Source of the DNA: Christensenellaceae bacterium
GTDB taxonomy: Bacteria; Bacillota; Clostridia; Christensenellales; CAG-138
Direction of reading: 5' to 3'
NCBI GenBank assembly: GCA_963674535.1
Contig: OY771363.1
Coordinates: forward strand, 348,719-412,718
Length of the DNA: 64,000 nucleotides
A program made the position numbers and the translations under genes. Positions 1 to 64,000 of this stretch are shown here, piece after piece (the first letter of the stretch is position 1; the number at the start of each line of letters is the position of its first letter). A model generated the notes under the pieces. The model made no database searches. It saw nothing but the letters and a program-made list of their open reading frames with translations, and was not told the origin of the DNA.

Positions 1-389
1 GCGGTTTCCGCTTCCGTAAACGAAGAAAGCGCCGCCGAGACCGCGCTGGGGATATCCGGCATCTGGCGGCCATAGTAGTCCAGAAACTTTTTAGTCACGT
101 TCAGGTGCGCTTCCCGGCGGTCGTCGTCGCTGCCGACGCGTTCGAGATAGCCTTTGGTCACGAGCGCGTTGACCTTGTAGGAAGCGTTCGGCTGGGAGAT
201 GCCCAGAAACGCGGCGAATTCGCTGATGGTCGGGTGGTCGAGCAGATAGATCACCTCGGCGGAAAACGCTTCCGTCGCGCTCAGGCTGCCCGCTTTTTCC
301 TGCAGCTGCGCAAAGAGGTTGCGGTAATGCGAAAGCCGCAGGTTTTTATACAGTTCCGACATGGATTCGCTGAGTTTGGATGCGGGCAT
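1..389 (-). CDS. MarR-family transcriptional regulator (3' end runs off the window edge)
   Basis: Minus-strand reading from the ATG (complement of 387-389) gives MPASKLSESMSELYKNLRLSHYRNLFAQLQEKAGSLSATEAFSAEVIYLLDHPTISEFAAFLGISQPNASYKVNALVTKGYLERVGSDDDRREAHLNV..., a MarR-like winged-helix pattern. It is absent from the ORF track because no stop lies inside the window. The 105..470 + ORF is its antisense shadow. Confidence 0.75.
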   Translation of the reverse strand, partial: MPASKLSESMSELYKNLRLSHYRNLFAQLQEKAGSLSATEAFSAEVIYLLDHPTISEFAAFLGISQPNASYKVNALVTKGYLERVGSDDDRREAHLNVTKKFLDYYGRQMPDIPSAVSAALSSFTEAET

Positions 390-460
390 AGGCAGTCACA
401 CTCCATCATGAAATTGATCCGGCCGCCGGCTCTTGCCAAAGCGGTGCAAAAGGGCGCGCG

Positions 461-486
461 AAATACTTAAAGATTTTTAAGTATTT
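461..486. promoter_or_regulatory. Perfect 11-bp inverted repeat AAATACTTAAA-gatt-TTTAAGTATTT, candidate MarR operator
   Basis: The palindrome was read directly. It lies about 75 nt upstream of the MarR start and overlaps the predicted -10 of its promoter. Confidence 0.4.
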
Positions 487-512
487 TACCAGAACGCCCC
501 GCATTCTGTCAA
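483..512 (-). promoter_or_regulatory. Sigma-70-like promoter for the MarR gene
   Basis: Minus strand: TTGACA, 18 nt, TAAAAT. Confidence 0.4.
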
Positions 513-594
513 GCGAAGAATGAACTCGAGGTACAGAATTTACATCTATATGATACGTCTTTGATCAATCACGCCGCTCGGCAAAGCAGAGCGC

Positions 595-621
595 AAAAAA
601 GAAGCCCGTTAAACGGACTTC
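595..621 (-). terminator. Intrinsic terminator downstream of ppiB
   Basis: Minus strand: GAAGTCCGT-tta-ACGGGCTTC followed by TTTTTT. Confidence 0.6.
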
Positions 622-655
622 TTCTACTGCGGTGCAATCTGGAGTTTGCTAGCGC

Positions 656-1207
656 TCAGTCGAGAATCTTTTCCGGCTCGCCGAAGTCCTGGCCGAATGT
701 TTCAACGCGAATCTGCTTGATCTTCTGCTCGACGATGGGCTTGTTGCCAACGCCCGTCACGCAGGTGGCAATGGAGTCCACAACGCCCATGCCCTCGACG
801 ACCATGCCGAACGCGCAGTAGTCTTTGTCGAGGTATTTCGAATCCGCGTGCAGAATAAAGAACTGGCTGCCCGCCGTGTCGTAAGCGCTCTTGGGGTCGT
901 AGGGGTTGCCCTGCCGCGCCATACTGACCACGCCGCGGTCATGCGAAAGGGAGTTGTGGAAGCGGTTGTTGGTAAACTCGCCCTTAATGCGGTAGCCGGG
1001 GCCGCCGGTTCCGGTGCCGGTCGGGTCGCCGCCCTGAATGACGAAACCCTTGATGACGCGGTGGAAGATGGTTCCGTCGTAATAACCCTTATTGGCAAGG
1101 GCGATGAAGTTGCAAACGGTGTTCGGCGCAATGTCCTGATACAGTTCAATTTTGATGATGCCGCCGTTCTGCATTTCGATGGTGGCTACGGGTACTTTGG
1201 TGACCAA
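656..1207 (-). CDS. ppiB: Peptidyl-prolyl cis-trans isomerase, cyclophilin type
   Basis: Cyclophilin hallmarks: IELYQDIAPNTVCNF, FHRVIKGFVIQGGDPTGTGTGGPGY, SMARQG and GSQFFI. I prefer the TTG start at 1207, preceded by GAGGAGGA. The longer ORF to 1321 adds an Arg-rich non-homologous extension. Confidence 0.9.
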   Translation of the reverse strand: MVTKVPVATIEMQNGGIIKIELYQDIAPNTVCNFIALANKGYYDGTIFHRVIKGFVIQGGDPTGTGTGGPGYRIKGEFTNNRFHNSLSHDRGVVSMARQGNPYDPKSAYDTAGSQFFILHADSKYLDKDYCAFGMVVEGMGVVDSIATCVTGVGNKPIVEQKIKQIRVETFGQDFGEPEKILD

Positions 1208-1577
1208 ATGTGTATCCTCCTCGGGATGACGCTTCAAGCGCTGCAAACATGCAAGGCGCCGGAAAAGCCGGATGATTTTGCCGAACGAAACGGGGGAGAA
1301 CCGCGCGGCGCGCGCAGGCATTTCTCGACTCCAAAACTCGGCTGTACCTATTTTCTTTCATTCGGGAGAGAATGTCAATGAACGAAAACGAATATTTTAA
1401 TGAACGTTTTGGCGCTTTCTTACGCGCGCTGTCTTAAGGCGCTATAATGCACCAAACTTCGCTGTGAAATGCGGAGATTTTTGAATATGCCGCGCGAACA
1501 AAGCCGCCGTATGGTACAATATTTCCATCAGAAAAATCCGCCGTTTTCGAGTTATGGCGGAATAAAGGAGGCGCAGA

Positions 1578-2579
1578 ATGGCATATTCGGCAAGCGCGGA
1601 GCGGTATGAACACATGACGTATCGATCCTGCGGGGACAGCGGGTTGAAACTGCCGCTGCTTTCGCTGGGGCTTTGGCATAACTTCGGCACGCTCGACGAC
1701 TACGAGAACATGAAACAGATGTGCTTTGCCGCGTTTGACCGCGGAATAACCCACTTTGACCTAGCAAACAACTACGGCCCCGAACCGGGCGCCGCGGAAA
1801 CGAACTTTGGCCGCATCCTTCGCGAGGAGCTGGCGAAGTACCGCGACGAACTGGTCATCAGCACCAAGGCGGGGTATTATATGTGGCCGGGGCCGTATGG
1901 CGACCGCGGCAGCCGCAAATACCTGCTTTCCAGCCTCGACCAGAGCCTCAAGCGCATGGGGCTGCCATATGTGGATATCTTTTACCACCACCGCATGGAC
2001 CCCGAAACGCCGTTGGAGGAGAGCATGCTCGCCCTCGACACGGCGGTCAAGAGCGGGCGCGCGCTCTACGCGGGCATTTCAAACTACGACGCGAAAACGG
2101 CGCTTCGCGCGGCGGAAATTTTAGGCGAACTGCGCTGCCCGTTTGTGCTCAACCAAATCCGGTACTCCATTTTCGACCGGCATATCGAGCCCGACCGGCT
2201 CATGGAAGCGGCAAAACAGGCGGGGTTCGGGCTGATCGTGTTCAGCCCGCTGGCGCAGGGCTTGCTGACCGACCGGTATTTGGGCGGCATTCCGAGCGAC
2301 AGCCGGATCGGCAAGGGCGGGCCGTTCTTAAGACGCGAGCAACTCACGGAAGATAAGCTTGCGCAGATCAAAGCGCTCAACGATCTCGCCGCCGAACGCG
2401 GGCAGACGCTCTCGCAGATGGCGCTGAGCTGGGTGGTGCGAAACGAAGCGGTCACCAGCGTGCTCATTGGCGCTTCCTCGCCTAAGCAGATTGAGGAGAA
2501 CGCAGGCATTCTCAGCGCGCCCGCGTTCACGCCGGAGCAGCTCAAACGAATCGACGAAATCACCCGCTATACGGCATAA
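1578..2579 (+). CDS. Aldo/keto reductase (YghZ/Gpr-like)
   Basis: MTYRSCGDSGLKLPLLSLGLWHNFG, FDLANNYGP, YVDIFYHHRMD and SVLIGASSPKQIEEN. RBS AAAGGAGG lies upstream. Confidence 0.9.
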   Translation: MAYSASAERYEHMTYRSCGDSGLKLPLLSLGLWHNFGTLDDYENMKQMCFAAFDRGITHFDLANNYGPEPGAAETNFGRILREELAKYRDELVISTKAGYYMWPGPYGDRGSRKYLLSSLDQSLKRMGLPYVDIFYHHRMDPETPLEESMLALDTAVKSGRALYAGISNYDAKTALRAAEILGELRCPFVLNQIRYSIFDRHIEPDRLMEAAKQAGFGLIVFSPLAQGLLTDRYLGGIPSDSRIGKGGPFLRREQLTEDKLAQIKALNDLAAERGQTLSQMALSWVVRNEAVTSVLIGASSPKQIEENAGILSAPAFTPEQLKRIDEITRYTA

Positions 2580-2615
2580 GCGCGGGCTTACCTGAGAGCC
2601 CGGAGGCGAGAAGTC

Positions 2616-3614
2616 ATGTCGGATCCGCGAGCAAGGCTGCTGTTAACCCGCGCGTATTTAGTTGAGCGTACGGACGAACGCCATGCCGTTTCCGCTGCGG
2701 AACTGACCGCGCATCTCGAATGCGAAGGCTTTGCTTCCAACCGGCGGTCGGTGAATGCGGATATTGACCTGCTGCGGCAGAGCGGGTTGCCGGTTGCGCA
2801 AAAGAAGTCGCGCCCGTTCGGCTATTACCTCGAACGCCGGATGTTCGAACCGGCGGAAGTTCGCCTGTTGATCGACCTCGTGCGCGCCAGCCGCGTGCTT
2901 TCGCGCGAGCATGGCGACGCGCTGACGCGAAAACTTGCGTCCCTGCTCGGCAGGTTCGAAGCGGAACGCCTATGCCGCGGCTGGGAGCAGACGGCTCGCG
3001 AACCCGCGGCGGATGAGCGCGCGTACGCCAACCTGAAACGCGTTTACGAAGCGCTGGCGGACGGCAAGAAACTCTCGTTTCAATACTGCCGGCATACGCT
3101 TGAGAAAACGCTGGTTTCGCGCCGGAACGGCGAAATTTACGCGGTGAACCCCTGCATGACGCTGTTTATGGACGGCTGCTGCTATCTGCTTGCCGACCAT
3201 CCGCACCACGAGGGTTTTGCGCATTACCGCGTGGATAAGATGGCGAACGTGCGCTTGCTGGAGGAACCCGGCGCGCCGCCCGATCCCGCGTTTGATCCCG
3301 CCCGGTACGAAAAAACTCTCTTTTCCATGTATCCGGGCGAAGCAAGATGGGTGCGGCTTGCGTTCGAAAAATCCCTGATCGGCGCGGTCATCGACCGGTT
3401 CGGCGAGGATGCGCCGATTGCGGCGCTGGATGAAACGACATTCGCGGTCTCCGCGCCGGTGCGTGTTTCTCCGCCGTTTTTCGGCTGGGTATTCCAGTTT
3501 GGCGGCGGGGTGCGCATCCTCTCGCCGGATGACGTTTGCGAGCGGATGGCGCTGATGATTGAGGCGGCAAGGAATGCCGCGTCAGCCGGAAAAGCGCCGG
3601 GACAAACGGTTTAA
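2616..3614 (+). CDS. HTH plus WYL-domain transcriptional regulator
   Basis: An N-terminal HTH-like segment (SAAELTAHLECEGFASNRRSVNADIDLLRQSG). A central WYL-type motif (DGCCYLLADHPHHEGFAHYRVDKM). Confidence 0.7.
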   Translation: MSDPRARLLLTRAYLVERTDERHAVSAAELTAHLECEGFASNRRSVNADIDLLRQSGLPVAQKKSRPFGYYLERRMFEPAEVRLLIDLVRASRVLSREHGDALTRKLASLLGRFEAERLCRGWEQTAREPAADERAYANLKRVYEALADGKKLSFQYCRHTLEKTLVSRRNGEIYAVNPCMTLFMDGCCYLLADHPHHEGFAHYRVDKMANVRLLEEPGAPPDPAFDPARYEKTLFSMYPGEARWVRLAFEKSLIGAVIDRFGEDAPIAALDETTFAVSAPVRVSPPFFGWVFQFGGGVRILSPDDVCERMALMIEAARNAASAGKAPGQTV

Positions 3615-3682
3615 ACAAACGAGAAATCATTCTGTCGGCAGGGCATTCGCTCTGCGGCATAGTATCACACCGGAGGGATTTC

Positions 3683-4147
3683 GTGTTTCACATTGTGTTG
3701 GTTGAGCCGGAAATACCGCAGAACACCGGCAACATTGCGCGCACCTGCGCGGTAACGGGGGCGGCGCTGCATCTTGTTCGTCCGCTTGGGTTTTCGCTGG
3801 ACGATAAGCAGCTCAAGCGCGCGGGACTGGACTACTGGAAGGAGCTGAACGTAACGCTCTACGACAGCTTTGAAGAGGTCGAGCAGGCGCACCCCGAGGC
3901 GCGGTTCTACCTGCTCTCTACGCACGCCACGCGGAGCTATGCCGAAGCGCAGTATGCCGACGGGGATTTCCTCGTCTTTGGCAAGGAGACGGCGGGGCTC
4001 GGCTCTAAATTGCTCGCGCGGCGGAGCGCGGACGCCGTCCGCATTCCCATGCGGAATGGGCTGCGCTCGCTGAATCTGAGCAACTCCGTTGCCCTCGTTT
4101 TATACGAGGCGCTGCGCCAGAACGGGTTTCCGGGACTGACGGTCTGA
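3683..4147 (+). CDS. trmL: tRNA (cytidine/uridine-2'-O)-methyltransferase TrmL (SpoU family)
   Basis: MFHIVLVEPEIPQNTGNIARTCAVTGAALHLVRPLGF..LDYW...LNLSNSVALVLYEALRQ. GTG start after GGAGGG. Confidence 0.9.
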   Translation: MFHIVLVEPEIPQNTGNIARTCAVTGAALHLVRPLGFSLDDKQLKRAGLDYWKELNVTLYDSFEEVEQAHPEARFYLLSTHATRSYAEAQYADGDFLVFGKETAGLGSKLLARRSADAVRIPMRNGLRSLNLSNSVALVLYEALRQNGFPGLTV

Positions 4148-4230
4148 ATAAAGCCCGTTCAGATCGCGCTTTTACGGGTCGTTTCCGCGCAAAAACCGTG
4201 AAAAACCGCACGGTTGCAGGAAAATAAGAC

Positions 4231-4259
4231 TTGCATCGTTACCGTCCGCGTGATAATAT
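4231..4259 (+). promoter_or_regulatory. Sigma-70-like promoter for rpmB
   Basis: TTGCAT, 17 nt, TAATAT. Confidence 0.5.
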
Positions 4260-4298
4260 AGCAATGTTCGATTTTTAGCAAGGAGGTGGACTACTCGC

Positions 4299-4490
4299 AT
4301 GGGTAAGTATTGTGAAGTCTGCAACAAGGGTGTCATGTCCGGCAATCTGGTCAGCCACTCCAACCGCAAGACCAAGCGCGGCTGGGCGCCGAACATCCAA
4401 AGCGTGCATGTTGTCGTTGACGGGAAACCGATGAAGATGAACGTTTGCACGCGGTGCCTCCGTTCCGGCAAGGTATCCCGCAGCGTCTAA
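4299..4490 (+). CDS. rpmB: 50S ribosomal protein L28
   Basis: MGKYCEVCNKGVMSGNLVSHSNRKTKRGWAPNIQSV... RBS AAGGAGG. Confidence 0.95.
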   Translation: MGKYCEVCNKGVMSGNLVSHSNRKTKRGWAPNIQSVHVVVDGKPMKMNVCTRCLRSGKVSRSV

Positions 4491-4512
4491 GCTGTCAAAT
4501 TTGATTTTTATA

Positions 4513-4549
4513 AGAACACCGCGCACTCAAACGCGCGGTGTTCTTATTT
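4513..4549 (+). terminator. Intrinsic terminator after rpmB
   Basis: GAACACCGCGC-actcaaac-GCGCGGTGTTC followed by TTATTT. Confidence 0.75.
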
Positions 4550-4812
4550 CTGCGGCGGGGTGTGCCCGCAAAAGCCAGCGCCCTTTACCGCGTTTTTATT
4601 GTTGCAGAGAGTTCACCTTTGCCGTTTTACGCGCGGTTTCTTTCTTTTGACGTGAAAATGGGTGAAATCGCGTCGTTTTACCGATTTGGCGCGCAATTTT
4701 ACGCGCGCATAGGGGTCGCGGCGCTTGGGCGTTGTTGCCAAGAAGCGCCCGAACCGATATAATAAGCGAGAATATGCCGATCTGCGGAGCTGAATTGCTG
4801 GAGGAAACGGGT

Positions 4813-6318
4813 ATGGAGAACGGGATGGTTTCCCGCAAACAACGCTGGGTGTTTCCGCTTTGTCTGGGACTTGCGGCTTTGTTCCTTTTACTGGCTACAA
4901 AATCATCGCCGTTCTACCCGCTCAACGACTGGGTAGACGCGAACATCTACTTTACCATCGGCAAGGGCATGATGCACGGACAGGTGCCCTACCTGAACCT
5001 CTACGACCAGAAGGGACCTACGGCCTACCTGATTTACGGGTTGGCTTCGCTGATTTCGGGCAAGTCGTTTCTTGGCGTTTACCTGCTGGAAGTGCTCGCG
5101 TTCGGCAGCTTCCTGTTTGCCATATATAAGATCGTTTCGCTCTTCACCGAAAAAAACGCATTGATCGTTTTGCCGGTGTTCTGCTGGGCGATTCTCGGCA
5201 GCCTCAGCTTTTCCCACGGCGGCAGTTTTGAAGAGTTCATGATGCCGCTGTTTGCGTTTTCGCTGTACGATTCGCTGAAATACTTTAAAACGATTTACCC
5301 CAAACCCGTTCCCTATAAAACAATTGCGCTTAACGCGCTGCTTGCCGGGATGATGCTCTACGGCAAGTTTACGCTGCTTGCGTTCTACATCGCCTGGATG
5401 GGGACCATCGCCATTGCACAGCTTGCTGCCAAGCAATGGAAGCGAGCGATTGGAGCGAGCGTTCTGTTTATCCTCGTGATGGTTGGCGTTGGCATTCCCT
5501 GGGCGGTCTACTTCAACGCGCATGGCGCGCTGCACGAGTTCTGGTATTATTACTTCTACCAAAATATCTTCGGCTATTCGTATCTGGAAGCGCCGCTGAT
5601 TCTTACCATGCCGTATGCCATTGTGCACGACGTTGCCGCGTTTTCGTTCCGCAACCCGCAGATTGCAGGGTTCATCGCGCTGGGGCTGGTTTGGTTTTTG
5701 CTGCAAAAGCGCGATCGGGTTAAAACGGTCGAAAAGATCAACTTGCTTTTACTCTGCGCGCTCTTGGCCGCGGGCATCTACTGCGGCGGGCAGGGGTACC
5801 GCTATTACGGGCTCGTGCTGACGCCGTTCATGGCAATCGGGTTTGTGCCGCTCGTTCGGCTCTGGCAAACGCATGTTGCGCCAAAAATTCAAACGCGTGC
5901 GGCAAAAGTCGCGCTGTTCGGCGCGCTGACGCTGGTGATGCTCGCGCTGACGTTTGTCACCACGGACAATCGCTACATGCTGTTTAAAAATAAGGAAGAA
6001 ATGCCCCAAACACAGTTTGCCAAAACACTCCAGGCGTCGGGGGAGGATACCGGTTCGCTGTTCTGCTACGGCTTCCCGGACTCGGGGTTCTACCTTGCGG
6101 CGGACGTCATTCCCGAATACCGCTTTTTTGCAACGTCCAACGTAGCCCTGCCGGACGTAAAGACCGAGCAGGAGCGGTATGCTGCAGAAGCTCTGCCGAA
6201 GTTCATCATTACGCGCGATCGCGAGTTGGAGTCGAGGGCGTACAGGCAGATCGATTCCAGCGAGTTCCGCTATGAGGAGTGCGAGCGCACCTACCGGCTG
6301 TACGAACGGCTGGACTGA
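4813..6318 (+). CDS. Polytopic membrane protein, GT-C / GT39 (ArnT/PMT_2-like) glycosyltransferase family
   Basis: Many TM helices. The N-terminal pattern SPFYPLNDWVDANIYFTIGKGMMHGQVPYLNLYDQKGP is typical of dolichyl-phosphate-mannose/ArnT-like transferases. ATG at 4813 follows GGAGGA; the 4732 start is an upstream extension. Confidence 0.65.
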   Translation: MENGMVSRKQRWVFPLCLGLAALFLLLATKSSPFYPLNDWVDANIYFTIGKGMMHGQVPYLNLYDQKGPTAYLIYGLASLISGKSFLGVYLLEVLAFGSFLFAIYKIVSLFTEKNALIVLPVFCWAILGSLSFSHGGSFEEFMMPLFAFSLYDSLKYFKTIYPKPVPYKTIALNALLAGMMLYGKFTLLAFYIAWMGTIAIAQLAAKQWKRAIGASVLFILVMVGVGIPWAVYFNAHGALHEFWYYYFYQNIFGYSYLEAPLILTMPYAIVHDVAAFSFRNPQIAGFIALGLVWFLLQKRDRVKTVEKINLLLLCALLAAGIYCGGQGYRYYGLVLTPFMAIGFVPLVRLWQTHVAPKIQTRAAKVALFGALTLVMLALTFVTTDNRYMLFKNKEEMPQTQFAKTLQASGEDTGSLFCYGFPDSGFYLAADVIPEYRFFATSNVALPDVKTEQERYAAEALPKFIITRDRELESRAYRQIDSSEFRYEECERTYRLYERLD

Positions 6319-6457
6319 CACAATCAAAATTCGGCCGTGCCGAACTTGGTACAAACCACGGTTCGCAGGCGCGGCCTATGGGCATAGGGACAGGAAACAA
6401 GACATGGAACAAACCAGCAACACGAACAATTTACTGGGAAAGGGGCGGAAGAAGCAG

Positions 6458-8098
6458 ATGAAACGGATAGTCTTGATCGCAGTGATTGCGCTTGCCGCGC
6501 TTTTCATGACGGGCTGCGATCTGTTTGTGGATCGCTCGGCAACGGAGCTTGCCTTTGCGGACGCGCAGGAAATCGACGTGGAAGACCTGCAGAAGTACGA
6601 AAACCTGCAGTCTCTTGATATCCGCAGTGCGGACGTAAGTACGGAACTTTACGACCAGCTCCATACCGCGCTGCCGAACTGCCGGATACTCTGGAGCGTG
6701 CCGATTGGGGAGAGCCGCATCGACAGCCAGGTGACGCAGGTCGTTCTGCCGAAGATCGACGGCGAACAGCTCACGCTGCTGGACTATTTTCCGAATCTGG
6801 CGGGCGTGGACGCCACCGCCTGCGACTGCTACGGCGCGCTGATGACCAAGAGCCTCGAACTGCCGAACGTTTCGTTCCGCTGGACGATTCCCATCGGCGG
6901 TGTCAATGTGAACAACACGGATTCCAGCGCCGATCTTTCCGGTGTGACGACCGGCGGCGTGGACGCGCTGGGTGATACGCTTTTGTGCCTGCCCGCGCTG
7001 ACGAATCTGGACATCACCGAGTCGGACATTACAGGCGGGGACGCGCAGGTTTTGATGGCGCGCTTTCCGAATATTACGTTTCTCTACACCGCGGAGATCT
7101 TCGGCGTCAAGGTCAATTCCGACGCGACAACGCTGGATCTGACGAAAGCCGCGCTTGACGACGAAGCCGCTCTGCCAGATGCGCTCAGCCCGCTCAAGGC
7201 GCTCACAAGCGTTGATCTCAGCGGACAAACGCTCAGCGCGGAGACCATGCGCGCGCTCAAGGAGCGTTATCCGAACATTCAATTTTCGTTTACCGTGGAC
7301 GTTTTTGGCCAGCTTGTTGCAAGCGACACAGCCGAGCTCGACCTGCGCGGGAATACGTTTACCGCGCCGGAAGAGGTTGCCAATGCGCTTGTGAACCTGC
7401 CGGATCTGACCTACTGCGACCTTTGCGATACAGGGCTGACTAACGAGCAGATGGAAACGCTGATGGCGCAATTCCCCAGCGTCAAGTTCGTTTGGTACGT
7501 CGATATTGGCGCATGGAGAATCCGCACGGATATCGAAGCGTTTTCCACCGGCAACCGCGACGAATTCCCCAACGGCGCGGGATACTTTACCGGCAAGGGC
7601 AGAACGTCTTTGACCGATACGGAAGTGGAAGCGCTCAAGTATTGTACGGATTTGGTCTATCTGGACGTAGGGCACAACAAGATTACGAACCTTTCGTTTC
7701 TGGAGGGGCTGACGAAACTGCGCGTGCTCATTGTCGGCAGCAACAAGATTGCGGATATCACGCCCGTTTCCAAGCTCGAAAACCTCGAGTATCTGGAGAT
7801 GTTCATGAACCTCGTAACCGACATCAGCCCGCTTTCCGGACTGACGAAACTGGCCTATCTCAACTGCAGCCGCAACAGCTTTACGGATATTACGCCGCTT
7901 ACGACCATGACGCAGCTCAAACGGCTCTGGATCGTGAACAATCGCCAGATTTCGAAGGACGATTTTACAAGGCTGATCGCCGCGCTGCCGGAGTGCGAAA
8001 TCTGCACGTCTGCGGTGCATTCCACCGCGAACGGTTGGCGTGAAACGGATATCTACAAAGAGTTCCAGGAGAAGTTCGGCCTGCCCGCACTCGACTAG
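6458..8098 (+). CDS. Leucine-rich-repeat lipoprotein
   Basis: MKRIVLIAVIALAALFMTGC is a lipobox signal. Multiple LRR units follow (LxxLxxLDLSxN-type, e.g. YLDVGHNKITNLSFLEGLTKLRVLIVGSNKIADITPVSKLENLEYLEMFMN). An alternative start at 6404 is possible; 6179 overlaps the previous gene. Confidence 0.8.
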   Translation: MKRIVLIAVIALAALFMTGCDLFVDRSATELAFADAQEIDVEDLQKYENLQSLDIRSADVSTELYDQLHTALPNCRILWSVPIGESRIDSQVTQVVLPKIDGEQLTLLDYFPNLAGVDATACDCYGALMTKSLELPNVSFRWTIPIGGVNVNNTDSSADLSGVTTGGVDALGDTLLCLPALTNLDITESDITGGDAQVLMARFPNITFLYTAEIFGVKVNSDATTLDLTKAALDDEAALPDALSPLKALTSVDLSGQTLSAETMRALKERYPNIQFSFTVDVFGQLVASDTAELDLRGNTFTAPEEVANALVNLPDLTYCDLCDTGLTNEQMETLMAQFPSVKFVWYVDIGAWRIRTDIEAFSTGNRDEFPNGAGYFTGKGRTSLTDTEVEALKYCTDLVYLDVGHNKITNLSFLEGLTKLRVLIVGSNKIADITPVSKLENLEYLEMFMNLVTDISPLSGLTKLAYLNCSRNSFTDITPLTTMTQLKRLWIVNNRQISKDDFTRLIAALPECEICTSAVHSTANGWRETDIYKEFQEKFGLPALD

Positions 8099-8194
8099 CG
8101 TCGGCTGGCTTGCCAAAAACGATACTACGAAACCCGGCCGACCTACCAGAATTCCCCAAAGGCAGGCCGGCTGCCCCCTAAAAGGAGAGATACC

Positions 8195-10741
8195 ATGAAG
8201 CTGAACCTGCGTTTGTCCGCGGTTGCCCTCGCATTCTGTCTGTTGCTGGCCGTTTTACCCGCCGCCGCGCTTGCGGAGGGGGAGACCGGTTCTGCAGCCG
8301 CCGATTTGACGGAGCAATGCGTGCTTACGCCGTCCGGAGACGACGCCGATAAGGCGTACCGCGTGACGGACGCGTATACGGAGAGCTATCTTGAACTCTC
8401 CGAGGACAAGCCGTTTTCAATCACGCTGCCCGCGGGCGCAGCTGCGCAGGGGCTGTATCTCGAATGGTTCGACCTGCCGGGGGACTATACGATTGAGCAG
8501 TACGACGCCGCCGGAACGCTGCTTTCCAGCGCGGAGCGTCAGCCGTTTGTCAACTGCTATTTCCCGCTGGACGCAAGCGCCGCGTCGGTAAAGATCGTCT
8601 GCAACAGAGACACGTTTTTATCCTCGGTGCATGTATACGGCGAAGGCACGCTGCCGGCAACCGTCCAGCTCTGGGAGCCGACGCTGACGCAGGCGGACCT
8701 TCTCTTTATTGGCGCAACGCCGGACGCCGCGGTGACGGACTTTTACGCGCTGCTGGCGCTCTACACCGTGGAACACCAGATTCCCACCGTGCTGACCGTG
8801 CTTGAAAAGGAAAGCCGAACCGAACAGGGAGACCTGCTCGCGGGGCTCTGGCGTATGGGCGTTAAGAACTATCCCGTATTCGGCACGTTCAGCGCGCTCA
8901 ACAACGATTCGTATAAGCGGGTGCGCGGCTGGTGGGGCGTCAGCGCAACGCATTCGTTCATTCAGGATCAGCTCGAAGCCTACGGCGAGAAGATCGTCGT
9001 TACGCACGAGAACAGCGAAAACGCGTTCAACGCCGCCGCGCAGTACACCGCCGAAGTGGTAATGGAAAACACCGAAGATGCGGCAGACGATTACGAGAAC
9101 ATTCAAAAGGTATACTGCGTTTCTCCAACCGGCCAGACGGCGATCGACCTGGAACAGGTTCTCATAACGTTTGATGGCGCGAGACTGCTTGACGTGGCCA
9201 ACTACGCGTACCGGATGAATGCGGATATGCGCCGCTTCCATAAAACACTTTCGCCCTCCGCGGCGTTTACGCTGGCTTACTCCGCCGTGGGCGAGGATAC
9301 GACCGCGGGCGACCTGCTGGAAAACATCGATACGGCGTCTCTAAGCGGGTATGTTTCCCCAACGCCGTCGCCGACCCCGACGCCGGAGCCGACGCCAACC
9401 CCGACGCCTACGCCTATGGCAACGCCGGTGGCCGCACCCGTCGAGGCCGTTATAGCCGATGACGGCCCGACCCTCGACGAACTGGAACAGTACATGAACT
9501 GGGGGATGCTCATCGTAGCGCTGCTGGGTATCATAGGCAGTCTCTGGGTCGTTGTTGCGTCGTTTCGGTATCTTTCCGCGCGGTACGGAACGGGTCGCGC
9601 ACTTTTTTCCTCGCTGCTGCCGCTGCTGATTGCGGGCGCGCTGATTTGCGCGTTCCAGTTCTGGGCACGGCCAATGGTGGAGGATATTCTGGCAAGGGAG
9701 GAAGCCGCAAAGATTGCCGCCGCGACAACGCCGGAACCCACCCCCGAGCCGACGGGAACCCCCGTTGTGCTCACGCCGGAACCCACCGCGGAGACGACCG
9801 AAGAGCCCGCTACAATACTTGACGCCGACACGGAGCCGGACGCCGAAATGATCGGGATTGACGACGACCAGTATTACCGCTCTGCCGACGAACCGGCGGA
9901 AGTAATTGTCATCGATCCGGACGCGGGGCACTGGGAGTACAAAACCGACACGCTTTCCATTATCATCGACCGCGTGCTCGTGACCGAGCCAAAGCTGAAC
10001 CGGTATTTCGTAGCGCAGATCCGTATGCGCGGCGAGGACGGCTTCCGCACCGTACAGGCGGCGGAAAACCGCAACGGCAAGGGCGCAATTCGCCCCTGGA
10101 TTCTCGCGCGGGACACACAGTCCGTCCTGCTGGTGACCGGCGACAACCTGATTGAGAGCGACGCGGGCTATAAGGGGATTTTGATTCGCGACGGCATTAT
10201 TTTTCAGGACGACGAGGGCAAGGACTGCATGGCGATGTACCCCGATTTGACCATGAAGCTGTATGCCAAGAATTCCACGAGCGTGGAGAATCTGCTTGCC
10301 GACGGCGTACGGGACGTGTTTTCGTTCGGCCCGGTGCTGGTGGAAAACGGGGAAGTTAACCAGGCTTCCGGCGAGCACCGCCTGAGCCGCAGAAACAACC
10401 CGCGTACGGGCATTGGCATGGTGGAGCCGGGACATTTTGTGGTCATCGTTTGCGACGGGCGTCAGCCGGAATCCAGCCTGGGCATGTTCCTGCCGGAGTT
10501 TGCGCAGCTGTTCGTTGACCAGGGCTGCACGACGGCCTACAACCTCGATGGCGGCGTCTCCGCCTGCATGGTGTTCATGGGCGAACAGCTCAACCAGCAC
10601 GGCAACAAGCGCGTTGGAACCTATCAGGACTCTTACCAGCGGCGCGTACCGGACGGCCTCGTTTGGGGCTATTCGGATTTAGTGCCCGGTGAGGACGATC
10701 CGGTCTACAACACCGGCACGAGCGAAACCGCCACCCCGTGA
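8195..10741 (+). CDS. Multidomain envelope protein with a C-terminal phosphodiester glycosidase (NAGPA/DUF2233) domain
   Basis: Signal peptide, Pro/Thr-rich linkers and two central TM helices. The C-terminal pattern GYKGILIRDG...FSFGPVLVENG...NPRTGIGMVEPGHFVVIVCDGRQ...AYNLDGGVSA is typical of the phosphodiester glycosidase family. Confidence 0.8.
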   Translation: MKLNLRLSAVALAFCLLLAVLPAAALAEGETGSAAADLTEQCVLTPSGDDADKAYRVTDAYTESYLELSEDKPFSITLPAGAAAQGLYLEWFDLPGDYTIEQYDAAGTLLSSAERQPFVNCYFPLDASAASVKIVCNRDTFLSSVHVYGEGTLPATVQLWEPTLTQADLLFIGATPDAAVTDFYALLALYTVEHQIPTVLTVLEKESRTEQGDLLAGLWRMGVKNYPVFGTFSALNNDSYKRVRGWWGVSATHSFIQDQLEAYGEKIVVTHENSENAFNAAAQYTAEVVMENTEDAADDYENIQKVYCVSPTGQTAIDLEQVLITFDGARLLDVANYAYRMNADMRRFHKTLSPSAAFTLAYSAVGEDTTAGDLLENIDTASLSGYVSPTPSPTPTPEPTPTPTPTPMATPVAAPVEAVIADDGPTLDELEQYMNWGMLIVALLGIIGSLWVVVASFRYLSARYGTGRALFSSLLPLLIAGALICAFQFWARPMVEDILAREEAAKIAAATTPEPTPEPTGTPVVLTPEPTAETTEEPATILDADTEPDAEMIGIDDDQYYRSADEPAEVIVIDPDAGHWEYKTDTLSIIIDRVLVTEPKLNRYFVAQIRMRGEDGFRTVQAAENRNGKGAIRPWILARDTQSVLLVTGDNLIESDAGYKGILIRDGIIFQDDEGKDCMAMYPDLTMKLYAKNSTSVENLLADGVRDVFSFGPVLVENGEVNQASGEHRLSRRNNPRTGIGMVEPGHFVVIVCDGRQPESSLGMFLPEFAQLFVDQGCTTAYNLDGGVSACMVFMGEQLNQHGNKRVGTYQDSYQRRVPDGLVWGYSDLVPGEDDPVYNTGTSETATP

Positions 10742-10760
10742 TGGGGAGGGATGGAGCTTT

Positions 10761-10915
10761 GGGGCTCTGCCCCAAACCCCGCTAAGGGGCAAACCCCTTA
10801 GAACCCTAACTCAATATAAAAAATGAGTGGAGCCGCTAGGACTCCGCTCTTTTTAAATATGGGGTTTTCAAAGGGGCAATGCCCCTTTGACGGGAGTTCG
10901 AGGGCAGAGCGCTCG
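10761..10915 (+). repeat. GC-rich modular hairpin repeat, family 1, copy A
   Basis: Hairpins GGGGCtctGCCCC, CTAAGGGGcaaaCCCCTTAG, TCAAAGGGGCaatGCCCCTTTGA and CGAGGGcagagcGCTCG. The same modules recur at 23363, 25321 and 35531. Confidence 0.6.
10825..10854 (+). terminator. Intrinsic terminator after the 8195..10741 gene
   Basis: GAGTGGAG-ccgctagga-CTCCGCTC followed by TTTTT. Confidence 0.6.
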
Positions 10916-10928
10916 TGATTCTTTGGCA

Positions 10929-10965
10929 TAAAAAAGAGCGGAACCGTCAAGCTCCGCTCTTTTTG
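10929..10965 (-). terminator. Bidirectional intrinsic terminator; serves the 10974..13058 gene
   Basis: AAAAAAGAGCGGA-loop-TCCGCTCTTTTT. The stem is flanked by an A-run and a T-run. Confidence 0.7.
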
Positions 10966-10973
10966 TGTTATGA

Positions 10974-13058
10974 TTATTTGTGGTGGCGACGGCGCTTGCT
11001 GTTGGCGTTGAACTGCATCATCAGCAACACGATGGCAAACAGTAGGACGATTCCGCCGCAGATGTAAACCCAGGAAAACGTTCCAACGGTGACCGGCTTG
11101 AGCAGGGGTTCCGTCGCGCTCTTTTCGAAGGGCTGGACGCTGCCGGACTGCTGGATGGACGTTTCGGCGTAGTTCTCGTCGCCCGCGCGGTTGATCTTGA
11201 GCGTGTATTTCTCATTCTCGCGCGCGGTTACGGTTACGGTGAAGGTATCGTACAGTCCGCCGGTCGACGGAGTAACCTTACAGCCGCTCGGGTCAAAGCT
11301 GATCGCGCCCGTTCCGCTGCCGCCGGAGAGTTTGATATCGAACGAATCGCCCGAATGGACATTTTCACTCCAGCCGGCAACCGAGAGAATGGTCTGGTTT
11401 GCGCCCATGGTCGTGCCCGCTACGGTCTGTTCGGAAGCCGCTTCATAGCTTGCGTCGCCAGCTTTGCCAACGGTGACGGAGTATCCGGTCTTGGCCAGCG
11501 GGTAAACCGAGATAACGTAAACGTTTGTCTCGCCGCTCTTGAGGCGCGCGGTGCAGCCCTCGTCGGTCGTAATAGAGGTAGCGCCCGTTCCGTTGCCGCC
11601 CGCTACGGTGACTTCAAACGAACTGCCCGCGGGTGCACAGTCGATCCAGCCTTCCACGCGGAGCGCGCCCTGCGGCCCCTTGAGGGATTGACCGTTGTAC
11701 GTGCGCGTGTTGGAGGATTCGTAGTGCTCGGTTCCGTCCATGATCGCCGAGAGCGAATAGCCGCCTGCGGAGGTCACCGTTACGGTGAACTGCGTTTCGG
11801 TCGTACCCGTCGCGGGAGAAACCGTGCAGCCGCTGGCGAGGAAGCTGATGTTCGCGCCCGTAACGCCGCCGCTGACGCGGATGGGGAAGGAATCGTTGCA
11901 GCAGCGCGAGTCGGACCAGCCGGAGACGGAGAGCGCCGGCGAGGAAGACTTCGTTGCAATTCCGCTGGCGAACGCGCTGGAGGTAAAGTAGCCGTAGTTG
12001 CCCGCGCGGGTCGCCGTTATAGCGTAGGGGCCTACGGAAGTGACTTTGATTTCATATTCGTCCGAAGAGAGCTTGGTGACTTCGCATCCCATCGGATCAA
12101 TGGTCAGCGCTTCGGAGGTGCTGCCGCCGTAGATCTTGCAGGTAAAGGTATCGGTGCAGGAAGACTCCTCCACCCAGCCGTCGATATGGATGGGCGACTG
12201 GTTGGACTTGCTGGAGCAGCCGCTCATGCGCGCCGAGGAGACGCTGTTGAAGTCGCGGCTTCCGTCCATCACGGCGGTCAGCTCATAGCCGCCGACGCGG
12301 GTTACGGTAACCTTGAACTCGGTGCCGGCCGCGCCGACTTCCGGCGTAACGGTGCATCCGTCGGTGATAAACGTAATCGCACCAGAGGTGCTGCCGCCCT
12401 GCACGCTGATATTGAACGAATCGTAGTAATCCTGCGCGCCGCCCCAGCCGCTTACGGAAAGGGGCATTTGGTCGGCTCTTCCGGCAACGCCTGTGCGCGT
12501 ATCCCGCAAGGCTTCGGCATTCCCGCCGTCCGCCATGGCGGTCAGGGAATAGGCTCCGGCTCCGGTAACGGTAATGGTGTAGGTGCCGTCCGCGGTGCCG
12601 TCCTGCGGGAAGATGGTGCAGTTCGTCGTGGCAAAGCTGACGGGCTGGCCTTCCTCGATACCCTTGAGCGTAACTTCAAAGGTATCGCCGCAGTTCTTCG
12701 CGCCCTGCCAGGAAACGATGGAAAGCGCGTTTGCGTCTCTCAATGCAAACGCCGCGCTGTCGCCCGCCGGGGATTCGTTTACGGGCTGGAACTGAATGAT
12801 GCTTTCGCTCTCCTGCTCGACGGGAGCGGCGGCTTCCTGCTCTTCGGCAATCTGGAAGGACTGCAAAAGTGTTTTGGTTGCCGCGCTGGCAGGTTTCAAG
12901 GCAAAAACGCCGATGAATGCAGCCGCGAGAATGCATCCGATCAGCGTCAGAGTTTTTTGACGTCTTTTTCTTTTTGCACGGGTATGAAACCGGTCGCGAT
13001 TTGCGCTTCGGTTGGGTTGAACGGAACCTGAATTGTAGGATTTTTCCGTTTGGCCCAT
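10974..13058 (-). CDS. Cell-surface protein with six tandem ~90-aa Ig-like repeats and a C-terminal TM anchor
   Basis: Start MGQTEK after GGGGAGAA. N-terminal signal/anchor (LTLIGCILAAAFIGVFALKPASA). Six repeats of the pattern L.V.GW....D.F.I.V.GG...GAI.F...GC.V.P.......F.VTVT..GGY.L.A. C-terminal TM plus KRRRHHK. Confidence 0.8.
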   Translation of the reverse strand: MGQTEKSYNSGSVQPNRSANRDRFHTRAKRKRRQKTLTLIGCILAAAFIGVFALKPASAATKTLLQSFQIAEEQEAAAPVEQESESIIQFQPVNESPAGDSAAFALRDANALSIVSWQGAKNCGDTFEVTLKGIEEGQPVSFATTNCTIFPQDGTADGTYTITVTGAGAYSLTAMADGGNAEALRDTRTGVAGRADQMPLSVSGWGGAQDYYDSFNISVQGGSTSGAITFITDGCTVTPEVGAAGTEFKVTVTRVGGYELTAVMDGSRDFNSVSSARMSGCSSKSNQSPIHIDGWVEESSCTDTFTCKIYGGSTSEALTIDPMGCEVTKLSSDEYEIKVTSVGPYAITATRAGNYGYFTSSAFASGIATKSSSPALSVSGWSDSRCCNDSFPIRVSGGVTGANISFLASGCTVSPATGTTETQFTVTVTSAGGYSLSAIMDGTEHYESSNTRTYNGQSLKGPQGALRVEGWIDCAPAGSSFEVTVAGGNGTGATSITTDEGCTARLKSGETNVYVISVYPLAKTGYSVTVGKAGDASYEAASEQTVAGTTMGANQTILSVAGWSENVHSGDSFDIKLSGGSGTGAISFDPSGCKVTPSTGGLYDTFTVTVTARENEKYTLKINRAGDENYAETSIQQSGSVQPFEKSATEPLLKPVTVGTFSWVYICGGIVLLFAIVLLMMQFNANSKRRRHHK

Positions 13059-13169
13059 TCGGTTTCTCCCCAATATGAATATACGGTGATCGCCCCAAAA
13101 ACGGAGCACTGGCACGACTTTGAAGCGTGTAACAAATTCGTTACGGTATATTCATGGAAATTTAATATT

Positions 13170-13198
13170 ATACTATCGTTTCGAGTGCATGTTGTCAA
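13170..13198 (-). promoter_or_regulatory. Sigma-70-like promoter for the repeat surface protein
   Basis: Minus strand: TTGACA, 17 nt, TAGTAT, within an AT-rich intergenic region. Confidence 0.45.
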
Positions 13199-13344
13199 GG
13201 GGTAAGCATCAAACTCTTGTACTTTTCTGTCACATGCAACACCACATGTTGGGGGTGTTGAAAAATGTTTAAAAATAATTTTTTTGGCATTTCCGGCAGA
13301 AAATGCATACGAAAACCGAGTTTGTATAACGAGTGGGGAAACGT

Positions 13345-13373
13345 TTCCAATTTCAGCCGAAATTTGGTATAAT
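13345..13373 (+). promoter_or_regulatory. Extended -10 promoter for the moeA operon
   Basis: TTCCAA, 17 nt, TATAAT, with TG at -15/-14 (TGgTATAAT). Confidence 0.45.
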
Positions 13374-13464
13374 AAACAAGGTTTTCGCATGAAAATTCAA
13401 CATTTTTCGCAAGATACAGGGCGATCGGCCGATCCGATCCCGTTTTGAAAGCAGAGGAAGCGCC

Positions 13465-14667
13465 GTGTTAAATGTATGCACCCTCGAGAGTGCCCGAAAC
13501 CTGCTCCAAAACTTCAGCAGAGCGCGCGAGAGCGGAAGCGAACTAATTCCGCTGGAACGCGCGCTCGGACGGGTGCTCCGGCAGGACGTTTTTTGCCTGG
13601 AGGACGTACCCGGATTTACGCGGAGCAGCGTGGACGGCTATGCCGTCGTGTCTCTAGATACCTTTGGCGCGTCTTCGAGCATGCCTGCGCTGCTGCGGCT
13701 GGCGGGGGAAGTGCGCATGGGGCAGAGCCCTTCGTTTTCGCTGAAAAGCGGCGAGTGCGCTGCGGTGCCGACCGGCGGGGAGCTGCCGCAGGGTGCGGAC
13801 GCGATGGTCATGCTGGAGGAAACGGAAGCGTTTGCGGACGGCATGATTGCCGTGGAAACGCCCGCAGCGCCCAGCAAGCACCTGATCTTTGCCGGGGACG
13901 ACGCCAAGAAAGGCCGTATTGTGCTGAGCCGTGGAACGGCGCTTACCCCGCGTGGTATCGGCGCGTTGGCCGCGTTGGGATATGCCGAAGTGGAAGTGGC
14001 CAAGCGCCCGCGCGTCTGCGTTCTCTCCACGGGGGACGAACTGGTCGATCCCGCGAAAAAGCCCGTCGGCGCGGAAGTGCGGGACGTCAACGGCGTAATG
14101 CTGACCGCGGCGGCAGCGCAGGCGGGCGCGGAAGCGGCGTTCTGCGGCTGCGTGCCGGATGACGCGGAACTGCTTTTACAAAGAATTCTGGCGTGCTGCA
14201 AGGATTGTGATATTCTTTTGCTCTCCGGCGGCAGTTCGGTTGGGGTCAAGGACGCGGCGGCAAAATGCGTTTCCAGCCTTGGCGAGATGCTGTTTCACGG
14301 ACTTGCGGTCAAGCCCGGGAAGCCCGCGTTTGCGGGAACGATCGGGCAAACGCTGGTAGTCGGCCTGCCTGGGCATCCGGCGGCGGCGTACTTCGTGTTT
14401 GAATTGCTCGCGCGTCCCGCAATCTATGCTATGCTTGGGCAAACCGCGCGGGAACACGCGGTTTCGGCTAAGCTCACTTCGGCGGTGCCTTCCAACACCG
14501 GGCGGGAAGAGTATGTTGCCGTGCGGCTGGAGCAGGGCGCTGCGGAACCGCTGATCAGCAAATCCGGCCTGATTTCCGTGCTTTCGCGCGCGGATGGCTA
14601 TCTCTGCATCTCGCGCGACGCGGAAGGCCTGCCCAAAGGCGCGGGCGTGGACGTGCATCTGTTTTAA
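13465..14667 (+). CDS. moeA: Molybdopterin molybdotransferase MoeA
   Basis: FTRSSVDGYAVV, VPTGGELPQGADAMVMLE, VLSTGDELV and ILLLSGGSSVGVKD...HGLAVKPGKP. GTG start after AGAGGAAG. Confidence 0.9.
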   Translation: MLNVCTLESARNLLQNFSRARESGSELIPLERALGRVLRQDVFCLEDVPGFTRSSVDGYAVVSLDTFGASSSMPALLRLAGEVRMGQSPSFSLKSGECAAVPTGGELPQGADAMVMLEETEAFADGMIAVETPAAPSKHLIFAGDDAKKGRIVLSRGTALTPRGIGALAALGYAEVEVAKRPRVCVLSTGDELVDPAKKPVGAEVRDVNGVMLTAAAAQAGAEAAFCGCVPDDAELLLQRILACCKDCDILLLSGGSSVGVKDAAAKCVSSLGEMLFHGLAVKPGKPAFAGTIGQTLVVGLPGHPAAAYFVFELLARPAIYAMLGQTAREHAVSAKLTSAVPSNTGREEYVAVRLEQGAAEPLISKSGLISVLSRADGYLCISRDAEGLPKGAGVDVHLF

Positions 14668-14716
14668 CGCTGCCTCGCATTGCGCGGCGGCTGACGTATC
14701 AAATCAATCAATAACA

Positions 14717-16663
14717 ATGGGAAACGAGCTGAGAACAATGGAGTTTGAATATTTGAGCAACACCCCCCTGCAGGAAGCCGTGCGCGGTTTTCTGACGTTT
14801 TTGCGTACGAACGGCATGACCTACCGGACGGAGATGGCTGCGTCCGCCGACGCGCTCGATCGCGTGACGGCCTGCGCGGTCTACGCCAAACTCTGCGCGC
14901 CGCACTACACCGCCTGCGCGATGGACGGCATTGCGCTCGCGGCAAAGATCACCTTCGGCGCGAGCGAAACTACGCCCGTTCTGCTGGAACAGAGCGACTA
15001 TATCCGCGTGGACACAGGCGATATGCTGCCGGAAGGCTGCGACGCGGTGGTGATGATGGAAGACTGCGTCGAACAGGACGAAAAGATTGCGCTCTATACG
15101 GCAGCCGCGCCCTGGCAGCATGTACGCCAGATTGGCGAGGATATCTCGGCGGGGGACATGATTCTGCCGTCGTTCTGCATAGTTGAACCGGCGATGATAG
15201 GCGCTATGCTCGCGGGCGGCGTGCTGTCGCTGGAGGCGGTTTGTAGGCCGAAGGTCGGCATTATCCCTACAGGGGACGAAATCGTGCTGCCCAGCGTGAA
15301 CCCGCGCGAGGGAGAAGTGATGGAGTTCAACTCCGCCATCTTTTCCGGCATGCTGCGCCGCTGGGGCGCGGAGCCGCTTGTTTACCCCATCGTGCCGGAC
15401 GACCCGGAACAGATTCGCGCGCATCTGAAGACGGCGGCGGAGGAGTGCGACGTGGTGCTGCTCTGCGCGGGTACATCCGCCGGACGTGACGACGGAACCG
15501 TCTCCGCCATTGCGTCGCTTGGCGAAGTGTATCTCCACGGCGTGGCAATTCGCCCGGGAAAGCCTGCCGCGCTGGGGCGAATTGGCGCAAAGCCGGTGTT
15601 CGGCGTGCCGGGGTATCCCGTTTCCGGCATCGTCGTGCTGGAAGAGCTGGTGCGCCCCGTGATCGACGCGTTGCTCATGCGCGAGCGGGAAGCCGGCGAA
15701 ACGGTCTGCGTGCGCATGGGGCGGCGGCTCAACTCCTCGCTGAAATACCGCGAGTTCGTGCGGGCAACGCTTGGCCTTGGCGCGGACGGCCAGCTTTCCG
15801 CCGTGCCGCTGGATCGGGGCGCGGGCGTTGTGACGTCGTTTGTCAAAGCGGACTGCCTGCTGGACGTTCCGCAGAACTGCGAAGGGTATGAAGCGGGCGA
15901 CCGCGCGTTTGCGCGTCTGCTCAAGCCGGTGGATCGCATTGCGCGAACCATCCGCATCCTCGGCAGCCACGACCCGCTCATCGACGAGGCGGCGGACGAA
16001 CTGCGGCGCATGGACATTGGCATGCACGTTTCCAGCGCGCATGTCGGCAGCATGGGGGCGATTCTTGCGCTTTCGCGCGGGGAAGCGCAGATGGGTGGTG
16101 TGCACCTGCTGGATGAAAGCGACGGCAGCTACAATGTTTCCTATATAGAGAAGTATTTCCCCAATGGCGGCGTGGCGCTGATAGAATGTGTCCGTCGCAC
16201 GCAAGGGCTTATGGTGAAAAAAGGCAACCCCAAGGGCATTCGGGGCATTGCCGACCTCGCGCGCGGGGACGTTTCCTACGTGAATCGACAGAAGGGTGCG
16301 GGTACGCGCGTGCTGCTGGATTACCTGCTTCGGCAGGAGGAAATCGAACCCGCCCAAGTAAACGGATACGCGCGCGAGGAGCTCACGCATACCGCCGTTG
16401 CCGCGCAGGTGCGTTCGGGCGGCGCGGACTGCGGGCTTGGCATTCTCTCGGCGGCGCGCATCTACGATTTGGATTTCATTCCGCTCTGCGGCGAGCAGTA
16501 CGACCTGCTGGCGAGCCTCTCCGCGCTGGAGAGCCCGCAGGTGCGCGCGTTTCTGCGCGTGCTGGGCAGCGAAGCGTTTGCAAAGCGCCTGGAAAAGCTC
16601 GGCGGCTACGAACTCGACCGCCCCGGCCGCATCCGCAAGCTCTGGCCGGAAAAGGAAGCGTAA
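14717..16663 (+). CDS. MoeA-type molybdopterin molybdotransferase fused to a C-terminal periplasmic-binding-protein-like (molybdate/PBP-like) domain
   Basis: The N-terminal ~400 aa is MoeA-like (CAMDGIAL, IIPTGDEIV, HGVAIRPGKP). The C-terminal ~230 aa (IRILGSHDPLIDEAA...VHLLDESDGSYN...VNRQKGAGTRVLLD) resembles a PBP-like_2 domain. The start was chosen at ATG 14717; 14738 is also possible. Confidence 0.85.
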   Translation: MGNELRTMEFEYLSNTPLQEAVRGFLTFLRTNGMTYRTEMAASADALDRVTACAVYAKLCAPHYTACAMDGIALAAKITFGASETTPVLLEQSDYIRVDTGDMLPEGCDAVVMMEDCVEQDEKIALYTAAAPWQHVRQIGEDISAGDMILPSFCIVEPAMIGAMLAGGVLSLEAVCRPKVGIIPTGDEIVLPSVNPREGEVMEFNSAIFSGMLRRWGAEPLVYPIVPDDPEQIRAHLKTAAEECDVVLLCAGTSAGRDDGTVSAIASLGEVYLHGVAIRPGKPAALGRIGAKPVFGVPGYPVSGIVVLEELVRPVIDALLMREREAGETVCVRMGRRLNSSLKYREFVRATLGLGADGQLSAVPLDRGAGVVTSFVKADCLLDVPQNCEGYEAGDRAFARLLKPVDRIARTIRILGSHDPLIDEAADELRRMDIGMHVSSAHVGSMGAILALSRGEAQMGGVHLLDESDGSYNVSYIEKYFPNGGVALIECVRRTQGLMVKKGNPKGIRGIADLARGDVSYVNRQKGAGTRVLLDYLLRQEEIEPAQVNGYAREELTHTAVAAQVRSGGADCGLGILSAARIYDLDFIPLCGEQYDLLASLSALESPQVRAFLRVLGSEAFAKRLEKLGGYELDRPGRIRKLWPEKEA

Positions 16664-16705
16664 GCAAACGCATTTTGGACGTTTGACCAGAAAAAACGCT
16701 TGCAC

Positions 16706-16734
16706 TTGCCAAAAATAGTTTGCCGCCGTATGAT
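16706..16734 (+). promoter_or_regulatory. Sigma-70-like promoter for moaC-MOSC-moaA-MOSC
   Basis: TTGCCA, 17 nt, TATGAT. Confidence 0.55.
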
Positions 16735-16751
16735 AGCAGTAAGAGGGATGA

Positions 16752-16784
16752 TAGGTAATCGAGGGCTTTGCCCTCGATTACCTA
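16752..16784 (+). promoter_or_regulatory. Perfect 15-bp stem-loop in the moaC 5' UTR
   Basis: TAGGTAATCGAGGGC-ttt-GCCCTCGATTACCTA. No U-tract follows it (AAAAATAA). The core CGAGGG..CCCTCG matches hairpin module H4 of repeat family 1. Confidence 0.5.
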
Positions 16785-16811
16785 AAAATAACGAAAGGAC
16801 GTGGCGGACTG

Positions 16812-17312
16812 ATGAGTGAAGTGCTGACCCATCTGGACGAGCACGGCGCAGCAAGGATGGTGGACGTCTCCGAAAAAGACGTCACCCACCGGGAAGCGCT
16901 GGCCGAAAGCGTTGTGGTGATGAAGCCCGAAACGCTGGAGCTCATCGTCTCCGGCGGCATGCCCAAAGGCGACGTGTTCGCCACGGCGCGCATTGCGGGA
17001 ATCCTCGCGGCCAAGCGCACGAGCGAACTGATACCGCTCTGCCACCCGCTGGCGCTGACGTCCGTCCGCGTCGAGCCCGTGGCCTGCCCGCCGGATCGGG
17101 TACGGATCACCGCCGAGGTGCGCTGCGACGAGAAGACCGGCGTGGAGATGGAAGCGCTGACCGCCGCGAGCGTTGCCGCGCTGACGATTTACGACATGTG
17201 CAAAGCCGTCGACCGGGGTATGGAGATTGTCTGTGTGCGGCTGTTAAAGAAAAGCGGAGGAAAGAGCGGCGTCTTCGAACGCGGAGGCGAAGCATGCGAA
17301 CCGAACGGCTGA
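16812..17312 (+). CDS. moaC: Cyclic pyranopterin monophosphate synthase MoaC
   Basis: [25 protein letters not shown]...[29 protein letters not shown]...[23 protein letters not shown]. Confidence 0.95.
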
Positions 17313-17716
17313 CCCGCGCCGTCGAAAAGGGCGCGCGAGAGATGGTAGGTAAGCTCACGCTGGACGCGGAAAAAGGCGTGCTGGGCGACTACAAGAGCGA
17401 GCAGGACGGCTCGGTGAGCCTGCTTTCCGTTGAAGCGGAGCGGGAAATCCGCCAAAGCGGCGGGCTCTGCACCAGAAAGTTTGCTGCAAACATCGTCACC
17501 AACGGGCTGGACTATGCGCTGCTTTCCGCTGGTACGCGGCTTGGCGCGGGGGATACCTGCGTGCTGGAGATCGTGCGCGTTGGCAAACCCTGTTATGACG
17601 AGTGCCCGATTCACCGCGTGAGCGCGGAGTGCCCGCTGCCGAAGAACTGCGCGTTTGCGCTTACGAGGCAGGGCGGAATCATCCGCGCGGGCGACGAAAT
17701 TCGACTGCTCGACTGA
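17294..17716 (+). CDS. MOSC domain protein (paralogue 1)
   Basis: ATG at 17294 after GGAGG, overlapping the moaC end by 19 nt. The pattern ...[36 protein letters not shown]......CPLP... is MOSC-like. Confidence 0.8.
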
Positions 17717-17747
17717 ACACCTTCTTATAGAAAGATTACAAAACCGG

Positions 17748-18698
17748 ATGAACGATCGTTTTGGACGCACCATCGAATACCTCCGCCTGTCGCTGACGGA
17801 ACGCTGCACGCTCAAGTGCTCTTACTGCCGCGCGAGCGAAGGCGTCTGCCCCAAGCAGAGCGAACTTTCGAGCGAAGAATTCCTGCGCATCGTGCGCGCC
17901 TGCGCACTTCTGGGGGTCAAGAAAGTGCGCCTCACCGGCGGGGAGCCGATGCTCAGGCGCGACTTAATCGAGATCATATCCGGCATTCGGGCAATCGACG
18001 GCATTCGTGAGATTACGATGACCACCAACGCCCAGCATCTGCCCGGGCAGTCGGCGGCACTGAAGGCGGTGGGACTCGACCGGCTCAACATCAGCGTGGA
18101 TTCGCTCCGCCCGGAACGGTACGCCGAAATTACCGGCGGAGGAGCGCTGGAAAAGGTGCTTGCTGGCATTGAGGAGGCGCTCGCGGCCGGGTTTACGCCC
18201 ATCAAGCTCAACGCGGTGCTCCTGCGTGGCATCAACGACGACGAAGCGGACGACTTTATCGCGCTCACGAAGGACAGGCCGATCCACATCCGCTTTATCG
18301 AGTATATGCCCATGGGGGACAGCGACCAGGCAACCTTGCGCGTCACCGGCGACGACCTGCTCGCCGCGCGGCCTTATCTGGAGCCGCTGCCGCCGCTGTA
18401 TCCCAGCCAGCCTTCGCGGGATTATCGCCTGCCGGGCGCGGTGGGGCGGGTGGGGCTCATCAACCCCGTTTCGCATCTTTTCTGCTCGCGCTGCAACCGC
18501 GTCCGGGTCATGAGCGACGGCGTACTGCGCCCGTGCCTGGGGGACAATCTGGAGTTTTCGCTCAAGGAAGCGCTGGAAAACGGCGACGACGCGGCGCTGT
18601 TGGAACGCATCCGTTCCGCCGTGTGGGAAAAACCGGAGACGCACGGCTTTGGCGGGCCGTTCTGCACGGACAGAACCATGAGCCGCATCGGCGGATAA
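17748..18698 (+). CDS. moaA: GTP 3',8-cyclase MoaA (radical SAM)
   Basis: MNDRFGRTIEYLRLSLTERCTLKCSYCR (CxxxCxxC), VRLTGGEPMLR, and C-terminal FCSRCNRVRVMSDGVLRPCL. Confidence 0.95.
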   Translation: MNDRFGRTIEYLRLSLTERCTLKCSYCRASEGVCPKQSELSSEEFLRIVRACALLGVKKVRLTGGEPMLRRDLIEIISGIRAIDGIREITMTTNAQHLPGQSAALKAVGLDRLNISVDSLRPERYAEITGGGALEKVLAGIEEALAAGFTPIKLNAVLLRGINDDEADDFIALTKDRPIHIRFIEYMPMGDSDQATLRVTGDDLLAARPYLEPLPPLYPSQPSRDYRLPGAVGRVGLINPVSHLFCSRCNRVRVMSDGVLRPCLGDNLEFSLKEALENGDDAALLERIRSAVWEKPETHGFGGPFCTDRTMSRIGG

Positions 18699-18724
18699 CG
18701 CTCTCTGGAAATAAAGGAGAATAC

Positions 18725-19159
18725 ATGGCAAGTATCGTTTCGATCAATGTCAGCCCAAAGAAGGGCACGTTCAAATACCCCGTCGAGAGTGCACGGCTCA
18801 AAATTGACTTCGGCATCGTGGGGGACGCGCACGCGGGCAACTGGCACCGCCAGATCAGCCTGCTGGCGCAGGAAAGCATCGATAAAATGGCCGCCATGGG
18901 GGTTGACGACCTCGTGCCCGGCAAGTTTGCCGAGAATATCACGACCGAAGGCATCGAGCTGTTTACCCTGCCGGTCGGCACGAAGCTTAAACTGGGAGAC
19001 TGCCTTGTGGAGGTCACACAGATCGGCAAGGAGTGCCACCAGCACTGCGAAATCTACAAAAAGGTTGGCAAGTGCGTCATGCCGCTGGAAGGCGTTTTCG
19101 TCAAGGTGCTCACGGAAGGTGAGATTCACCCCGGCGACGCGGTGGAGATCGTGCGCTGA
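18725..19159 (+). CDS. MOSC domain protein (paralogue 2)
   Basis: MASIVSINVSPKKGT...GIVGDAHAG.WHRQISLLA...FAENITTEGIEL..LPVGTKLKLGD.LVEVTQIGKECHQHCEIY. RBS GGAGAA. Confidence 0.85.
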   Translation: MASIVSINVSPKKGTFKYPVESARLKIDFGIVGDAHAGNWHRQISLLAQESIDKMAAMGVDDLVPGKFAENITTEGIELFTLPVGTKLKLGDCLVEVTQIGKECHQHCEIYKKVGKCVMPLEGVFVKVLTEGEIHPGDAVEIVR

Positions 19160-19187
19160 CGGGAAAGTGCCAAAAAAGCACATAGGT

Positions 19188-19210
19188 GCGGGCGAGGCCC
19201 GCTTTTTTTT
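19188..19210 (+). terminator. Intrinsic terminator
   Basis: GCGGGC-gag-GCCCGC followed by TTTTTTTT. Confidence 0.8.
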
Positions 19211-19284
19211 CACAGAATAAAAATTTTTGAGGAAAGGTGAAAAATACCGTTGTTTTTTCAAAAGAATAATGGTAGGATGAACGC

Positions 19285-20310
19285 ATGAAGCTGATCGATA
19301 CGAAAGACGCCGTGGGGCACATTCTCTGCCACGACCTCACGCGCATCGTTCCCGGCGAGATGAAGGACGCGCAGTTCCGCAAAGGCCACGTTGTGACCGA
19401 AGCGGATATTCCCATGCTGCTCTCGATGGGCAAGGATCACCTTTACGTTTGGGAAGTGGACGAAAACACCCTCCACGAAAACGAAGCCGCCGATCGGCTG
19501 GCTGCGCTCTGCGAAAGCGCGCATATGCGCCGCGGCGACGTTAAGGAAGGTAAAATCGAACTGTTTGCCACCGAGGACGGCGTGTTTCAGGTGGATGTTG
19601 CCCGGCTGGACGCGCTCAACGTGCTCGAGGACGTGATGGTCGCCACGCGGCATACCAACACGGCGGTCAAAGCGGGGGACAAGCTCTGCGGCACGCGGGT
19701 GATCCCGCTCGTGATCGACAAGCGCCGTCTCGAAGAAGCCGAAGCGCTGGTTGGAAGTGAGCCGCTCTTAAAGCTCACCCCGTTCCGCAAAGGGCTGAAA
19801 GCGGGCATTGTCACAACCGGCAGCGAAGTGTTTTACGGGCGCATTGAGGACAAGTTTACCCCCGTTGTCGAGCGGAAGCTCGCGGCGTTTGGCGTAACGG
19901 TTGCGGAAAAGCGCCTTTCGGACGACCAGAGCGCAAACATCGTTGCCGCCATTGACAGCGTCCGCAAAGCGGGCGTGGATATCGTACTCTGCACGGGCGG
20001 CATGAGCGTCGATCCGGACGACCGCACGCCGGGCGCCATTCGCGAAAGCGGCGCGAACATCGTCACCTACGGCGCACCGGTTCTGCCGGGGGCCATGTTT
20101 TTACTGGGCTACTACAACGACGGCATCCCGGTCATGGGTTTACCCGGCTGCGTGATGTACGCCAAAGCCTCCATTTTTGATATCGTGCTGCCGAGAATCG
20201 TCGCGGGAATCCGCTTGCAGCGGAGCGACTTGACCCGGCTCGGCAACGGCGGACTCTGCCTTAACTGCGCGGTCTGCACTTACCCCAACTGCGGCTACGG
20301 CAAGGAATAA
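19285..20310 (+). CDS. Molybdopterin-binding (MoCF-biosynthesis / MoeA-like) domain protein with a Cys-rich C-terminus
   Basis: GIVTTGSEVFYGRIEDKF...VDIVLCTGGMSVDPDDRTP...GAPVLPGAMFLLGY is a MoaB/MogA/MoeA-type MPT-binding fold. The C-terminal tail is GGLCLNCAVCTYPNCGYG. Confidence 0.75.
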   Translation: MKLIDTKDAVGHILCHDLTRIVPGEMKDAQFRKGHVVTEADIPMLLSMGKDHLYVWEVDENTLHENEAADRLAALCESAHMRRGDVKEGKIELFATEDGVFQVDVARLDALNVLEDVMVATRHTNTAVKAGDKLCGTRVIPLVIDKRRLEEAEALVGSEPLLKLTPFRKGLKAGIVTTGSEVFYGRIEDKFTPVVERKLAAFGVTVAEKRLSDDQSANIVAAIDSVRKAGVDIVLCTGGMSVDPDDRTPGAIRESGANIVTYGAPVLPGAMFLLGYYNDGIPVMGLPGCVMYAKASIFDIVLPRIVAGIRLQRSDLTRLGNGGLCLNCAVCTYPNCGYGKE

Positions 20311-20435
20311 TACGCAAACAGAACGAACAGACAGCCTCCCGTTGCCGGTAAACTGGATGGAACCCGCAAAGCAGTCGATAGCTTTGCGTTCCAAATAGAA
20401 AAGTGAAGCAAACAACAGGAGGAAAAGGTACCCTT

Positions 20436-21356
20436 ATGAAGAAACTCATCGCATTGCTGATGACGGTGTTACTGATTCTTTCGTTTGCCGCATGTGCGCA
20501 AACGACCGAACCCGCGGCCACGGAAGCGCCCGCCGCGACCGAAGAAGCCATTGCCACGGAAGCGCCCGCAGTGGAAGAACCCGCAGCCACCGCGGCTCCG
20601 CTGGAAGCGGCAGAAGTGCAGCTCTTTATCGCGGCAAGCCTCGAAGGCGCGTTCAAGGAGATCATCCCGCTCTATAGCGCAGCGCAGCCGAACGTTACCA
20701 TTACCTACAACGCGGACAGCTCCGGCAAGCTGCTGACCCAGGTGAAGGAAGGCTTTGCCTGCGACGTATTTTTCTCGGCCGCGACCTCGCAGGTCAAGAC
20801 GTTGGACGAAGAAGGCTTTATGATTCCCGGCACGCGCGTAGACCTGCTCTGCAACAAGCTCGTGCTCGTTACCCTCAAGGGCAGCGGCACGGCGGTAACC
20901 GGCTTTGCGGATCTCGCAAACGCCAAGAGCATCGCTCTTGCGGACGGCAGCGTCCCCGCGGGCAAGTACGCGCGTCAGGTGCTGATTAACCTCGGCATCC
21001 TCGACGGCAGCAAGGCCGCCGCGGACTACACCACGGCGGAAGTTTCCGCAGCCCTCGGCGGCGTGGAAATCAACGAGTGCAGCAGCGTCAGCAAGGTTAA
21101 GGAGGCCGTCAAGGAAGGCTCCAACGAAGTCGGTCTCGTGTATTATTCGGACGCGTATTCGATCAAGGACGATGTGGATATCCTTGAAACGGCGGACTCT
21201 ACGCTGACGGGCAATATCATCTACCCGGTCTGCCGCGTGAACAACGCTGAAGCGACGGCCGCCGAGACGGCCGCCGCGGACGACTTTGTCGCGTTCCTGC
21301 AGACGGATGCGGTCAAGGCGATCTTCGAAAAATTCATGTTCGTCATTTACGAATAA
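20436..21356 (+). CDS. modA: Molybdate ABC transporter substrate-binding lipoprotein
   Basis: MKKLIALLMTVLLILSFAAC lipobox, then LFIAASLEGAF..., DVFFSAA and ALADGSVPAGKYARQ. RBS AGGAGGAAAAGG. Confidence 0.9.
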   Translation: MKKLIALLMTVLLILSFAACAQTTEPAATEAPAATEEAIATEAPAVEEPAATAAPLEAAEVQLFIAASLEGAFKEIIPLYSAAQPNVTITYNADSSGKLLTQVKEGFACDVFFSAATSQVKTLDEEGFMIPGTRVDLLCNKLVLVTLKGSGTAVTGFADLANAKSIALADGSVPAGKYARQVLINLGILDGSKAAADYTTAEVSAALGGVEINECSSVSKVKEAVKEGSNEVGLVYYSDAYSIKDDVDILETADSTLTGNIIYPVCRVNNAEATAAETAAADDFVAFLQTDAVKAIFEKFMFVIYE

Positions 21357-21412
21357 GCGACCCTCCGCAACGTTCGTAATGTAAGGCGCGCCGCTTTCAG
21401 CGGTTCGCCGGG

Positions 21413-21449
21413 TGCCCGCCGTCATGCGGTTTGGCGGCGGGCATTTTTT
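21413..21449 (+). terminator. Intrinsic terminator/attenuator between modA and modB
   Basis: TGCCCGCCG-loop-CGGCGGGCA followed by TTTTTT. Confidence 0.7.
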
Positions 21450-21544
21450 CTTTCATCTGCGGATTGCCGCCGTGTGAAAAGGCGTCCGGTCTTGGCGCAA
21501 AATATGGTATGATGAAGCATCGGTAAGCCCCGAAGGAGCAAGCC

Positions 21545-22249
21545 ATGGATCAACTGCTCGACATCTTAAAATCGCTGGACTACAGCCCGCTCTGGATCTC
21601 GCTCAAAACGGGCGTGGTCGCAACGGTGCTGTGCTTTTTTCTGGGCATCTGGGCGGCGCGGGGCGTCATGCATATGGGAAAGCGCGCCAAAGCCGTCGTG
21701 GACGGGCTCTTGACGCTGCCCATGGTGCTGCCGCCGACGGTTGCGGGCTTCTTTCTCTTGCTCATCTTCAGTTTGCGCCGTCCGGTCGGCACGTTTCTTT
21801 ACGCGACGTTTTCCATCAAGGTTGTGCAAAGTTGGCTTGGCTGCATCCTTGCCGCGAGCGTGATTGCGCTGCCGCTGATGTACCGCAACGCGCGCGCCGC
21901 GTTCGAGCAGGTGGATATTGAGCTCATCTACGCCGCGCGGACGCTCGGCATGTCCGAACGAAAGATCTTCTGGCGCGTGGCGCTGCCTTCCGCGGGGCCG
22001 GGCGTGGTCAGCGGAACGATACTGACGTTTGCGCGCGCCCTTGGCGAATACGGCGCCACCAGCATGCTGGCGGGCAACATCGCGGGCAAAACGGGAACGA
22101 TCTCCCAGCGTATCGCCATGGTGATTCAAAACGGCGACTATCTCACCGCGGGCGTTTGGGTCGTGGTGATCCTGATCATTTCGTTTGCCATCGTCGCGGC
22201 GATGAACCTGTTTGCGGACGCGAAGCTCAAGAACGTTAAGAAATGGTAG
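21545..22249 (+). CDS. modB: Molybdate ABC transporter permease
   Basis: PLWISLKTG...LPMVLPPTVAGFFLL...EQVD.ELIYAARTLG.SE..IFWRV.LP...PG. Confidence 0.95.
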   Translation: MDQLLDILKSLDYSPLWISLKTGVVATVLCFFLGIWAARGVMHMGKRAKAVVDGLLTLPMVLPPTVAGFFLLLIFSLRRPVGTFLYATFSIKVVQSWLGCILAASVIALPLMYRNARAAFEQVDIELIYAARTLGMSERKIFWRVALPSAGPGVVSGTILTFARALGEYGATSMLAGNIAGKTGTISQRIAMVIQNGDYLTAGVWVVVILIISFAIVAAMNLFADAKLKNVKKW

Positions 22250-22294
22250 ACTAAAACCAAAGCAAAACATTGATTAAGAGGAACAATCCACCCG

Positions 22295-23350
22295 ATGGCA
22301 CTGGAAGTATCGATTCTGAAAAAACTGGAAGGCTTTACGCTGGACGTGTCGTTTACCGCCGAACCGGGCGTAACGGCGCTGCTCGGCGCTTCCGGCAGCG
22401 GCAAAAGCATGACGCTTAGGTGCATCGCGGGTGTGGAAAAGCCGGACGCGGGGAGAATCGCCCTCGACGGCAGGGTATTATACGATTCATCTCGAAAGAT
22501 CGACCTGCCGCCGCAAACCCGGCGCGTGGGATATCTGTTTCAGCGGTACGCGCTGTTTCCCAACATGACGGTGTTGCAGAATATTGAAGCGGGACTTTCG
22601 CTGGAGCATGAAAAAGCGGTTCGGCATCAGAAGCGCGAGAGTCTGATTCACCGCTTCCACCTCGAAGGGTTGGAGCGCCGCTACCCGCGCGAGCTTTCCG
22701 GCGGGCAGATGCAGCGCGTTGCGCTCTGCCGCATGCTCGCGGGCGAGCCGGAGGCGATTTTACTGGACGAGCCGTTCGCCGCGCTGGACAGTTTTTTGCG
22801 CTGGCAGCTGGAACGCGAGGTAAAGAATACGCTTGCTGAGTTTAGCGGCGTATCTCTTCTCGTTTCCCACGACCGGGGCGAGGTCTACCGCATGAGCGAG
22901 CGCGTTTGCGTGCTCGGCGGCGGAAAGAGCGAACAGGTCACCAGCACGCGCGCGCTCTTTGAGCACCCGCGCACCGTGCAGAGCGCGCTGATCTCCGGCT
23001 GCAAGAACGTCTCGAGCGCCGAGATGGCGGGGGATGAAACGGTCTTTGTGCCGGACTGGAACGCGCAACTGGCCTGCGAACCCGCCGAAGGCCGAAAGGT
23101 GACGCACGCGGGGATTCGCGCGCACTACATTTTGCCTTGCGAAAACGACGTGGAAAACGCGCTGTTCTGCCGCGTGGAAGACGCCGCGGAGGACGTGTTT
23201 TCCTGCGTACTGACCCTGCGCCCCCAAGGCGCGGCGGGGACGCTCCGCGTGGAGCTGGCAAAGGAAACGGCAAAACCGTTCCCCGTCGGCGCGGAAGCAT
23301 TTTTCGCGCTCCCCAAATCGGCAGTCATGCTGCTTTCGGAGAGAGAGTAA
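22295..23350 (+). CDS. modC: Molybdate ABC transporter ATP-binding protein with a C-terminal TOBE-like domain
   Basis: Walker A GASGSGKSMT, signature LSGGQMQRVAL, Walker B ILLDEP, and an extra C-terminal ~120 aa. Confidence 0.9.
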   Translation: MALEVSILKKLEGFTLDVSFTAEPGVTALLGASGSGKSMTLRCIAGVEKPDAGRIALDGRVLYDSSRKIDLPPQTRRVGYLFQRYALFPNMTVLQNIEAGLSLEHEKAVRHQKRESLIHRFHLEGLERRYPRELSGGQMQRVALCRMLAGEPEAILLDEPFAALDSFLRWQLEREVKNTLAEFSGVSLLVSHDRGEVYRMSERVCVLGGGKSEQVTSTRALFEHPRTVQSALISGCKNVSSAEMAGDETVFVPDWNAQLACEPAEGRKVTHAGIRAHYILPCENDVENALFCRVEDAAEDVFSCVLTLRPQGAAGTLRVELAKETAKPFPVGAEAFFALPKSAVMLLSERE

Positions 23351-23362
23351 CTTCTTTTTCTT

Positions 23363-23477
23363 GGGGACTCCGTCCCCACTCCCCTGCTCAGGGGCAAGCC
23401 CTGAGAACCCCATCGTAACGTAGGGTTTCCAAAGGGACGAATGTCCCTTTGGCGGGAGTTCGAGGGTGGAACCCTCG
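23363..23477 (+). repeat. GC-rich modular hairpin repeat, family 1, copy B
   Basis: GGGGACtccGTCCCC, CTCAGGGgcaagCCCTGAG, CCAAAGGGACgaatGTCCCTTTGG and CGAGGGtggaaCCCTCG, starting directly after the modC stop. Confidence 0.6.
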
Positions 23478-23514
23478 GTAAAAAACTTAAAATTATTCTC
23501 CGGGAGGAAGAGCT

Positions 23515-24015
23515 ATGTTTAAGGCGTCCGTTATTACGGTAAGTGACAAAGGCTATGCGGGCGAACGCGAGGATACCGCAGGCCCGCTGGCAGCCAGTAT
23601 GCTCCGCGAAGCGGGGTACGACGTTCTGACCATCTCCATTGTGCCGGACGAGCGGCCGCTCATCGAGGCGGAACTGCGCCGCCATGCCGACGAGCTGGGC
23701 GCGGCGCTGATCCTCACCACGGGCGGTACTGGCTTTTCCAAGCGCGACGTTACGCCGGAGGCGACCATTGCGGTCTGCGAGCGGCTCGTACCGGGCATAC
23801 CGGAAGCGATGCGCGCCTACTGCCTGCCCATTACGAACCGCGCCATGCTCTCCAGAGCTGCGGCAGGTCTCTACCGCGAAACGCTGATTGTCAACCTGCC
23901 GGGCAGTCCCAAGGCGGTCAAGGAAAACCTGGCTCCCGTATTGCCTGCGCTGGAGCACGGGCTATGCATGTTGCTGGGCACAAAGAACGAATGCGCCAGC
24001 GAACCGAGAAAGTAA
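23515..24015 (+). CDS. mog: MogA/MoaB-family molybdopterin adenylyltransferase
   Basis: ASVITVSDKGYAGEREDTAGP...LILTTGGTGFSKRDVTPEAT...PG.PEAMR...LIVNLPGSPKA. Confidence 0.9.
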   Translation: MFKASVITVSDKGYAGEREDTAGPLAASMLREAGYDVLTISIVPDERPLIEAELRRHADELGAALILTTGGTGFSKRDVTPEATIAVCERLVPGIPEAMRAYCLPITNRAMLSRAAAGLYRETLIVNLPGSPKAVKENLAPVLPALEHGLCMLLGTKNECASEPRK

Positions 24016-24020
24016 CGCGC

Positions 24021-24052
24021 AAAAAAACGCGCCCCGATTGGGACGCGTTTTT
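24021..24052. terminator. Bidirectional terminator between mog (+) and the 24065 gene (-)
   Basis: AAAAAAACGCGCCCC-gatt-GGGACGCGTTTTT. Confidence 0.6.
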
Positions 24053-24064
24053 CGTATCTTGCTG

Positions 24065-24439
24065 TCAGACGCTCAGCGGAACGCCTACGTAGCTCGAGGT
24101 GTCGAACCCCAGAATGCAGTAGAAGATCACGGCCAGGAAGATCAGCCCGACGGCGAACCCGCCGCTGCGGTTGAAGGCTCTTGCAAGCTTGACCATCGTA
24201 ATGATGTAGATTACGAAGTTGGCAACGGGAATCAACAGCAAAAGGAACATCCAGCCGTTGCCCCAGGTGATCTTAAAGAGCACATAGGCGTTGTAGAACG
24301 GGATGATCGCCGCCCAACCGGGCTCTCCGGCCTTTTCGAAGACCTTCCACATGCCGATAATCGCCAACACGGCTACCGCACAACCGAGGAAGGAAGCGCT
24401 CATCCAATACCACGGGAATATCCGTTCAAAATAATACAT
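24065..24439 (-). CDS. Small membrane protein, DUF5684-like
   Basis: WKVFEKAGEPGWAAIIPFYNAYVLFKITWGNGW..LLLLIP.ANFV is the pattern I associate with DUF5684. Start MYYFERI after AGGAGGG. Confidence 0.6.
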   Translation of the reverse strand: MYYFERIFPWYWMSASFLGCAVAVLAIIGMWKVFEKAGEPGWAAIIPFYNAYVLFKITWGNGWMFLLLLIPVANFVIYIITMVKLARAFNRSGGFAVGLIFLAVIFYCILGFDTSSYVGVPLSV

Positions 24440-24632
24440 ATACAGTTCCCTCCTGCGTATTTGATAATAACAATATAGCATGAAACATGCACCGTGAAAA
24501 GATGGACAGACTGTCCATTATTGAGCAAAAGAGGTGATTTCGCCTTTGAATTTCGCAACAAGTGTTGATTAAAACCGGTAGAAAGCGTATTCTTTAGTCG
24601 AACACTTCAAATTGCATAAAGGGAGGCAGATC

Positions 24633-25274
24633 ATGTCGGACTATTCGCTCAGCGCATTATCCATTTTGCGCAATCCGCAGCTCACGCTTAAGTGGTACGT
24701 TGTGCCGCTGCTGCTGGTCGTGATGTACATCTACACAAAAGAAGCGCACGAAAAGAACTGGAACGTCATCCTCGGCGGCATCGCGCTCTGGGGGATGGAC
24801 CTGTTCAACGAAATCTGGAACAGTATCGTATTTCACGCAACCAACTTTGCGCCCGTCTGGGGCACGCCAATGGGCATTGGTGACACGGCGCTGCTGATTC
24901 TGATCGGCTACAACATTGAGATTTCGTTCATGTTTGCCATGATGGGCATTATGGCGTGCCTCTCGCTGCCAAAGGATCCGAAGCAGAAGATCCTCGGCAT
25001 CAACAACCGCGTGTTCCTCGCCGTGGTGTATACGACGCTCGCGGTCGTCGTGGAGTGCTTCCTGAATTACTCCGGGCTGCTGACCTGGGAGTATCCGTGG
25101 TGGAGCCTGAAGTGCCCGTATCTGATCTGGCTGATTGGCTACCTGCCGTTCTTTACGATGGCGTTTGTCGTCCACGACATGAAGAAGATGAAGAACAAGA
25201 TTCTGGCGCTCGGCATCATCTTTGGTGTGGATATCGTCCTGCTGGTCGTCTTCGGCCTTATGGGCTGGATGTAA
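24633..25274 (+). CDS. Polytopic membrane protein of unknown function
   Basis: About six hydrophobic helices. RBS AGGGAGG. No motif I recognise. Confidence 0.6.
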   Translation: MSDYSLSALSILRNPQLTLKWYVVPLLLVVMYIYTKEAHEKNWNVILGGIALWGMDLFNEIWNSIVFHATNFAPVWGTPMGIGDTALLILIGYNIEISFMFAMMGIMACLSLPKDPKQKILGINNRVFLAVVYTTLAVVVECFLNYSGLLTWEYPWWSLKCPYLIWLIGYLPFFTMAFVVHDMKKMKNKILALGIIFGVDIVLLVVFGLMGWM

Positions 25275-25287
25275 GGGAAAAAGCGCA

Positions 25288-25320
25288 AAGACCCCGCCTG
25301 CCGGCGGGGTCTTTGTTTTT
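25288..25320 (+). terminator. Intrinsic terminator
   Basis: GACCCCGCC-tgcc-GGCGGGGTC followed by TTTGTTTTT. Confidence 0.75.
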
Positions 25321-25380
25321 GTAGGGTTTCCAAAGGGACGACTGTCCCTTTGGCAGGAGTTTGAGGGCAGCGCCCTCATG
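25321..25380 (+). repeat. GC-rich modular hairpin repeat, family 1, copy C (modules H3+H4)
   Basis: gtagggttt-CCAAAGGGACgactGTCCCTTTGG-caggagtt-TGAGGGcagcgCCCTCA. Confidence 0.6.
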
Positions 25381-25382
25381 AT

Positions 25383-26153
25383 TTAGAGTTCTATCCCGTA
25401 GAGCCGCATGGCGTTGGCGAAGGTCGCTTCGGCGGCTTGCTCGGCGGAGATGCCGCGCACGTTCGCCAGCATTTCCAGCGTCAGGTGCAGTAACCGTGGA
25501 TCGTTGCGGGTGCCCCGGTGCGGTTCCGGCGTCATGTACGGACAGTCCGTTTCGATTACGATTCGTTCCAGCGGCAGCTTTTCCGCAATGGAGCGCTGCT
25601 TAACGGCGTTCTTGAACGTCAGCGCCCCGCCAAAGGCGATATGGAATCCCATGTCGATATACCGCACCGCGTCCTCGTAACTGCCGGAGTAGCAGTGCAA
25701 AACGCCCGTGAGTTTTCCGCACCGTTCGGAAAGCAGCGCCATCACGTCCCCATGCGCCTCGCGGTCGTGGATGACGACGGGCTTTTTGGCGGCAATGGCC
25801 ATATCCAACTGCGCGGCAAAGGCTTCCCGCTGCACTTCGCGAGGAGAAAAATCGTAGTGGTAGTCCAGCCCGATCTCGCCGACGGCAAGGATTTTCGACT
25901 GTTTGAGCGCGCGCTCGACGGCGAGAAGGTTCGCTTCCGTTGCGGAATCCGCCGAGTGCGGGTGGATGCCCGCGCTGCCGAACACGTGGTCATACAGCAT
26001 GACCAGCGCGGTGATCTTCGGTATGTCGCCCGCTTCCGTGCAGGCTTCCAGAAACCCCGCGACGCCGTGCTCCGGCAGGGCGGGGATGATTTCGTTGCGG
26101 TCGTGGTCAAACTGCGCGTCCAAGAGGTGCGCATGGGTATCGAATAGCTTCAT
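25383..26153 (-). CDS. tatD: TatD-family metal-dependent hydrolase
   Basis: MKLFDTHAHL..., AVGEIGLDYHY, PVVIHDREAH and IVIETDCPYMTP. Confidence 0.9.
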   Translation of the reverse strand: MKLFDTHAHLLDAQFDHDRNEIIPALPEHGVAGFLEACTEAGDIPKITALVMLYDHVFGSAGIHPHSADSATEANLLAVERALKQSKILAVGEIGLDYHYDFSPREVQREAFAAQLDMAIAAKKPVVIHDREAHGDVMALLSERCGKLTGVLHCYSGSYEDAVRYIDMGFHIAFGGALTFKNAVKQRSIAEKLPLERIVIETDCPYMTPEPHRGTRNDPRLLHLTLEMLANVRGISAEQAAEATFANAMRLYGIEL

Positions 26154-26212
26154 TTCTTATGTTCCGTTTCTAATTTGCTGTGTTTTTACGCTTGTCGCGT
26201 GGGAGTGGGCTG

Positions 26213-26758
26213 TTACGCCTGCGTTAAATCCAAATCCATCAGGATTTCGTCGTAGTACGTTCCGCGGACGTTGATGCGCGCTTTATGGCGCCCGATCTCG
26301 ACGAACCCGAAGCGCTTGTAGAGCGAAATGGCGCGCTCGTTGCCTTCCCGCACTTCCAGCGAGAGCGTGCTAAGAACGCCGGTGCTCTTGGCAAAGTCGA
26401 TCATCTCCCGCATGGCGATGCTCCCGATACCGAGGCGCCAGTAATCGCGCTTAATCGAGATGGCAACGCCGCCGACATGCGCAATGCGCTTTCGTGCCGC
26501 CGCGCGCACGTCGCAAACGAGCACGATCTCGCCGTCAACGGTGCCGACGAACATCTTGGTGTTCGGCGCATTCAGAGTAGCGGTAATCCACTCCTTTTCA
26601 CCTTCCAGCGTCAGGCCGTCGATGCCGTTTTCGTCGCAGAGCAGAAAGTCCGTTTCGCTGCCGACGACCTTGAGGTAGTCGACCATCTCCTCGGCGTCGT
26701 CGAGCGTTGGGTCGCGGAGGATCAGCGTCCGTCCGTCTTTGAGGGTATATTCTGACAT
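26213..26758 (-). CDS. GNAT-family N-acetyltransferase
   Basis: Start MSEYTLKDGRTLILR. Acetyl-CoA motif region VGGVAISIKRDYWRLGIGSIAMREMIDFAK, then ALYKRFGF. Confidence 0.85.
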   Translation of the reverse strand: MSEYTLKDGRTLILRDPTLDDAEEMVDYLKVVGSETDFLLCDENGIDGLTLEGEKEWITATLNAPNTKMFVGTVDGEIVLVCDVRAAARKRIAHVGGVAISIKRDYWRLGIGSIAMREMIDFAKSTGVLSTLSLEVREGNERAISLYKRFGFVEIGRHKARINVRGTYYDEILMDLDLTQA

Positions 26759-26766
26759 AAGTACGT

Positions 26767-26839
26767 GTTCTTTCTTAAAAGAAAGAACCAAAGAACTCAC
26801 CTTTCTCTGTACTTTCTTTAAAAAGAAAGTACCAAAGAA
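26767..26839. repeat. AT-rich polypyrimidine/polypurine hairpin repeat, family 2 (two tandem units)
   Basis: GTTCTTTCTTaaaaGAAAGAAC-CAAAGAA and GTACTTTCTTTaaaaAGAAAGTAC-CAAAGAA, between the metG stop and the GNAT start. Confidence 0.5.
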
Positions 26840-26880
26840 ATTCATCCTCTATAGGATTCCCCAAGGAGCGGGAAATCCTG

Positions 26881-28875
26881 CTATCTTACCTTCAATCCGC
26901 TGTCCATGGGGGCAAGGGTGGTCAGAGCGGAAAGATTCTCGTCCGCTTCGTCCGAAGCACAGAGAATCATACCCCGGCTTTCCACGCCGCAGAGCGTCGC
27001 GGGTTTGAGGTTGGCAACGAGCACCACGGTTTTGCCGATCATATCGTCGGGCGTGTACCACTTTTTAATGCCGGAAACCACCGTCCGCTCCTCGCCGCCC
27101 ACGTCCAGCGTGAGCTTGAGCAGTTTCTTGCTCTTGGGCAGTTCCTCGCAGGCTACCACCTTGGCGAGCCGCAGATCGACCTTGGCAAAATCGTCGTACT
27201 CAATCTGCGCCGGGGGTTCGCTCGCTCCGTGTGCGCCTTTTTTGGCGGGTTCGGCGGGCTTTTCCGGCTGCGCGGAGGGTGCTGCTGCGGCCTTTGCCTG
27301 CGCTGTGCGCTCGGCCAGGTACGTGAGCTCCTTTTCCACGTCGATGCGCGGGAAGATCGCTTCTCCCTTACTGACCCTTGCGCCGGGGATGCTTCCGCCC
27401 CAGGCGACAGCGCCGAACTCCGCTTCTTTGCCGGAAACGCCGAGCTGATCGAACATCTTGTTCGGCGTTGCGGTCAAGTACGGAATCAGCAGTACGCCCA
27501 CGATACGCAGGCTCTCCGCGAGGTTGTACAGAACGGTCTTGAGTCGCTCTTTTCCTTCTTCCGTCTTGGCCAGTGTCCAGGGGGCGGTGACGTCGATGTA
27601 TTTGTTGCAGGCGCCGACGAGCTTCCAAATTTCGGCCAGCGCGTCGGGAATGTGTAAATCGGTCATCTGCGCGTCCACGCGGGCGGGCAAGTCCTTTGCC
27701 AGCGCAATCAGCGCCGCATCCTCGTCGGCAGTAACGCCCGGCGCGGGCAGTACGCCGCCGAAGTATTTGTCGATCATGGCGACCGTGCGGCTCAAGAGGT
27801 TACCGAGGTCGTTTGCAAGGTCCGTGTTGATGCGGGCAATCAGCGCTTCGTTCGTGAAGTTGCCGTCAGAGCCGAACGGCACTTCACGCAAGAGGAAATA
27901 GCGGATGGCGTCCACACCGTAGCGTTCGCAGAGCGCGACGGGATCGACCACGTTGCCCTTGCTTTTACTCATCTTGCCGCCGTCGAGTACGAGCCAGCCA
28001 TGGCCGAACACCTGCTTGGGCAGCGGCTCGCCGAGCGCCATGAGCATGATCGGCCAGATGATGGTATGGAAGCGCACGATCTCCTTGCCGACGATGTGCA
28101 CGTCCGCCGGCCAGAACTTTTTATAGAGAGAATCGTCGTCGCTGCCCCAGCCGAGGGCGGTGATGTAGTTGGAAAGCGCGTCCAGCCAGACGTAGACCAC
28201 GTGGTTTTCGTCGAAATCGACGGGGATTCCCCATTTAAAGCTTGTGCGGCTCACGCAGAGGTCCTCAAGACCCGGCAAAAGGAAGTTCTGCAGCATCTCG
28301 TTGGTGCGGCTCACGGGCTGGATGAACGTGGGGTTGTCCTTGATGTACTGAATCAGCCGGTCGGCGTATTTCGAGAGGCGGAAGAAGTAGCTTTCCTCCT
28401 CCACGAGTTCCACGGGGCCGCCGCAGTCCGGGCAGACGCCGCCCGCTTCCTCAATCTGGCGGTCGAGCCAAAAGCTCTCGCAAGGCGTGCAGTAATGGCC
28501 GGTGTACTTCGATTTATAGATATCGCCCTGATCGTAGAGCTTTTTGAACATCTTCTGCACGGCTTTGACGTGGTAATCGTCGGTCGTGCGGATGAACTTG
28601 TCGTAGGAGATGTCCAAGAGGCTCCAAAGACTCTTAAACCCGTCGACGATTTTGTCCACATACTGCTGCGGGGTTACGCCTTCCGCCTTGGCTTTACGCT
28701 CAATCTTCTGGCCGTGCTCGTCCGAACCGGTCAGAAAGAACACGTCGTAGCTGCGCTGGCGTTTGTAGCGGGCAATGGCGTCGGTCGCCACGGTGCAGTA
28801 GGCGTGCCCAATGTGCAGGTTCGCGCTCGGGTAATAGATCGGGGTTGTGATGTAAAACGTCTTTCTTTCATCCAT
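26881..28875 (-). CDS. metG: Methionine--tRNA ligase with a C-terminal tRNA-binding (EMAP/Trbp111-like) domain
   Basis: FYITTPIYYPSANLHIGHAY (HIGH), KMSKSKGN (KMSKS), a Zn knuckle CTPCESFW...CPDCGG, and C-terminal VDLRLAKVVACEELPKSKKLLKLTLDVG. Start MDERK after GGAGGA. Confidence 0.95.
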   Translation of the reverse strand: MDERKTFYITTPIYYPSANLHIGHAYCTVATDAIARYKRQRSYDVFFLTGSDEHGQKIERKAKAEGVTPQQYVDKIVDGFKSLWSLLDISYDKFIRTTDDYHVKAVQKMFKKLYDQGDIYKSKYTGHYCTPCESFWLDRQIEEAGGVCPDCGGPVELVEEESYFFRLSKYADRLIQYIKDNPTFIQPVSRTNEMLQNFLLPGLEDLCVSRTSFKWGIPVDFDENHVVYVWLDALSNYITALGWGSDDDSLYKKFWPADVHIVGKEIVRFHTIIWPIMLMALGEPLPKQVFGHGWLVLDGGKMSKSKGNVVDPVALCERYGVDAIRYFLLREVPFGSDGNFTNEALIARINTDLANDLGNLLSRTVAMIDKYFGGVLPAPGVTADEDAALIALAKDLPARVDAQMTDLHIPDALAEIWKLVGACNKYIDVTAPWTLAKTEEGKERLKTVLYNLAESLRIVGVLLIPYLTATPNKMFDQLGVSGKEAEFGAVAWGGSIPGARVSKGEAIFPRIDVEKELTYLAERTAQAKAAAAPSAQPEKPAEPAKKGAHGASEPPAQIEYDDFAKVDLRLAKVVACEELPKSKKLLKLTLDVGGEERTVVSGIKKWYTPDDMIGKTVVLVANLKPATLCGVESRGMILCASDEADENLSALTTLAPMDSGLKVR

Positions 28876-28899
28876 AACAGCATCCTCCAACAAAATCAA

Positions 28900-29205
28900 A
28901 CTAAACTAAAAACGCGTGCCGCCCTCGTGTAAGGACGGCACGCGCAAAGAAAGCGTACCGGATAACCACCTTACTTCCCTGAAACGGGGCATAAGTTCCC
29001 GCTGTATCGGTCGGGTTCCGCTGCGGTTCAGGCAAATGAAGCGTTCACCGTCAGGAGCTCGGGAGCCATGTTCAGCCAAACTGCGCCGCCGGGCTTTCAC
29101 CTCTTCCCGGCTCTCTATGCAGGCGCGCGCGCGGCTTACTCTTTCCGTCGTCGCTCGTATGAGCTATACCGGTCGTGCGGGCGGTTAGCCCTTGTTGCCG
29201 ATATA
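28900..29205 (-). promoter_or_regulatory. T-box riboswitch leader (Met specifier) of metG
   Basis: Minus strand: GCGACGACGGAAAGAGUAAGCC (GA / S-turn side), AGAGAG bulge, distal loop AAGAGGUGAAAG, specifier loop GAACAUGG (AUG = complement of 29067..29069) and T-box AAGGUGGUUAUCCGGUAC (28955..28970). The terminator GCGTGCCGTCC-loop-GGGCGGCACGC plus TTTTT lies at 28908..28945. Confidence 0.85.
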
Positions 29206-29236
29206 GTTTTATGAGCATATCACGCGCTTTGGCTTG

Positions 29237-29265
29237 TTGTCAAGCGCGCGGAATCGTGCTAAGAT
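29237..29265 (+). promoter_or_regulatory. Sigma-70-like promoter for pth; its -35 overlaps the divergent metG-leader -35
   Basis: TTGTCA, 17 nt, TAAGAT. On the opposite strand TTGACA (29238..29243) serves the T-box leader. Confidence 0.5.
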
Positions 29266-29298
29266 AGGTTGGATTTGTTCGAGAGGAACGTTTTTTTC

Positions 29299-29889
29299 AT
29301 GCACGTCGTCGTCGGGTTGGGCAACCCCGGTCTGCTTTACAAGCGCTCGCGCCATAACGCGGGCTTTCAGGCGCTGGACGTGCTGGCGGATGATCTGCAC
29401 TTTAACGTAAGTAAGAAGGGCTTTTCCGGCGTGTACGGCGAGGGGCTCTACCGCGGCGAGCGGCTGGTGCTAGTCAAGCCCACGACATATATGAACCTTT
29501 CCGGAAACTGCGTACAGAGCGTGCTGCACTTTTTTAAGTGCCCCGTGGAAAACCTGATCGTGCTCTACGACGATATCGACCTGCCGGTCGGTGCGCTGCG
29601 CATCCGCGACAAAGGCAGCGCGGGCACGCACAACGGCATGCGCTCCATCGTAGCAAGCGTGAACAGCGAAAACTTTCCGCGCGTGCGCATCGGGGTCGGC
29701 AACGACAGCGAAGGCGATTTGAAAAACTATGTGCTCGGAAAGCCGAGTAAGGCCGAGCAGAGCGAGCTCGCCACGGCGTTTCACGACGCCGCCGACGCGG
29801 TACGTCTGATTCTGGAAGGCAAACTTTCGGAAGCGCAGGCGCAGTATAATAAAAAGCATATCGGCAACTCGCCCGCCGCGCGGGACTGA
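29299..29889 (+). CDS. pth: Peptidyl-tRNA hydrolase
   Basis: MHVVVGLGNPGLLYKRSRHNAGF...LVKPTTYMNLSG...YDDIDLPVGALRIR.KGSAGTHNGMRS. Confidence 0.9.
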   Translation: MHVVVGLGNPGLLYKRSRHNAGFQALDVLADDLHFNVSKKGFSGVYGEGLYRGERLVLVKPTTYMNLSGNCVQSVLHFFKCPVENLIVLYDDIDLPVGALRIRDKGSAGTHNGMRSIVASVNSENFPRVRIGVGNDSEGDLKNYVLGKPSKAEQSELATAFHDAADAVRLILEGKLSEAQAQYNKKHIGNSPAARD

Positions 29890-29954
29890 ACAGGCGAAAC
29901 CGCACTCTGGTAACTTGCCCGCCGTACGGGACTGAACTGAGAAAAACCGCGCCT
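29863..29954 (+). repeat. Imperfect 46-nt tandem duplication spanning the pth stop codon
   Basis: GGCAACTCGCCCGCCGCGCGGGACTGAACAGGCGAAACCGCACTCT / GGTAACTTGCCCGCCGTACGGGACTGAACTGAGAAAAACCGCGCCT. Confidence 0.5.
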
Positions 29955-30074
29955 GACGGCTTGTCCGCCGGGCGCAGGAAATAGAGATTGAGAGAGGCAC
30001 ACACCGGGGCGGAAGCGCGCTCCGGCGCGTGTCCGCGCGCATATTGCGCGGACGCGCAGAAAAAAGGGGGACGT

Positions 30075-33000
30075 TTGACACAGCAACCGCATACAAACCC
30101 AATACTGGACATTCTGGATTCCGCAGCGGACTACCGGCGCATGGCAAGCGCGCTGGAGGGGGGCAAAGGCCCGGTTGCGGCCTTTGGCGTTGCCGCAAAC
30201 GCAAAGGCGCACCTCGTTTCCGCGCTTTCCCGCACGCGGCAGATCCTTTTTGTGACCGCGACCGATACCGCCGCGACCCAGCTCTGCGAAAGCGTCCGCC
30301 TGTTCGGCCAGCGCGCCGAGCTGTTTTTGCCGCGCGAAACGCCCTTGGTGTATGTCCACGCAGCGTCCGGCGAACAGCGCGGGGCGCGCATTGCCGCGCT
30401 TTGTGCGCTCATCGACGGGGAGAACTGCGTCGTAGCGGCCAGCGCGGCGGCGCTGTTGCAGGTGCTGCCGCCAAAGGAAGCGTTTCGCCAGAGCATCTTC
30501 CGCTTAGCGGTAGGGGATACTCTTGAACCACGCGCGCTGACCGAGCGGCTCGTGACCGCGGGCTATGAGCGCGTGGAACTCGTGGAAGGCGCGGGACAGA
30601 TCGCTTCCCGCGGGGACATTGTGGATATCTACGCGCCGGGGGAGGAATACCCCGTCCGCATCGAGTTCTTCGGCGACGAAATCGACCAGATGCGCTCGTT
30701 TGACCCGGTCTCCCAGCGCAGCATTGAGCAGCAGAAGAGCGTGCTGATTCGCCCCGCGCTCGAAACGCCCCAGCCGAAGGAACGCACGCAGAAAGCGCTC
30801 AAAAAGATTGCCGGGCGAACCGGGCTGACGGATCAGGAGCAGGCCTGGGAGGACGGAATTTCCAGCGTCGGCGGAGACGTGCTCCTGCCGCTCTTATACG
30901 AAAAAACCGAAACGGTGCTGGACTATCTGGCAAACGACGCGCTGATCATTCTGGACGAAGCGCTGCTCATTGACGAAGCGCTCCGCACCGAACAGCTCCG
31001 CTTTGGCGAAACCGTGCAGGCCATGCTGGAGCGCGGGGAAGGCACCCCCGAACAGGGCGCGCTGGAGCGCGGCGCAAACGAAACGCTCGACTGCCTGAAC
31101 ACCGGCAGGACGGCGCTTCTCTACGCGCTTTCGCGCACGCACCCGCAGTTTTCGCCAAGGGAGATCGTCACTCTTGAATCGCGCGGAGCGCCCCAGTATA
31201 TGGGTGTGTTCGACGAGCTGGCGCGTGAAATCACCCGCCTGAACAAAGCGGGCGAGCGCACGGTGATTTACGCCGGCGAGCAGTCCAATGAAGTTCGCGC
31301 CAATCTGGAAGAGTACGGCGCGGATACGCGTATGCTCGAGAGCCTGCCTGTTGAGCTTCCCTCCGGCAAAACTCTGATCGTACCCGGTCAGCTCAGCAGA
31401 GGCTTTTCCTACCCCTCGCTCAGACTCAACGTGCTGTCGGAGTACGAAGTCAGCGGCAGAACCGAGCGCGCCCTCAAGCGCACCCGGAGTAAGAAGCATC
31501 TTTCGTTCTCCGAACTCAGCGTGGGCGACTATATCGTGCACGAAGCGCACGGCGTCGGCCGCTTCATCAAGGTGGAAGCGCTGACCGTGCAGGGCAACAC
31601 GCGCGATTACCTGTTGATCGAATACCGCGGGGGCGACCGGCTGTACATTCCGACCGATCAGCTCGACCGCGTGCAGAAATACGTCGGCGGCGGGGACGAA
31701 GACGTCGCTCCCCAGCTGAGCAAGCTCGGCGGTGCGGAGTGGACAAACCGCGTCAACCGCGCCAAGAACGCCGCCAAAAAGCTCGCGGTCGATCTCGCGG
31801 CTCTCTACGCCGAGCGCGCCAGCGCCAAAGGGTTTGCGTTTTCAAAGGATACCGCATGGCAGCGGACGTTTGAGGAGCGATTCCCATACGAACTCACGCC
31901 CGATCAGAAGCAGAGCATTGAAGAGATCAAGGCGGACATGGAAAGCCCGCGCCCGATGGACCGCCTGCTCTGCGGGGACGTTGGCTACGGCAAAACGGAA
32001 GTGGCGCTGCGGGCGTGCTTTAAGTGCGTGCAGGACGGAAAGCAGGCGGCCATCCTTGTGCCGACCACGATTCTCGCCCAGCAGCACTATAACACCATGT
32101 GTTCGCGCTTTGCGGAGTTTCCCATCAAAGCCGCGTGCCTCTCGCGCTTTCAAACAATGAAGGAGCGCGAGGCGATCAAGCGCGCGCTCGCGGAAGGGAA
32201 GATCGACGTCATCGTAGGCACCCACGCGCTGTTAGCAAAGGACGTGAAATACCGCTCGTTGGGCTTATTGATCATCGACGAGGAGCACCGCTTCGGCGTC
32301 AACCACAAAGAGCAGATCAAGGCGCTCAAGCGAACCGTAGACGTGCTCACCCTGACCGCCACGCCGATTCCACGGACGCTGAACATGTCCATGACGGGGA
32401 TACGCGATATCAGCGTCATCGAAACGCCGCCGGAAGCGCGTTATCCCGTGCAGACCTACGTTCTGGAATACACCGACGCGCTCCTCAAGGACGCCATCAG
32501 CCGCGAGCTTGCGCGCAAAGGCCAGGCGTACGTGGTCTACAACCGCGTGCAGCACATGGAGACCATGGCGAGGAGAATTGAACAGCTCCTGCCGGAGGTG
32601 CGCATTACCGTGGCGCACGGGCAGATGGGCGAAACGCAGCTGGAGAACGCCATGCTGGAGTTTTTGGAACACCGTTCGGACGTTCTGCTCTGCTCGACAA
32701 TTATCGAAAGCGGGCTGGATATTTCAAACGTCAACACGCTTATCGTCATTGAGGCGGACAAGATGGGGCTTGCCCAGCTCTACCAGCTCAGAGGGCGGGT
32801 GGGGCGTTCCAGCCGAATCGGGTACGCGTACTTCACCGTACAGACCGGGCGGGTAATGAACGAAAAGGCCGCCAAGCGCCTCATGGCAATTCGCGAGTTC
32901 ACGCAGTTCGGCGCGGGCTTCCAGCTTGCCATGCGGGATTTGGAAATTCGCGGTGCGGGTTCGCTGCTGGGTGCCGAGCAGCACGGCAACATCTCGGACG

Positions 33001-33539
33001 TAGGGTACGAATACTACGTCAAGCTCGTGCGCCGCGCGGTGGACGAGCAGCAGGGGCGCGCGCTCGAGCCTGTGACCGAAACCAGCGTGGATATCCCAAT
33101 CGACGCGCATATTCCGCATGACTATGTGCCAAGCGAGCTCATGCGCCTGAAGGCTTACCGCAGGATTGCGGATATCGACGGCGCGGAGACGATGATGGAC
33201 GTGACCGAAGAGTTCATCGACCGCTACGGCGAGCCGCCGGAGAGCGTGACCAACCTCATGCGTATTTCTCTGGTCAAAGCGTATGCCCAGCGGGGGTATC
33301 TGGAGAGCGTTATCGTCCGCGACGGCGAGGCGAAGCTCAAGTTTGCCGAGTACGCGCCCATCGACGGCGGAAAGCTGATTGCAGCCGTTTCCAATATGGA
33401 GGGAGCGCGTCTGCTGGCCAATACGCCGCTATCGATTGAAATACGGCAGAAAAACGCCGACGCCGCGTCGATCACCGGCAAACTGCCACAATTCCTTTAC
33501 ACAATTGTTCATTGCGTTGACGCCGACGCGGGCATATAA
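30075..33539 (+). CDS. mfd: Transcription-repair coupling factor
   Basis: CarD-like region GDYIVHEAHGVGRF. Helicase motifs LLCGDVGYGKTEVA, LIIDEEHRFG, LTLTATPIPRTL and QLRGRVGRS, plus the TRG region. I prefer the TTG start at 30075 after AAGGGGGA; the ATG at 29988 adds an Arg/Ala-rich non-homologous extension. Confidence 0.9.
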   Translation: MTQQPHTNPILDILDSAADYRRMASALEGGKGPVAAFGVAANAKAHLVSALSRTRQILFVTATDTAATQLCESVRLFGQRAELFLPRETPLVYVHAASGEQRGARIAALCALIDGENCVVAASAAALLQVLPPKEAFRQSIFRLAVGDTLEPRALTERLVTAGYERVELVEGAGQIASRGDIVDIYAPGEEYPVRIEFFGDEIDQMRSFDPVSQRSIEQQKSVLIRPALETPQPKERTQKALKKIAGRTGLTDQEQAWEDGISSVGGDVLLPLLYEKTETVLDYLANDALIILDEALLIDEALRTEQLRFGETVQAMLERGEGTPEQGALERGANETLDCLNTGRTALLYALSRTHPQFSPREIVTLESRGAPQYMGVFDELAREITRLNKAGERTVIYAGEQSNEVRANLEEYGADTRMLESLPVELPSGKTLIVPGQLSRGFSYPSLRLNVLSEYEVSGRTERALKRTRSKKHLSFSELSVGDYIVHEAHGVGRFIKVEALTVQGNTRDYLLIEYRGGDRLYIPTDQLDRVQKYVGGGDEDVAPQLSKLGGAEWTNRVNRAKNAAKKLAVDLAALYAERASAKGFAFSKDTAWQRTFEERFPYELTPDQKQSIEEIKADMESPRPMDRLLCGDVGYGKTEVALRACFKCVQDGKQAAILVPTTILAQQHYNTMCSRFAEFPIKAACLSRFQTMKEREAIKRALAEGKIDVIVGTHALLAKDVKYRSLGLLIIDEEHRFGVNHKEQIKALKRTVDVLTLTATPIPRTLNMSMTGIRDISVIETPPEARYPVQTYVLEYTDALLKDAISRELARKGQAYVVYNRVQHMETMARRIEQLLPEVRITVAHGQMGETQLENAMLEFLEHRSDVLLCSTIIESGLDISNVNTLIVIEADKMGLAQLYQLRGRVGRSSRIGYAYFTVQTGRVMNEKAAKRLMAIREFTQFGAGFQLAMRDLEIRGAGSLLGAEQHGNISDVGYEYYVKLVRRAVDEQQGRALEPVTETSVDIPIDAHIPHDYVPSELMRLKAYRRIADIDGAETMMDVTEEFIDRYGEPPESVTNLMRISLVKAYAQRGYLESVIVRDGEAKLKFAEYAPIDGGKLIAAVSNMEGARLLANTPLSIEIRQKNADAASITGKLPQFLYTIVHCVDADAGI

Positions 33540-33604
33540 TGACAAGTGACTTTTACTGGTTTTTACGCGCCGGGCGCGGAAAATAAAAAAGGGAGAAATC
33601 AAAC

Positions 33605-35062
33605 ATGAAGAATTTCAAATGGAAGCAGATGCTGGCTGCCCTGCTGGCAGTTGCGCTGATGCTGTCCGTCATGGGCTGCTCGCTCAAGGACGACGCGACC
33701 GATACGGCTTCGAGCTCCAACGCGAGCAGCAGCGACGCCGTCGACAACAATGCGGTCGCCGTCAAGATTGGTGATAAATACACCATCACCAAGGGCGAGA
33801 TCGCCGATCAGTACGACTATATGGTTCAGATGTACTCCTATTATGGCATGAGCGCGCCAACCGAGGATGCCGATATCGAATCCATGCAGGACAGCGTGAT
33901 TGCAACGCTGGTCTCCGCCAAGATTCAGCTTTACGAAGCGGATAAAATGGGCATTACGCTGACCGACGAAGAGAAGGCCAAGGTCGAGTCTCAGGTTGAG
34001 GAAGAGATGAAGTACTATATGGATAACTTCAAATCTCAGGCCGAAAGCGAAAACGCGTCCGATGTTGACGCGCGCACGCTTGAAATCTTCCAAGAGCAGC
34101 TTGATGCCGCGGGCATGGAGATGGATGTCGACGGTTTCCGCACGTATCTTTCGGAGCAGTACACCGATGACGCGATGAAGACCGCCCTCAAAGCAAAGAT
34201 CACCGAAGGCGTTACCGCGACCGAGGACGAAATCCAGGCCTATTACGACGAAAACCTCGCTTCCCAGAAGGAAGCGTATGAAACGACCCCGACCGATTAT
34301 CTCTCCGCGGCGGAATCCGCTCAGAGAGGCGACGGTAATCCGGTGCTCTATGCGCCCGCGGGTTATGTCCGCGTCCGTTCGATCTCCATTACGCCGGAAA
34401 GTGAACTCTCGGATGACTACACCACGCTGAAGACCGATATGGATTCCCTTGCCACCCAGTACGGCAAGGCCGCGCTGGAAGCACTCGCCGCAAAGTATGC
34501 CGCGCAGGGAACCAATCCCACCACCGCGTCTTTCGATGTTGCCGCCTCCGATATCGAAGGCTATACCGACCTACTGACGCAGTATCTGGCCAAAAAAGCG
34601 CAGGCTGACGCAATGTATGAAGAATACATCAAGGACGCGCGCGCCAAGGCCGATGAAGCCTATGCGGCTCTGCAGTCCGGCACCTCTTTTGCCGACGCGA
34701 TGACCAAATACGGCGAAGACACGATGTACACTTCTACGCCCTCCTTTGTGGACACCGGCATTCTGATGTATATGGCCGGCGAAGACACCACCTGGGATGC
34801 GAAGCTGACGGCAGCCGTCGGCCTGCTCAAGGCTGGCGAATACTCGCCGATCATCCAGATTGACGACATGTTCTACATCCTCCAGCTGGTTGGTGACGAA
34901 CCCTCCGGCGAGAAGACTCTGGCGGATGTGCACGACGCGATTATGGCTTCGCTCATTGCTTCCAAGGGAGACACCCTCTGGAACGAGACTCTCGCCGGCT
35001 GGGAAAACGATACGTCCATCGCGACCTATTTTGAGGACGTGTACCGCAGCATCGGTAAGTAA
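33605..35062 (+). CDS. PrsA/SurA-like foldase lipoprotein (PpiC-type PPIase-like C-terminal region)
   Basis: Lipobox LMLSVMGC. SurA-N-like helical region. C-terminal FADAMTKYGED...AGEYSPIIQIDDMFYILQLV resembles a parvulin fold. Its position after mfd is as in many Firmicutes. Confidence 0.7.
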   Translation: MKNFKWKQMLAALLAVALMLSVMGCSLKDDATDTASSSNASSSDAVDNNAVAVKIGDKYTITKGEIADQYDYMVQMYSYYGMSAPTEDADIESMQDSVIATLVSAKIQLYEADKMGITLTDEEKAKVESQVEEEMKYYMDNFKSQAESENASDVDARTLEIFQEQLDAAGMEMDVDGFRTYLSEQYTDDAMKTALKAKITEGVTATEDEIQAYYDENLASQKEAYETTPTDYLSAAESAQRGDGNPVLYAPAGYVRVRSISITPESELSDDYTTLKTDMDSLATQYGKAALEALAAKYAAQGTNPTTASFDVAASDIEGYTDLLTQYLAKKAQADAMYEEYIKDARAKADEAYAALQSGTSFADAMTKYGEDTMYTSTPSFVDTGILMYMAGEDTTWDAKLTAAVGLLKAGEYSPIIQIDDMFYILQLVGDEPSGEKTLADVHDAIMASLIASKGDTLWNETLAGWENDTSIATYFEDVYRSIGK

Positions 35063-35091
35063 GCGAACCTGACCAACAACAGCATCAAAAC

Positions 35092-35116
35092 GGGCGGCTT
35101 TCAGCCGCCCTTTTTC
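35092..35116 (+). terminator. Intrinsic terminator
   Basis: GGGCGGC-tttca-GCCGCCC followed by TTTTT. Confidence 0.8.
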
Positions 35117-35171
35117 TTCTGCCGTGACTTTCCGCCGCAGGCTCCGGCTTATGTGGAAAGGACAAAACCGC

Positions 35172-35200
35172 TTGTATTTACAGGAAGGATTTGCTATATT
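35172..35200 (+). promoter_or_regulatory. Sigma-70-like promoter for rubredoxin
   Basis: TTGTAT, 17 nt, TATATT. Confidence 0.5.
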
Positions 35201-35309
35201 GAGTAAAAGACGACGCGAACATGCGCCAAAGCGCGGGATTCGCGCCGCTTTGTAAAACAAAGATGGAACAATGAGCACGTAAGGACGAGATTATTAGGAG
35301 GATGACCAC

Positions 35310-35462
35310 ATGAAGTATGAATGCGTTTGCGGCTACGTTTACGATCCGGAAGTCGGCGATCCCGACAACGGCATCGCGCCGGGCACCGCTTTCGAAGACC
35401 TGCCGGACGATTGGGTTTGCCCCGTCTGCGGGTTGGATAAGGACGCGTTCACAGCGATCTGA
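35310..35462 (+). CDS. rd: Rubredoxin (50 aa; below the ORF-track length cutoff)
   Basis: My translation: [50 protein letters not shown]. It carries the two CxxCG knuckles and the conserved YDPxxGDP...F..LP.DW.CP.CG. RBS AGGAGGA. Confidence 0.9.
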
Positions 35463-35486
35463 ACAACAAACCAAAGCGTAACAGAA

Positions 35487-35517
35487 CGCTCCGGGATCAC
35501 CGGAGCGCTTCTTTTTT
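35487..35517 (+). terminator. Intrinsic terminator after rubredoxin
   Basis: CGCTCCGG-gatca-CCGGAGCG followed by CTTCTTTTTT. Confidence 0.8.
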
Positions 35518-35530
35518 ACCCTTCAAAGGG

Positions 35531-35600
35531 CTTCCGCCAAAGGGACTGACCGTCCCTTTGGAATACCTGTGTTATTTGCGGGGTTTGGGGCGGAGCCCCC
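35531..35600 (-). repeat. GC-rich modular hairpin repeat, family 1, copy D (inverted; modules H1+H3)
   Basis: Minus strand reads GGGGCtccGCCCCAAACCCCGC...CCAAAGGGACggtcaGTCCCTTTGG. Confidence 0.55.
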
Positions 35601-35615
35601 AAGCGGATCCCTTCC

Positions 35616-35662
35616 CAAAACGGAAGACGCCGCTTGGTTACAGCCAAGCGACGCCGTTCCGT
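35616..35662 (-). terminator. Probable terminator of trxA (long imperfect hairpin plus U4)
   Basis: Minus strand: ACGGAA..CGCTTGG-loop-CCAAGCG..TTCCGT followed by TTTTGGG. Confidence 0.5.
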
Positions 35663-35675
35663 CTTGCTTTGTTCT

Positions 35676-35984
35676 TTACGGGATCAGGGAAAGAATTTGG
35701 GGCTTGGGGCGTGCGCCGGCCGTCTGGTTGACGACTTTACCATCCTTCATGACAACGAGGGTGGGGATGCTCATGACCCCAAAGCGCGCTGCCAGTTCAG
35801 GCTGTTCGTCCACATTCACCTTGCCAACCTTCAGGTCAGCGCGTTCCGTGGCGATTTCGTCGATGATGGGAGATACCATGCGGCAGGGGCCGCACCAGCT
35901 TGCCCAAAAGTCTATAAGTACGGTTTTGCTTTCCTTGAGGATTTCCTGGTCGAAATTATCTTTCGTAATGATCGTGACCGACAT
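35676..35984 (-). CDS. trxA: Thioredoxin
   Basis: MSVTIITKDNFDQEILKESKTVLIDFWASWCGPCRMVSPIIDEI...VDEQPELAARFGVMSIPTLVVMKDGK. RBS AAAGGAG. Confidence 0.95.
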   Translation of the reverse strand: MSVTIITKDNFDQEILKESKTVLIDFWASWCGPCRMVSPIIDEIATERADLKVGKVNVDEQPELAARFGVMSIPTLVVMKDGKVVNQTAGARPKPQILSLIP

Positions 35985-36155
35985 TTTGATCGCTCCTTTG
36001 CTTTTGTTAAACCAATCATACCCCGCATCCGGCAAGGACACAGTGACTATGTTACATAGGCAAACCTCTGCGTAACCGCTTTACCGCGCTGTCGCAATAC
36101 CCGAAAAAAGCCCTAAATCAGGCACTTTTTTACGATTTTATCTTGCGCGCTTCTC

Positions 36156-36184
36156 TTGACGGCGGCAGCTTGGGGGATTAGACT
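36156..36184 (+). promoter_or_regulatory. Sigma-70-like promoter for the hut operon
   Basis: TTGACG, 17 nt, TAGACT. Confidence 0.45.
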
Positions 36185-36239
36185 CAAGTTGTTTCCCAAG
36201 TTTTTTCACATCGAATTTTCATATTGGAGCGACTGATAC

Positions 36240-37763
36240 ATGATAGAGATCAACGGCGGCGGGCTGACGCTTGAACAGGTGGCAAGAATTGCGCGCTCGT
36301 TCGAACCCGCCCGTATTTCCCCTTCCGCAATGGCGGCAATTGAACGTTCCCGCGCGATTGTAGACGAAAAAAGACGATCCGGCGCGGTGGTTTACGGCGT
36401 GACTACCGGCTTTGGCAAGTTTGCCGAAAAGCGCATTGCGGATGGGGACACCGAGCAGCTTCAGCGCAACCTCATCGTAAGCCACGCCTGCGGAACGGGT
36501 GACCCGCTGCCGACGGACGCGGTGCGCGCTTCCATGCTCCTGCGGCTTAACGCGCTTTCCAGCGGGTACTCCGGCATCCGGCTTTCCACAATGGAAACGC
36601 TGCTTGCCATGCTGAATCTCGGCGTGCATCCCGTCATACCCGAAAAAGGCAGTTTGGGCGCAAGCGGAGATCTCGTTCCGTTGGCGCATATGGTGCTGCC
36701 GATGATCGGCGAGGGCAAAGCGGAATACAAGGGCGAAACGCTTCCCGGCGCGGAAGCGATGCGCCGCGCGGGGCTGGAACCGATCCGGCTTGCGGCCAAG
36801 GAAGGGCTCGCGCTCATCAACGGTACGCAGATTATGACCGCCATCGGCGCGCTGGCAGTGTACGACGCGCTGCAGTTACTGAAAACGGCGGATATCGTTT
36901 CCGCACTGACCTGCGAAGCGCAAACCTGCATCACCGGCGCGTTCGACGAGCGGGTGCACCGCCTGCGCGCGCATCCCGGGCAGGTTGCCTGCGCGGAAAA
37001 TCTGCGCAAACTGCTTTCTGGCAGCGGGCTATCCAAAGAAGCGGTCGAAGGCAAGGTGCAGGACGCATACTCCATCCGCTGTATTCCACAGATTCACGGC
37101 GCAAGCCGGGACGCGATTTTTTACGCGCGGGACGCGGTGACCCGCGAGATCAATTCGGTGACCGACAACCCCCTGATCTTTCCGGACGGGGACGACGTGC
37201 TCTCCGGCGGAAACTTCCACGGCCAGCCCATGGCGCTGGCGTTCGATTTTCTTGCCATCGCGCTCGCCGAACTGGCGAACGTTTCCGAGCGACGCACAGA
37301 GCGGCTGGTTAATCCCTACCTCAACAACAGCTTGCCCGCGTTTCTCGCCCCGAACGGCGGGCTGAACTCCGGGTTTATGATCGCTCAGTACGCGGCGGCG
37401 GCGCTGGTTTCCGAAAACAAGATCCTCGCGCATCCTGCCAGTGTGGACTCCATTCCGTCGTCCGCCAATCAGGAGGATCATGTGAGCATGGGCACCATTG
37501 CCGCGCGAAAGGCGGCGGAGATACTGCACAATGCCGAACGCGTGCTTGCCATCGAGCTTTTCGCAGCGGGGCAGGCGCTCTCCATGCTCGGCGCGGAACG
37601 GCTCGCGCCCGCGACCCGCGCGGTCTACGACGTTCTACGAAAAGAAGTGCCGTTTGTGGAGCACGATGTGGTGATGTACGAGCAGATTGTCAAGTGCGAA
37701 CGGCTTGTGCGCTCGCAGGAGGTTGTTGCTGCCGCCGAAAGCGTCTGCGGCGCGCTGAATTGA
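36240..37763 (+). CDS. hutH: Histidine ammonia-lyase
   Basis: MIO-forming GSLGASGDLVPLAH, plus YGVTTGFGKF, NLIVSHACG and SANQEDHVSMG. Confidence 0.95.
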   Translation: MIEINGGGLTLEQVARIARSFEPARISPSAMAAIERSRAIVDEKRRSGAVVYGVTTGFGKFAEKRIADGDTEQLQRNLIVSHACGTGDPLPTDAVRASMLLRLNALSSGYSGIRLSTMETLLAMLNLGVHPVIPEKGSLGASGDLVPLAHMVLPMIGEGKAEYKGETLPGAEAMRRAGLEPIRLAAKEGLALINGTQIMTAIGALAVYDALQLLKTADIVSALTCEAQTCITGAFDERVHRLRAHPGQVACAENLRKLLSGSGLSKEAVEGKVQDAYSIRCIPQIHGASRDAIFYARDAVTREINSVTDNPLIFPDGDDVLSGGNFHGQPMALAFDFLAIALAELANVSERRTERLVNPYLNNSLPAFLAPNGGLNSGFMIAQYAAAALVSENKILAHPASVDSIPSSANQEDHVSMGTIAARKAAEILHNAERVLAIELFAAGQALSMLGAERLAPATRAVYDVLRKEVPFVEHDVVMYEQIVKCERLVRSQEVVAAAESVCGALN

Positions 37764-37787
37764 TGAAAGCTACGGAGGCGGTTGAAT

Positions 37788-39797
37788 ATGAGCGCAGAAT
37801 ATAAAACGCGAACAATTGAAATTTCACTGCCGGACGAACTGCCGCAACTGCCCGCGTTCGAGCCGAACATTCGCCGTGCGCCGGACCGCGGGTACCGCTT
37901 GACCCCCGCGCAGACGCGGCAGGCGCTCAAAAATGCGCTGCGGTACGTGCCGGAACCTCTCCATGAAACGCTTGCGCCGGAGTTTTTGGAAGAGTTGAAA
38001 ACGCGCGGCCGCATCTACGCCTACCGCTACCGCCCCGAGGGGCGCATCTACGGCAAGCCCATCGACGAATACAAGGGCAAGTGCCTCGCGGGCAAGGCGT
38101 TTCAGGTGATGATCGACAACAACCTTGATTTTCAGGTTGCGCTCTACCCGTATGAACTCGTGACCTACGGCGAAACCGGCCAGCCCTGCCAGAACTGGCT
38201 GCAGTATCGCCTGATCAAGCGATATCTCGAAGAACTGACCGAAGAACAGACGCTGGTGCTCGAATCCGGCCATCCGCTGGGGCTGTTCCCGAGCAGGCCG
38301 AGCGCCCCGCGCGTGATTCTGACCAACGCGCTGATGGTCGGCATGTTTGATAATCCCGACGACTGGGAGATTGCCGAGCAGATGGGCGTTGCCAACTACG
38401 GGCAGATGACGGCGGGCGGCTGGATGTACATCGGCCCGCAGGGTATCGTACACGGCACGTTCAACACGATTCTCGGCGTGGGCAGAAAGTATCTCGGCGT
38501 GCCTTCGGACGGGGATTTGACCGGCAAGATATTCGTCAGCTCCGGCCTCGGCGGCATGAGCGGCGCGCAGCCTAAAGCCGCGAACATCGCCCGCGCGGTG
38601 GGGGTGTTTGCGGAAGTCGACCGCTCCCGCATTCAAACACGGCTCGATCAGGGCTGGGTGGAGACGGTTTCGGACGATTTGGACGAGGTGTTTTCGCTCG
38701 CGCTCGCGGCAAAACACGCGCATAGGAGCGTTTCCATTGCCTATCACGGCAACATCGTGGATTTGCTGGAAGCCGCCATTGCGCGAGACTTCCCAATTGA
38801 CCTGCTCAGCGACCAGACCTCCTGCCACAACGCCTACAACGGCGGGTACTGCCCCGTGGGGCTGACGTTTGGCGAACGGACGGAACTGCTGCACCGCGAC
38901 CGCGAGGCGTTTCATTCGCTCGTGGATGCGTCGCTCAAGCGTCACATCGCGGCCATACGCATATTGACCGAACGGGGAACTCGCTTTTTCGACTACGGCA
39001 ATTCGTTTCTTAAGGCGGTGTTCGATGCGGGCGAAACCTGGATTGCGAAGAACGGCGTCGACACAAAAGACGGGTTCGTGTTTCCTTCCTATGTGGAGGA
39101 TATCATGGGGCCGCTGCTCTTCGACTACGGCTACGGACCGTTCCGCTGGGTTTGTCTAAGCGGGAGACACGAGGATTTGGTCAAAACCGACCGCGCTGCG
39201 ATGGACTGCATCGACCCCGACCGCTGCTGGCAGGATCGCGACAACTATGTTTGGATTCGGGACGCGGAGCAAAACCGGCTCGTGGTCGGCACCGAAGCGC
39301 GGATACTGTATCAGGATGAGGAGGGGCGGCGGCGGATTGCCCTGCGCTTCAACGAACTGGTGCGCTCCGGCGAAATCGGCCCCGTGATGCTGGGGCGCGA
39401 CCATCACGACGTTTCCGGTACGGACTCGCCCTTTCGGGAGACCGCGAACATCCGCGACGGCAGCAACGTGATGGCGGATATGGCGACCCAGTGCTTTGCG
39501 GGTAACGCCGCGCGCGGCATGACGCTCTGCGCGCTCCATAACGGCGGCGGCGTGGGCGTCGGCAAGGCGATCAACGGCGGGTTCGGGCTCTTGCTGGATG
39601 GCAGTGCGCGCGTGGACGAAATCATCGAAAGCGCGATTTCCTGGGACGTGATGGGCGGCGTCGCCCGGCGCGGCTGGGCAGGAAACGAGCATGCGCTCGA
39701 GACCGCCGCGCGGTATAATGATCGGGAAGGCGCTCGCGCGCACATCACGCTCCCGCACCTTGCGAGCGAAGAACTTTTGAATAAGATACTGGATTAA
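37788..39797 (+). CDS. hutU: Urocanate hydratase (long ~670-aa form)
   Basis: YELVTYGETGQ, GGWMYIGPQGIVHGT, SSGLGGMSGAQPKA and RDHHDVSGTDSPFRETANI. ATG at 37788 lies 9 nt after GGAGG. Confidence 0.95.
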   Translation: MSAEYKTRTIEISLPDELPQLPAFEPNIRRAPDRGYRLTPAQTRQALKNALRYVPEPLHETLAPEFLEELKTRGRIYAYRYRPEGRIYGKPIDEYKGKCLAGKAFQVMIDNNLDFQVALYPYELVTYGETGQPCQNWLQYRLIKRYLEELTEEQTLVLESGHPLGLFPSRPSAPRVILTNALMVGMFDNPDDWEIAEQMGVANYGQMTAGGWMYIGPQGIVHGTFNTILGVGRKYLGVPSDGDLTGKIFVSSGLGGMSGAQPKAANIARAVGVFAEVDRSRIQTRLDQGWVETVSDDLDEVFSLALAAKHAHRSVSIAYHGNIVDLLEAAIARDFPIDLLSDQTSCHNAYNGGYCPVGLTFGERTELLHRDREAFHSLVDASLKRHIAAIRILTERGTRFFDYGNSFLKAVFDAGETWIAKNGVDTKDGFVFPSYVEDIMGPLLFDYGYGPFRWVCLSGRHEDLVKTDRAAMDCIDPDRCWQDRDNYVWIRDAEQNRLVVGTEARILYQDEEGRRRIALRFNELVRSGEIGPVMLGRDHHDVSGTDSPFRETANIRDGSNVMADMATQCFAGNAARGMTLCALHNGGGVGVGKAINGGFGLLLDGSARVDEIIESAISWDVMGGVARRGWAGNEHALETAARYNDREGARAHITLPHLASEELLNKILD

Positions 39798-39926
39798 TTT
39801 TCTTTCTCTTAACAGAGAAAGAAACAAAGAGAATTAATTTCTCTGTTTCTCTCTTTTGAAAGAGAGAAGAAAAAGATAAGAATTTTCTCTGCTTCTCTCT
39901 TTTTTAAAAGAGAGAAGAGAAAAGAA
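39798..39926. repeat. AT-rich polypyrimidine/polypurine hairpin repeat, family 2 (three tandem ~45-nt units)
   Basis: TTTCTTTCTCTtaacAGAGAAAGAAA-CAAAGA; TTTCTCTGTTTCTCTCTTTtgaaAGAGAGAAGAAAAAGA; TTTTCTCTGCTTCTCTCTTTTttaaAAGAGAGAAGAGAAAAGAAA. Each is preceded by GAATT(A)A. Together they fill the hutU-ftcD intergenic gap. Confidence 0.6.
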
Positions 39927-39934
39927 AGGTTTTT

Positions 39935-40825
39935 ATGGCACAGATTATTGAGTGCGTACCCAACATCAGTTCCGCCGACACCGCGCTGGTTGCCGAAGCC
40001 GCGAGTGTCATCCGCAGCACCCCGGGAGTAACGCTATTGGATACTTCCAGCGACCAAAGCCACAACCGTTCGGTCATCACGTTTGTGGGCGACGCGGCGG
40101 GCGCGGAGGAAGCGGCGGTCAAGCTCGCCAAATTTGCGGCGGAGCACATCGACTTAACGAAGCATAAGGGCGAACACCCCCGCATGGGCGCGGTGGACGT
40201 CGTGCCGTTTATCCCCATTCGCGAGGCGAGCATGAGCGAGTGCATCGCGCTTTCCAAGCGCGCGGCGGAACGCATCTGGAAGGAAGCGGGCATCCCCGTA
40301 TTCCTCTACGAAGCGTCGGCTTCCGCGCCGAACCGCGAAAACCTCGCGAGCATCCGCAAAGGCCAGTTCGAGGGCATGGCGGAAAAAATACGGCAGCCGG
40401 AATGGGAACCCGACTTCGGCGGGCGCACCGTGCACCCGACGGCAGGGGTCGTCGCGGTTGGCGCGCGCGCGCCGCTGATCGCGTTCAACATCAACCTGAG
40501 CACGTCCGATGTAGCGATTGCGGACAAAATCGCCCGCGTCGTGCGGTTTTCCGGCGGGGGACTGAGCTGCGTCAAAGCCATCGGCGTGCTGCTCAAAGAG
40601 CGCAGCGTCGCGCAGGTTTCGATCAACATGACGAACTACTGCTCGACGCCGCTCTACCGCGTGCTTGAATTCGTCCGCTTTGAAGCGGCGCGGTACGGAG
40701 TGAGCGTCATCGGTACGGAGGTCGTGGGGTTGCTGCCCATGCGCTCGCTGATCGACAGCGCGGAGTATTACCTCGGCATCGAGAACTTCGATGCGGAAAA
40801 ACAGGTGCTGGAGTACCGGCTGTAG
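39935..40825 (+). CDS. ftcD: Glutamate formimidoyltransferase
   Basis: MAQIIECVPNISS..., HNRSVITFVG, HPRMGAVDVVPFIP and a GARAPLIAFNINL pattern. Confidence 0.9.
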   Translation: MAQIIECVPNISSADTALVAEAASVIRSTPGVTLLDTSSDQSHNRSVITFVGDAAGAEEAAVKLAKFAAEHIDLTKHKGEHPRMGAVDVVPFIPIREASMSECIALSKRAAERIWKEAGIPVFLYEASASAPNRENLASIRKGQFEGMAEKIRQPEWEPDFGGRTVHPTAGVVAVGARAPLIAFNINLSTSDVAIADKIARVVRFSGGGLSCVKAIGVLLKERSVAQVSINMTNYCSTPLYRVLEFVRFEAARYGVSVIGTEVVGLLPMRSLIDSAEYYLGIENFDAEKQVLEYRL

Positions 40826-40852
40826 CCGATATTATCGGGTGGAGGACGCGCC

Positions 40853-42082
40853 GTGCTGCTGATTCAAAACATAGGGCTTTTGCAAACGCCGCTCGGCACA
40901 ACGAGCCGAAGAGGTCGAGAACAAGGCGAAAACCGCAAGTATAGAAACGCCAGCGTATTGCTCGACGGCGGCGTGATTCGTGCGGTCGCGGAAAACGGCG
41001 CGGTTCCCGCCTGCCCGGACGATACGGAAGTTCTGGACGCGGAGGGCCGTTTCTGCACGCCCGGCTGGGTGGATGCGCATACCCACCTCGTGTTCGGCGG
41101 CTGGCGGCAGCACGAGATTCCGCTCAAATTGAAAGGCGCAAGCTATCTGGAGATCCTCCAGTCCGGCGGCGGCATCCTCGACACCGTGCGCCAGACGCGC
41201 GCGCTCGGCGAGGACGCGCTGTTTGAACGCGCGAAAGGGTTCGCCAGCGAACAGCTTGCGCTCGGCGTAACGGCAACCGAGGCTAAAAGCGGCTACGGGC
41301 TGGATTTGGAGAACGAACTGAAACAGCTTCGCGTTCTAGCGCGGCTCAAAAACGAAGCGGGGTTTGACGTTGTGCCGACCTTTATGGGCGCGCACGCCGT
41401 GCCGCCGGAGTTTGCGGGAAATCCGGACGCGTATGTCGAGTTTCTCTGCGCGGACGTCCTTCCGCGCGTGGCAAGCGAACGTCTGGCCAGATATTGCGAC
41501 GTATTCTGTGAAACGGGCGTGTTTTCGGTTCAACAGAGCAGGCGGGTTCTCAAAACGGCAAAACAGCTCGGTTTAGGGCTGAAAATCCATGCCGACGAGA
41601 TCGACTCCCTCGGCGGGGCGGAACTCGCGGGGGAACTCGGCGCGGTTTCGGCGGAGCACCTGATCGCAACCTCGGACGCGGGTATCTCCGCGCTGGCAAA
41701 CGGCAACGTCACGGCCTGCCTGCTGCCGGGAACATCCCTCTACCTCGATAAACCGTTCGCGCGGGCGCGGGCGATGATCGAGCGGGGCGTTGCGGTGGCG
41801 GTCGCTTCGGACTTTAACCCCGGGTCGTGTCCTTCGCTCCACCTGCAGCTCTGCGCGAACCTCGCCTATCTCAAATATCGCATGACGCCGGAGGAAGTGC
41901 TCACTGCGCTGACGCTCAACGCCGCCTGCGCAATCGGCCTCGGCCAGACGCACGGCTCGATCGAACCCGGCAAGCGGGCTGACCTCGTGCTTTGGAACGC
42001 GGACGGCATGGAACTGCTCTGCTACCGCATGGGAAGCAATCAGGCCGGGATCGTGGTCAAGAAAGGGACGGTCGTACAATAA
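40853..42082 (+). CDS. hutI: Imidazolonepropionase
   Basis: PGWVDAHTHLVFGG.R..E, SGGGI, EAKSGYGL, KIHADE and ASDFNPGS. GTG start after GGAGGA. Confidence 0.95.
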   Translation: MLLIQNIGLLQTPLGTTSRRGREQGENRKYRNASVLLDGGVIRAVAENGAVPACPDDTEVLDAEGRFCTPGWVDAHTHLVFGGWRQHEIPLKLKGASYLEILQSGGGILDTVRQTRALGEDALFERAKGFASEQLALGVTATEAKSGYGLDLENELKQLRVLARLKNEAGFDVVPTFMGAHAVPPEFAGNPDAYVEFLCADVLPRVASERLARYCDVFCETGVFSVQQSRRVLKTAKQLGLGLKIHADEIDSLGGAELAGELGAVSAEHLIATSDAGISALANGNVTACLLPGTSLYLDKPFARARAMIERGVAVAVASDFNPGSCPSLHLQLCANLAYLKYRMTPEEVLTALTLNAACAIGLGQTHGSIEPGKRADLVLWNADGMELLCYRMGSNQAGIVVKKGTVVQ

Positions 42083-42097
42083 CGGCGAAACACCGGG

Positions 42098-42128
42098 CAG
42101 TCCTCCGAAAACGGGGGATTGCTTTTTT
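42098..42128 (+). terminator. Intrinsic terminator after hutI
   Basis: CAGTCCTCCG-aaaa-CGGGGGATTG followed by CTTTTTT. Confidence 0.7.
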
Positions 42129-42180
42129 GTTGGATCGGTGGTATGCTCCAATGATTTTTAGCAGTAGGGGGCAATCGCAC

Positions 42181-42639
42181 ATGTTTACGGCAGAACAAGA
42201 GAAGCTGATTCAGCGGGAAATCGAACGTTTGCAAAACACGGACGAAGCGGCGCTCGACGCGCTGAACGAGGATTCTGTTTTGCGGAGAACGGCGTGGTTC
42301 AGCGATAACTGCGCGTCGTTCGATTTTCTTTCCGGCGATCCGCTGGAGGCGGGGTACAGCCTGCTGCTGGCGCGGTTTAGCATTTCGCCTGCGGAAGCGC
42401 CAATTGTGGTGCGGACGGAACAGAAGATCGCCTTTCACTCCCAAAACTTTTGCCCGACGCTGGAAGCCTGCCGCCGCCTCGGTCTCGACACGCGGCTGGT
42501 CTGCAAACGTCTCAACGAGCAGGCGACGGACGCGCTGGTCAAGCTCGTTCATCCGCGTCTGACATTTTCGCGCAATTACGAATGCCTCCGCCCGTACGCG
42601 CCGTACTGCGAGGAGATGATTACGCTGGAGGACGAATAA
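42181..42639 (+). CDS. Hypothetical Cys-containing protein (possibly ATC-hydrolase-like fold)
   Basis: Start MFTAEQ after AGGGGG. FCPTLEACRRLGLDTRLVCKRLNEQ...CLRPYAPYCEEMI recalls the L-2-amino-thiazoline-4-carboxylate hydrolase family. This is a weak recollection only. Confidence 0.5.
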   Translation: MFTAEQEKLIQREIERLQNTDEAALDALNEDSVLRRTAWFSDNCASFDFLSGDPLEAGYSLLLARFSISPAEAPIVVRTEQKIAFHSQNFCPTLEACRRLGLDTRLVCKRLNEQATDALVKLVHPRLTFSRNYECLRPYAPYCEEMITLEDE

Positions 42640-42655
42640 TACTTTGCGCGCAAAC

Positions 42656-42693
42656 AAAAAACGCTTCCGTCTTATCAAGGCGGAAGCGTTTTT
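42656..42693. terminator. Bidirectional terminator
   Basis: AAAAAACGCTTCCG-loop-CGGAAGCGTTTTT. Confidence 0.75.
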
Positions 42694-42707
42694 GTGATTC
42701 ATCTGGG

Positions 42708-44213
42708 CTATACGTTCTTCAGCGCGCTGGTCTCCAGTTTGTCGTAGGGCGAGAGGAACGCGTAGAGCTTCTGCGCAATGGCGTGCACGCCGCCGGTGGA
42801 GTTGCTCTCGATATTCAGCGGCATAAGCGGATCGTGCAGCGACATGCGGAGCAAAAACCAGTCGTCGCCTTCGCCCGCGCCGAACGAAACGCGGAGGCCT
42901 TCGTAGTTCTCCTTGGCCACGTACCAGCCCTGCGAAACGGCGTACTCGCCGAGGTCGCGCAGGATGCCGTTGCCGTACGCCTGACAGTCCGCGCAGGAGA
43001 GGTTCATGCGCACTTCCGTGCTCTCGGCGGGTTCGGCGAGCGTGTCGATCAGCGAAAACAGCGTGCGGCCTTCCTTTTTGAGCTGCGCCATCTTGATGAG
43101 CAGCTTCGTAATCAAAAACGCGCCGTCGTCGAGAAAATAGTTTTCCTTGAGCGCGCCGTGGCCGCTGGTTTCGATGGCAAGCTGGCAGTCGCGGCCGCTG
43201 TTGTTGATGCGGATGGCTTCATCTATGACGTTCTTATACCCGCGCTTGAAGCGGTGGTGCACGCCACCCTGCGCCGCGATAAATGCCGCGAGCCCGCTGG
43301 AGGTGATGGAGTCGGTCACGATGGTTGTGCCGGGATGCTCTTCGAGCAGCACGGCGGCAATCAGCGCGATGAGGCGGTTGCGGTTGATCTCCTTGCCGTC
43401 GGCGGCAACCGCGCCCGCGCGGTCCACATCCGTATCAAAGATGACGCCCATATCCGCTTTGTTATCCAGAACGCATTTGGTCACGGCTTCCATGGCGGTT
43501 TCGTCTTCGGGGTTTGGCGCATGGTTCGGAAAATGCCCGTCCGGCTCCAAAAACTGGCTGCCGGTCGTATCCGCGCCGAGCGGCTGGAGCACGCGGTCGA
43601 CAAAGAAACCGCCCGCGCCGTTGCCGGTATCGACGACGATATGGAAGCCCTTCAGCGGGTGATCGTAATCCTCAGCAGCAACGCTTTTACGGATGCGGTC
43701 GACGAGACCCGCGGCATAGACCGAAAGGAAGTCCACTTTCGCAAGCTCCCCGCGTTCGGCGGTGGGGATAAACGCGTTTTCCTGCGCGCGCGCAAGGATA
43801 GACGAGATTTCGCTCTTTTCCAGCCCGCCGTCGCGCGTAAAGAACTTGATGCCGTTGCGGTTCCAGGGTAGGTGGCTGGCGGTGAGCATGATCGCGCCGT
43901 CGTATTCGTACCCCTTGGTCACGGTGCTCATGAACATGCTCGGCGTGCTGGCAAGTCCGAAGTCCGCAAGATCGGCGCCCATTTCGAGGATGCCTTTTGC
44001 CGCAGATGCCAGCAGACGCTCGCCTGAAAGGCGGGAGTCCCGGCCAATGGAGAGCTTCAACTCGCTTTTATTGAACTTCTCCTGCAGAAAGAGCACGAAT
44101 GCCTTGGCAATGTTCTCCACCGCTTCCTCGGTCAGGTTGACCGGCTGGCCTTCAATGCCTTCCATTGCAACGCCTCGGATATCGCTTCCGTTTTGCAGTT
44201 TACGGTATTCCAT
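42708..44213 (-). CDS. Alpha-D-phosphohexomutase family enzyme (phosphoglucomutase/phosphomannomutase)
   Basis: GSDIRGVA, MLTASHLPWNRNGIKFF (active-site Ser loop), metal loop VDTGNGAGG / FDTDVDR, and ETSGH. Confidence 0.9.
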   Translation of the reverse strand: MEYRKLQNGSDIRGVAMEGIEGQPVNLTEEAVENIAKAFVLFLQEKFNKSELKLSIGRDSRLSGERLLASAAKGILEMGADLADFGLASTPSMFMSTVTKGYEYDGAIMLTASHLPWNRNGIKFFTRDGGLEKSEISSILARAQENAFIPTAERGELAKVDFLSVYAAGLVDRIRKSVAAEDYDHPLKGFHIVVDTGNGAGGFFVDRVLQPLGADTTGSQFLEPDGHFPNHAPNPEDETAMEAVTKCVLDNKADMGVIFDTDVDRAGAVAADGKEINRNRLIALIAAVLLEEHPGTTIVTDSITSSGLAAFIAAQGGVHHRFKRGYKNVIDEAIRINNSGRDCQLAIETSGHGALKENYFLDDGAFLITKLLIKMAQLKKEGRTLFSLIDTLAEPAESTEVRMNLSCADCQAYGNGILRDLGEYAVSQGWYVAKENYEGLRVSFGAGEGDDWFLLRMSLHDPLMPLNIESNSTGGVHAIAQKLYAFLSPYDKLETSALKNV

Positions 44214-44439
44214 ATTCCTAACACCCCGTTTTCGATTGGATGGGTTTCCCTGCTTAACCGTGCCGGCATTCGGGGAAGCCCATAGTTTTCTTATATTATT
44301 TTCGCATTCGCATTACGCTTTGTCAATTGCGCGCGACGCGCGAAAATCCGCCGCGATTGTATTGCTGCTGTGAATTCCTCTGGCGAGGTGCAAAAAAACA
44401 TGATATGCTGAGCACAGCAAGAAAGGGAGCAGGCAATTC

Positions 44440-45585
44440 ATGCGCATCGGTATCCTGGGAGGCACGTTTAACCCAATCCACAGCGCGCACGTGCAGATGG
44501 CGCAGATCGCCAGAAATGAGGCGTCGCTGGATCGGGTGCTGCTCATGGTTGCGGCCGACCCGCCGCACAAGCGCGTGGAGGGCGAAGTGCCCGCCGAAGT
44601 CCGGCTGGAACTGGTACAGCTGGCCGCGCAGAACGAAGAACGCGTGGAACCCAGCGATCTGGAACTGCGGCGCGGCGGCAAGAGCTACACGCTGGATACC
44701 TTGCTGGAACTGCAAAAGCAATACCCCGGCGCGGAACTCTTTCTGGTGCTCGGCAGCGATACGCTGGGCGATTTGCCGAACTGGCACAAGCCGGAAGAAG
44801 TGCTCAAAATCGCTTCCGTGCTGTGCGTGCCGCGCATCGGACTATGCGAAAACGACGCCGAAACGGCCAGGGAACTCGCGACCCGCTACGGCGCGAAGAT
44901 TCGTCTGCTCAGCGGCAAGGCCGACCGGATTTCCTCTACGGAGGTTCGCGGCCGCCTGGAAGAGGGGCTGGATACCACGGGGCTCCTGCCGGACGCGGTG
45001 GAACAGGCCTGCTACGAAAGCGGCGTGTATTTTCCGCCGGAGATTCAAAAGATGCAGCAAAAGCTCCGCGCAGCGCTGAGCCAAAAGCGCTACCGGCACG
45101 TCTGCGGGACGATGCGCGCGGCGGCCTGTCTTTCTCAGGTTTGGAAGCAGGACGCGAAGAAGGCGCGCGTGGCTGCGCTGCTGCACGACTGCGCCAAGTG
45201 CCTAGATCCGTTAACGCAGGAGGTGCTCTCCGGCGACGATTCCGGCGTGTACCCCGTTTACCACGCGTTCGCGGGCGCGGTGCTGGCAAGGACGGAATAC
45301 GGCATTACGGACGATTCGATTCTCCGTGCCATCCGCCTGCACACCACGGGGGAGGACGGCATGACGGATTTCGACGCACTGGTCTATGCCGCAGATTTAA
45401 TTGAGCCGACGCGGACGTTTTCCAGCGTGGAAGAATACCGCAGGCGAGTCAACGACGGCGTGGACGCATTTATGCTGTACTCGCTGCAGCGTGTTTCGCG
45501 TTTGATCGCGCAGAGGGGCTGGGCGGTGCATCCGGCGAGCGCGCGGGCGCTCACTTACTATGAAAAGAAAGCGACCAACAAGTAA
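44440..45585 (+). CDS. nadD: Fusion protein: nicotinate-nucleotide adenylyltransferase (NadD) plus HD-domain YqeK-like phosphohydrolase
   Basis: N-terminal MRIGILGGTFNPIHSAHVQMA...ISSTEVR. The C-terminal half has RYRHVCGT...LLHDCAK...RLHTTG...AADLIEP, an HD/YqeK pattern. It is one uninterrupted ORF. Confidence 0.9.
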   Translation: MRIGILGGTFNPIHSAHVQMAQIARNEASLDRVLLMVAADPPHKRVEGEVPAEVRLELVQLAAQNEERVEPSDLELRRGGKSYTLDTLLELQKQYPGAELFLVLGSDTLGDLPNWHKPEEVLKIASVLCVPRIGLCENDAETARELATRYGAKIRLLSGKADRISSTEVRGRLEEGLDTTGLLPDAVEQACYESGVYFPPEIQKMQQKLRAALSQKRYRHVCGTMRAAACLSQVWKQDAKKARVAALLHDCAKCLDPLTQEVLSGDDSGVYPVYHAFAGAVLARTEYGITDDSILRAIRLHTTGEDGMTDFDALVYAADLIEPTRTFSSVEEYRRRVNDGVDAFMLYSLQRVSRLIAQRGWAVHPASARALTYYEKKATNK

Positions 45586-45668
45586 CCGATCGACGAAGAA
45601 CGTGTTACCATGCGCCTAAACAGGCGCACTCAGAAAAACGAAAGACAGAAATTATCGGAGGGAATTCA

Positions 45669-46055
45669 TTGGGCGAGAAAATAAGCGGCGACGCCATTCG
45701 GCAGCGGGCAGAGGGAATCTGCGAGATACTGTATAACAAAAAGGCACAGGACATCGTTGCCATTCATGTGGCGGACAAGACCATCATTGCGGACTGGTTC
45801 GTCATTTGCAGCGGGCGCGCGGTATCCCAGGTCAAGGCGCTTGCCGACGAACTGGACGAAAAAGCGCCCGCGCTGGGGCTGGATTTACGCAGAAGCGAAG
45901 GGTACACGGAAGGGAAATGGGTCGTTCTGGACTACGCGGATATCCTCGTGCACATCTTTTACCCCGAGGAGCGCAAGTACTATAATATGGAGCGCCTCTG
46001 GGACGAAGGCGGCGGCGCGATTCGCTATTCCGAGCAAAAGGACGCAAAAGCGTAA
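45669..46055 (+). CDS. rsfS: Ribosome silencing factor
   Basis: KKAQDIVAIHVADKTIIADWFVICSGRAVSQVKALADEL...W.VLDY.DILVHIFYPEERKYYNMERLW. TTG start. Confidence 0.9.
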   Translation: MGEKISGDAIRQRAEGICEILYNKKAQDIVAIHVADKTIIADWFVICSGRAVSQVKALADELDEKAPALGLDLRRSEGYTEGKWVVLDYADILVHIFYPEERKYYNMERLWDEGGGAIRYSEQKDAKA

Positions 46056-46097
46056 GCCGCCCAGAAGCAACGCAAACACGCAAAGGAGGCGAGTTCG

Positions 46098-46310
46098 GTG
46101 GAGGAAGTGGAACTCCGGGGAATTGTCAAACGGTTTGCGCAGTCCGGCTGGGATTTAATCGCCCAACCGGCAAAAGAGTATCTCGACGGGGCGGACTGCC
46201 GGGAAGAGCTGGTGGAAGCCGTCCTTCAGGCGGACGAGGAATGCGGCTCCTGCGGCTGCGAATACGACGCGCTGTACAAGCGCTTTCTGGCGCTGATAGA
46301 CGAGCAGTAA
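46098..46310 (+). CDS. Small hypothetical protein (70 aa) with a CGSCGC motif
   Basis: GTG start 8 nt after AAGGAGG, and a strong terminator follows. No family recognised. Confidence 0.55.
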   Translation: MEEVELRGIVKRFAQSGWDLIAQPAKEYLDGADCREELVEAVLQADEECGSCGCEYDALYKRFLALIDEQ

Positions 46311-46327
46311 TCAAACGGTGTGCAAAT

Positions 46328-46365
46328 GCACGGCGCTGCGGATTTTCGCACGCCGTGCTTTTTTT
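46328..46365 (+). terminator. Intrinsic terminator
   Basis: GCACGGCG-loop-CGCCGTGC followed by TTTTTTT. Confidence 0.8.
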
Positions 46366-46449
46366 ATGCGACTTTTGAAAAATTTGCAAACGATCTGCAA
46401 CGAATTCGGGAATTGCCCAGTGTTATAGATAGAGAAGGGGTTTGGCCGT

Positions 46450-46478
46450 TTGCAAAGGAAAAGTGATTGTGGCATACT
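46450..46478 (+). promoter_or_regulatory. Sigma-70-like promoter for the 1235-aa surface protein
   Basis: TTGCAA, 17 nt, CATACT. Confidence 0.45.
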
Positions 46479-46617
46479 GAGACTGCCGAAACCGATAACG
46501 GATCGATTTGAACGAATCAACTGCGATTACCTGTACGCAGCGACCGGTCATTCCAGATAAAAAAGAAGACCCCTGTGGGAATCAAACCTCTTTCGTTACC
46601 CACGGAAAGGAGCGTTT

Positions 46618-49600
46618 ATGAAACCATCGAGAGGACGCCTGTTGAGGATGCTCGCCGCGCTTGCGGCGGTAATGCTTGTGTTTAGCGCGTCTGTTTCGCT
46701 TGCGGCCGGGGAAACGGCGGTTACGATTACCGGCGTGAGCGTTGCCGGCAAAACCTACGACGGCGATCCCGCCGTATCGAGCGGCACACCGGTTGCAAAA
46801 GACGGCGACACTACGGTGAGCATCTCCTCCGGCGATTATGTCTATGCTTACTCCAGCACCGACGGCGGCGGATATTCCTCCGCAACCCCGCCGACGGACG
46901 CGGGCGAATACAAGCTCGTCGTCTCCGTTTCCAACGGCACCTATGCGGGGCAGAGCGCGGATATTCCGTTTACCATCGCCAAAGCAACCCTTACGATCCT
47001 CCCGGCGGTGAGCGTCAGCCGTATTTCGGGGCTAGCCAACCCCACGTTCAGCTATACGTCCTCCGGCGCGGTCTCTGGCCAGACTCCGGCGTTTACCGGG
47101 AGCCTCGCGGGGGACGCGAGCGCCGCCTCGACCGAGGGCGTTTATAACATAACCCTCGGCACACTCGCGCCAGCGGACAGCGGCACGTTTCTGGCAAAGA
47201 ACTATACGCTTTCGCTCGTTTCCGGCGCGGCATACCGCGTCTATAACTACATCACTGACGCTGTGGCAACCGTTTCGAGCGACAACCTCGGTGAAAACGG
47301 CATCTATACCGGCAACGTAACCTTAACGGCACCCGCCGGGTATGAAATCGCGCTGGCGCCCAGCGGAGCATGGGGCGCGACCGCCACCAAGACGGACTGC
47401 GTGACCGGCTCGAACGCGGTGTATTACTACCTGCGTGTATCCGGCGGAACCAGCGACGGCGCAATCTCCGAGCGCAAGGCCGTCGTGGTGCGCTATGACG
47501 CGACGGCTCCCGCCGTTACGCTGTATTCGCCTTTGAGCGGGTCAACCAATGCGGCCATCGGCGCAAACCAGAAGATCATCCTCGCGGCAACCGAGCCCGT
47601 TTCGGCGGTCTCCGGCAAAACCTTGACCGTCAACGACGGTTCGGCCGACTATACCGCCTCCGTAACAGCTGCGTCGCTGGTTGGCGATTCCTCCAGCGGG
47701 CTTTGGTATTACGTGTTCGACTTAACCGACTTTTCGCCCGCGCTGACGCTCGCCAACGCGACGCTTTACACCGTTTCTGTTCAGGCGGGCGCATTTGCCG
47801 ACCGCGCGGGAAATCCAAGCGCGTTTTCTGATGCGCAGTTTACCACCGTCGCGGCGGACGCGCTGACCGACCCCGTTGCCGTTGTGTTTACGCCCGCCAA
47901 CGCGCAGCTCAGCGTTCGCGCAGGCGACACGCCTGTTGCCAGCGGTCAGGCGTTGGAACGCAGCACGACTATTACCTTCAACGCGCCCTCGGACGCGGGC
48001 TTTACCCAGCAGAAGACCGCTCTTGTTGACGGTTCGTCCGCGGACGTCTCGCTGGACAGCTATGCGCTCACGGGTGATTTGGAAGTGTATTACACCCGCA
48101 CGCCCGGCGCGTTCGGTGGAACGGCATCAATCACCGGCACTGCCAAAGCGGGCGAAACGCTGAGCGGCTCGGTGCAGAGCCCCACGCAGACAAACGATTA
48201 TTACTGGACTTTTAACTGGTACCGCAACGAATCCGGCGGCGGCAGCACGCTGCTGGCTTCCGGCGGAAGCTCTACCACCTATACGCTCACCGCGGCGGAT
48301 ATCGGCAAGACCATCCGCCTGGAAGTGACGGATGCGTTCTGCTCCGGCACGCTCCCCGCCGTTTCCGCGACGGTTGACAAAGCAGACTACGCGGGTAGCG
48401 CCGCGCCCGCGCCAACGGTTGCGTCGCTGACGGAAACCAGCGTGACGCTGAATACCATGAGCGGGTATCAGTATTCGCGCGGCGGAACGGACTGGCAGGA
48501 CAGCGCTTCGTTTACCGGGCTGAACAGCGGTTCGAACTATTCGTTCTATCTGCGCGTCAAGGCGACGGACTACGTTTCTGCCTCCGCAGCCGGAGCCGCG
48601 GCTTCGGTTTCCACCATCTCCGGATTGTCGGGAACAGTGCAGTTTACAAGCCCTGTGCAGTCCGGCGTCAAGCTCACGGCTTCGCTTGCGAGTTCCAACA
48701 ACACCGGCACCTTGACGTATAACTGGTACCGCGGCGCGACCCATCGCGGCAGCGGGGCGGAGTTTACGCCAGCGGCGGAGGACGTCGATCAGACGCTGAC
48801 GGTTCAGGTGACCAGCAGCGTCCAGACAGGAACGCTCACCGGCACGACGGGCACCGTTCTGCGCGCGGTCTGTTCCAAGCCGACGCCAGCCGCGCCGACG
48901 CGCGCTTCCGCAACGGCCACGAGCATCACCCTCAACGCGACCGACGGCTACGAGTACTCGCGCGATCAGGTTAACTGGCAGAGCACGACGACGTTCCATG
49001 ACCTCGCCGCCGGGACGAGCTACAACTTCTACCAGCGCGTCAAGCAGACCGCAACGGAACTGGCTTCGGCTTCGAGCCCCGCGGCTTCGCTCTCCACGCA
49101 GCCCGTGCTCACGGGCGTGATTATGACCTCCGGCGAAGCGAGGTACGGCATTACGATTCTCGCCAACCTCGCCAACAACAACAATACCTCCGGCGAACTC
49201 GTCTATACCTGGAAGCGCGGCAACGTGCAGGTTGGAACCGGAACGAGCTACGTGGTGGGCGCCATCGATATTGGAAACCAGTTGACGCTGGAAGTAACGA
49301 GCACCGTACTCGGCGGCACGATTGCGCGCTCGTTCGGCACGGTCGCCAAGGCGTACTACTATGGCGATACACCCGCGGCGCCGACGCGCGCCAGCCGCAC
49401 AACAACGAAGATTGTGCTCAAGGCCGTCAGCGGGTGCGAATATTCCCGCAACGGCACGACCTGGCAGGATAGCACCACGTTCTCCGGCTTGAAGGAAGGC
49501 ACGTCCTATACCTTCTACCAGCGATACAAGGCGACCACGACGATGGAAGCTTCGCCGACGAGCGCCGCGCTGAAGACGTCTACTTACACCGATTCTTCGG

Positions 49601-50325
49601 ACGACACGACCACCAGCGGCACCACGACGCCTACTCCGACGCCGGGCAGCAGCGACTCCGGAACCGCGCTCTATAGCTACACGCTCACGAGCGACGACAC
49701 GCGGATTCTCTACTCCGTGATGAAGAATCTTGCTAACGGCAACAAGACCAAGGACGTCGTCATCAAGCAGAGCAATGTGGAGTTTACGTTCCCAAAGGGC
49801 ACGATGACGGACACCTACACCAAGCTCTGGTACGACTTTGGGGCATCCATCAACAACTCCATCGCCGAACAGACCGCAAAGCAACTGGCGGGCGACGCGT
49901 ATGTTGCAACGATTCATTATAACTACGATGGCGAACTGCCCGGCACGGCGAATATCCGCATCTGGCTCGGAGCGGCGAATGCCGGCAAGACGCTGTATTA
50001 CTACAGGCTGGAGGACGACAAGTCGCTTTCGTTTATACAGACCGCCGTTGCGGACAGCACGGGCTGGGTTACGGTGACGCAGAAGAGTTGCTCGGACTAC
50101 GTGTTCCTCAGTAAAGACCTGCTCAACGCAGTCACGACCCCCGCGCCGACAAGCAGCGCAAGCGCCGCTCTATCCGCAACGCCTACGCCGCTCGTTACGG
50201 CGGACGTTCCGCCCGTGGGCGGGCTTTCCGCGGAGGGATGGTTCATTGCGGCAATCGTTCTGATCGCCATCATCCTGATTGTCGGCGGCATCTGGCTCTA
50301 CACGAAGAACCGCGACGAGTATTGA
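46618..50325 (+). CDS. Large cell-surface protein (MBG/YDG-type N-terminal domains, alternating repeat modules, C-terminal TM anchor)
   Basis: Signal peptide. KTYDGDP...AGEYKL and NYTL...V patterns. Three A/B module pairs: A carries LTYNWYRG...DIG..LTLEVTS, and B is Fn3-like (TSITLNA..GYEYS....WQ.S..F.GL..GTSY.FY.R.K). Thr-rich linker. C-terminal TM (WFIAAIVLIAIILIVGGIWLY) plus KNRDEY. No LPXTG. Confidence 0.85.
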   Translation: MKPSRGRLLRMLAALAAVMLVFSASVSLAAGETAVTITGVSVAGKTYDGDPAVSSGTPVAKDGDTTVSISSGDYVYAYSSTDGGGYSSATPPTDAGEYKLVVSVSNGTYAGQSADIPFTIAKATLTILPAVSVSRISGLANPTFSYTSSGAVSGQTPAFTGSLAGDASAASTEGVYNITLGTLAPADSGTFLAKNYTLSLVSGAAYRVYNYITDAVATVSSDNLGENGIYTGNVTLTAPAGYEIALAPSGAWGATATKTDCVTGSNAVYYYLRVSGGTSDGAISERKAVVVRYDATAPAVTLYSPLSGSTNAAIGANQKIILAATEPVSAVSGKTLTVNDGSADYTASVTAASLVGDSSSGLWYYVFDLTDFSPALTLANATLYTVSVQAGAFADRAGNPSAFSDAQFTTVAADALTDPVAVVFTPANAQLSVRAGDTPVASGQALERSTTITFNAPSDAGFTQQKTALVDGSSADVSLDSYALTGDLEVYYTRTPGAFGGTASITGTAKAGETLSGSVQSPTQTNDYYWTFNWYRNESGGGSTLLASGGSSTTYTLTAADIGKTIRLEVTDAFCSGTLPAVSATVDKADYAGSAAPAPTVASLTETSVTLNTMSGYQYSRGGTDWQDSASFTGLNSGSNYSFYLRVKATDYVSASAAGAAASVSTISGLSGTVQFTSPVQSGVKLTASLASSNNTGTLTYNWYRGATHRGSGAEFTPAAEDVDQTLTVQVTSSVQTGTLTGTTGTVLRAVCSKPTPAAPTRASATATSITLNATDGYEYSRDQVNWQSTTTFHDLAAGTSYNFYQRVKQTATELASASSPAASLSTQPVLTGVIMTSGEARYGITILANLANNNNTSGELVYTWKRGNVQVGTGTSYVVGAIDIGNQLTLEVTSTVLGGTIARSFGTVAKAYYYGDTPAAPTRASRTTTKIVLKAVSGCEYSRNGTTWQDSTTFSGLKEGTSYTFYQRYKATTTMEASPTSAALKTSTYTDSSDDTTTSGTTTPTPTPGSSDSGTALYSYTLTSDDTRILYSVMKNLANGNKTKDVVIKQSNVEFTFPKGTMTDTYTKLWYDFGASINNSIAEQTAKQLAGDAYVATIHYNYDGELPGTANIRIWLGAANAGKTLYYYRLEDDKSLSFIQTAVADSTGWVTVTQKSCSDYVFLSKDLLNAVTTPAPTSSASAALSATPTPLVTADVPPVGGLSAEGWFIAAIVLIAIILIVGGIWLYTKNRDEY

Positions 50326-50350
50326 TCCCGAGACAGACTTGATTCGGCAG

Positions 50351-50382
50351 GGGCGGAGTTGAAAGAGACTCCGCCCTTTTTT
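50351..50382 (+). terminator. Intrinsic terminator
   Basis: GGGCGGAGT-loop-ACTCCGCCC followed by TTTTTT. Confidence 0.8.
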
Positions 50383-50499
50383 CTGCCGCGCGAGCAAGGG
50401 AAATAACAGGCTTTGACGGTATGTTCATCTTCGGCGCAATGCTTTATAATGGAACCGACAGCCAACGGGTTCCTACAAAACCATCAAGGAGCGGCAAAC

Positions 50500-50919
50500 G
50501 TGAAAACAAAAGATTTGACCGACGAAGTGCGCAAAGCGTCCAACTTTGACCGTGTTCTGGAGCGCTGCAAATCGGAATTTGTGGAAGAGGACTTCACGCG
50601 CTACCTCGAAACGCTGATGGAAGCGCACAGCATCTCCAAGACGAACCTGATCATCCGCGCGAACATGGATAAGGGCTATGCCTATCAGATTTTTCGCGGG
50701 GAGCGCGCGCCTTCACGCGAAGTCCTGCTTAAAATTGCCATCGGGCTTTCGGCCACGCTGGAAGAGACGAAGATGCTGCTGCAGTTCGGCGGCAAGAGCG
50801 AGCTCTACCCGCGCGTCAAGCGGGATGCGGCGATCCTGTTTTGTCTGGAGAAGGGGTATTCCATCATCGACACGCAGATTTTTCTCTCCGACCGGAACCT
50901 GCCGCTGCTGAAAGAGTAA
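50500..50919 (+). CDS. XRE-type helix-turn-helix regulator
   Basis: GTG start after AAGGAGC. ISKTNLIIRANMDKGYAYQIFRGERAPSREVLLKIAIGL is an HTH_XRE-like segment. Confidence 0.7.
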   Translation: MKTKDLTDEVRKASNFDRVLERCKSEFVEEDFTRYLETLMEAHSISKTNLIIRANMDKGYAYQIFRGERAPSREVLLKIAIGLSATLEETKMLLQFGGKSELYPRVKRDAAILFCLEKGYSIIDTQIFLSDRNLPLLKE

Positions 50920-50963
50920 GTACCGGCAGGCGAACGCGGCATGTTTGATTTGGAGGGTGAATT

Positions 50964-51851
50964 ATGGATATGAAGCAGATCAGCCCGGAAACGCGCAGGC
51001 GTCTGGAGGACTTCCAGCGGGACGAAATCACCGGCAGTGTGCTTTACGCAAAGATCGCCCGGCGGCAGAAGGACGAAAACAACAAGCGCGCCTTTGAGGA
51101 GATTTCCAAAGCCGAGCGGAGCCATTACGAAATCTGGAAGGGCTATACCGGGCGGGAGATCACGCCGAACGGATTCCGCGTTGGCGCTTTTGCGCTGATG
51201 AGCCGGATTCTGGGCATTACGTTTACGCTGAAGCTCTTTGAAAAGTTCGAGGAAGCAGGCATACGCGAGCTGGAAGCGGTCGAACAGGAGTTCCCGGAGG
51301 TGCGCGCCATCATCGCCGAGGAGGAAGCGCACGAATCCCGCCTGATGGAGATGGTGGACGAGGAGCGCCTGCACTATGTTGGCGCAATCGTGCTGGGGCT
51401 CAACGACGCGCTCGTGGAGCTAACGGGCACCATAGCAGGGTTGACGTTCGCGCTGGCGAGCAACCGCCTTGTGGCGCTCTCCGGCATTATTACCGGCGTC
51501 TCCGCAACGCTCTCCATGGCGGCTTCCAACTACCTTTCCCAGCGCGCGGAGGGGAACCCCAAAGCGCTCAAGTCCAGCGCGTACACGGGAGTTGCTTACC
51601 TGCTGACGGTCATTCTGATCGTGCTGCCGTATCTGCTGCTGCCGAACGACTGGTATATCGCGGCGTTCGCCATCATGATTGCGGGCGTGATTCTCGTTAT
51701 CCTGTCGTTCAACTACTATATCTCCGTGGCGCAAGGCACGTCGTTTTGGAAGCGGTTCGGCGAAATGATGCTCATCAGCATGGGTGTTGCTGCGCTTTCG
51801 TTCGGCATCGGCCTTGCGGCAAAGGCGCTGCTTGGCATCAACGTTGGCTGA
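50964..51851 (+). CDS. VIT1/CCC1-family iron/manganese transporter with an N-terminal ferritin/rubrerythrin-like domain
   Basis: N-terminal E..G...Y......E......F.EIS.AE..H helices. Then GAIVLGLNDALVELTGTIAGL and C-terminal TM helices typical of the VIT family. Confidence 0.85.
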   Translation: MDMKQISPETRRRLEDFQRDEITGSVLYAKIARRQKDENNKRAFEEISKAERSHYEIWKGYTGREITPNGFRVGAFALMSRILGITFTLKLFEKFEEAGIRELEAVEQEFPEVRAIIAEEEAHESRLMEMVDEERLHYVGAIVLGLNDALVELTGTIAGLTFALASNRLVALSGIITGVSATLSMAASNYLSQRAEGNPKALKSSAYTGVAYLLTVILIVLPYLLLPNDWYIAAFAIMIAGVILVILSFNYYISVAQGTSFWKRFGEMMLISMGVAALSFGIGLAAKALLGINVG

Positions 51852-51864
51852 TTTGGTTCGAGTC

Positions 51865-51895
51865 AAAAAGCCCGCGAATTGCTCGCGGGCTTTTT
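51865..51895. terminator. Bidirectional terminator between the VIT gene (+) and the lyase gene (-)
   Basis: AAAAAGCCCGCGA-attgc-TCGCGGGCTTTTT. Confidence 0.8.
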
Positions 51896-51916
51896 CATAG
51901 ATACGCAGTGCGTTTC

Positions 51917-53365
51917 TTACAGGCTGTCGCCGAAATCGGCGCGGAATTTGGCAACGAGCCGATCCTGCCAGTCCCCGATGGGCTCCAGCCGGCCGAAGAA
52001 GAAGCGGAGCGTTGCGGGCTCTTCCACAAAGTTCAGGCCGCCAACGATCTTGCGGTTATCGAACAGCCAACTGATGCGGTCTACCGCGTAGAGCACCTGA
52101 CTCATGGTAAACACGCGGCGGGGGAGGGCGAGGCGCAGCAGTTCCATGCTCGCAATCGGCTCCGTGCCGTCCGGTTCGCGCTGCTCGGAGAGGGTGCCGC
52201 GCTCCATGCCGCGAACGCCACCAGAGATATAGACCGCCGAAGCGAGCGCCGCCGCGGGGTAGGCGTGCGCGTCCACATGGTCGAGGAACTTCCGCGCGTT
52301 GATATGGCAGCCGAGGCCGCCCGCCGGGGTGACCACCGGTACGCCGCGCTTTTTGAGCTCGCGCGCCATGAATTCGATGAACTGCGGCCCCTGGGAGATG
52401 ACGTCCTCGTCCATCGTCTCTTCCAGGCCGACGGTCATGGCTTCCATCTCGCGCACGCTCATGCCGCCGTAGGTCAAAAAGCCTTCGAACATCGGGATGT
52501 AATCCTTCATGCGCTCGTAGTAGGTTTGGTTGAACATTGCCATGCCGCCGCCGCGCGCAAAGCCGAGCTTGCGGGCGGAGAAGTAGATGATGTCCGCCTG
52601 CGCGCACATTTCGCTTGTGATGGCGCGGATGCTCATGTCCTTGCAGGCTGCTTCGCGCGTTTTAATGAAGTAGAGGTTGTCCTGCAGGAGGCTCGCGTCC
52701 AGCACGATCGGGATGCCGAACGAATGCGCCAGAGCGGCGGTCGCCTTGAGGTTTTCCAGCGAAAACGGCTGGCCGCCGATGAGGTTCGTTCCCGCTTCCA
52801 GACGGATGAACGGAATATGCTCCGCGCCGTTGCGGGCGATGCAATCCTTGAGCTTGGCGAGATCAATGTTGCCCTTGAACGGAAAATCGCTTTCGGGGTT
52901 CAGCCCCTCGTCGATGACGAGCTCCTCCACGCTGCCGCCCTTGCGCGTGATATGCGCCTTGCTGGTGGTGAAGTGGAAGTTCATGGGCACGACGTCGCCG
53001 GGCTTTACGAACGCTTCGGCAAGGATGCTCTCGCAGGCGCGCCCCTGGTGAGCGGGTAAAAAGAACTTGGTGCCGAAGAGCTCGTGAATCTTGCTCTCGA
53101 GCCGGTAGAAGGTTGCGCTGCCGGCGTAGCTGTCGTCTGCAATCATCATGCTCGCGGTCTGCTGGTCGCTCATGGCGTTGACGCCGCTGTCGGTGAGCAT
53201 ATCCAAAAAGACGTCCTGATTGCGCAGCAGAAACGTGTTGTTGCCCGCGGCGGCCATCGCCTTGGCGCGCTCTTCGATGGGCAGCAGGGTCAGCTTTTGA
53301 ACCACGCGCACCTTGTGCATCTCAAGAGGGATTTGTTCACCTGAAAACATGGATACTTTGGTCAT
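51917..53365 (-). CDS. Beta-eliminating lyase, tryptophanase / tyrosine phenol-lyase family (PLP-dependent)
   Basis: NTFLLRNQDVFLDMLTDSGVNAMSDQQ, HQGRACE and YFSARK (PLP-Lys region), with a length typical of TnaA/TPL. RBS GGAGGAG. Substrate specificity cannot be assigned by eye. Confidence 0.9.
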   Translation of the reverse strand: MTKVSMFSGEQIPLEMHKVRVVQKLTLLPIEERAKAMAAAGNNTFLLRNQDVFLDMLTDSGVNAMSDQQTASMMIADDSYAGSATFYRLESKIHELFGTKFFLPAHQGRACESILAEAFVKPGDVVPMNFHFTTSKAHITRKGGSVEELVIDEGLNPESDFPFKGNIDLAKLKDCIARNGAEHIPFIRLEAGTNLIGGQPFSLENLKATAALAHSFGIPIVLDASLLQDNLYFIKTREAACKDMSIRAITSEMCAQADIIYFSARKLGFARGGGMAMFNQTYYERMKDYIPMFEGFLTYGGMSVREMEAMTVGLEETMDEDVISQGPQFIEFMARELKKRGVPVVTPAGGLGCHINARKFLDHVDAHAYPAAALASAVYISGGVRGMERGTLSEQREPDGTEPIASMELLRLALPRRVFTMSQVLYAVDRISWLFDNRKIVGGLNFVEEPATLRFFFGRLEPIGDWQDRLVAKFRADFGDSL

Positions 53366-53773
53366 TGTTGTTCTCCTCCAAGCGCTTTGCTTTTTTCATA
53401 AAAAAACACCCTCCGGCCGTCTGGCTGAAGGGTGTTCTGTTCGGTAAAAAAAGAACCGCCCGCCTTGTTCGGCAAGAGGACGAATTTCTTCGCGGTACCA
53501 CCTCGGTTTGCCGCGCCCTTGCGGGATGCGGCCTCAACGGGTACGGACAGCACTGTTTTGCAAAATCGATACCCTGCCTTTGGTAACGGGGAGGAGCCCC
53601 GTCCGTCCCTACTCGGCATACTTGCGTTTCAGGCGGCGGCTGGTTGCGCGTATTCGCGGGGCGTTCCCTTCTGCCTTGCACCATCCGGCAGCTCTCTGAT
53701 GGGACGTTCTTGGGCCAAGGCCCGTTTTCCCGTTACTTCTTCGCAGTCATAGCCTTTGCTGTGTCCTAAATTA
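53366..53773 (-). promoter_or_regulatory. T-box riboswitch leader (specifier most likely UAC/Tyr) of the lyase gene
   Basis: Minus strand: UGCGAAGAAGUAACGGG, AG bulge AUCAGAGAG, distal loop GGAUGGUGCAAGG, specifier-loop candidate CGAAUACG (UAC = complement of 53650..53652) closed by UGCG/CGCA, and canonical T-box AACCGAGGUGGUACCGCG (complement of 53491..53508). Terminator-like hairpins with U7 lie at 53446..53481 and 53400..53436. Confidence 0.8.
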
Positions 53774-53779
53774 AGCACA

Positions 53780-53808
53780 AGTATACTGGCACTGGAGTGG
53801 CTTGTCAA
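53780..53808 (-). promoter_or_regulatory. Sigma-70-like promoter of the T-box/lyase transcript
   Basis: Minus strand: TTGACA, 17 nt, TATACT. Confidence 0.6.
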
Positions 53809-53896
53809 GCGGAAATTATATATTTTATGGCTTGAAAACGGCGGATTTGGAACGTGTTTTTGTAAGGAATATGGCGAAAAGTTCACGAAATGTTCT

Positions 53897-53925
53897 TTGC
53901 ACTCGCAAAGCGCGGGTTGTATAAT
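53897..53925 (+). promoter_or_regulatory. Sigma-70-like promoter of the zinc-ribbon protein gene
   Basis: TTGCAC, 17 nt, TATAAT. Confidence 0.55.
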
Positions 53926-54015
53926 GATTTACGTTACATTGGGTGGCATTCCCATTCTTATATGGTGTGCCCGGAATTCAGTCAATCGTTGCTTCAGAAT
54001 GGAGGAAGTCGATAG

Positions 54016-56178
54016 ATGGTATGCAAGGAATGCGGCACGTTTAACGCCGAGAACCAGACGCTTTGCAAGTTTTGCGGTGCAAAGCTGAGGGATGACGACG
54101 TGGGCGCCGCAACGGAAGAAACAGGTGCTCCCAGAGATGAGAGCAAACCCGCGCGCGATTTTGTAAAGGCGCCCAGCTGGCCGACGCGCGCTTATTCCGG
54201 TGCGCCCGATCAGAAGAGCGCAGGCACTTCGCCCACACCCGCGGCTTCCGCGCCTTCGGGTTCGTTTCGGCCTTCAATTCCGCCGCGCGCGGCCGCTCCG
54301 GCGGCAGCCGCAGCGTCTTTCTGCCCCTATTGCGGCAAGCCGACCCTGCCGGACGCGCCGTTTTGCCCGTACTGCGGCAAATCGACCGTTGTAGAAGCGG
54401 CTCCCGCTTCCGCTCCCGCGCGCATGAGTGCAAAACCCGCCGCCGCGGCGCCGGTTCGTCAGCCTGCCAAACAGGATGATTTTGACGACGGCGATTTCGA
54501 CGACGAGGAAGAGGAAGACTACGCCCCGAAGAAGCCCGCCAAGCGTGGTTCGAATAAAGTTGCCCGCAAGGACGACTTTGACGACGAAGAAGAGTACGAC
54601 GAATACGACGAAGAGTACGACGAGGACGACGAGGAGTACGACGCGCTGCCGAAGAAACGCGGCAAGGGCACGACGATTCTTTTCTGGAGCCTGATCGTTC
54701 TGCTGCTGGCGTTGATTGCGGTATTCGGATTGTATATCGCCAAAAAGAACTTCGACGGCGATATCGGCAAGATGTTCGCCTCCATCGGCAGCGTGTTCAA
54801 CAAGAACGGCAGCACCGACGTGGACGCGACGGGTACGGACACGACCGACCCCACCGCGAGCGATATGTATACCGCCTCGATCAGCGAGAATACCGACCCC
54901 ACCACGAACGAGCTGTACTTCAACATCGATATCATTGCGCCCACGGGCAGCACGATCCGCATTATTACGGATGCAACTCTCGATAACAACACCGCGACGG
55001 TGCCGAGCAATGATCGTGTCATTCTGCATGTATCGCGGGACGTGTTCATGCCGAATACCCCTGTGGAGTCCGAAGTGCTCACCATCACGCCGAACATCCA
55101 GGTGATTTCGCCGGACGGCCAGACTACGCAGCTTACCGTGCCGGATATCACCGTTACGGTGCCGGTGCTGAGCATGACCGTTTCCGAACCCGCGACGGAC
55201 ACCGTGAACGCCACGTTTGACAACAGCCCGATTCCGATTATCGGCCAGGTTAACAACTACGATGGCGAGACCGCCGTGTTCGTCAACGACCAGCAGGTCT
55301 ACGTGGACAGCACGGGCATGTTCACTTCGAGCTATACGCCGGTTTCCGCGGCAACTGTCGCGCAGCCGACGACCGCGCCCGAAACGGCTACCACGACGCC
55401 GGATCCTTCGACTTCTCCGGATACGGCCGACGAAGCGACTCCGGATCCCGAAGCGACCGAAGCCGTACCGACGGACGATGCTGCCGTGCCCGCGATAACT
55501 GGCAGCAGTGAAACCATCACCATTGAAGCGCGCAAGAACAACTGCGTGACCGCCCGCAAGGTGATCACCGTTGAACCGTATGTGGTGCAGAACCTCTCGT
55601 TCATGGTCACAAACGAGCTCGCGACGCTTTCTTCCGACACCGGCAGCGTAACCGTTACCGGCACGGCGACTCCCGGCACGCAGATTACGGCCACCTGCCC
55701 CTCGACGGATGTTTCGTTCGGCACGGCGACGGTCAGTGAAACCGGCTCGTTCTCGCTGGCGGTTTCCATTGCCAAGGTCGGCGCGTTCGATATTACACTC
55801 ACCGGTAAGCTGTTGGGCTATAATGACGGCACCGCGATTGCAACGGTGGAGCGTCCGCCGTCGGTCTCCTCTTCCGCCTTCAAAAAAGCGGCGGGCGACC
55901 TCGGCAAGAGCTATGAGAAGATCGTTGCCGGAACCATCACCAGCGGCGACTTCGTCTGCACCGGCAAGGTCACTGAGATCATCGCTACCGAGCCTTACGC
56001 GATCTTCCGCGTCCAGCTCAGCGACGGAACAGAAATCGTCTGTGCCAACCGCAGTGCGAAGTCCACGATCAACTCGGCCGATCTCAAGGAGAAAAAGCAG
56101 GTCGCCGGTACGCTCAAGGGTCTTTATACCGATGGCAAGACGCCTTATCTCTGGACCTGGTTTATCTGGAATAAGTAA
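54016..56178 (+). CDS. Zinc-ribbon membrane protein with an acidic cytoplasmic region and a large extracytoplasmic domain
   Basis: CKECGTFN...CKFCG and CPYCGKP...CPYCGK ribbons. A D/E/Y-rich tract (DDEEEYDEYDEEYDEDDEEYD). One TM (ILFWSLIVLLLALIAVFGLYI). Then ~480 aa rich in T/V/S, beta-type. Confidence 0.75.
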   Translation: MVCKECGTFNAENQTLCKFCGAKLRDDDVGAATEETGAPRDESKPARDFVKAPSWPTRAYSGAPDQKSAGTSPTPAASAPSGSFRPSIPPRAAAPAAAAASFCPYCGKPTLPDAPFCPYCGKSTVVEAAPASAPARMSAKPAAAAPVRQPAKQDDFDDGDFDDEEEEDYAPKKPAKRGSNKVARKDDFDDEEEYDEYDEEYDEDDEEYDALPKKRGKGTTILFWSLIVLLLALIAVFGLYIAKKNFDGDIGKMFASIGSVFNKNGSTDVDATGTDTTDPTASDMYTASISENTDPTTNELYFNIDIIAPTGSTIRIITDATLDNNTATVPSNDRVILHVSRDVFMPNTPVESEVLTITPNIQVISPDGQTTQLTVPDITVTVPVLSMTVSEPATDTVNATFDNSPIPIIGQVNNYDGETAVFVNDQQVYVDSTGMFTSSYTPVSAATVAQPTTAPETATTTPDPSTSPDTADEATPDPEATEAVPTDDAAVPAITGSSETITIEARKNNCVTARKVITVEPYVVQNLSFMVTNELATLSSDTGSVTVTGTATPGTQITATCPSTDVSFGTATVSETGSFSLAVSIAKVGAFDITLTGKLLGYNDGTAIATVERPPSVSSSAFKKAAGDLGKSYEKIVAGTITSGDFVCTGKVTEIIATEPYAIFRVQLSDGTEIVCANRSAKSTINSADLKEKKQVAGTLKGLYTDGKTPYLWTWFIWNK

Positions 56179-56183
56179 CCGGC

Positions 56184-56489
56184 GTGAAGATTTGGGCGAA
56201 GATCATCAAGAACCATAAGATCATCAGCGAGGCCGTGCGGGAATTTGATTCCGCACGGCCTTCGGATGCAGAAGGCTGGCGTCCGGTCGTCATCGCGCTC
56301 TGCAAGCCGCTCGATTTGGAATGCCCGGTGATTCTGCAAAAGCACATCACCGAACTGCAGCGGTTTTCGCGGACGGTGTTTTCCCGCTCGGACTTTATCG
56401 ACAGCGTTTCGTTCGACCACTTTGAACTGGAGATCTTTCCGGAGAAAAAGAAGGAATCGCGCGTGGAATACATCTTTGGCGACGACTGA
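56184..56489 (+). CDS. Hypothetical protein (101 aa)
   Basis: GTG start 6 nt after the previous stop with no clear SD. The composition looks protein-like but no family is recognised. Confidence 0.5.
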   Translation: MKIWAKIIKNHKIISEAVREFDSARPSDAEGWRPVVIALCKPLDLECPVILQKHITELQRFSRTVFSRSDFIDSVSFDHFELEIFPEKKKESRVEYIFGDD

Positions 56490-56525
56490 CGCTGAATGCA
56501 CTATGACGGCTGAAAGGAAGTAGCT

Positions 56526-57044
56526 ATGGAGATCAGGGAAATATTCGAATTGGTGCCGCAGGCGGCGGAGCAGCTGCCGCGCGGCGCGTTTTTAACCGCG
56601 GGAGGTTCCTGCTGGAACCCCATGACTATCGGTTGGGCGCAGTTTGGCGTTATCTGGGGCAAGCCGATCGTAACCGTTCTGGTGCGAAAGAGCCGCCATA
56701 CCTTTGGCCTGATGGAGCAGACGGACGTCTTTACCGTCAGCGTGCCCAAGACGGGCGAACTGGCAAAGGCGCTCGCGTTCTGCGGCTCAAAGTCGGGTCG
56801 CAATGTGGATAAGGAGCGCGAGTCTGGGCTGACCCGCCTGCCTGCACGCGCGGGCGGCGCGGACGGCGTTGGGGAATGCGGGTCGTTTTTTGAATGCCGC
56901 ATCGTCAACAAACGCATGCTTGATTTAGACGAACTCGACCCGGAACTGCGAAGCCGGTACTATGGCACCAATCAGGCGCTGCCGGACGGTGACCCGCACA
57001 TGCTCTACTTTGGGGAAGTGCTCGGGGCATACAAAAAGGCATAA
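56526..57044 (+). CDS. Flavin reductase-like (FMN-binding split-barrel) protein
   Basis: GAFLTAGG..WNPMTIGWAQFGVIWGKPIVTVLVRKSRHT..L......FTVSVP pattern. RBS GAAAGGAAG. Confidence 0.8.
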   Translation: MEIREIFELVPQAAEQLPRGAFLTAGGSCWNPMTIGWAQFGVIWGKPIVTVLVRKSRHTFGLMEQTDVFTVSVPKTGELAKALAFCGSKSGRNVDKERESGLTRLPARAGGADGVGECGSFFECRIVNKRMLDLDELDPELRSRYYGTNQALPDGDPHMLYFGEVLGAYKKA

Positions 57045-57059
57045 TAGAAAAGCATAACA

Positions 57060-57095
57060 AAAAGGCGTTCCGGGTTAAACCGGAGCGCCTGTTTT
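57060..57095. terminator. Bidirectional terminator
   Basis: AGGCGTTCCGG-gttaaa-CCGGAGCGCCT followed by GTTTT. An A-run lies on the other side. Confidence 0.75.
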
Positions 57096-57104
57096 ATTGC
57101 TTGC

Positions 57105-57773
57105 TTACTCTTTTTCGACCGAGAGCACGCCGTCGGTGAGGCGATAAACGCGGTCGGCGGAACCCGCTATGGCGAGATCGTGCGTGACAACGACCACGCA
57201 GTACCCTTCCTCGTGCGCGAGCCGGAGCAGTATTTCCATCACGCGTCCGCCGTTTTCGGTGTCGAGGTTGCCCGTTGGCTCGTCCGCTAACAGCACCTTT
57301 GCGCCGGTGGAAAGCGCCCGCGCGATGGCCACGCGCTGCTGTTCGCCGCCGGAAAGGTTGGCGGGAAAGCGCTTGTGCAGCCGCTTGCCAATGCCGACCG
57401 CGCTGAGCAGAGCTTCCGCGCGCTCCTTTGCCGCGGCTTTTGCAACCCCGTTCATTTCCATAGGGTAGCAGACGTTCTCGACGGCACTCAGCAAGGGAAA
57501 CAGCTGAAATGCCTGAAAGATCATGGAGACGCGCTCCCGGCGGTAAAGATCGAGATCCAGCTGCGCCAAATCCTCTCCGTCGATGGAGATTTTTCCCTGC
57601 ATGGGGCGATCCAGCCCGGCCATGATCGAGAGCAGCGTGGTTTTTCCGCTGCCGGAAGGGCCGATCACCGCGCTGAGAAATCCGGCCGTAAAGGTGCAGG
57701 AAACCCCGCTCAGCACGTTCCGCTCGCCGTTTTTGTAACGATAATCGATGTTTTCCAGTTTCAGTTCCGGCAT
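57105..57773 (-). CDS. ABC transporter ATP-binding protein (MacB/LolD/FtsE-like)
   Basis: GPSGSGKTTLL, LSGGEQQRVAIARAL, LLADEPTGNLD and VVVTHD. Confidence 0.95.
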   Translation of the reverse strand: MPELKLENIDYRYKNGERNVLSGVSCTFTAGFLSAVIGPSGSGKTTLLSIMAGLDRPMQGKISIDGEDLAQLDLDLYRRERVSMIFQAFQLFPLLSAVENVCYPMEMNGVAKAAAKERAEALLSAVGIGKRLHKRFPANLSGGEQQRVAIARALSTGAKVLLADEPTGNLDTENGGRVMEILLRLAHEEGYCVVVVTHDLAIAGSADRVYRLTDGVLSVEKE

Positions 57774-57813
57774 AAAACTCTCCTTACCGCCGCCCGTTGA
57801 ACGTTTCGGGCGG

Positions 57814-60800
57814 TCATTCTTTTACTTGCAGCAGTTCCAGCGGCATCCGGTTGGAGACCATCACGGAAGCCAGGATGGAACCGATGAGTGAACCAACAAG
57901 GTACAGTCCCGTGCAGAGAAGCGGGGTTGCGCTGAACGCGGCGGAAAGGCTCTGCCGCAGAACGCCCAGCGCAAGCAACCCTACTATTGCGCCAATCAGG
58001 CTGATGAACAGCTGCTCCAGATTGAGCAGCGTGCGCACCTTGCGCTTTTTCATGCCGAGCACGCGCATCAGCGCCGCTTCCCGCGCGTTCTGCAGCAGCA
58101 GAAGCAGCGAAAGCCCGCCCGCGATCAAAGCCGAAAGGGCGATGGTAACGGGGAAGAGCACGCGCATGAGCTCGAGGTTCTTTTCGAGAGGCGCTATCGC
58201 CATGCGGAGTTCCTCGTCCCAGACGACGGCGTTGAGATCGAGAAGTCCCGCTCCCGGATGCTCGACAATCGCTTTGACCGTTTCGCGGAACGCCGGGAGT
58301 TCGCTGTTTTTCGCCGGGTCGATCACGAAATGCGCTTTGGTATAAAACGCATCCGCCTCCTGCGAGGTCGCCAGCGTTTTAAGAAGCGACAGCGGCAGTA
58401 AAACGGGATCGCCGCTATCCGACAAAAAGACGCCGCCGGAATAGGAACCCGCCACGACGGCTTTTGTAATAGTCGGCAGGTTGATCAGGTAAAGTTCCTC
58501 GCCGAGCTGAACCGACATCCGCGCCATCAAACGTTCCGGAAAAACGACGGGCGCCGTTTCCGCGTTCAGGCGTTCTTCCGTCCATTCTTCGGTAAACAGC
58601 GTTTCATCCCAGCCGTCGGCGTATGTGACCTGCGTCTGTACGCCGCTCCCGGCAAAGAAGGCTTCTGTATGGTCAAACGCGTACAGGGAGACGGCGATTT
58701 TCGCACGGTCTTTGTCATAGAGCCGTTTGACTTCCGTGGACGTATTTTTTGGTGCGACCACCGGCCAAACGGCAGTCTCCTCAAGTTCGAAGGACTGGAT
58801 GAACTCGCTTTGGAGAATTGCGTCGATGGTCTTTTGCGTGATAAAGCCGCCGCCATTTCCTTTGATAGAACCGGCGGAGCCGCCTTTCAGGACGTCCATT
58901 TCAACGACGGTTGTGCGGTACAACCGGTCGATTTCCGCCCGGTTTTGCAGGATCGCTCCGTCCATCCAACCCATCGCGAGCACGAACAGCAGCGCGGTGC
59001 CGAACGTCAGCAGCGATTTGAGCGGGGAACGGACGATATGGCGGAAGAGATAGCCGCCCGCCGCGCCCGCAGGGCTTCCGTCCTTTGGCAGGGGTGAAAA
59101 ATGAAGCGGCTTCTTTTTAAACGGTCTGCTTGGTTTTACTGTTGCGGCGGCTCCATCCGATCGAACCATCGCGGCGGAGGAGCGCTTTGCCTTTGCCGTC
59201 GTTCCGCCTGCGGATCGCTGCAGCAGTTCCAGCACGGGTTTTCGCACGGTCAGGCGTGTTCCCACCCATACGAACCCCAGAAGGAGAGCGAAAATACCCG
59301 CGCAAAGCCCGATCACCCACAAGGGGGAAAGGTTAGCCGCGGGCTCCGCACCCTCCGGCAACGGCACGTCTTTTAAGGACTCCATCGCCTGATCCAACGC
59401 ATAGCGCCAGGAGAGGCCGCCGCCGAGCGCAATGCCAGCCCCGCCAAGAAGCAGCATGGGAGCAAGCATCTGCCTTGCGGCGGAGGTGGACGGCGTGCCG
59501 AGCGCGCGGAGAATGGCGAACTCTCTTCTGCGCTGCCGGGAGTACAGAAACGCGGCGAGCGCAAGCGATAAAACGAGTACGCAGCCCCAAACCGCAACGC
59601 CGAACAGCGCGGTCTGCGCGAGCGAATCGACGGAAGCCCAGAAGTTTTCAACATTGCTGTCCACAAACGAAACCGTAACCCCGGCCTGTTCGAGCGGGTC
59701 ACGGGTTTCATCCAGGAACGCCGCCTGATCGCGGGAAGATTTCAGCACGAAGCTGTAGCTATTGTAATAAATCTCGTCGTTTAAGCCGAACCCTTCAGGC
59801 ATGCAGGAGTTCGGGATAAAGATTTGTTGAGATTCTAAAGTACCATCGTTGGAGTTCAAAGAAACCGCGTTGCAGATGCCAACGATTTCAAACTCCGTAT
59901 CAAACGTGGGCGCGTCGCGCCAGCCAACGGTGCTATCGGTGATATAGCCCAAAAAGGTCAGCGGAATATCCCGAAACGTCAGGCGGATGGTATCGCCTAC
60001 GGATAGCCCCCGAAAAGATGCAAACTGCTGCCGAACGACGCAGACATTCCGTTGTTCCAGATCGTCCTGCCGCGTCAGCCAGCGGCCATCGGTCAGGTAA
60101 TAATATCGGGATACCTCCTGCGTCAACGGCATTGCGCTCATATCCGCGGTGGCGATCACATAAATGGAATGTAGATTTTGCTCCAGAACATCGATGTTCT
60201 CTTTTACCTGTGCAACTGCCGCATCGTCGAAGTTTTCGCTTGTGCCGTGCGGCACAAGCAGGTACCAGAGATTCGCATCGTTAAGCGGCTTTAACTGCAG
60301 GAACTTCGAGGCTTTTGTCCAGTCGGAAGAAAAGTTTACAAAAGTGTTGTAATACGCGCGAATCAGATAGCGTCCACCCTGTTCCATTGCATCGAACGCT
60401 GCGGGGTCGACGTTGTATTGGGAGAGGGTCAGTGAAATCCTCACATCGTCCCCGGCTTTGACGTACTCTGGAAAACCGGCTTCGACCTGATCGATTAAAA
60501 ACTCGAAACGGTAAATACCTTCCATCTCGCTGTAGTTTCTGTACTGGAGTGTTCCGTAAAACCAGACGTCGCTCACGTGTACGCCGTAAAAGAATCCCAT
60601 GGCATCCGTCTCCGGTGTGTCGCTGGAATAACCGTCCAAGTCCGAGTTGTAAAGGCCTTTCAGCACGCCGGAACATAAGCGGCGGCTGTCTGTATATGCG
60701 ATGTAGGGATTGCCTTCCAGAATCGTCGCGCCTGCGGAGACGTCCGTCTGCGCTTTGTCGGTCGGCGTGAGCATACCGATCGAGCGGTAGTACGAGCCGA

Positions 60801-60942
60801 GACGCTCCGTTTCGCGCCGGACGACGACATACTCCACCGTGCGGGAAACGAACGAAAAGGAAATCAATCCTATTAGCAACAATAAAAGCAGCGTTCGCAC
60901 CGGCTGGCGAACGGCGGAAAGAAAAAAGATGTTTTTTCGCAT
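57814..60942 (-). CDS. Double-length FtsX/MacB-type ABC permease (two FtsX modules, each with a large extracytoplasmic domain)
   Basis: Start MRKNIFFLSAVRQPVRTLL after AAGGAGG. Two halves each begin with a basic-TM segment (RQPVRTLLLLLLIGLISF; RSPLKSLLTFGTALLFVL). Each half ends with an FtsX-type 3-TM bundle (REFAILRALG...; REAALMRVLGMKKRKV...). Confidence 0.9.
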   Translation of the reverse strand: MRKNIFFLSAVRQPVRTLLLLLLIGLISFSFVSRTVEYVVVRRETERLGSYYRSIGMLTPTDKAQTDVSAGATILEGNPYIAYTDSRRLCSGVLKGLYNSDLDGYSSDTPETDAMGFFYGVHVSDVWFYGTLQYRNYSEMEGIYRFEFLIDQVEAGFPEYVKAGDDVRISLTLSQYNVDPAAFDAMEQGGRYLIRAYYNTFVNFSSDWTKASKFLQLKPLNDANLWYLLVPHGTSENFDDAAVAQVKENIDVLEQNLHSIYVIATADMSAMPLTQEVSRYYYLTDGRWLTRQDDLEQRNVCVVRQQFASFRGLSVGDTIRLTFRDIPLTFLGYITDSTVGWRDAPTFDTEFEIVGICNAVSLNSNDGTLESQQIFIPNSCMPEGFGLNDEIYYNSYSFVLKSSRDQAAFLDETRDPLEQAGVTVSFVDSNVENFWASVDSLAQTALFGVAVWGCVLVLSLALAAFLYSRQRRREFAILRALGTPSTSAARQMLAPMLLLGGAGIALGGGLSWRYALDQAMESLKDVPLPEGAEPAANLSPLWVIGLCAGIFALLLGFVWVGTRLTVRKPVLELLQRSAGGTTAKAKRSSAAMVRSDGAAATVKPSRPFKKKPLHFSPLPKDGSPAGAAGGYLFRHIVRSPLKSLLTFGTALLFVLAMGWMDGAILQNRAEIDRLYRTTVVEMDVLKGGSAGSIKGNGGGFITQKTIDAILQSEFIQSFELEETAVWPVVAPKNTSTEVKRLYDKDRAKIAVSLYAFDHTEAFFAGSGVQTQVTYADGWDETLFTEEWTEERLNAETAPVVFPERLMARMSVQLGEELYLINLPTITKAVVAGSYSGGVFLSDSGDPVLLPLSLLKTLATSQEADAFYTKAHFVIDPAKNSELPAFRETVKAIVEHPGAGLLDLNAVVWDEELRMAIAPLEKNLELMRVLFPVTIALSALIAGGLSLLLLLQNAREAALMRVLGMKKRKVRTLLNLEQLFISLIGAIVGLLALGVLRQSLSAAFSATPLLCTGLYLVGSLIGSILASVMVSNRMPLELLQVKE

Positions 60943-61120
60943 AAGCCTCCTTGTCTGAAACGGGTTTGGTGACAAAGTGCAATCTGCGCACGCGTCTGAA
61001 GAAGTGTTGGATTGAAAGAGAAAGGATCCTTTTTTGAGATTATACAACCATTGAACGATAAATTTTCGTATTTCATCAGAATTTCACAATTGATTATTGT
61101 TTGATAGGGCGTTTTCGCCG

Positions 61121-61157
61121 TAAACGAAGAAAGAGGAACCGATTGGCGCGGTTCCTC
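61121..61157 (-). terminator. Terminator downstream of metY
   Basis: Minus strand: GAGGAACC-loop-GGTTCCTC followed by TTTCTTCGTTT. Confidence 0.6.
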
Positions 61158-61187
61158 AAATTGAGTTTTTGCTGGCTTTTTACTCGC

Positions 61188-62477
61188 TTACTTTTTCACC
61201 ACCCGGAACGCGTTTCCCAACGCTTCGATCAGGTCGTCCGCGTGCTCGGTGCCGATTGAAAGACGGATCGTGTTGGGCTTGATGCCCTGCTCCAGCAATT
61301 CGGCGGGGCTGAGCTGGGAGTGCGTCGTGGAGGCAGGGTGGATGACCAGCGACTTGACGTCCGCAACGTTAGCCAGCAGCGAAAAGATATCGAGATTGTC
61401 GATAAACGCCTTGGCGTCCTCTTCCGTTCCCTTGATTTCGAAGGTAAAGATGGAGCCGCCGCCGTTGGGGAAATACTTTTCGTAGAGCTTGTGGCTGGGT
61501 TCGCTCTTGAGCGAAGGATGGTGCACAGCTTCCACCTGCGGGTGTTTGTCCAAATATTTTACGATCTTCAGCGCGTTTTCCACATGCCGCTCCACGCGGA
61601 GGGAGAGCGTCTCAAGCCCCTGCAAAAAGAGGAACGAATGGAAGGGCGAAAGCGTCGCTCCCGTATCCCGCAGCACGATGGCGCGGAGGTAGGTGGCAAA
61701 CGCGGCGGGCGACGCGGCGTCCGCAAAGCTCAGCCCGTGATAGCTCGGGTTCGGTTCGGAAATCCAGGGGAACTTGCCGGAGGCTTTCCAGTCGAACTTG
61801 CCGCCCTCGACGATCACCCCGCCGATGGCCGTGCCGTGGCCGCCGATGAACTTTGTCGCGCTGTGAATGACGATATCCGCGCCGTATTCGAACGGGCGCA
61901 GCAGATAGGGTGTGGCGAACGTGGAATCGACCACGAGCGGAATGTGGTGCGCATGCGCGAGCTTTGCGAGTTCCTCAATGTCTATGACGTTCGAATGCGG
62001 GTTGCCGAGGGATTCGATAAAGAGAGCCTTGGTTTTTTCGGTAATCGCGGCGGCAAACGAACCCTTGACGTAGGGATCGACAAACGTCGTTGTGACGCCG
62101 TGCAGCGGGGCGGTATGCGCAAGGTAGTTATACGTGCCGCCGTAGATGGTTTTGGAAGCGACAATGTGCTCGCCCTGCGCCGCCAGCGCCTGAATGGTGT
62201 AGCTCAGCGCTGCCGCCCCGGAAGCCACGGCCAGTGCCGCGGAACCGCCTTCCAACGCCGCGATGCGCCGCTCAAACACGTCCTGCGTAGGGTTGGTCAG
62301 GCGGCTGTAGATGTTGCCCGGGTCGCGCAGGCCGAAACGATCCGCCGCATGCTGGGCGTTATGGAACACATACGAAGTGGAGGCGTAAATCGGCACCGCA
62401 CGCGCGTCGGTTGCGGGGTCGGCGGCCTCCTGGCCGACATGGAGCTGCAGGGTCTCAAAATGATAGTTTTTTGACAT
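61188..62477 (-). CDS. metY: O-acetylhomoserine aminocarboxypropyltransferase / sulfhydrylase (Cys/Met PLP family)
   Basis: FETLQLHVGQ...DARAVPIYASTSYVF, YSRLTNPT, SATKFIGGHGT (PLP-Lys) and ANVADVKSLVIHPASTTH. Confidence 0.9.
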   Translation of the reverse strand: MSKNYHFETLQLHVGQEAADPATDARAVPIYASTSYVFHNAQHAADRFGLRDPGNIYSRLTNPTQDVFERRIAALEGGSAALAVASGAAALSYTIQALAAQGEHIVASKTIYGGTYNYLAHTAPLHGVTTTFVDPYVKGSFAAAITEKTKALFIESLGNPHSNVIDIEELAKLAHAHHIPLVVDSTFATPYLLRPFEYGADIVIHSATKFIGGHGTAIGGVIVEGGKFDWKASGKFPWISEPNPSYHGLSFADAASPAAFATYLRAIVLRDTGATLSPFHSFLFLQGLETLSLRVERHVENALKIVKYLDKHPQVEAVHHPSLKSEPSHKLYEKYFPNGGGSIFTFEIKGTEEDAKAFIDNLDIFSLLANVADVKSLVIHPASTTHSQLSPAELLEQGIKPNTIRLSIGTEHADDLIEALGNAFRVVKK

Positions 62478-62630
62478 GACGGGATTCTCCTTTATATCGT
62501 TTATAATTTTATTAGTCGGGAGCAGGGTGCTTTGATTCGCCGCACATTCGAAACGGTGTATTTTTGCCGTTCCGTACGCGTATGGCCGAGTTTTCCTGTT
62601 GGAACATTGCGAACTCTCCTTTCTTTGCGT

Positions 62631-62662
62631 AAAAAAAGAGCAGGAAGCCTGTGGCCTCCTGC
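62631..62662 (-). terminator. Intrinsic terminator inside the metY leader (about 150 nt upstream of the start codon)
   Basis: Minus strand: GCAGGAGGCC-aca-GGCTTCCTGC, then TC and TTTTTTT. Confidence 0.75.
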
Positions 62663-62870
62663 GGGTTTGCGCTGTTCGATTTGCCTCTTTAAGTTACGGC
62701 AAATTTGATGCGGCGCGGATTGAAACCCCTTGCGTGAAGCATGGCTCTAATGATTTCGTATGCGCGGCACATGCACATCTGCTTCATTGGGGTGTAATCC
62801 GTCCTTTCTGTTTGGGCTGGGAACCGCTTTTTGATTCGAAAAACATATAAAAAATATATGTGTTTTGAGA

Positions 62871-62899
62871 ATAATGCCACATGAGATTCCACTTGTCAA
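62871..62899 (-). promoter_or_regulatory. Sigma-70-like promoter of the metY leader
   Basis: Minus strand: TTGACA, 17 nt, CATTAT (preceded by TGg). Confidence 0.55.
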
Positions 62900-62985
62900 G
62901 AAAAAGTTTTGGTAGTTTACTAAAAGCAGGGCGAACGGAACGAGTTTGAACGGTTCGACCAAACCGATACAAAGAGGAAACACGG

Positions 62986-63906
62986 ATGGAGCTTCATAAT
63001 CTTGCGCAGAGCGGCGGCGCACCCGCCGAGATCGTATTTCATATGATGGACGAACAGGGCTGCGCGCGCGACGTAAGGCGCGTGTTCCTGCCGCCGCAGA
63101 GGCTGATATTGCTCGGCGGGGGGCATGTTTCCCGCGCGCTCTGCGGATATGCCGCCGATCTCGGATTCGATGTGGTGGTGGTGGACGACCGCCCGGCTTA
63201 CGCCAACGAGGAACGATTCCCGCTGGCAAGCAGGGTTCTTTGCGACGGGTTTGAGCGCGCCATACGGGAGCTTGCGATCACGGAATACGACTATATCGCC
63301 GTTGTAACCCGCGGGCACCGGCACGACGCGCTGTGCCTCCGCGCCATCTTTGGCGGCGGCGTCATGCCGTATTACCTCGGCCTGATCGGCTCACGGCGGC
63401 GCACCACGGAGCTTTTCGCGCTGCTGAAGGAGGAAGGGTTTGATCCCGCCAAGATCGAGCGGGTGCATACGCCCATCGGCCTGCCCATCGGCGCGGAAAC
63501 GCCCAAGGAGATTGCCATTTCGATTCTCGCTGAACTGATTCTCATGCGCAGCAAACAGAACGTCGATGCGGAAGGTTTATTGGAACTGACGTCCGGCGAG
63601 CCGGAACTGCGGCGCGTGCTGCTGGAGAACAAGGAGCCGCGAGCGCTGGCGGTCGTGGTCAAGCAGGCGGGTTCCACGCCGGTTCCGCCGGGGGCGATCA
63701 TGCTGGTCGATCAGATTGGCGGTATCGTCGGTACGGTAGGCGGGGGCTGCGGCGAGCACGAAATCGTACTGCGCGCGCTGGAAGTGCTGCGCACCGGCAA
63801 GCCGGAGCTGGTCACGCTGGACATGACAAACGACGTTGCCGCCGACGAAGGCATGGTCTGCGGCGGACGCATGACGGTTTGGATTGAGCTGGTAAAAATT
63901 CAATAA
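62986..63906 (+). CDS. XdhC/CoxI-family molybdoenzyme maturation factor, apparent swapped domain order
   Basis: The N-terminal part is a Rossmann-like XdhC_C pattern (RLILLGGGHVSRALCGYAADLGFDVVVVDDRP...VTRGHRHD...YLGLIGSRRR...PIGLPIGAETPKEIAISILAELI). The C-terminal part is an XdhC_CoxI pattern (ALAVVVKQAGSTPVPPGAIMLVD..GGIVGTVGGGCGE...CGGRMTVWIE). Confidence 0.8.
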   Translation: MELHNLAQSGGAPAEIVFHMMDEQGCARDVRRVFLPPQRLILLGGGHVSRALCGYAADLGFDVVVVDDRPAYANEERFPLASRVLCDGFERAIRELAITEYDYIAVVTRGHRHDALCLRAIFGGGVMPYYLGLIGSRRRTTELFALLKEEGFDPAKIERVHTPIGLPIGAETPKEIAISILAELILMRSKQNVDAEGLLELTSGEPELRRVLLENKEPRALAVVVKQAGSTPVPPGAIMLVDQIGGIVGTVGGGCGEHEIVLRALEVLRTGKPELVTLDMTNDVAADEGMVCGGRMTVWIELVKIQ

Positions 63907-64000
63907 AGCAAGTTTGCCGCGTCTTGCGGCAGGAAAAACCGGTTGGCGCGCTGCCAGCCGGTTCTGCGTTGATGGATTGTGAAAAAACCCTTGACAGTCC

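Follow-up and report, generated by a model that had tools for sequence, protein, structure and literature searches.

A predicted tRNA-Tyr T-box leader upstream of a tyrosine phenol-lyase-like gene in Clostridia

T-box leaders are reliable reporters of gene purpose, since the genes under their control serve to increase the amount of one particular charged tRNA. In the tyrS leader of Bacillus subtilis, which belongs to the tyrosine class of the Rfam family RF00230, the specifier UAC lies in the specifier loop of Stem I, a UGGU bulge matches the discriminator A73, and an antiterminator competes with a terminator, so that uncharged tRNA-Tyr turns on the gene for tyrosyl-tRNA synthetase.

The other systems closest to the locus described here are two related PLP-dependent lyases, tryptophanase (TnaA) and tyrosine phenol-lyase (TPL). 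In Escherichia coli, TnaA is preceded by the tnaC leader, whose leader peptide stalls and thereby induces the enzyme when tryptophan is in excess; this is a leader-based form of transcription attenuation. TPL, known from Citrobacter freundii and Erwinia herbicola (TIGR02618; PDB 2ez1, 1c7g), reversibly condenses phenols with pyruvate and ammonium, a reaction that has been put to use in living cells (PMC13578870). The canonical tpl gene is tyrosine-induced via TyrR and CRP: it is activated by TyrR together with tyrosine and is catabolite-repressed (glucose-repressed), and the catabolic enzymes studied to date are induced by tyrosine (PMC10170061).

The present locus lies on the minus strand of a 64,000-nt (64-kb) stretch of DNA, which was analyzed as a whole and is called the window below. 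In it, a T-box leader precedes a gene for a lyase of the TnaA/TPL family. The leader RNA is a new member of a known family, and the novelty lies in the pairing of starvation control with a distinct TPL-like clade. In the literature searched, no paper was found that connects T-boxes with TPL or tryptophanase; the link is not mentioned by Wels (2008), and a prior mention in Vitreschak (2008) or Gutierrez-Preciado (2009) is possible.

The leader RNA and its specifier

A sigma-70-type promoter (minus strand, 53780..53808) consists, as the original prediction had proposed, of TTGACA (53808..53803), a 17-nt spacer, and TATACT (53785..53780), and agrees with the consensus at 11 of 12 positions. The pattern alone is at chance level (two sites seen against 1.0 +/- 1.2 expected); TTGACA/TATAAT-like hexamers occupy the equivalent location in orthologous leaders. 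Downstream of it, a T-box leader of the full-length type, with Stem I, Stem II, IIA/B, Stem III, and the antiterminator, extends over 53473..53759 on the same strand. In a covariance-model search, RF00230 matched it over all model positions (1-219) with 80.1 bits, which corresponds to an E-value of 1.2e-17 in a search of 801 nt and of 9.8e-16 in the whole window. The curated gathering score of RF00230 is 93 bits, and because the leader scores less than this, an Rfam scan of the whole window at the default threshold gave no hit. The low score goes with GC-rich insertions, and no element of the structure is missing. Matches within the leader to RsaE, the flavivirus CRE, and RAGATH-10 (E-values of 0.1-7) were rejected as chance matches to terminator hairpins.

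The covariance-model alignment placed each of the Stem I parts listed in the original prediction. Stem I (minus strand, 53642..53756) has basal GC/GC pairs with a GA (K-turn-like) motif, a closing helix UGCG/CGCA, and an AGUA...GAA loop motif; its AG bulge, AGAGAG, lies at 53697..53692 and its distal loop, GGAUGGUGCAAGG, at 53686..53674. Stem II, with GAAA...AGUA, follows, and then IIA/B and Stem III. The T-box sequence itself, AACCGAGGUGGUACCGCG, is found at 53508..53491, and is the textbook element that had been claimed. Together with the antiterminator it covers 53476..53508, where GAGG (53504..53501) and CCUC (53479..53476) enclose the 7-nt bulge UGGUACC (53500..53494) and an arm: the order is GAGG, the bulge, GCGAA, GAAA, and UUCGUCCUC, that is, a GCGAA-GAAA-UUCGU arm followed by CCUC. 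When the antiterminator of the window leader was forced, the fold came out in exactly this form.

The two U-tract hairpins of the original prediction were also recovered. The T-box terminator (minus strand, 53446..53483) is composed of UCGUCCUCUUG, a CCGAA loop, and CAAGG(C)GGGCGG, followed by the U-tract UUCUUUUUUU. The 5' arm of this terminator and the 3' strand of the antiterminator overlap, with UUCGUCCUC common to both structures; this shared strand gives the standard layout of a leader that is on when the tRNA is uncharged. Orthologs have equivalent terminators that differ in sequence. The second hairpin (minus strand, 53400..53435) resembles an intrinsic terminator, with ACACCCUUCAGCC, AGAC, and GGCCGGAGGGUGU followed by UUUUUU, and was seen only in the nearest relatives (L027 and L001-L005), with different sequences. 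A relay model, in which the freed 3' arm of the first terminator would act as antiterminator of the second, was rejected: in the window and in four relatives (L001, L002, L003, and L005), the second hairpin formed with or without a forced antiterminator, which argues against a simple relay. One may speculate that it lowers the ceiling of expression or that it could be a 5' stabilizer after leader processing, by analogy with the thrS leader of B. subtilis, for which such a stabilizer has been described. The ribosome-binding site GGAGGAG (minus strand, 53373..53379) then lies 7 nt upstream of the ATG, and the 482-aa open reading frame follows at 53365..51917, both as first described.

As read from its sequence, the leader is a canonical transcription-attenuation T-box riboswitch for tRNA-Tyr (anticodon GUA), predicted to control one gene. 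It shares with the B. subtilis tyrS leader the UAC specifier, the UGGU bulge, the competing structures, and the predicted response to uncharged tRNA-Tyr. Unlike tyrS, it precedes a TPL-like lyase gene and not one for tyrosyl-tRNA synthetase, it is GC-rich and falls under the Rfam gathering threshold, and, in the clade of the window, it is followed by a second terminator.

The specifier was assigned from the alignment and from its conservation. The covariance model puts UAC (minus strand, 53650..53652) on its specifier positions (91-93), for the window leader and likewise for each of the four orthologs whose alignments were inspected; GAA (53655..53653) stands before it, and the purine G53649 and the helix strand CGCA (53648..53645) come after it. 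In the leader alignment, GAA-UAC is invariant in 44 of 45 orthologous leaders, the exception being an AT-rich leader (L049) that could not be aligned. The helices on both sides of GAAUAC vary with compensation, and an invariant GAAUAC between covarying Stem I helices indicates a tyrosine (UAC) specifier. This agrees with the UAC specifier originally proposed in the loop adjoining the UGCG/CGCA helix, and with its expected conservation among orthologs.

The same letters can be read one base later, as ACG, ACA, or ACC, in which case the leader would sense tRNA-Thr. The base after UAC varies in the manner of a wobble position (A, G or, once, C), such that the +1 frame is ACN, a threonine codon, in every ortholog; furthermore, another T-box in the window, in front of metS, has the specifier loop GAA-C-AUG-G, with one extra base between GAA and the codon. 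The discriminator is of no help here. U53497 of the UGGU bulge would pair with A73, which is the discriminator of bacterial tRNA-Tyr and probably also that of tRNA-Thr, so the bulge would not decide between the two, and no tRNA-Tyr or tRNA-Thr gene was found in the window or in 54 related loci. The earlier argument from UGGU thus holds against tRNA-Trp (G73), but probably not against tRNA-Thr, and the exclusion of threonine has to rest on the geometry of the loop and on the enzyme. In this geometry, the unpaired 3' strand consists of GAA, three nucleotides, and a purine, like that of characterized leaders. The U of UAC is invariant in the 44 leaders, and 43 of them have a purine directly after UAC, as expected of the conserved purine 3' of a specifier, whereas the base after ACN would be the paired C. 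Two leaders (L019 and L066) carry an extra A (GAAAUACA), which leaves UAC with the 1-nt spacer of the Rfam consensus and would give ACA an unusual spacer of 2 nt. The default rule of TBDB, which counts back from the 3' end of the bulge and takes nucleotides 2-4 as the specifier, also yields UAC (PMC7778990). Finally, the enzyme that is controlled bears a tyrosine pocket (see below). All of this favors UAC over ACN, in line with the original view of the ACG register, and makes a threonine specifier very improbable.

Conservation of the switch was followed in a scan of one genome per species, which gave 80 loci whose proteins are 68-98% identical to the window protein; no record of the identical protein was found, and the nearest is L027, at 98% (MAG JBDKTD010000309). 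The T-box core GGUGGUA[AC]C[AG]CG is present 90-230 nt upstream of the start codon in 45 of these 80 loci, each of them labeled Bacillota, Clostridia, Christensenellales, or Oscillospiraceae; the pattern search found no T-box core in the loci of other phyla. Nine orthologous leaders scored 63-112 bits against RF00230, and four of them (L066, L040, L053, and L023; 94-112 bits) lie above the gathering score. In an RNAalifold analysis of 31 distinct ortholog sequences, 14 of the 17 pairs of Stem I had double compensatory changes, and AGAGA and GGUGCAAGG are conserved among the orthologous Stem I sequences. The leader has thus been kept, with compensation, while the proteins diverged to about 70% identity, which points to selection on the switch.

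The same protein, just as conserved, is encoded without a T-box at nine Bacillota loci and in many other phyla; examples are Spirochaetes, Lentisphaerae, Acidobacteriota, and the species Thauera aminoaromatica. Rfam revealed no other RNA element 5' of the gene at its gathering threshold in 20 loci that lack the T-box, and none at E-values up to 0.01 in the nine Bacillota loci among these 20. At canonical TPL loci, no T-box was found by pattern in 80 metagenome loci (at least 81% identity to C. freundii TPL), nor by Rfam in 14 low-GC ones, although this control is weak because the loci are mostly from Enterobacteria or Bacteroidetes-like organisms, with few Bacillota.

A third clade of the TnaA/TPL family

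The gene controlled by the leader (minus strand, 51917..53365) is monocistronic and, according to profiles and alignments, encodes a 482-aa PLP-dependent lyase of the TnaA/TPL family, with the Pfam domain Beta_elim_lyase. The only NCBIfam model that it passes is the subfamily NF009709, "tryptophanase" (584 bits for a cut-off of 285). It remains under the cut-off of the TPL equivalog TIGR02618 (430.2 against 720.7 bits) and under those of the TnaA equivalogs TIGR02617 (329 against 825.8 bits) and NF053783 (395 against 750 bits). The closest solved structures are TPLs, which align over the full length with 372 bits (E-value of 1e-110), and tryptophanases reach at most 323 bits. Its identity amounts to 39% with C. 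freundii TPL and to 33% with E. coli TnaA; these two are nearer to each other (42%) than to the product, which means that the family branches outside both. Among 1.84 billion cluster representatives, the family forms one 50%-identity cluster (P0121), with a sister (P0129) at 48% and all others at or below 42%. It was found in at least 80 loci and matched more than 580 stretches in species-representative genomes from several phyla. The protein is best described as belonging to a third clade within the TnaA/TPL family, one that is compact and strongly conserved; it is about 26 residues longer than canonical TPL and has a conserved C-terminal GDWQ...DFG tail. No characterized member of the clade was found.

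Residues were mapped, in the numbering of C. freundii TPL, for 76 members of the family. In common with TPL, all of them have Y71, R100, F123, N185, D214, K257 (the PLP lysine), and R404, as well as the TPL-type substrate residues T124, M379, R381, F448, and F449. R381 and T124 bind the phenolic OH. The pocket of TnaA, D137/I396/H463, which accommodates indole, is absent and is replaced in the clade by T/R/F. Five positions are known to separate TPL from tryptophan indole-lyase, namely T124, M288, M379, R381, and F448 (PMC5805759); in the 76 sequences, four of the five are TPL-type, and M288 is a Phe, as in indole-lyase.

The clade also has invariant changes of its own, at positions where it differs from both TPL and TnaA: R217L, K256R, E69D, V283P, T216S, and N262R/K (R in 73 members and K in three). 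Six residues of the core catalytic set (Y71, R100, N185, D214, R217, K256, K257, and R404) are therefore kept, with R217 replaced by Leu and K256 by Arg in 76 of 76 members, and the motifs SARK and DAS[LM] are shared with the sister cluster P0129. R217 contacts O3' of the cofactor, and E69 and N262 are part of the monovalent-cation site of TPL. Since R217 and K256 are retained in both TPL and TnaA, their loss suggests that the chemistry may differ. Overall, these residues suggest that tyrosine or phenol is bound by an active site in which the surroundings of the cofactor and the cation are altered. The original assignment to a TnaA/TPL-type PLP lyase is thus borne out for the family and for the TPL-type pocket, whereas the comparison with the characterized enzymes places the protein outside canonical TPL and TnaA alike.

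The gene forms a unit by itself. Its likely terminator is a hairpin with a U-run, GCCCGCGAGCAAUUCGCGGGC and UUUUU (minus strand, 51865..51890), which was read in the sequence, although the terminator scan did not list it; beyond it, a VIT1-family gene (50964..51851) converges on the other strand. Upstream, a gene for a zinc-ribbon protein is transcribed divergently. At the other loci the gene is also mostly monocistronic, what follows it is as a rule encoded on the opposite strand, and those few neighbors that share its strand are mutually unrelated, so that no recurrent neighbor among the related loci offers a functional clue. Elsewhere, the window carries genes for the synthesis of the molybdenum cofactor and for a molybdate transporter, together with metS, pth, mfd, and a histidine-utilization operon, and no aromatic amino-acid genes were found in the rest of the 64 kb. 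The histidine-utilization operon indicates an organism that ferments amino acids, and the surroundings fit an amino-acid-fermenting member of the Clostridia.

A possible role in tyrosine supply

From these elements, transcription would start at the TTGACA/TATACT promoter, and the UAC specifier of Stem I would read the anticodon of the tRNA. The 3' end of uncharged tRNA-Tyr(GUA) would pair with the UGGU bulge and hold the antiterminator, in which case the terminator at 53483..53446 would not form and the gene would be transcribed. Charged tRNA-Tyr could not pair with the bulge, and transcription would stop. Judged from this layout, the leader should switch the gene on when tRNA-Tyr is uncharged. 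The predicted sign of control is opposite to that of canonical tpl, which is induced by tyrosine, and to that of E. coli tnaA, which responds to an excess of its amino acid even though it too combines an enzyme of this superfamily with an upstream attenuation leader.

A gene that is switched on by a lack of charged tRNA-Tyr suggests an enzyme that serves tyrosine supply, and the contrast between tyrosine-induced tpl and starvation control in this clade points to supply from phenol. Most likely, the enzyme would condense phenol, pyruvate, and ammonium, in the reverse of the TPL reaction; beta-replacement of serine with phenol is a possible alternative chemistry. The original prediction had suggested a synthetic direction or a different specificity, and this idea is strengthened by the opposite sign of control, the pocket residues, and the invariant active-site changes. 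From the regulation, the most likely role for the T-box-controlled gene is to provide an enzyme for the formation of tyrosine from phenol, by reverse lyase or by beta-replacement, and we consider this role probable. The direction of catalysis is what we infer from the regulation, and phenol may be supplied by an anaerobic habitat rich in protein or plant material. Phenol needs no transporter, which suits a single-gene unit. The proposed role resembles that of TrpB, which uses indole and serine, in that a PLP enzyme would make a scarce aromatic amino acid from the free ring; the fold type is unrelated, and the role of the clade is deduced from regulation alone. A TrpB-derived tyrosine synthase, with a similar likeness, has been mentioned (PMC13578870).

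How far the chemistry has moved from that of TPL is a separate matter. A stronger version of the role would make the protein a dedicated tyrosine synthase under the T-box described above, which uses phenol with serine or with a serine or cysteine derivative by beta-replacement and has lost the reversible lyase reaction, with R217L, K256R, E69D, and N262R as its signature. Among the side reactions of TPL is a beta-replacement that uses serine and phenol, none of the 76 members deviates at the four positions (apart from the three with K262), which set the clade apart from both TPL and TnaA, the sister P0129 has the same SARK and DAS[LM], and the family is a single tight cluster apart from everything else. 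Nevertheless, the clade retains two residues required for lyase activity, Y71 as the general acid and R404 as the residue that binds the carboxylate, and the sequence gives no preference between the reactions; a dedicated synthase seems unlikely to us. The loss of R217 and K256, together with scores below all equivalog cut-offs and the broad side activities of TnaA and TPL, could also suggest a substrate other than tyrosine, such as the cysteine or serine derivatives used by other beta-eliminating lyases, in which case the link with tyrosine would be indirect. However, the two residues that hold the phenolic OH, R381 and T124, do not vary between phyla, nor does F448, and a Tyr-specific T-box is conserved in front of the gene, so this reading is highly improbable.

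The protein might instead be an ordinary catabolic TPL, which gives pyruvate and ammonia to an amino-acid fermenter, under a T-box that reports general amino-acid starvation or is an inherited leader of little meaning. The TPL-type pocket, the histidine-utilization operon of the window, and the presence of the family without a T-box in Thauera aminoaromatica and in many other lineages are consistent with this. Thauera species degrade aromatic compounds. The occurrence of the protein without a T-box, in the nine Bacillota loci and in the other phyla, speaks against a role in supply, and in Spirochaetes, Lentisphaerae, Acidobacteriota, and T. aminoaromatica tyrosine breakdown is at least as plausible as synthesis. 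It may be that the enzyme works in both directions and that its regulation decides which one is used. For the T-box-controlled genes, in contrast, degradation of tyrosine that is induced by uncharged tRNA-Tyr would deepen the shortage, and a leader of little meaning is hard to reconcile with its preservation, with compensation, while the proteins drifted apart to about 70% identity. The tyrosine induction of the catabolic enzymes studied to date (PMC10170061) and the absence of a T-box from the canonical TPL loci, within the limits of that control, also speak against it. A catabolic role under this leader is thus doubtful, even more so than a dedicated synthase, and formation of tyrosine from phenol is the reading that we retain.

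To our knowledge, no natural phenol-dependent tyrosine synthase has been described. It is quite possible, if somewhat short of probable, that the clade is such a natural tyrosine-forming enzyme and represents an overlooked salvage or biosynthesis route in anaerobes, wired in many Clostridia by a T-box to the charging of tRNA-Tyr, with R217L, K256R, E69D, and N262R adapting the TPL scaffold to synthesis. In comparison with the C. freundii and E. herbicola enzymes, with which it shares the fold family, a full-length alignment, the PLP lysine, Y71, R404, and the pocket T124, M379, R381, F448, and F449, this scaffold differs by the four changes, V283P, the Phe in place of M288, the additional residues, and its 39% identity to the C. 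freundii enzyme.

More generally, the window leader shows that GC-rich T-boxes escape the Rfam default threshold. The conservation of a Tyr T-box in front of a TPL-like gene is regulatory evidence that, in many Clostridia of the gut and of digesters, a family annotated as catabolic ("tryptophanase") has its role in supplying tyrosine, and it provides a testable hypothesis for this family. If this is true, the whole protein family would need re-annotation, and it would offer enzymologists a natural scaffold for making tyrosine from phenols. Phenol is a toxic fermentation product and a precursor of the uremic toxin phenyl sulfate; some members of these communities would then consume phenol and not merely produce it.

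A second hairpin and a possible loop-loop contact in the leaders

Between the T-box terminator of the lyase leader and the ribosome-binding site lies a second hairpin resembling an intrinsic terminator (53400..53435, minus strand), which folds with or without the antiterminator. It is also found in the leader of the nearest relative, L027, and in those of the related loci L001-L005. Across these seven closest leaders its architecture is kept and its sequence is not, and the other 38 leaders have no such hairpin.

A second group of orthologous leaders (L023, L025, L026, L029, L033, L035, L036, L037, L042, L044, L050, L053, L057, L063, and L076) has a different arrangement 60-130 nt upstream of the start codon. 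The apical loop of the antiterminator, AUUUGGCG, is invariant across this group. Its complement, the conserved motif CGCCAAA(G/U), is located 3' of the terminator, within a hairpin loop. The 3' arm of that hairpin, GGCUCC, can alternatively pair with the Shine-Dalgarno sequence GGAGCC. The pairing of AUUUGGCG with CGCCAAA(G/U) may be a kissing-loop that couples antitermination to translation in this group.

Relatives and neighbors of the lyase

Three distant paralogues in the protein search, P0147, P0152, and P0157, have the C-terminal GDWQ...DFG tail of the lyase family and lack its PLP-binding lysine, the SARK motif being replaced by SSSQ, QPGG, and GRRP; they are probably non-catalytic relatives. 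Other representatives (P0122-P0126 and P0131-P0135) are about 850-930 aa long and contain two TnaA/TPL-like stretches in tandem, with 33-38% identity to the query.

Among the related loci, L080, from a MAG labeled Enterobacteriaceae, is the only one with a possibly related operon partner: 41 nt after the lyase gene, on the same strand, is a gene (4490..5800) whose product, judged by sequence, looks like a class I/II aminotransferase. Just 3' of the lyase gene, Thauera aminoaromatica S2 (L078, 3149..3667) and a MAG labeled Phycisphaerales (L073, 4595..5047) encode nearly identical small secreted proteins, which resemble the CreA family. This near-identity suggests mis-binning or recent transfer.

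Other clusters and the metS T-box in the window

On its plus strand the window also encodes a histidine-utilization operon (36240..42082; histidine ammonia-lyase, urocanase, formiminotransferase, and amidohydrolase) and, at 13465..24015, a cluster for molybdenum-cofactor biosynthesis together with a molybdate ABC transporter.

A second T-box (28928..29160, minus strand) precedes the methionyl-tRNA synthetase gene (26881..28899, minus strand), and its specifier loop reads GAA-C-AUG-G. Its RF00230 score of 47.7 bits (E 2.3e-7) is likewise far under the Rfam gathering score. The T-boxes of this organism are GC-rich and fall under that score, and default scans therefore miss them.

What the first reader, a model, noticed from the sequence alone, without database searches (positions are those of the whole stretch)
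62478..62899. Roughly 390-nt leader of metY with a promoter and an internal intrinsic terminator but no recognisable S-box or T-box core
Seen (minus strand): a TTGACA-17-CATTAT promoter, then about 240 nt of structured RNA, then a strong terminator about 150 nt before the metY start (GCAGGAGGCC-aca-GGCTTCCTGC, then TC and U7). The structured RNA includes nested pairings GGAUU/AAUCC, CCCC/GGGG and GAAGCA/UGCUUC, plus a UUUGCC...GGCAAA hairpin.

Established knowledge: methionine and sulfur genes in Firmicutes are usually behind SAM-I (S-box) riboswitches or Met T-boxes. I cannot find the S-box core (GAGGGA, GGCAACC, GGUGCUAAUUCC-type) or the T-box GGUGGUACCGCG here.

Inference: this is either a different or undescribed attenuator or riboswitch class, or a small-RNA or small-protein locus placed in front of metY.
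Basis: partly seen in the sequence, partly recalled or inferred. Interest (0 to 1): 0.6.

Follow-up and report, generated by a model that had tools for sequence, protein, structure and literature searches.

The report
Three-layer methionine/cysteine control leader of metY
The 390-base stretch ahead of the methionine-synthesis gene metY is not a known riboswitch. It most likely combines a repressor binding site with two tiny upstream coding frames that let stalled ribosomes report methionine and cysteine shortage, a design not found in the literature searched for this pathway.

Summary
The promoter, a structured leader of about 235 nt, a strong intrinsic terminator and a further 150 nt before metY are all present. 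They are conserved in nine sequence variants. No Rfam family matches, although the same search finds a T-box in this window and an S-box before metK in this genome.

The leader has three layers:
1. **Operator.** A perfect 7-5-7 palindrome (ACATATA-N5-TATATGT) lies just after the -10. The same motif sits before cysK in 19 loci of the genus, next to a CymR-like Rrf2 gene.
2. **ORF1.** It always has 32 codons and begins M-K-(Q/L)-M-C-M-C. It lies inside a hairpin whose 3' strand can alternatively pair with the terminator's 5' arm. This is the classical 1:2 / 2:3 / 3:4 attenuator layout with Met/Cys sensor codons.
3. **ORF2.** It is a diverged member of a widespread small-ORF family before metY with an in-frame CGA-AUG-UGN core. 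That core occurs in 29 of 80 metY leaders in the order; the other five Arg codons together give 3.

The best reading is repressor control plus ribosome-mediated attenuation (confidence about 0.55). A ligand-binding RNA is not excluded. No expression data could be obtained.

The parts
62894..62899 (-). -35 hexamer TTGACA of the metY promoter
   Evidence: Consensus scan. Invariant in all nine leader variants.
62871..62876 (-). -10 hexamer CATTAT with an upstream TG
   Evidence: Consensus scan, 17-nt spacer, 10 of 12 matches. Conserved in the variants.
62843..62861 (.). Perfect palindrome ACATATA-TTTTT-TATATGT, at about +4 to +22 of the predicted transcript. Candidate operator of a CymR-like Rrf2 repressor.
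   Evidence: G000 has only two sites with 1 mismatch or fewer. The other lies before cysK, 34 nt past the window end. The pattern occurs in 22 of 40 genus genomes; the reversed control occurs in none. In 19 of 21 loci it lies 20-40 nt before cysK, with xdhC-like and Rrf2 neighbours.
62803..62808 (-). SD-like GAAAGG upstream of ORF1. The spacing to the AUG is long, about 12-15 nt.
   Evidence: Read from the sequence. Conserved in the nine variants as (G)GAAGG/GAAAGG. It corresponds to the SD AAGG(C/G/A)GG of the genus-wide uORF, which has 8-9 nt spacing.
62689..62787 (-). ORF1, the candidate leader peptide MKQMCMCRAYEIIRAMLHARGFNPRRIKFAVT*. Sensor codons AUG UGC AUG UGC lie at 62778-62767.
   Evidence: - 32 codons in all nine variants.
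- M-K-(Q/L)-M-C-M-C is invariant, with one synonymous UGC to UGU change.
- The stop is kept at the same place as TAA (4), TGA (1) or TAG (4).
- In-frame stops: 0, against 19 and 6 in the other two frames.
62717..62800 (-). Hairpin domain enclosing the ORF1 start.
- P1: GGAUU 62800-62796 with AAUCC 62721-62717
- P2: CCCC 62792-62789 with GGGG 62729-62726
- P3 (segment 1:2): UGAAGCA 62786-62780 with UGCUUCA 62741-62735
- P4: AUGUGC 62778-62773 with GCGCAU 62765-62760
   Evidence: Present in the MFE folds. A helix enclosing the AUG is predicted in 9 of 9 variants, and P3 in 8 of 9. The basal helix is kept in two forms: CCCC:GGGG or ACCC:GGGU, and (A)ACGUUCC:GGAACGU(U).
62732..62740 (-). Segment 2, GCUUCACGC. 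It can pair either with segment 1 (P3) or with the 5' arm of the terminator, which would make an antiterminator.
   Evidence: Constraint folding with ORF1 nt -5 to +36 masked and RNA polymerase at the terminator loop gives 7-8 bp of segment 2:3 in 8 of 9 variants. Free RNA gives this in only 2 of 9.
62631..62662 (-). Intrinsic terminator: stem 62662-62640, U7 at 62637-62631. These are segments 3 and 4.
   Evidence: Folds at -17.3 to -18.5 kcal/mol. Formed in the free full-length MFE of 9 of 9 variants.
62512..62607 (-). ORF2, MFQQENSAIRVRNGKNTPFRMCGESKHPAPD*. Strong SD GAAAGGAG at 62623-62616. In-frame CGA AUG UGC at 62550-62542.
   Evidence: - F-R(CGA)-M(AUG) is invariant in the nine variants; the next codon is C, R or P and the stop position varies.
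- The same CGA-AUG-UGN core occurs in the genus uORF in 26 of 26 leaders, and that uORF is shown to be coding.
- It occurs in 29 of 80 metY leaders of the order.
62753..62768 (-). 5' strand (GCCGCGCAUACGAAAU) of a long-range complementarity with 62554-62539 (GUUUCGAAUGUGCGGC, the R-M-C codons of ORF2). Its role is unexplained.
   Evidence: 15, 14 and 15 of 16 pairs in G000, G006 and G012. It resembles the GCGCAU:AUGUGC helix of the genus-wide leader.
62475..62493 (-). metY ribosome-binding site: AAAGGAG at 62493-62487 and start codon at 62477-62475
   Evidence: metY matches PF01053 at 1.3e-131 and TIGR01326 at 602.9 bits.

Best explanation
The region is the 5' leader of metY (O-acetylhomoserine sulfhydrylase). 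It most likely carries three controls in series.

1. **Transcription initiation (inferred).** A 7-5-7 palindrome just downstream of the -10 is the operator of a sulfur-regulon repressor. The most likely repressor is the CymR-like Rrf2 protein encoded next to cysK, whose promoter carries the same operator.

2. **Transcription attenuation (inferred from anatomy and comparison).**
   - ORF1 (32 codons) begins M-K-Q-M-C-M-C.
   - When Met-tRNA or Cys-tRNA is scarce, a ribosome stalls on these codons and covers segment 1 (UGAAGCA).
   - Segment 2 (GCUUCACGC) is then free to pair with the terminator's 5' arm, and RNA polymerase reads through.
   - When both amino acids are plentiful, or ORF1 is not translated, segments 1:2 re-form. 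The terminator (3:4) forms and transcription stops after about 235 nt.

3. **Read-through transcripts (homology shown, mechanism inferred).**
   - ORF2 is a diverged member of a widespread metY leader-peptide family with an in-frame Arg(CGA)-Met(AUG)-UGN core.
   - It is translated from a strong SD.
   - A ribosome pausing at the Met codon probably modulates metY translation or transcript survival.
For: **Known RNA switches are absent.**
- No Rfam hit at E <= 10, with working positive controls.

**Operator.**
- G000 has exactly two near-perfect sites, before metY and before cysK, both just after a -10.
- The pattern occurs in 22 of 40 genus genomes, against 0 for the reversed control.
- It lies before cysK in 19 of 21 loci, with an Rrf2 gene alongside. 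In G036 it lies directly before that genome's metY leader.
- The half-sites are invariant while the spacer varies, for example in L111.
- The best specific family for the Rrf2 protein is CymR.

**ORF1.**
- In nine distinct variants it keeps 32 codons, the MCMC motif (one synonymous change) and a stop at the same position, written as TAA, TGA or TAG.
- There are no in-frame stops, against 19 and 6 in the other frames.
- The stalled-ribosome geometry fits: the sensor codons lie at ORF1 nt 10-21, segment 1 at nt 2-8 and segment 2 at nt 48-56 (read from the sequence).
- With the ribosome footprint masked, segment 2:3 forms in 8 of 9 variants. In free RNA it forms in 2 of 9. The terminator forms in free RNA in 9 of 9.
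- The hairpin is kept through changed sequence, CCCC:GGGG to ACCC:GGGU or UUCC:GGAA.

**ORF2 and its family.**
- The genus uORF is coding. It has 0 in-frame stops in 25 distinct sequences, against 38 and 5 off-frame. Synonymous to non-synonymous differences are 1027:1112 in frame, against 438:1674 and 491:1725 off-frame.
- CGA-AUG is invariant in 26 of 26 genus leaders.
- In the order, 29 of 80 metY leaders have such a uORF with CGA-AUG. The other five Arg codons together give 3, and control codon pairs give 0-2.
- Met/Cys-rich uORFs followed by T-runs also occur before metY in other families.

**Context.**
- The only S-box in the genome controls metK.
- 19 of 20 other metY loci lack any Rfam element.
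Against: - There is no expression, ribosome-profiling or transcript-end data.
- ORF1 has a poor ribosome-binding site: GAAAGG lies 12-15 nt from the AUG. Both the SD-like region and the AUG lie inside the predicted hairpin, so loading would have to be co-transcriptional.
- After codon 8, ORF1 shows no protein-level constraint (47 synonymous to 230 non-synonymous differences). This fits a leader peptide but also fits a non-coding RNA.
- The 23 invariant bases around MCMC are also helix strands P3 and P4, so RNA constraint alone could explain them.
- The nine variants are close relatives (MetY 96-100% identical), so open frames and shared stops are not independent events.
- In two variants (G006, G012) the antiterminator also forms without masking. 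In one (L115) it forms in neither state.
- Only four sensor codons are present.
- ORF2 lacks the family's upstream consensus L-V-R-x-N-F-R-F-G, and its stop position drifts.
- The Rrf2 protein scores below the CymR equivalog cut-off (93.9 against 195). Its link to the palindrome rests on co-location only.
Confidence: 0.55

Rival explanations
1. The P1-P4 hairpin (62800-62717) is the aptamer of an undescribed riboswitch. A ligand such as SAM, methionine or homocysteine stabilises it as an anti-antiterminator, so the terminator forms. ORF1 is a by-product of conserved helix strands.
For: - The RNA logic (hairpin against segment 2:3 against terminator) is the same whichever sensor is used.
- The hairpin is kept through compensatory-type changes.
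- Blocks are invariant at wobble positions: AUGAAGCAGAUGUGCAUGUGCCG, CACGCAAGG and CGCGCCGC.
- ORF1 has a poor SD spacing, and its start lies inside the helix.
- ORF1 shows no synonymous excess.
Against: - There is no match to any Rfam family.
- The open 32-codon frame and the stop, kept as three different stop codons, would be unexplained.
- The MCMC codons sit exactly where a stalled ribosome would mask segment 1.
- The leader belongs to a lineage of metY leaders whose uORF is demonstrably coding.
- The hairpin is a long, mostly regular stem without an obvious multi-helix junction.
Confidence: 0.17
2. Only the operator regulates. The terminator is a constitutive, partly leaky stop (or the end of a small RNA or small-protein transcript), and the two small ORFs have no sensing role.
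For: - The operator evidence is the strongest single component.
- Terminator-like sites are not above chance in the simple scan.
- The promoter, 235 nt and a terminator could together make a stand-alone small transcript.
Against: - A strong terminator between a promoter and its only downstream gene, conserved in nine variants together with an alternative pairing that disrupts it, is hard to explain without conditional read-through.
- No other promoter-like site for metY lies downstream of the terminator on this strand.
- The ORF2 core is shared with 29 of 80 metY leaders.
Confidence: 0.1
3. An RNA-binding protein binds the conserved hairpin and decides between terminator and antiterminator, in the manner of TRAP, PyrR or a BglG/SacY-type antiterminator.
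For: There are conserved invariant blocks in and around the hairpin, and the RNA logic is compatible.
Against: - No candidate RNA-binding protein gene lies in the conserved neighbourhood of xdhC-like, cysK, rrf2 and a MacB-type transporter.
- There is no repeated triplet or RAT-like motif.
- Rfam holds no such element.
Confidence: 0.06

Closest known systems
Classical leader-peptide transcription attenuators (trpL, hisL, pheL, thrL, leuL, ilvL of Proteobacteria; ilvB and trp leaders of Actinobacteria)
   Same: - A short leader ORF with clustered codons for the end-product amino acids.
- The sensor codons sit so that a stalled ribosome masks segment 1.
- Mutually exclusive 1:2, 2:3 and 3:4 pairings.
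- An intrinsic terminator, with the ORF's stop codon ahead of it.
   Different: - The sensor codons are Met and Cys (M-C-M-C). No such leader was found in the literature searched for a methionine gene in Firmicutes.
- The ORF runs 25 codons past the sensor codons and through segment 2.
- The SD spacing is poor.
- The attenuator is combined with a DNA operator and a second uORF.
- Function has not been tested.
Cysteine-codon leader ORFs of Actinobacteria (Seliverstov et al. 2005, PMC1262725; polycysteine leaderless sORFs of mycobacteria, bioRxiv 10.1101/834739)
   Same: Short upstream ORFs with sulfur amino-acid codons near their end, ahead of cysteine or sulfur metabolism genes. The 2005 paper proposes that they act through ribosome stalling, and notes that its mycobacterial examples lack a conserved terminator hairpin. 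This resembles the genus-wide metY uORF found here.
   Different: - Different phylum, and no sequence relationship.
- Here Met codons are central.
- The uORF family has a fixed CGA-AUG-UGN core and, in most families, a conserved peptide (LVRxNFRFGRMC).
- The window's ORF1 does have an intrinsic terminator.
S-box (SAM-I) riboswitch control of metY and other met genes in Firmicutes
   Same: The same position (metY leader) and the same output logic: a structure that protects the terminator when sulfur amino-acid supply is high.
   Different: - The covariance model does not match.
- In this genome the S-box is kept only before metK.
- A metY orthologue in another family of the order (G037) does carry an S-box.
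CymR (Rrf2 family) repression of cysteine metabolism genes in Bacillus subtilis and Staphylococcus aureus (background in PMC2940859)
   Same: - An Rrf2-family regulator without the cysteine ligands of IscR, encoded next to cysK.
- An AT-rich inverted repeat overlapping the promoters of cysK and a sulfhydrylase gene.
   Different: - The protein scores below the CymR equivalog cut-off (93.9 against 195 bits).
- The 7-5-7 palindrome RCATATA-N5-TATATGY looks different from the B. subtilis CymR box, which I recall only from memory; this was not tested.
- Binding has not been shown.
Metabolite-sensing arrest peptides (TnaC, SpeFL; the plant CGS1 MTO1 region that senses SAM, PMC7038982)
   Same: A conserved peptide of about 16 residues lies immediately upstream of a fixed stall-candidate site in the ORF2 family. 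This resembles peptides that act inside the exit tunnel. CGS1 shows that a methionine-pathway gene can be controlled in this way.
   Different: No stalling has been shown. The window's own ORF2 has lost most of the conserved peptide. For a biosynthetic gene, simple starvation sensing at the Met codon is enough to explain the design.

Membership tests
SAM-I / S-box riboswitch (RF00162) and other SAM/SAH riboswitch classes in Rfam 15 | Match to the family covariance model (conserved core and helices) at or near the gathering score | tested here: not met
   No match at E <= 10 on 61000-64000 or on 62470-62900. Positive control: an S-box of 80.9 bits before metK in the same genome.
T-box leader (RF00230) | Specifier loop, T-box sequence and antiterminator bulge, as scored by the covariance model | tested here: not met
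   No match at E <= 10. Positive control: a T-box at 53473-53759 of this window, 80.1 bits, E 1e-17. By eye, the segment 2:3 helix has no UGGN bulge.
Leader-peptide transcription attenuator | A short ORF in the leader with a start codon and a usable ribosome-binding site | tested here: inconclusive
   The AUG and a 32-codon frame are kept in 9 of 9 variants. However, the SD-like GAAAGG lies 12-15 nt upstream, and both it and the AUG lie in the predicted hairpin.
Leader-peptide transcription attenuator | Clustered codons for the amino acid(s) made by the regulated pathway | tested here: met
   AUG UGC AUG UGC at codons 4-7, invariant at the amino-acid level in nine variants with one synonymous change. 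metY makes homocysteine from sulfide (TIGR01326).
Leader-peptide transcription attenuator | An intrinsic terminator downstream of the ORF's stop codon | tested here: met
   A 10-bp stem plus U7 starts 27 nt after the ORF1 stop. It is present in 9 of 9 variants.
Leader-peptide transcription attenuator | Mutually exclusive pairings, in which a ribosome stalled on the sensor codons frees an antiterminator strand | tested here: met
   Computational only. With the footprint masked, segment 2:3 forms 7-8 bp in 8 of 9 variants. It forms in free RNA in 2 of 9. The terminator is in the free MFE of 9 of 9.
Leader-peptide transcription attenuator | Read-through responds to charged-tRNA supply in vivo or in vitro | not testable with these tools
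Arg(CGA)-Met leader-peptide family before metY (unnamed; defined here and in earlier notes of this scan) | A small ORF with SD directly upstream of metY containing in-frame CGA-AUG followed by UGN | tested here: met
   ORF2 has SD GAAAGGAG and CGA AUG UGC at 62550-62542. The family occurs in 26 of 26 genus leaders and in 29 of 80 leaders in the order, with strong codon specificity.
Arg(CGA)-Met leader-peptide family before metY (unnamed; defined here and in earlier notes of this scan) | Conserved peptide L-V/I-R-x-N-F-R-F-G immediately before R-M, about 16 residues from the start | tested here: not met
   ORF2 reads ..IRVRNGKNTPF-RM, with 19 residues before R-M. Only F-R-M is invariant in the nine variants. 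ORF2 is therefore at best a diverged member.
CymR-type (Rrf2) repressor and operator | The regulator is an orthologue of CymR | tested here: not met
   NF047409 CymR scores 93.9 bits against a cut-off of 195. The Rrf2 superfamily model scores 99.4 against a cut-off of 73.3. This is an Rrf2 protein that is CymR-like, not a confirmed CymR.
CymR-type (Rrf2) repressor and operator | An inverted repeat at the promoters of cysteine/sulfur genes, co-occurring with the regulator gene | tested here: met
   Binding itself cannot be tested here.

The most novel reading that the evidence does not exclude
The CGA-AUG-UGN small ORFs before metY, of which ORF2 is a diverged copy, encode a new class of bacterial regulatory nascent peptide. 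In this reading the conserved L-V-R-x-N-F-R-F-G-R-M chain, with the slowly decoded CGA in the P site, arrests the ribosome in response to methionine supply, either as Met-tRNA or as a free ligand such as Met or SAM in the exit tunnel. This would make the ribosome itself the methionine sensor in many Clostridia that lack an S-box on metY. The window would then show two ribosome-based sensors in series behind a repressor operator.
Probability: 0.2. Interest if true: 0.85.

Novelty: new variant of a known kind. Interest (0 to 1): 0.62.

Why it matters
Methionine genes in Firmicutes are textbook examples of S-box and T-box control. In this genus and in many related Clostridia, metY carries neither.

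Instead it has small upstream reading frames with methionine and cysteine codons. One family of these is conserved across many families of the order, with a fixed rare-codon pair (CGA-AUG). If the mechanism holds, three things follow:
- Ribosome-mediated attenuation extends to the sulfur amino acids in Gram-positive anaerobes.
- There is a natural example of three stacked controls (repressor, attenuator, uORF) on one gene.
- A compact, testable candidate for a methionine-responsive stalling peptide becomes available.

It also matters for annotation. These leaders and small ORFs are invisible to current RNA-family and gene-calling pipelines.

Tried and rejected
**Known families.**
- S-box, T-box and all other Rfam families were rejected, with positive controls.
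- A T-box-like display of AUG/UGC in the P4 loop was considered and rejected. There is no T-box sequence, no UGGN bulge and no model hit.

**Searches that found little.**
- The exact ORF1 motif in genome contigs found only the three genomes already known.
- A codon-degenerate ORF1 motif in metagenome contigs found nothing. A JGI contig fetched later (L111) does carry the motif, so that negative result reflects coverage of the collection.
- Covariance model R1 of the genus-wide leader found the leader in 26 of 40 genus genomes. It found nothing real in 400 other genomes of the order (the four weak hits lie in coding regions or match only a promoter-proximal stretch before an unrelated gene). 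It did not find G000 itself. The wider family only emerged from reading the regions upstream of MetY orthologues.
- No other CGA-AUG uORF was found in the G000 genome.
- A literature search for the peptide motif found nothing.

**Structural candidates set aside.**
- GGUUCCCAG (62824-62816) was rejected as the antiterminator partner, because G006 has deleted it.
- The UUUGCC/GGCAAA hairpin is not conserved in the second group of variants.
- Column-wise covariation counts on MAFFT alignment A4 mis-score the basal helix, because its register differs between the two forms. I therefore report per-sequence folds and not count of structure pairs output.

**Not possible.**
Full report
**Observation**

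On the minus strand the region reads as follows.
- A -35 TTGACA (62899-62894), a 17-nt spacer and a -10 CATTAT (62876-62871).
- A leader of about 390 nt.
- The metY start at 62477.

metY is an O-acetylhomoserine sulfhydrylase (PF01053 at 1.3e-131; TIGR01326 at 602.9 bits). A 10-bp, G+C-rich hairpin followed by U7 lies at 62662-62631.

No Rfam 15 family matches at E <= 10, either on 3 kb or on the leader alone. The search is sensitive here. It finds a T-box at 53473-53759 (80.1 bits, E 1e-17). The genome has one S-box, in front of metK.

**A palindromic operator**

Directly after the -10 lies a perfect palindrome, ACATATA-TTTTT-TATATGT (62861-62843). The whole genome has only one other site with at most one mismatch. 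It lies 34 nt beyond the window end, again just after a -10, in front of a cysK gene (TIGR01139, 468.7 bits). That cysK is followed by an Rrf2-family regulator gene and a second cysK paralogue.

Across the genus:
- RCATATA-N5-TATATGY occurs in 22 of 40 genomes, at 1-4 sites each. The reversed control pattern occurs in none.
- In 19 of 21 fetched loci it lies 20-40 nt before cysK, with the xdhC-like and Rrf2 genes alongside.
- In G036 it lies directly before that genome's metY leader.
- Among the leader variants the half-sites are fixed while the spacer varies.

The best specific family for the Rrf2 protein is CymR, but it scores below the equivalog cut-off (93.9 against 195). I infer a CymR-like repressor operator. 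Binding is not shown.

**Relatives of the leader**

Only G006 and G012 share the leader by BLAST. Their MetY is 96-98% identical to the window's, whereas the rest of the genus is at 63-66%. MetY homologues at 96-98% identity from public assemblies gave six further distinct leaders. This makes nine variants, all in the arrangement xdhC-like, divergent promoter region, metY.

**ORF1 and the attenuator**

ORF1 (62787-62689) has these properties in all nine variants:
- It has 32 codons.
- It begins M-K-(Q/L)-M-C-M-C-(R/H), with one synonymous UGC to UGU change.
- It ends at the same position with TAA (4), TGA (1) or TAG (4).
- It has no in-frame stop, against 19 and 6 stops in the other two frames.

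Beyond codon 8 there is no synonymous excess (47:230). The peptide itself is therefore not conserved, as in classical leader peptides. This also means the coding evidence is limited to the frame, the stop and the sensor codons.

The ORF1 start lies inside a hairpin. The helix between the 5' flank and codons 18-26 is predicted in 9 of 9 variants. Its basal part exists in two forms: CCCC:GGGG or ACCC:GGGU with GGAUU:AAUCC, and (A)ACGUUCC:GGAACGU(U).

The inner helix P3 pairs ORF1 nt 2-8 (segment 1) with UGCUUCA in codons 16-18 (segment 2). Segment 2 can alternatively pair with the 5' arm of the terminator. Constraint folding gives these results:
- With a ribosome footprint masked over the MCMC codons and RNA polymerase at the terminator loop, segment 2:3 forms (7-8 bp) in 8 of 9 variants.
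- Without masking it forms in only 2 of 9.
- The terminator is in the free full-length fold of all nine.

This is the classical 1:2 / 2:3 / 3:4 scheme, with Met and Cys as sensor codons.

The weak points are:
- The SD-like GAAAGG lies 12-15 nt from the AUG.
- The start region is sequestered in the hairpin.
- The variants are closely related.
- There are no expression data.

**ORF2 and the wider uORF family**

ORF2 (62607-62512) has a strong SD and an in-frame CGA AUG UGC. F-R(CGA)-M(AUG) is invariant in the nine variants. The next codon (C, R or P) and the stop position vary.

The other metY orthologues of the genus have no Rfam element. They share a different leader. A covariance model of that leader finds one copy per genome in 26 of 40 genomes, always before metY. 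Each copy has a uORF of 24 codons followed by R(CGA)-M(AUG)-C and a short tail.

That uORF is under coding selection:
- It has 0 in-frame stops in 25 distinct sequences, against 38 and 5 off-frame.
- Single-base codon differences are 1027 synonymous to 1112 non-synonymous in frame, against 438:1674 and 491:1725 off-frame.

Reading the 460 nt upstream of 80 further MetY orthologues across the order gave the following:
- 29 have an SD-preceded small ORF with in-frame CGA-AUG. All five other Arg codons together give 3, and control codon pairs give 0-2.
- Most have 16 residues before R-M, with consensus L-V/I-R-x-N-F-R-F-G.
- The codon after AUG is UGC or UGU in 20, UGA in 3 and UGG in 2, which points to a nucleotide-level CGAAUGUG core.

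Further examples are in family f4 and in metagenome contigs. Met/Cys-rich uORFs followed by T-runs also precede metY in other families.

ORF2 therefore looks like a diverged member of a widespread family that I could not find in the literature. The motif search returned nothing, and topic searches found only analogues. In the genus-wide leader no intrinsic terminator follows the uORF. Rho is present in the genome. The output there may be translational or Rho-dependent; this was not resolved.

**Comparison with known systems**

The closest known systems are the classical leader-peptide attenuators and the cysteine-codon leader ORFs of Actinobacteria (PMC1262725; bioRxiv 10.1101/834739). The differences are:
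- the Met/Cys sensor codons in a Firmicute methionine gene;
- the long ORF that runs through segment 2;
- the stacking with a DNA operator and a second uORF.

Membership in the S-box and T-box families was tested and not met.

**Earlier notes of this scan**

Earlier AI notes describe the same CGA-AUG family, and two-uORF metY leaders, in other genomes. They are not independent evidence. I tested the codon-pair claim myself.

**Verdict**

- Best explanation: a CymR-like operator, plus a Met/Cys leader-peptide attenuator (ORF1), plus a diverged Arg-Met uORF (ORF2). Confidence is about 0.55.
- The riboswitch rival stands at about 0.17.

Noticed in passing
window 62753-62768 and 62539-62554 (minus strand): A 16-nt long-range complementarity links ORF1 codons 7-12 (GCCGCGCAUACGAAAU) with the R-M-C codons of ORF2 (GUUUCGAAUGUGCGGC), spanning the terminator. 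It has 15, 14 and 15 of 16 pairs in three species. It resembles the GCGCAU:AUGUGC helix that pairs the uORF start with its R-M-C codons in the genus-wide leader. Its function is unknown.
   Followed up: partly
window 53473-53759 (minus strand): A T-box leader scores 80.1 bits, below Rfam's gathering score of 93. The whole-window gathering scan therefore reported nothing, while the E-value mode finds it at 1e-17.
   Followed up: partly
window 62986-63906 (+) and the genome just beyond the window end (window-equivalent 64034-66669): The synteny xdhC-like, palindrome, cysK, rrf2 is conserved across the genus. In G000 a second cysK paralogue and a ThiF/MoeB-like gene follow. It is unexplained why an XdhC-like maturation factor travels with the cysteine regulon.
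   Followed up: no
window 62900-62931 (minus strand): The block CTGCTTTTAGTAAACTACCAAAACTTTTTC, directly upstream of the -35, is almost invariant in the leader variants. It is more conserved than the leader body. It could be an UP element or a second protein binding site.
   Followed up: no
L022-L037 (metY loci of other genus members): The genus-wide metY promoters carry a conserved AT-rich block, ATATATAGAAAACATATTAAACCTATTGACA, upstream of and overlapping the -35. Similar CCTATTGACA or AATAGG boxes appear at metY promoters in other families (L021, L023, L038, L039). This is probably another transcription-factor site, related to or distinct from the 7-5-7 palindrome.
   Followed up: no
metY, window 61188-62477: MetY of the G000 clade is 81-85% identical to proteins from other Clostridia (labelled Ruminococcus sp. 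or Oscillospiraceae in the sources) but only 63-66% identical to MetY of its own genus. This suggests the gene was acquired or replaced by transfer. One 84% relative (L120) carries a single uORF whose start resembles ORF1 and whose end (CGAAUGUGCGGC) is identical to that of ORF2, as if an ancestral uORF had been split by the terminator module.
   Followed up: partly
80 metY upstream regions of the order (L123-L202): After CGA-AUG the next codon is UGC, UGU, UGA or UGG in 25 of 29 cases. The bases U-G are therefore conserved regardless of meaning (Cys, stop or Trp). This points to an mRNA-level constraint, or a constraint on A-site context.
   Followed up: partly
Metagenome-contig scan versus L111/L112 (JGI 3300045557): The pattern scan of JGI metagenomes returned no hit, although a JGI contig fetched later carries the exact motif. 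Negative results of that scan are therefore not proof of absence.
   Followed up: no
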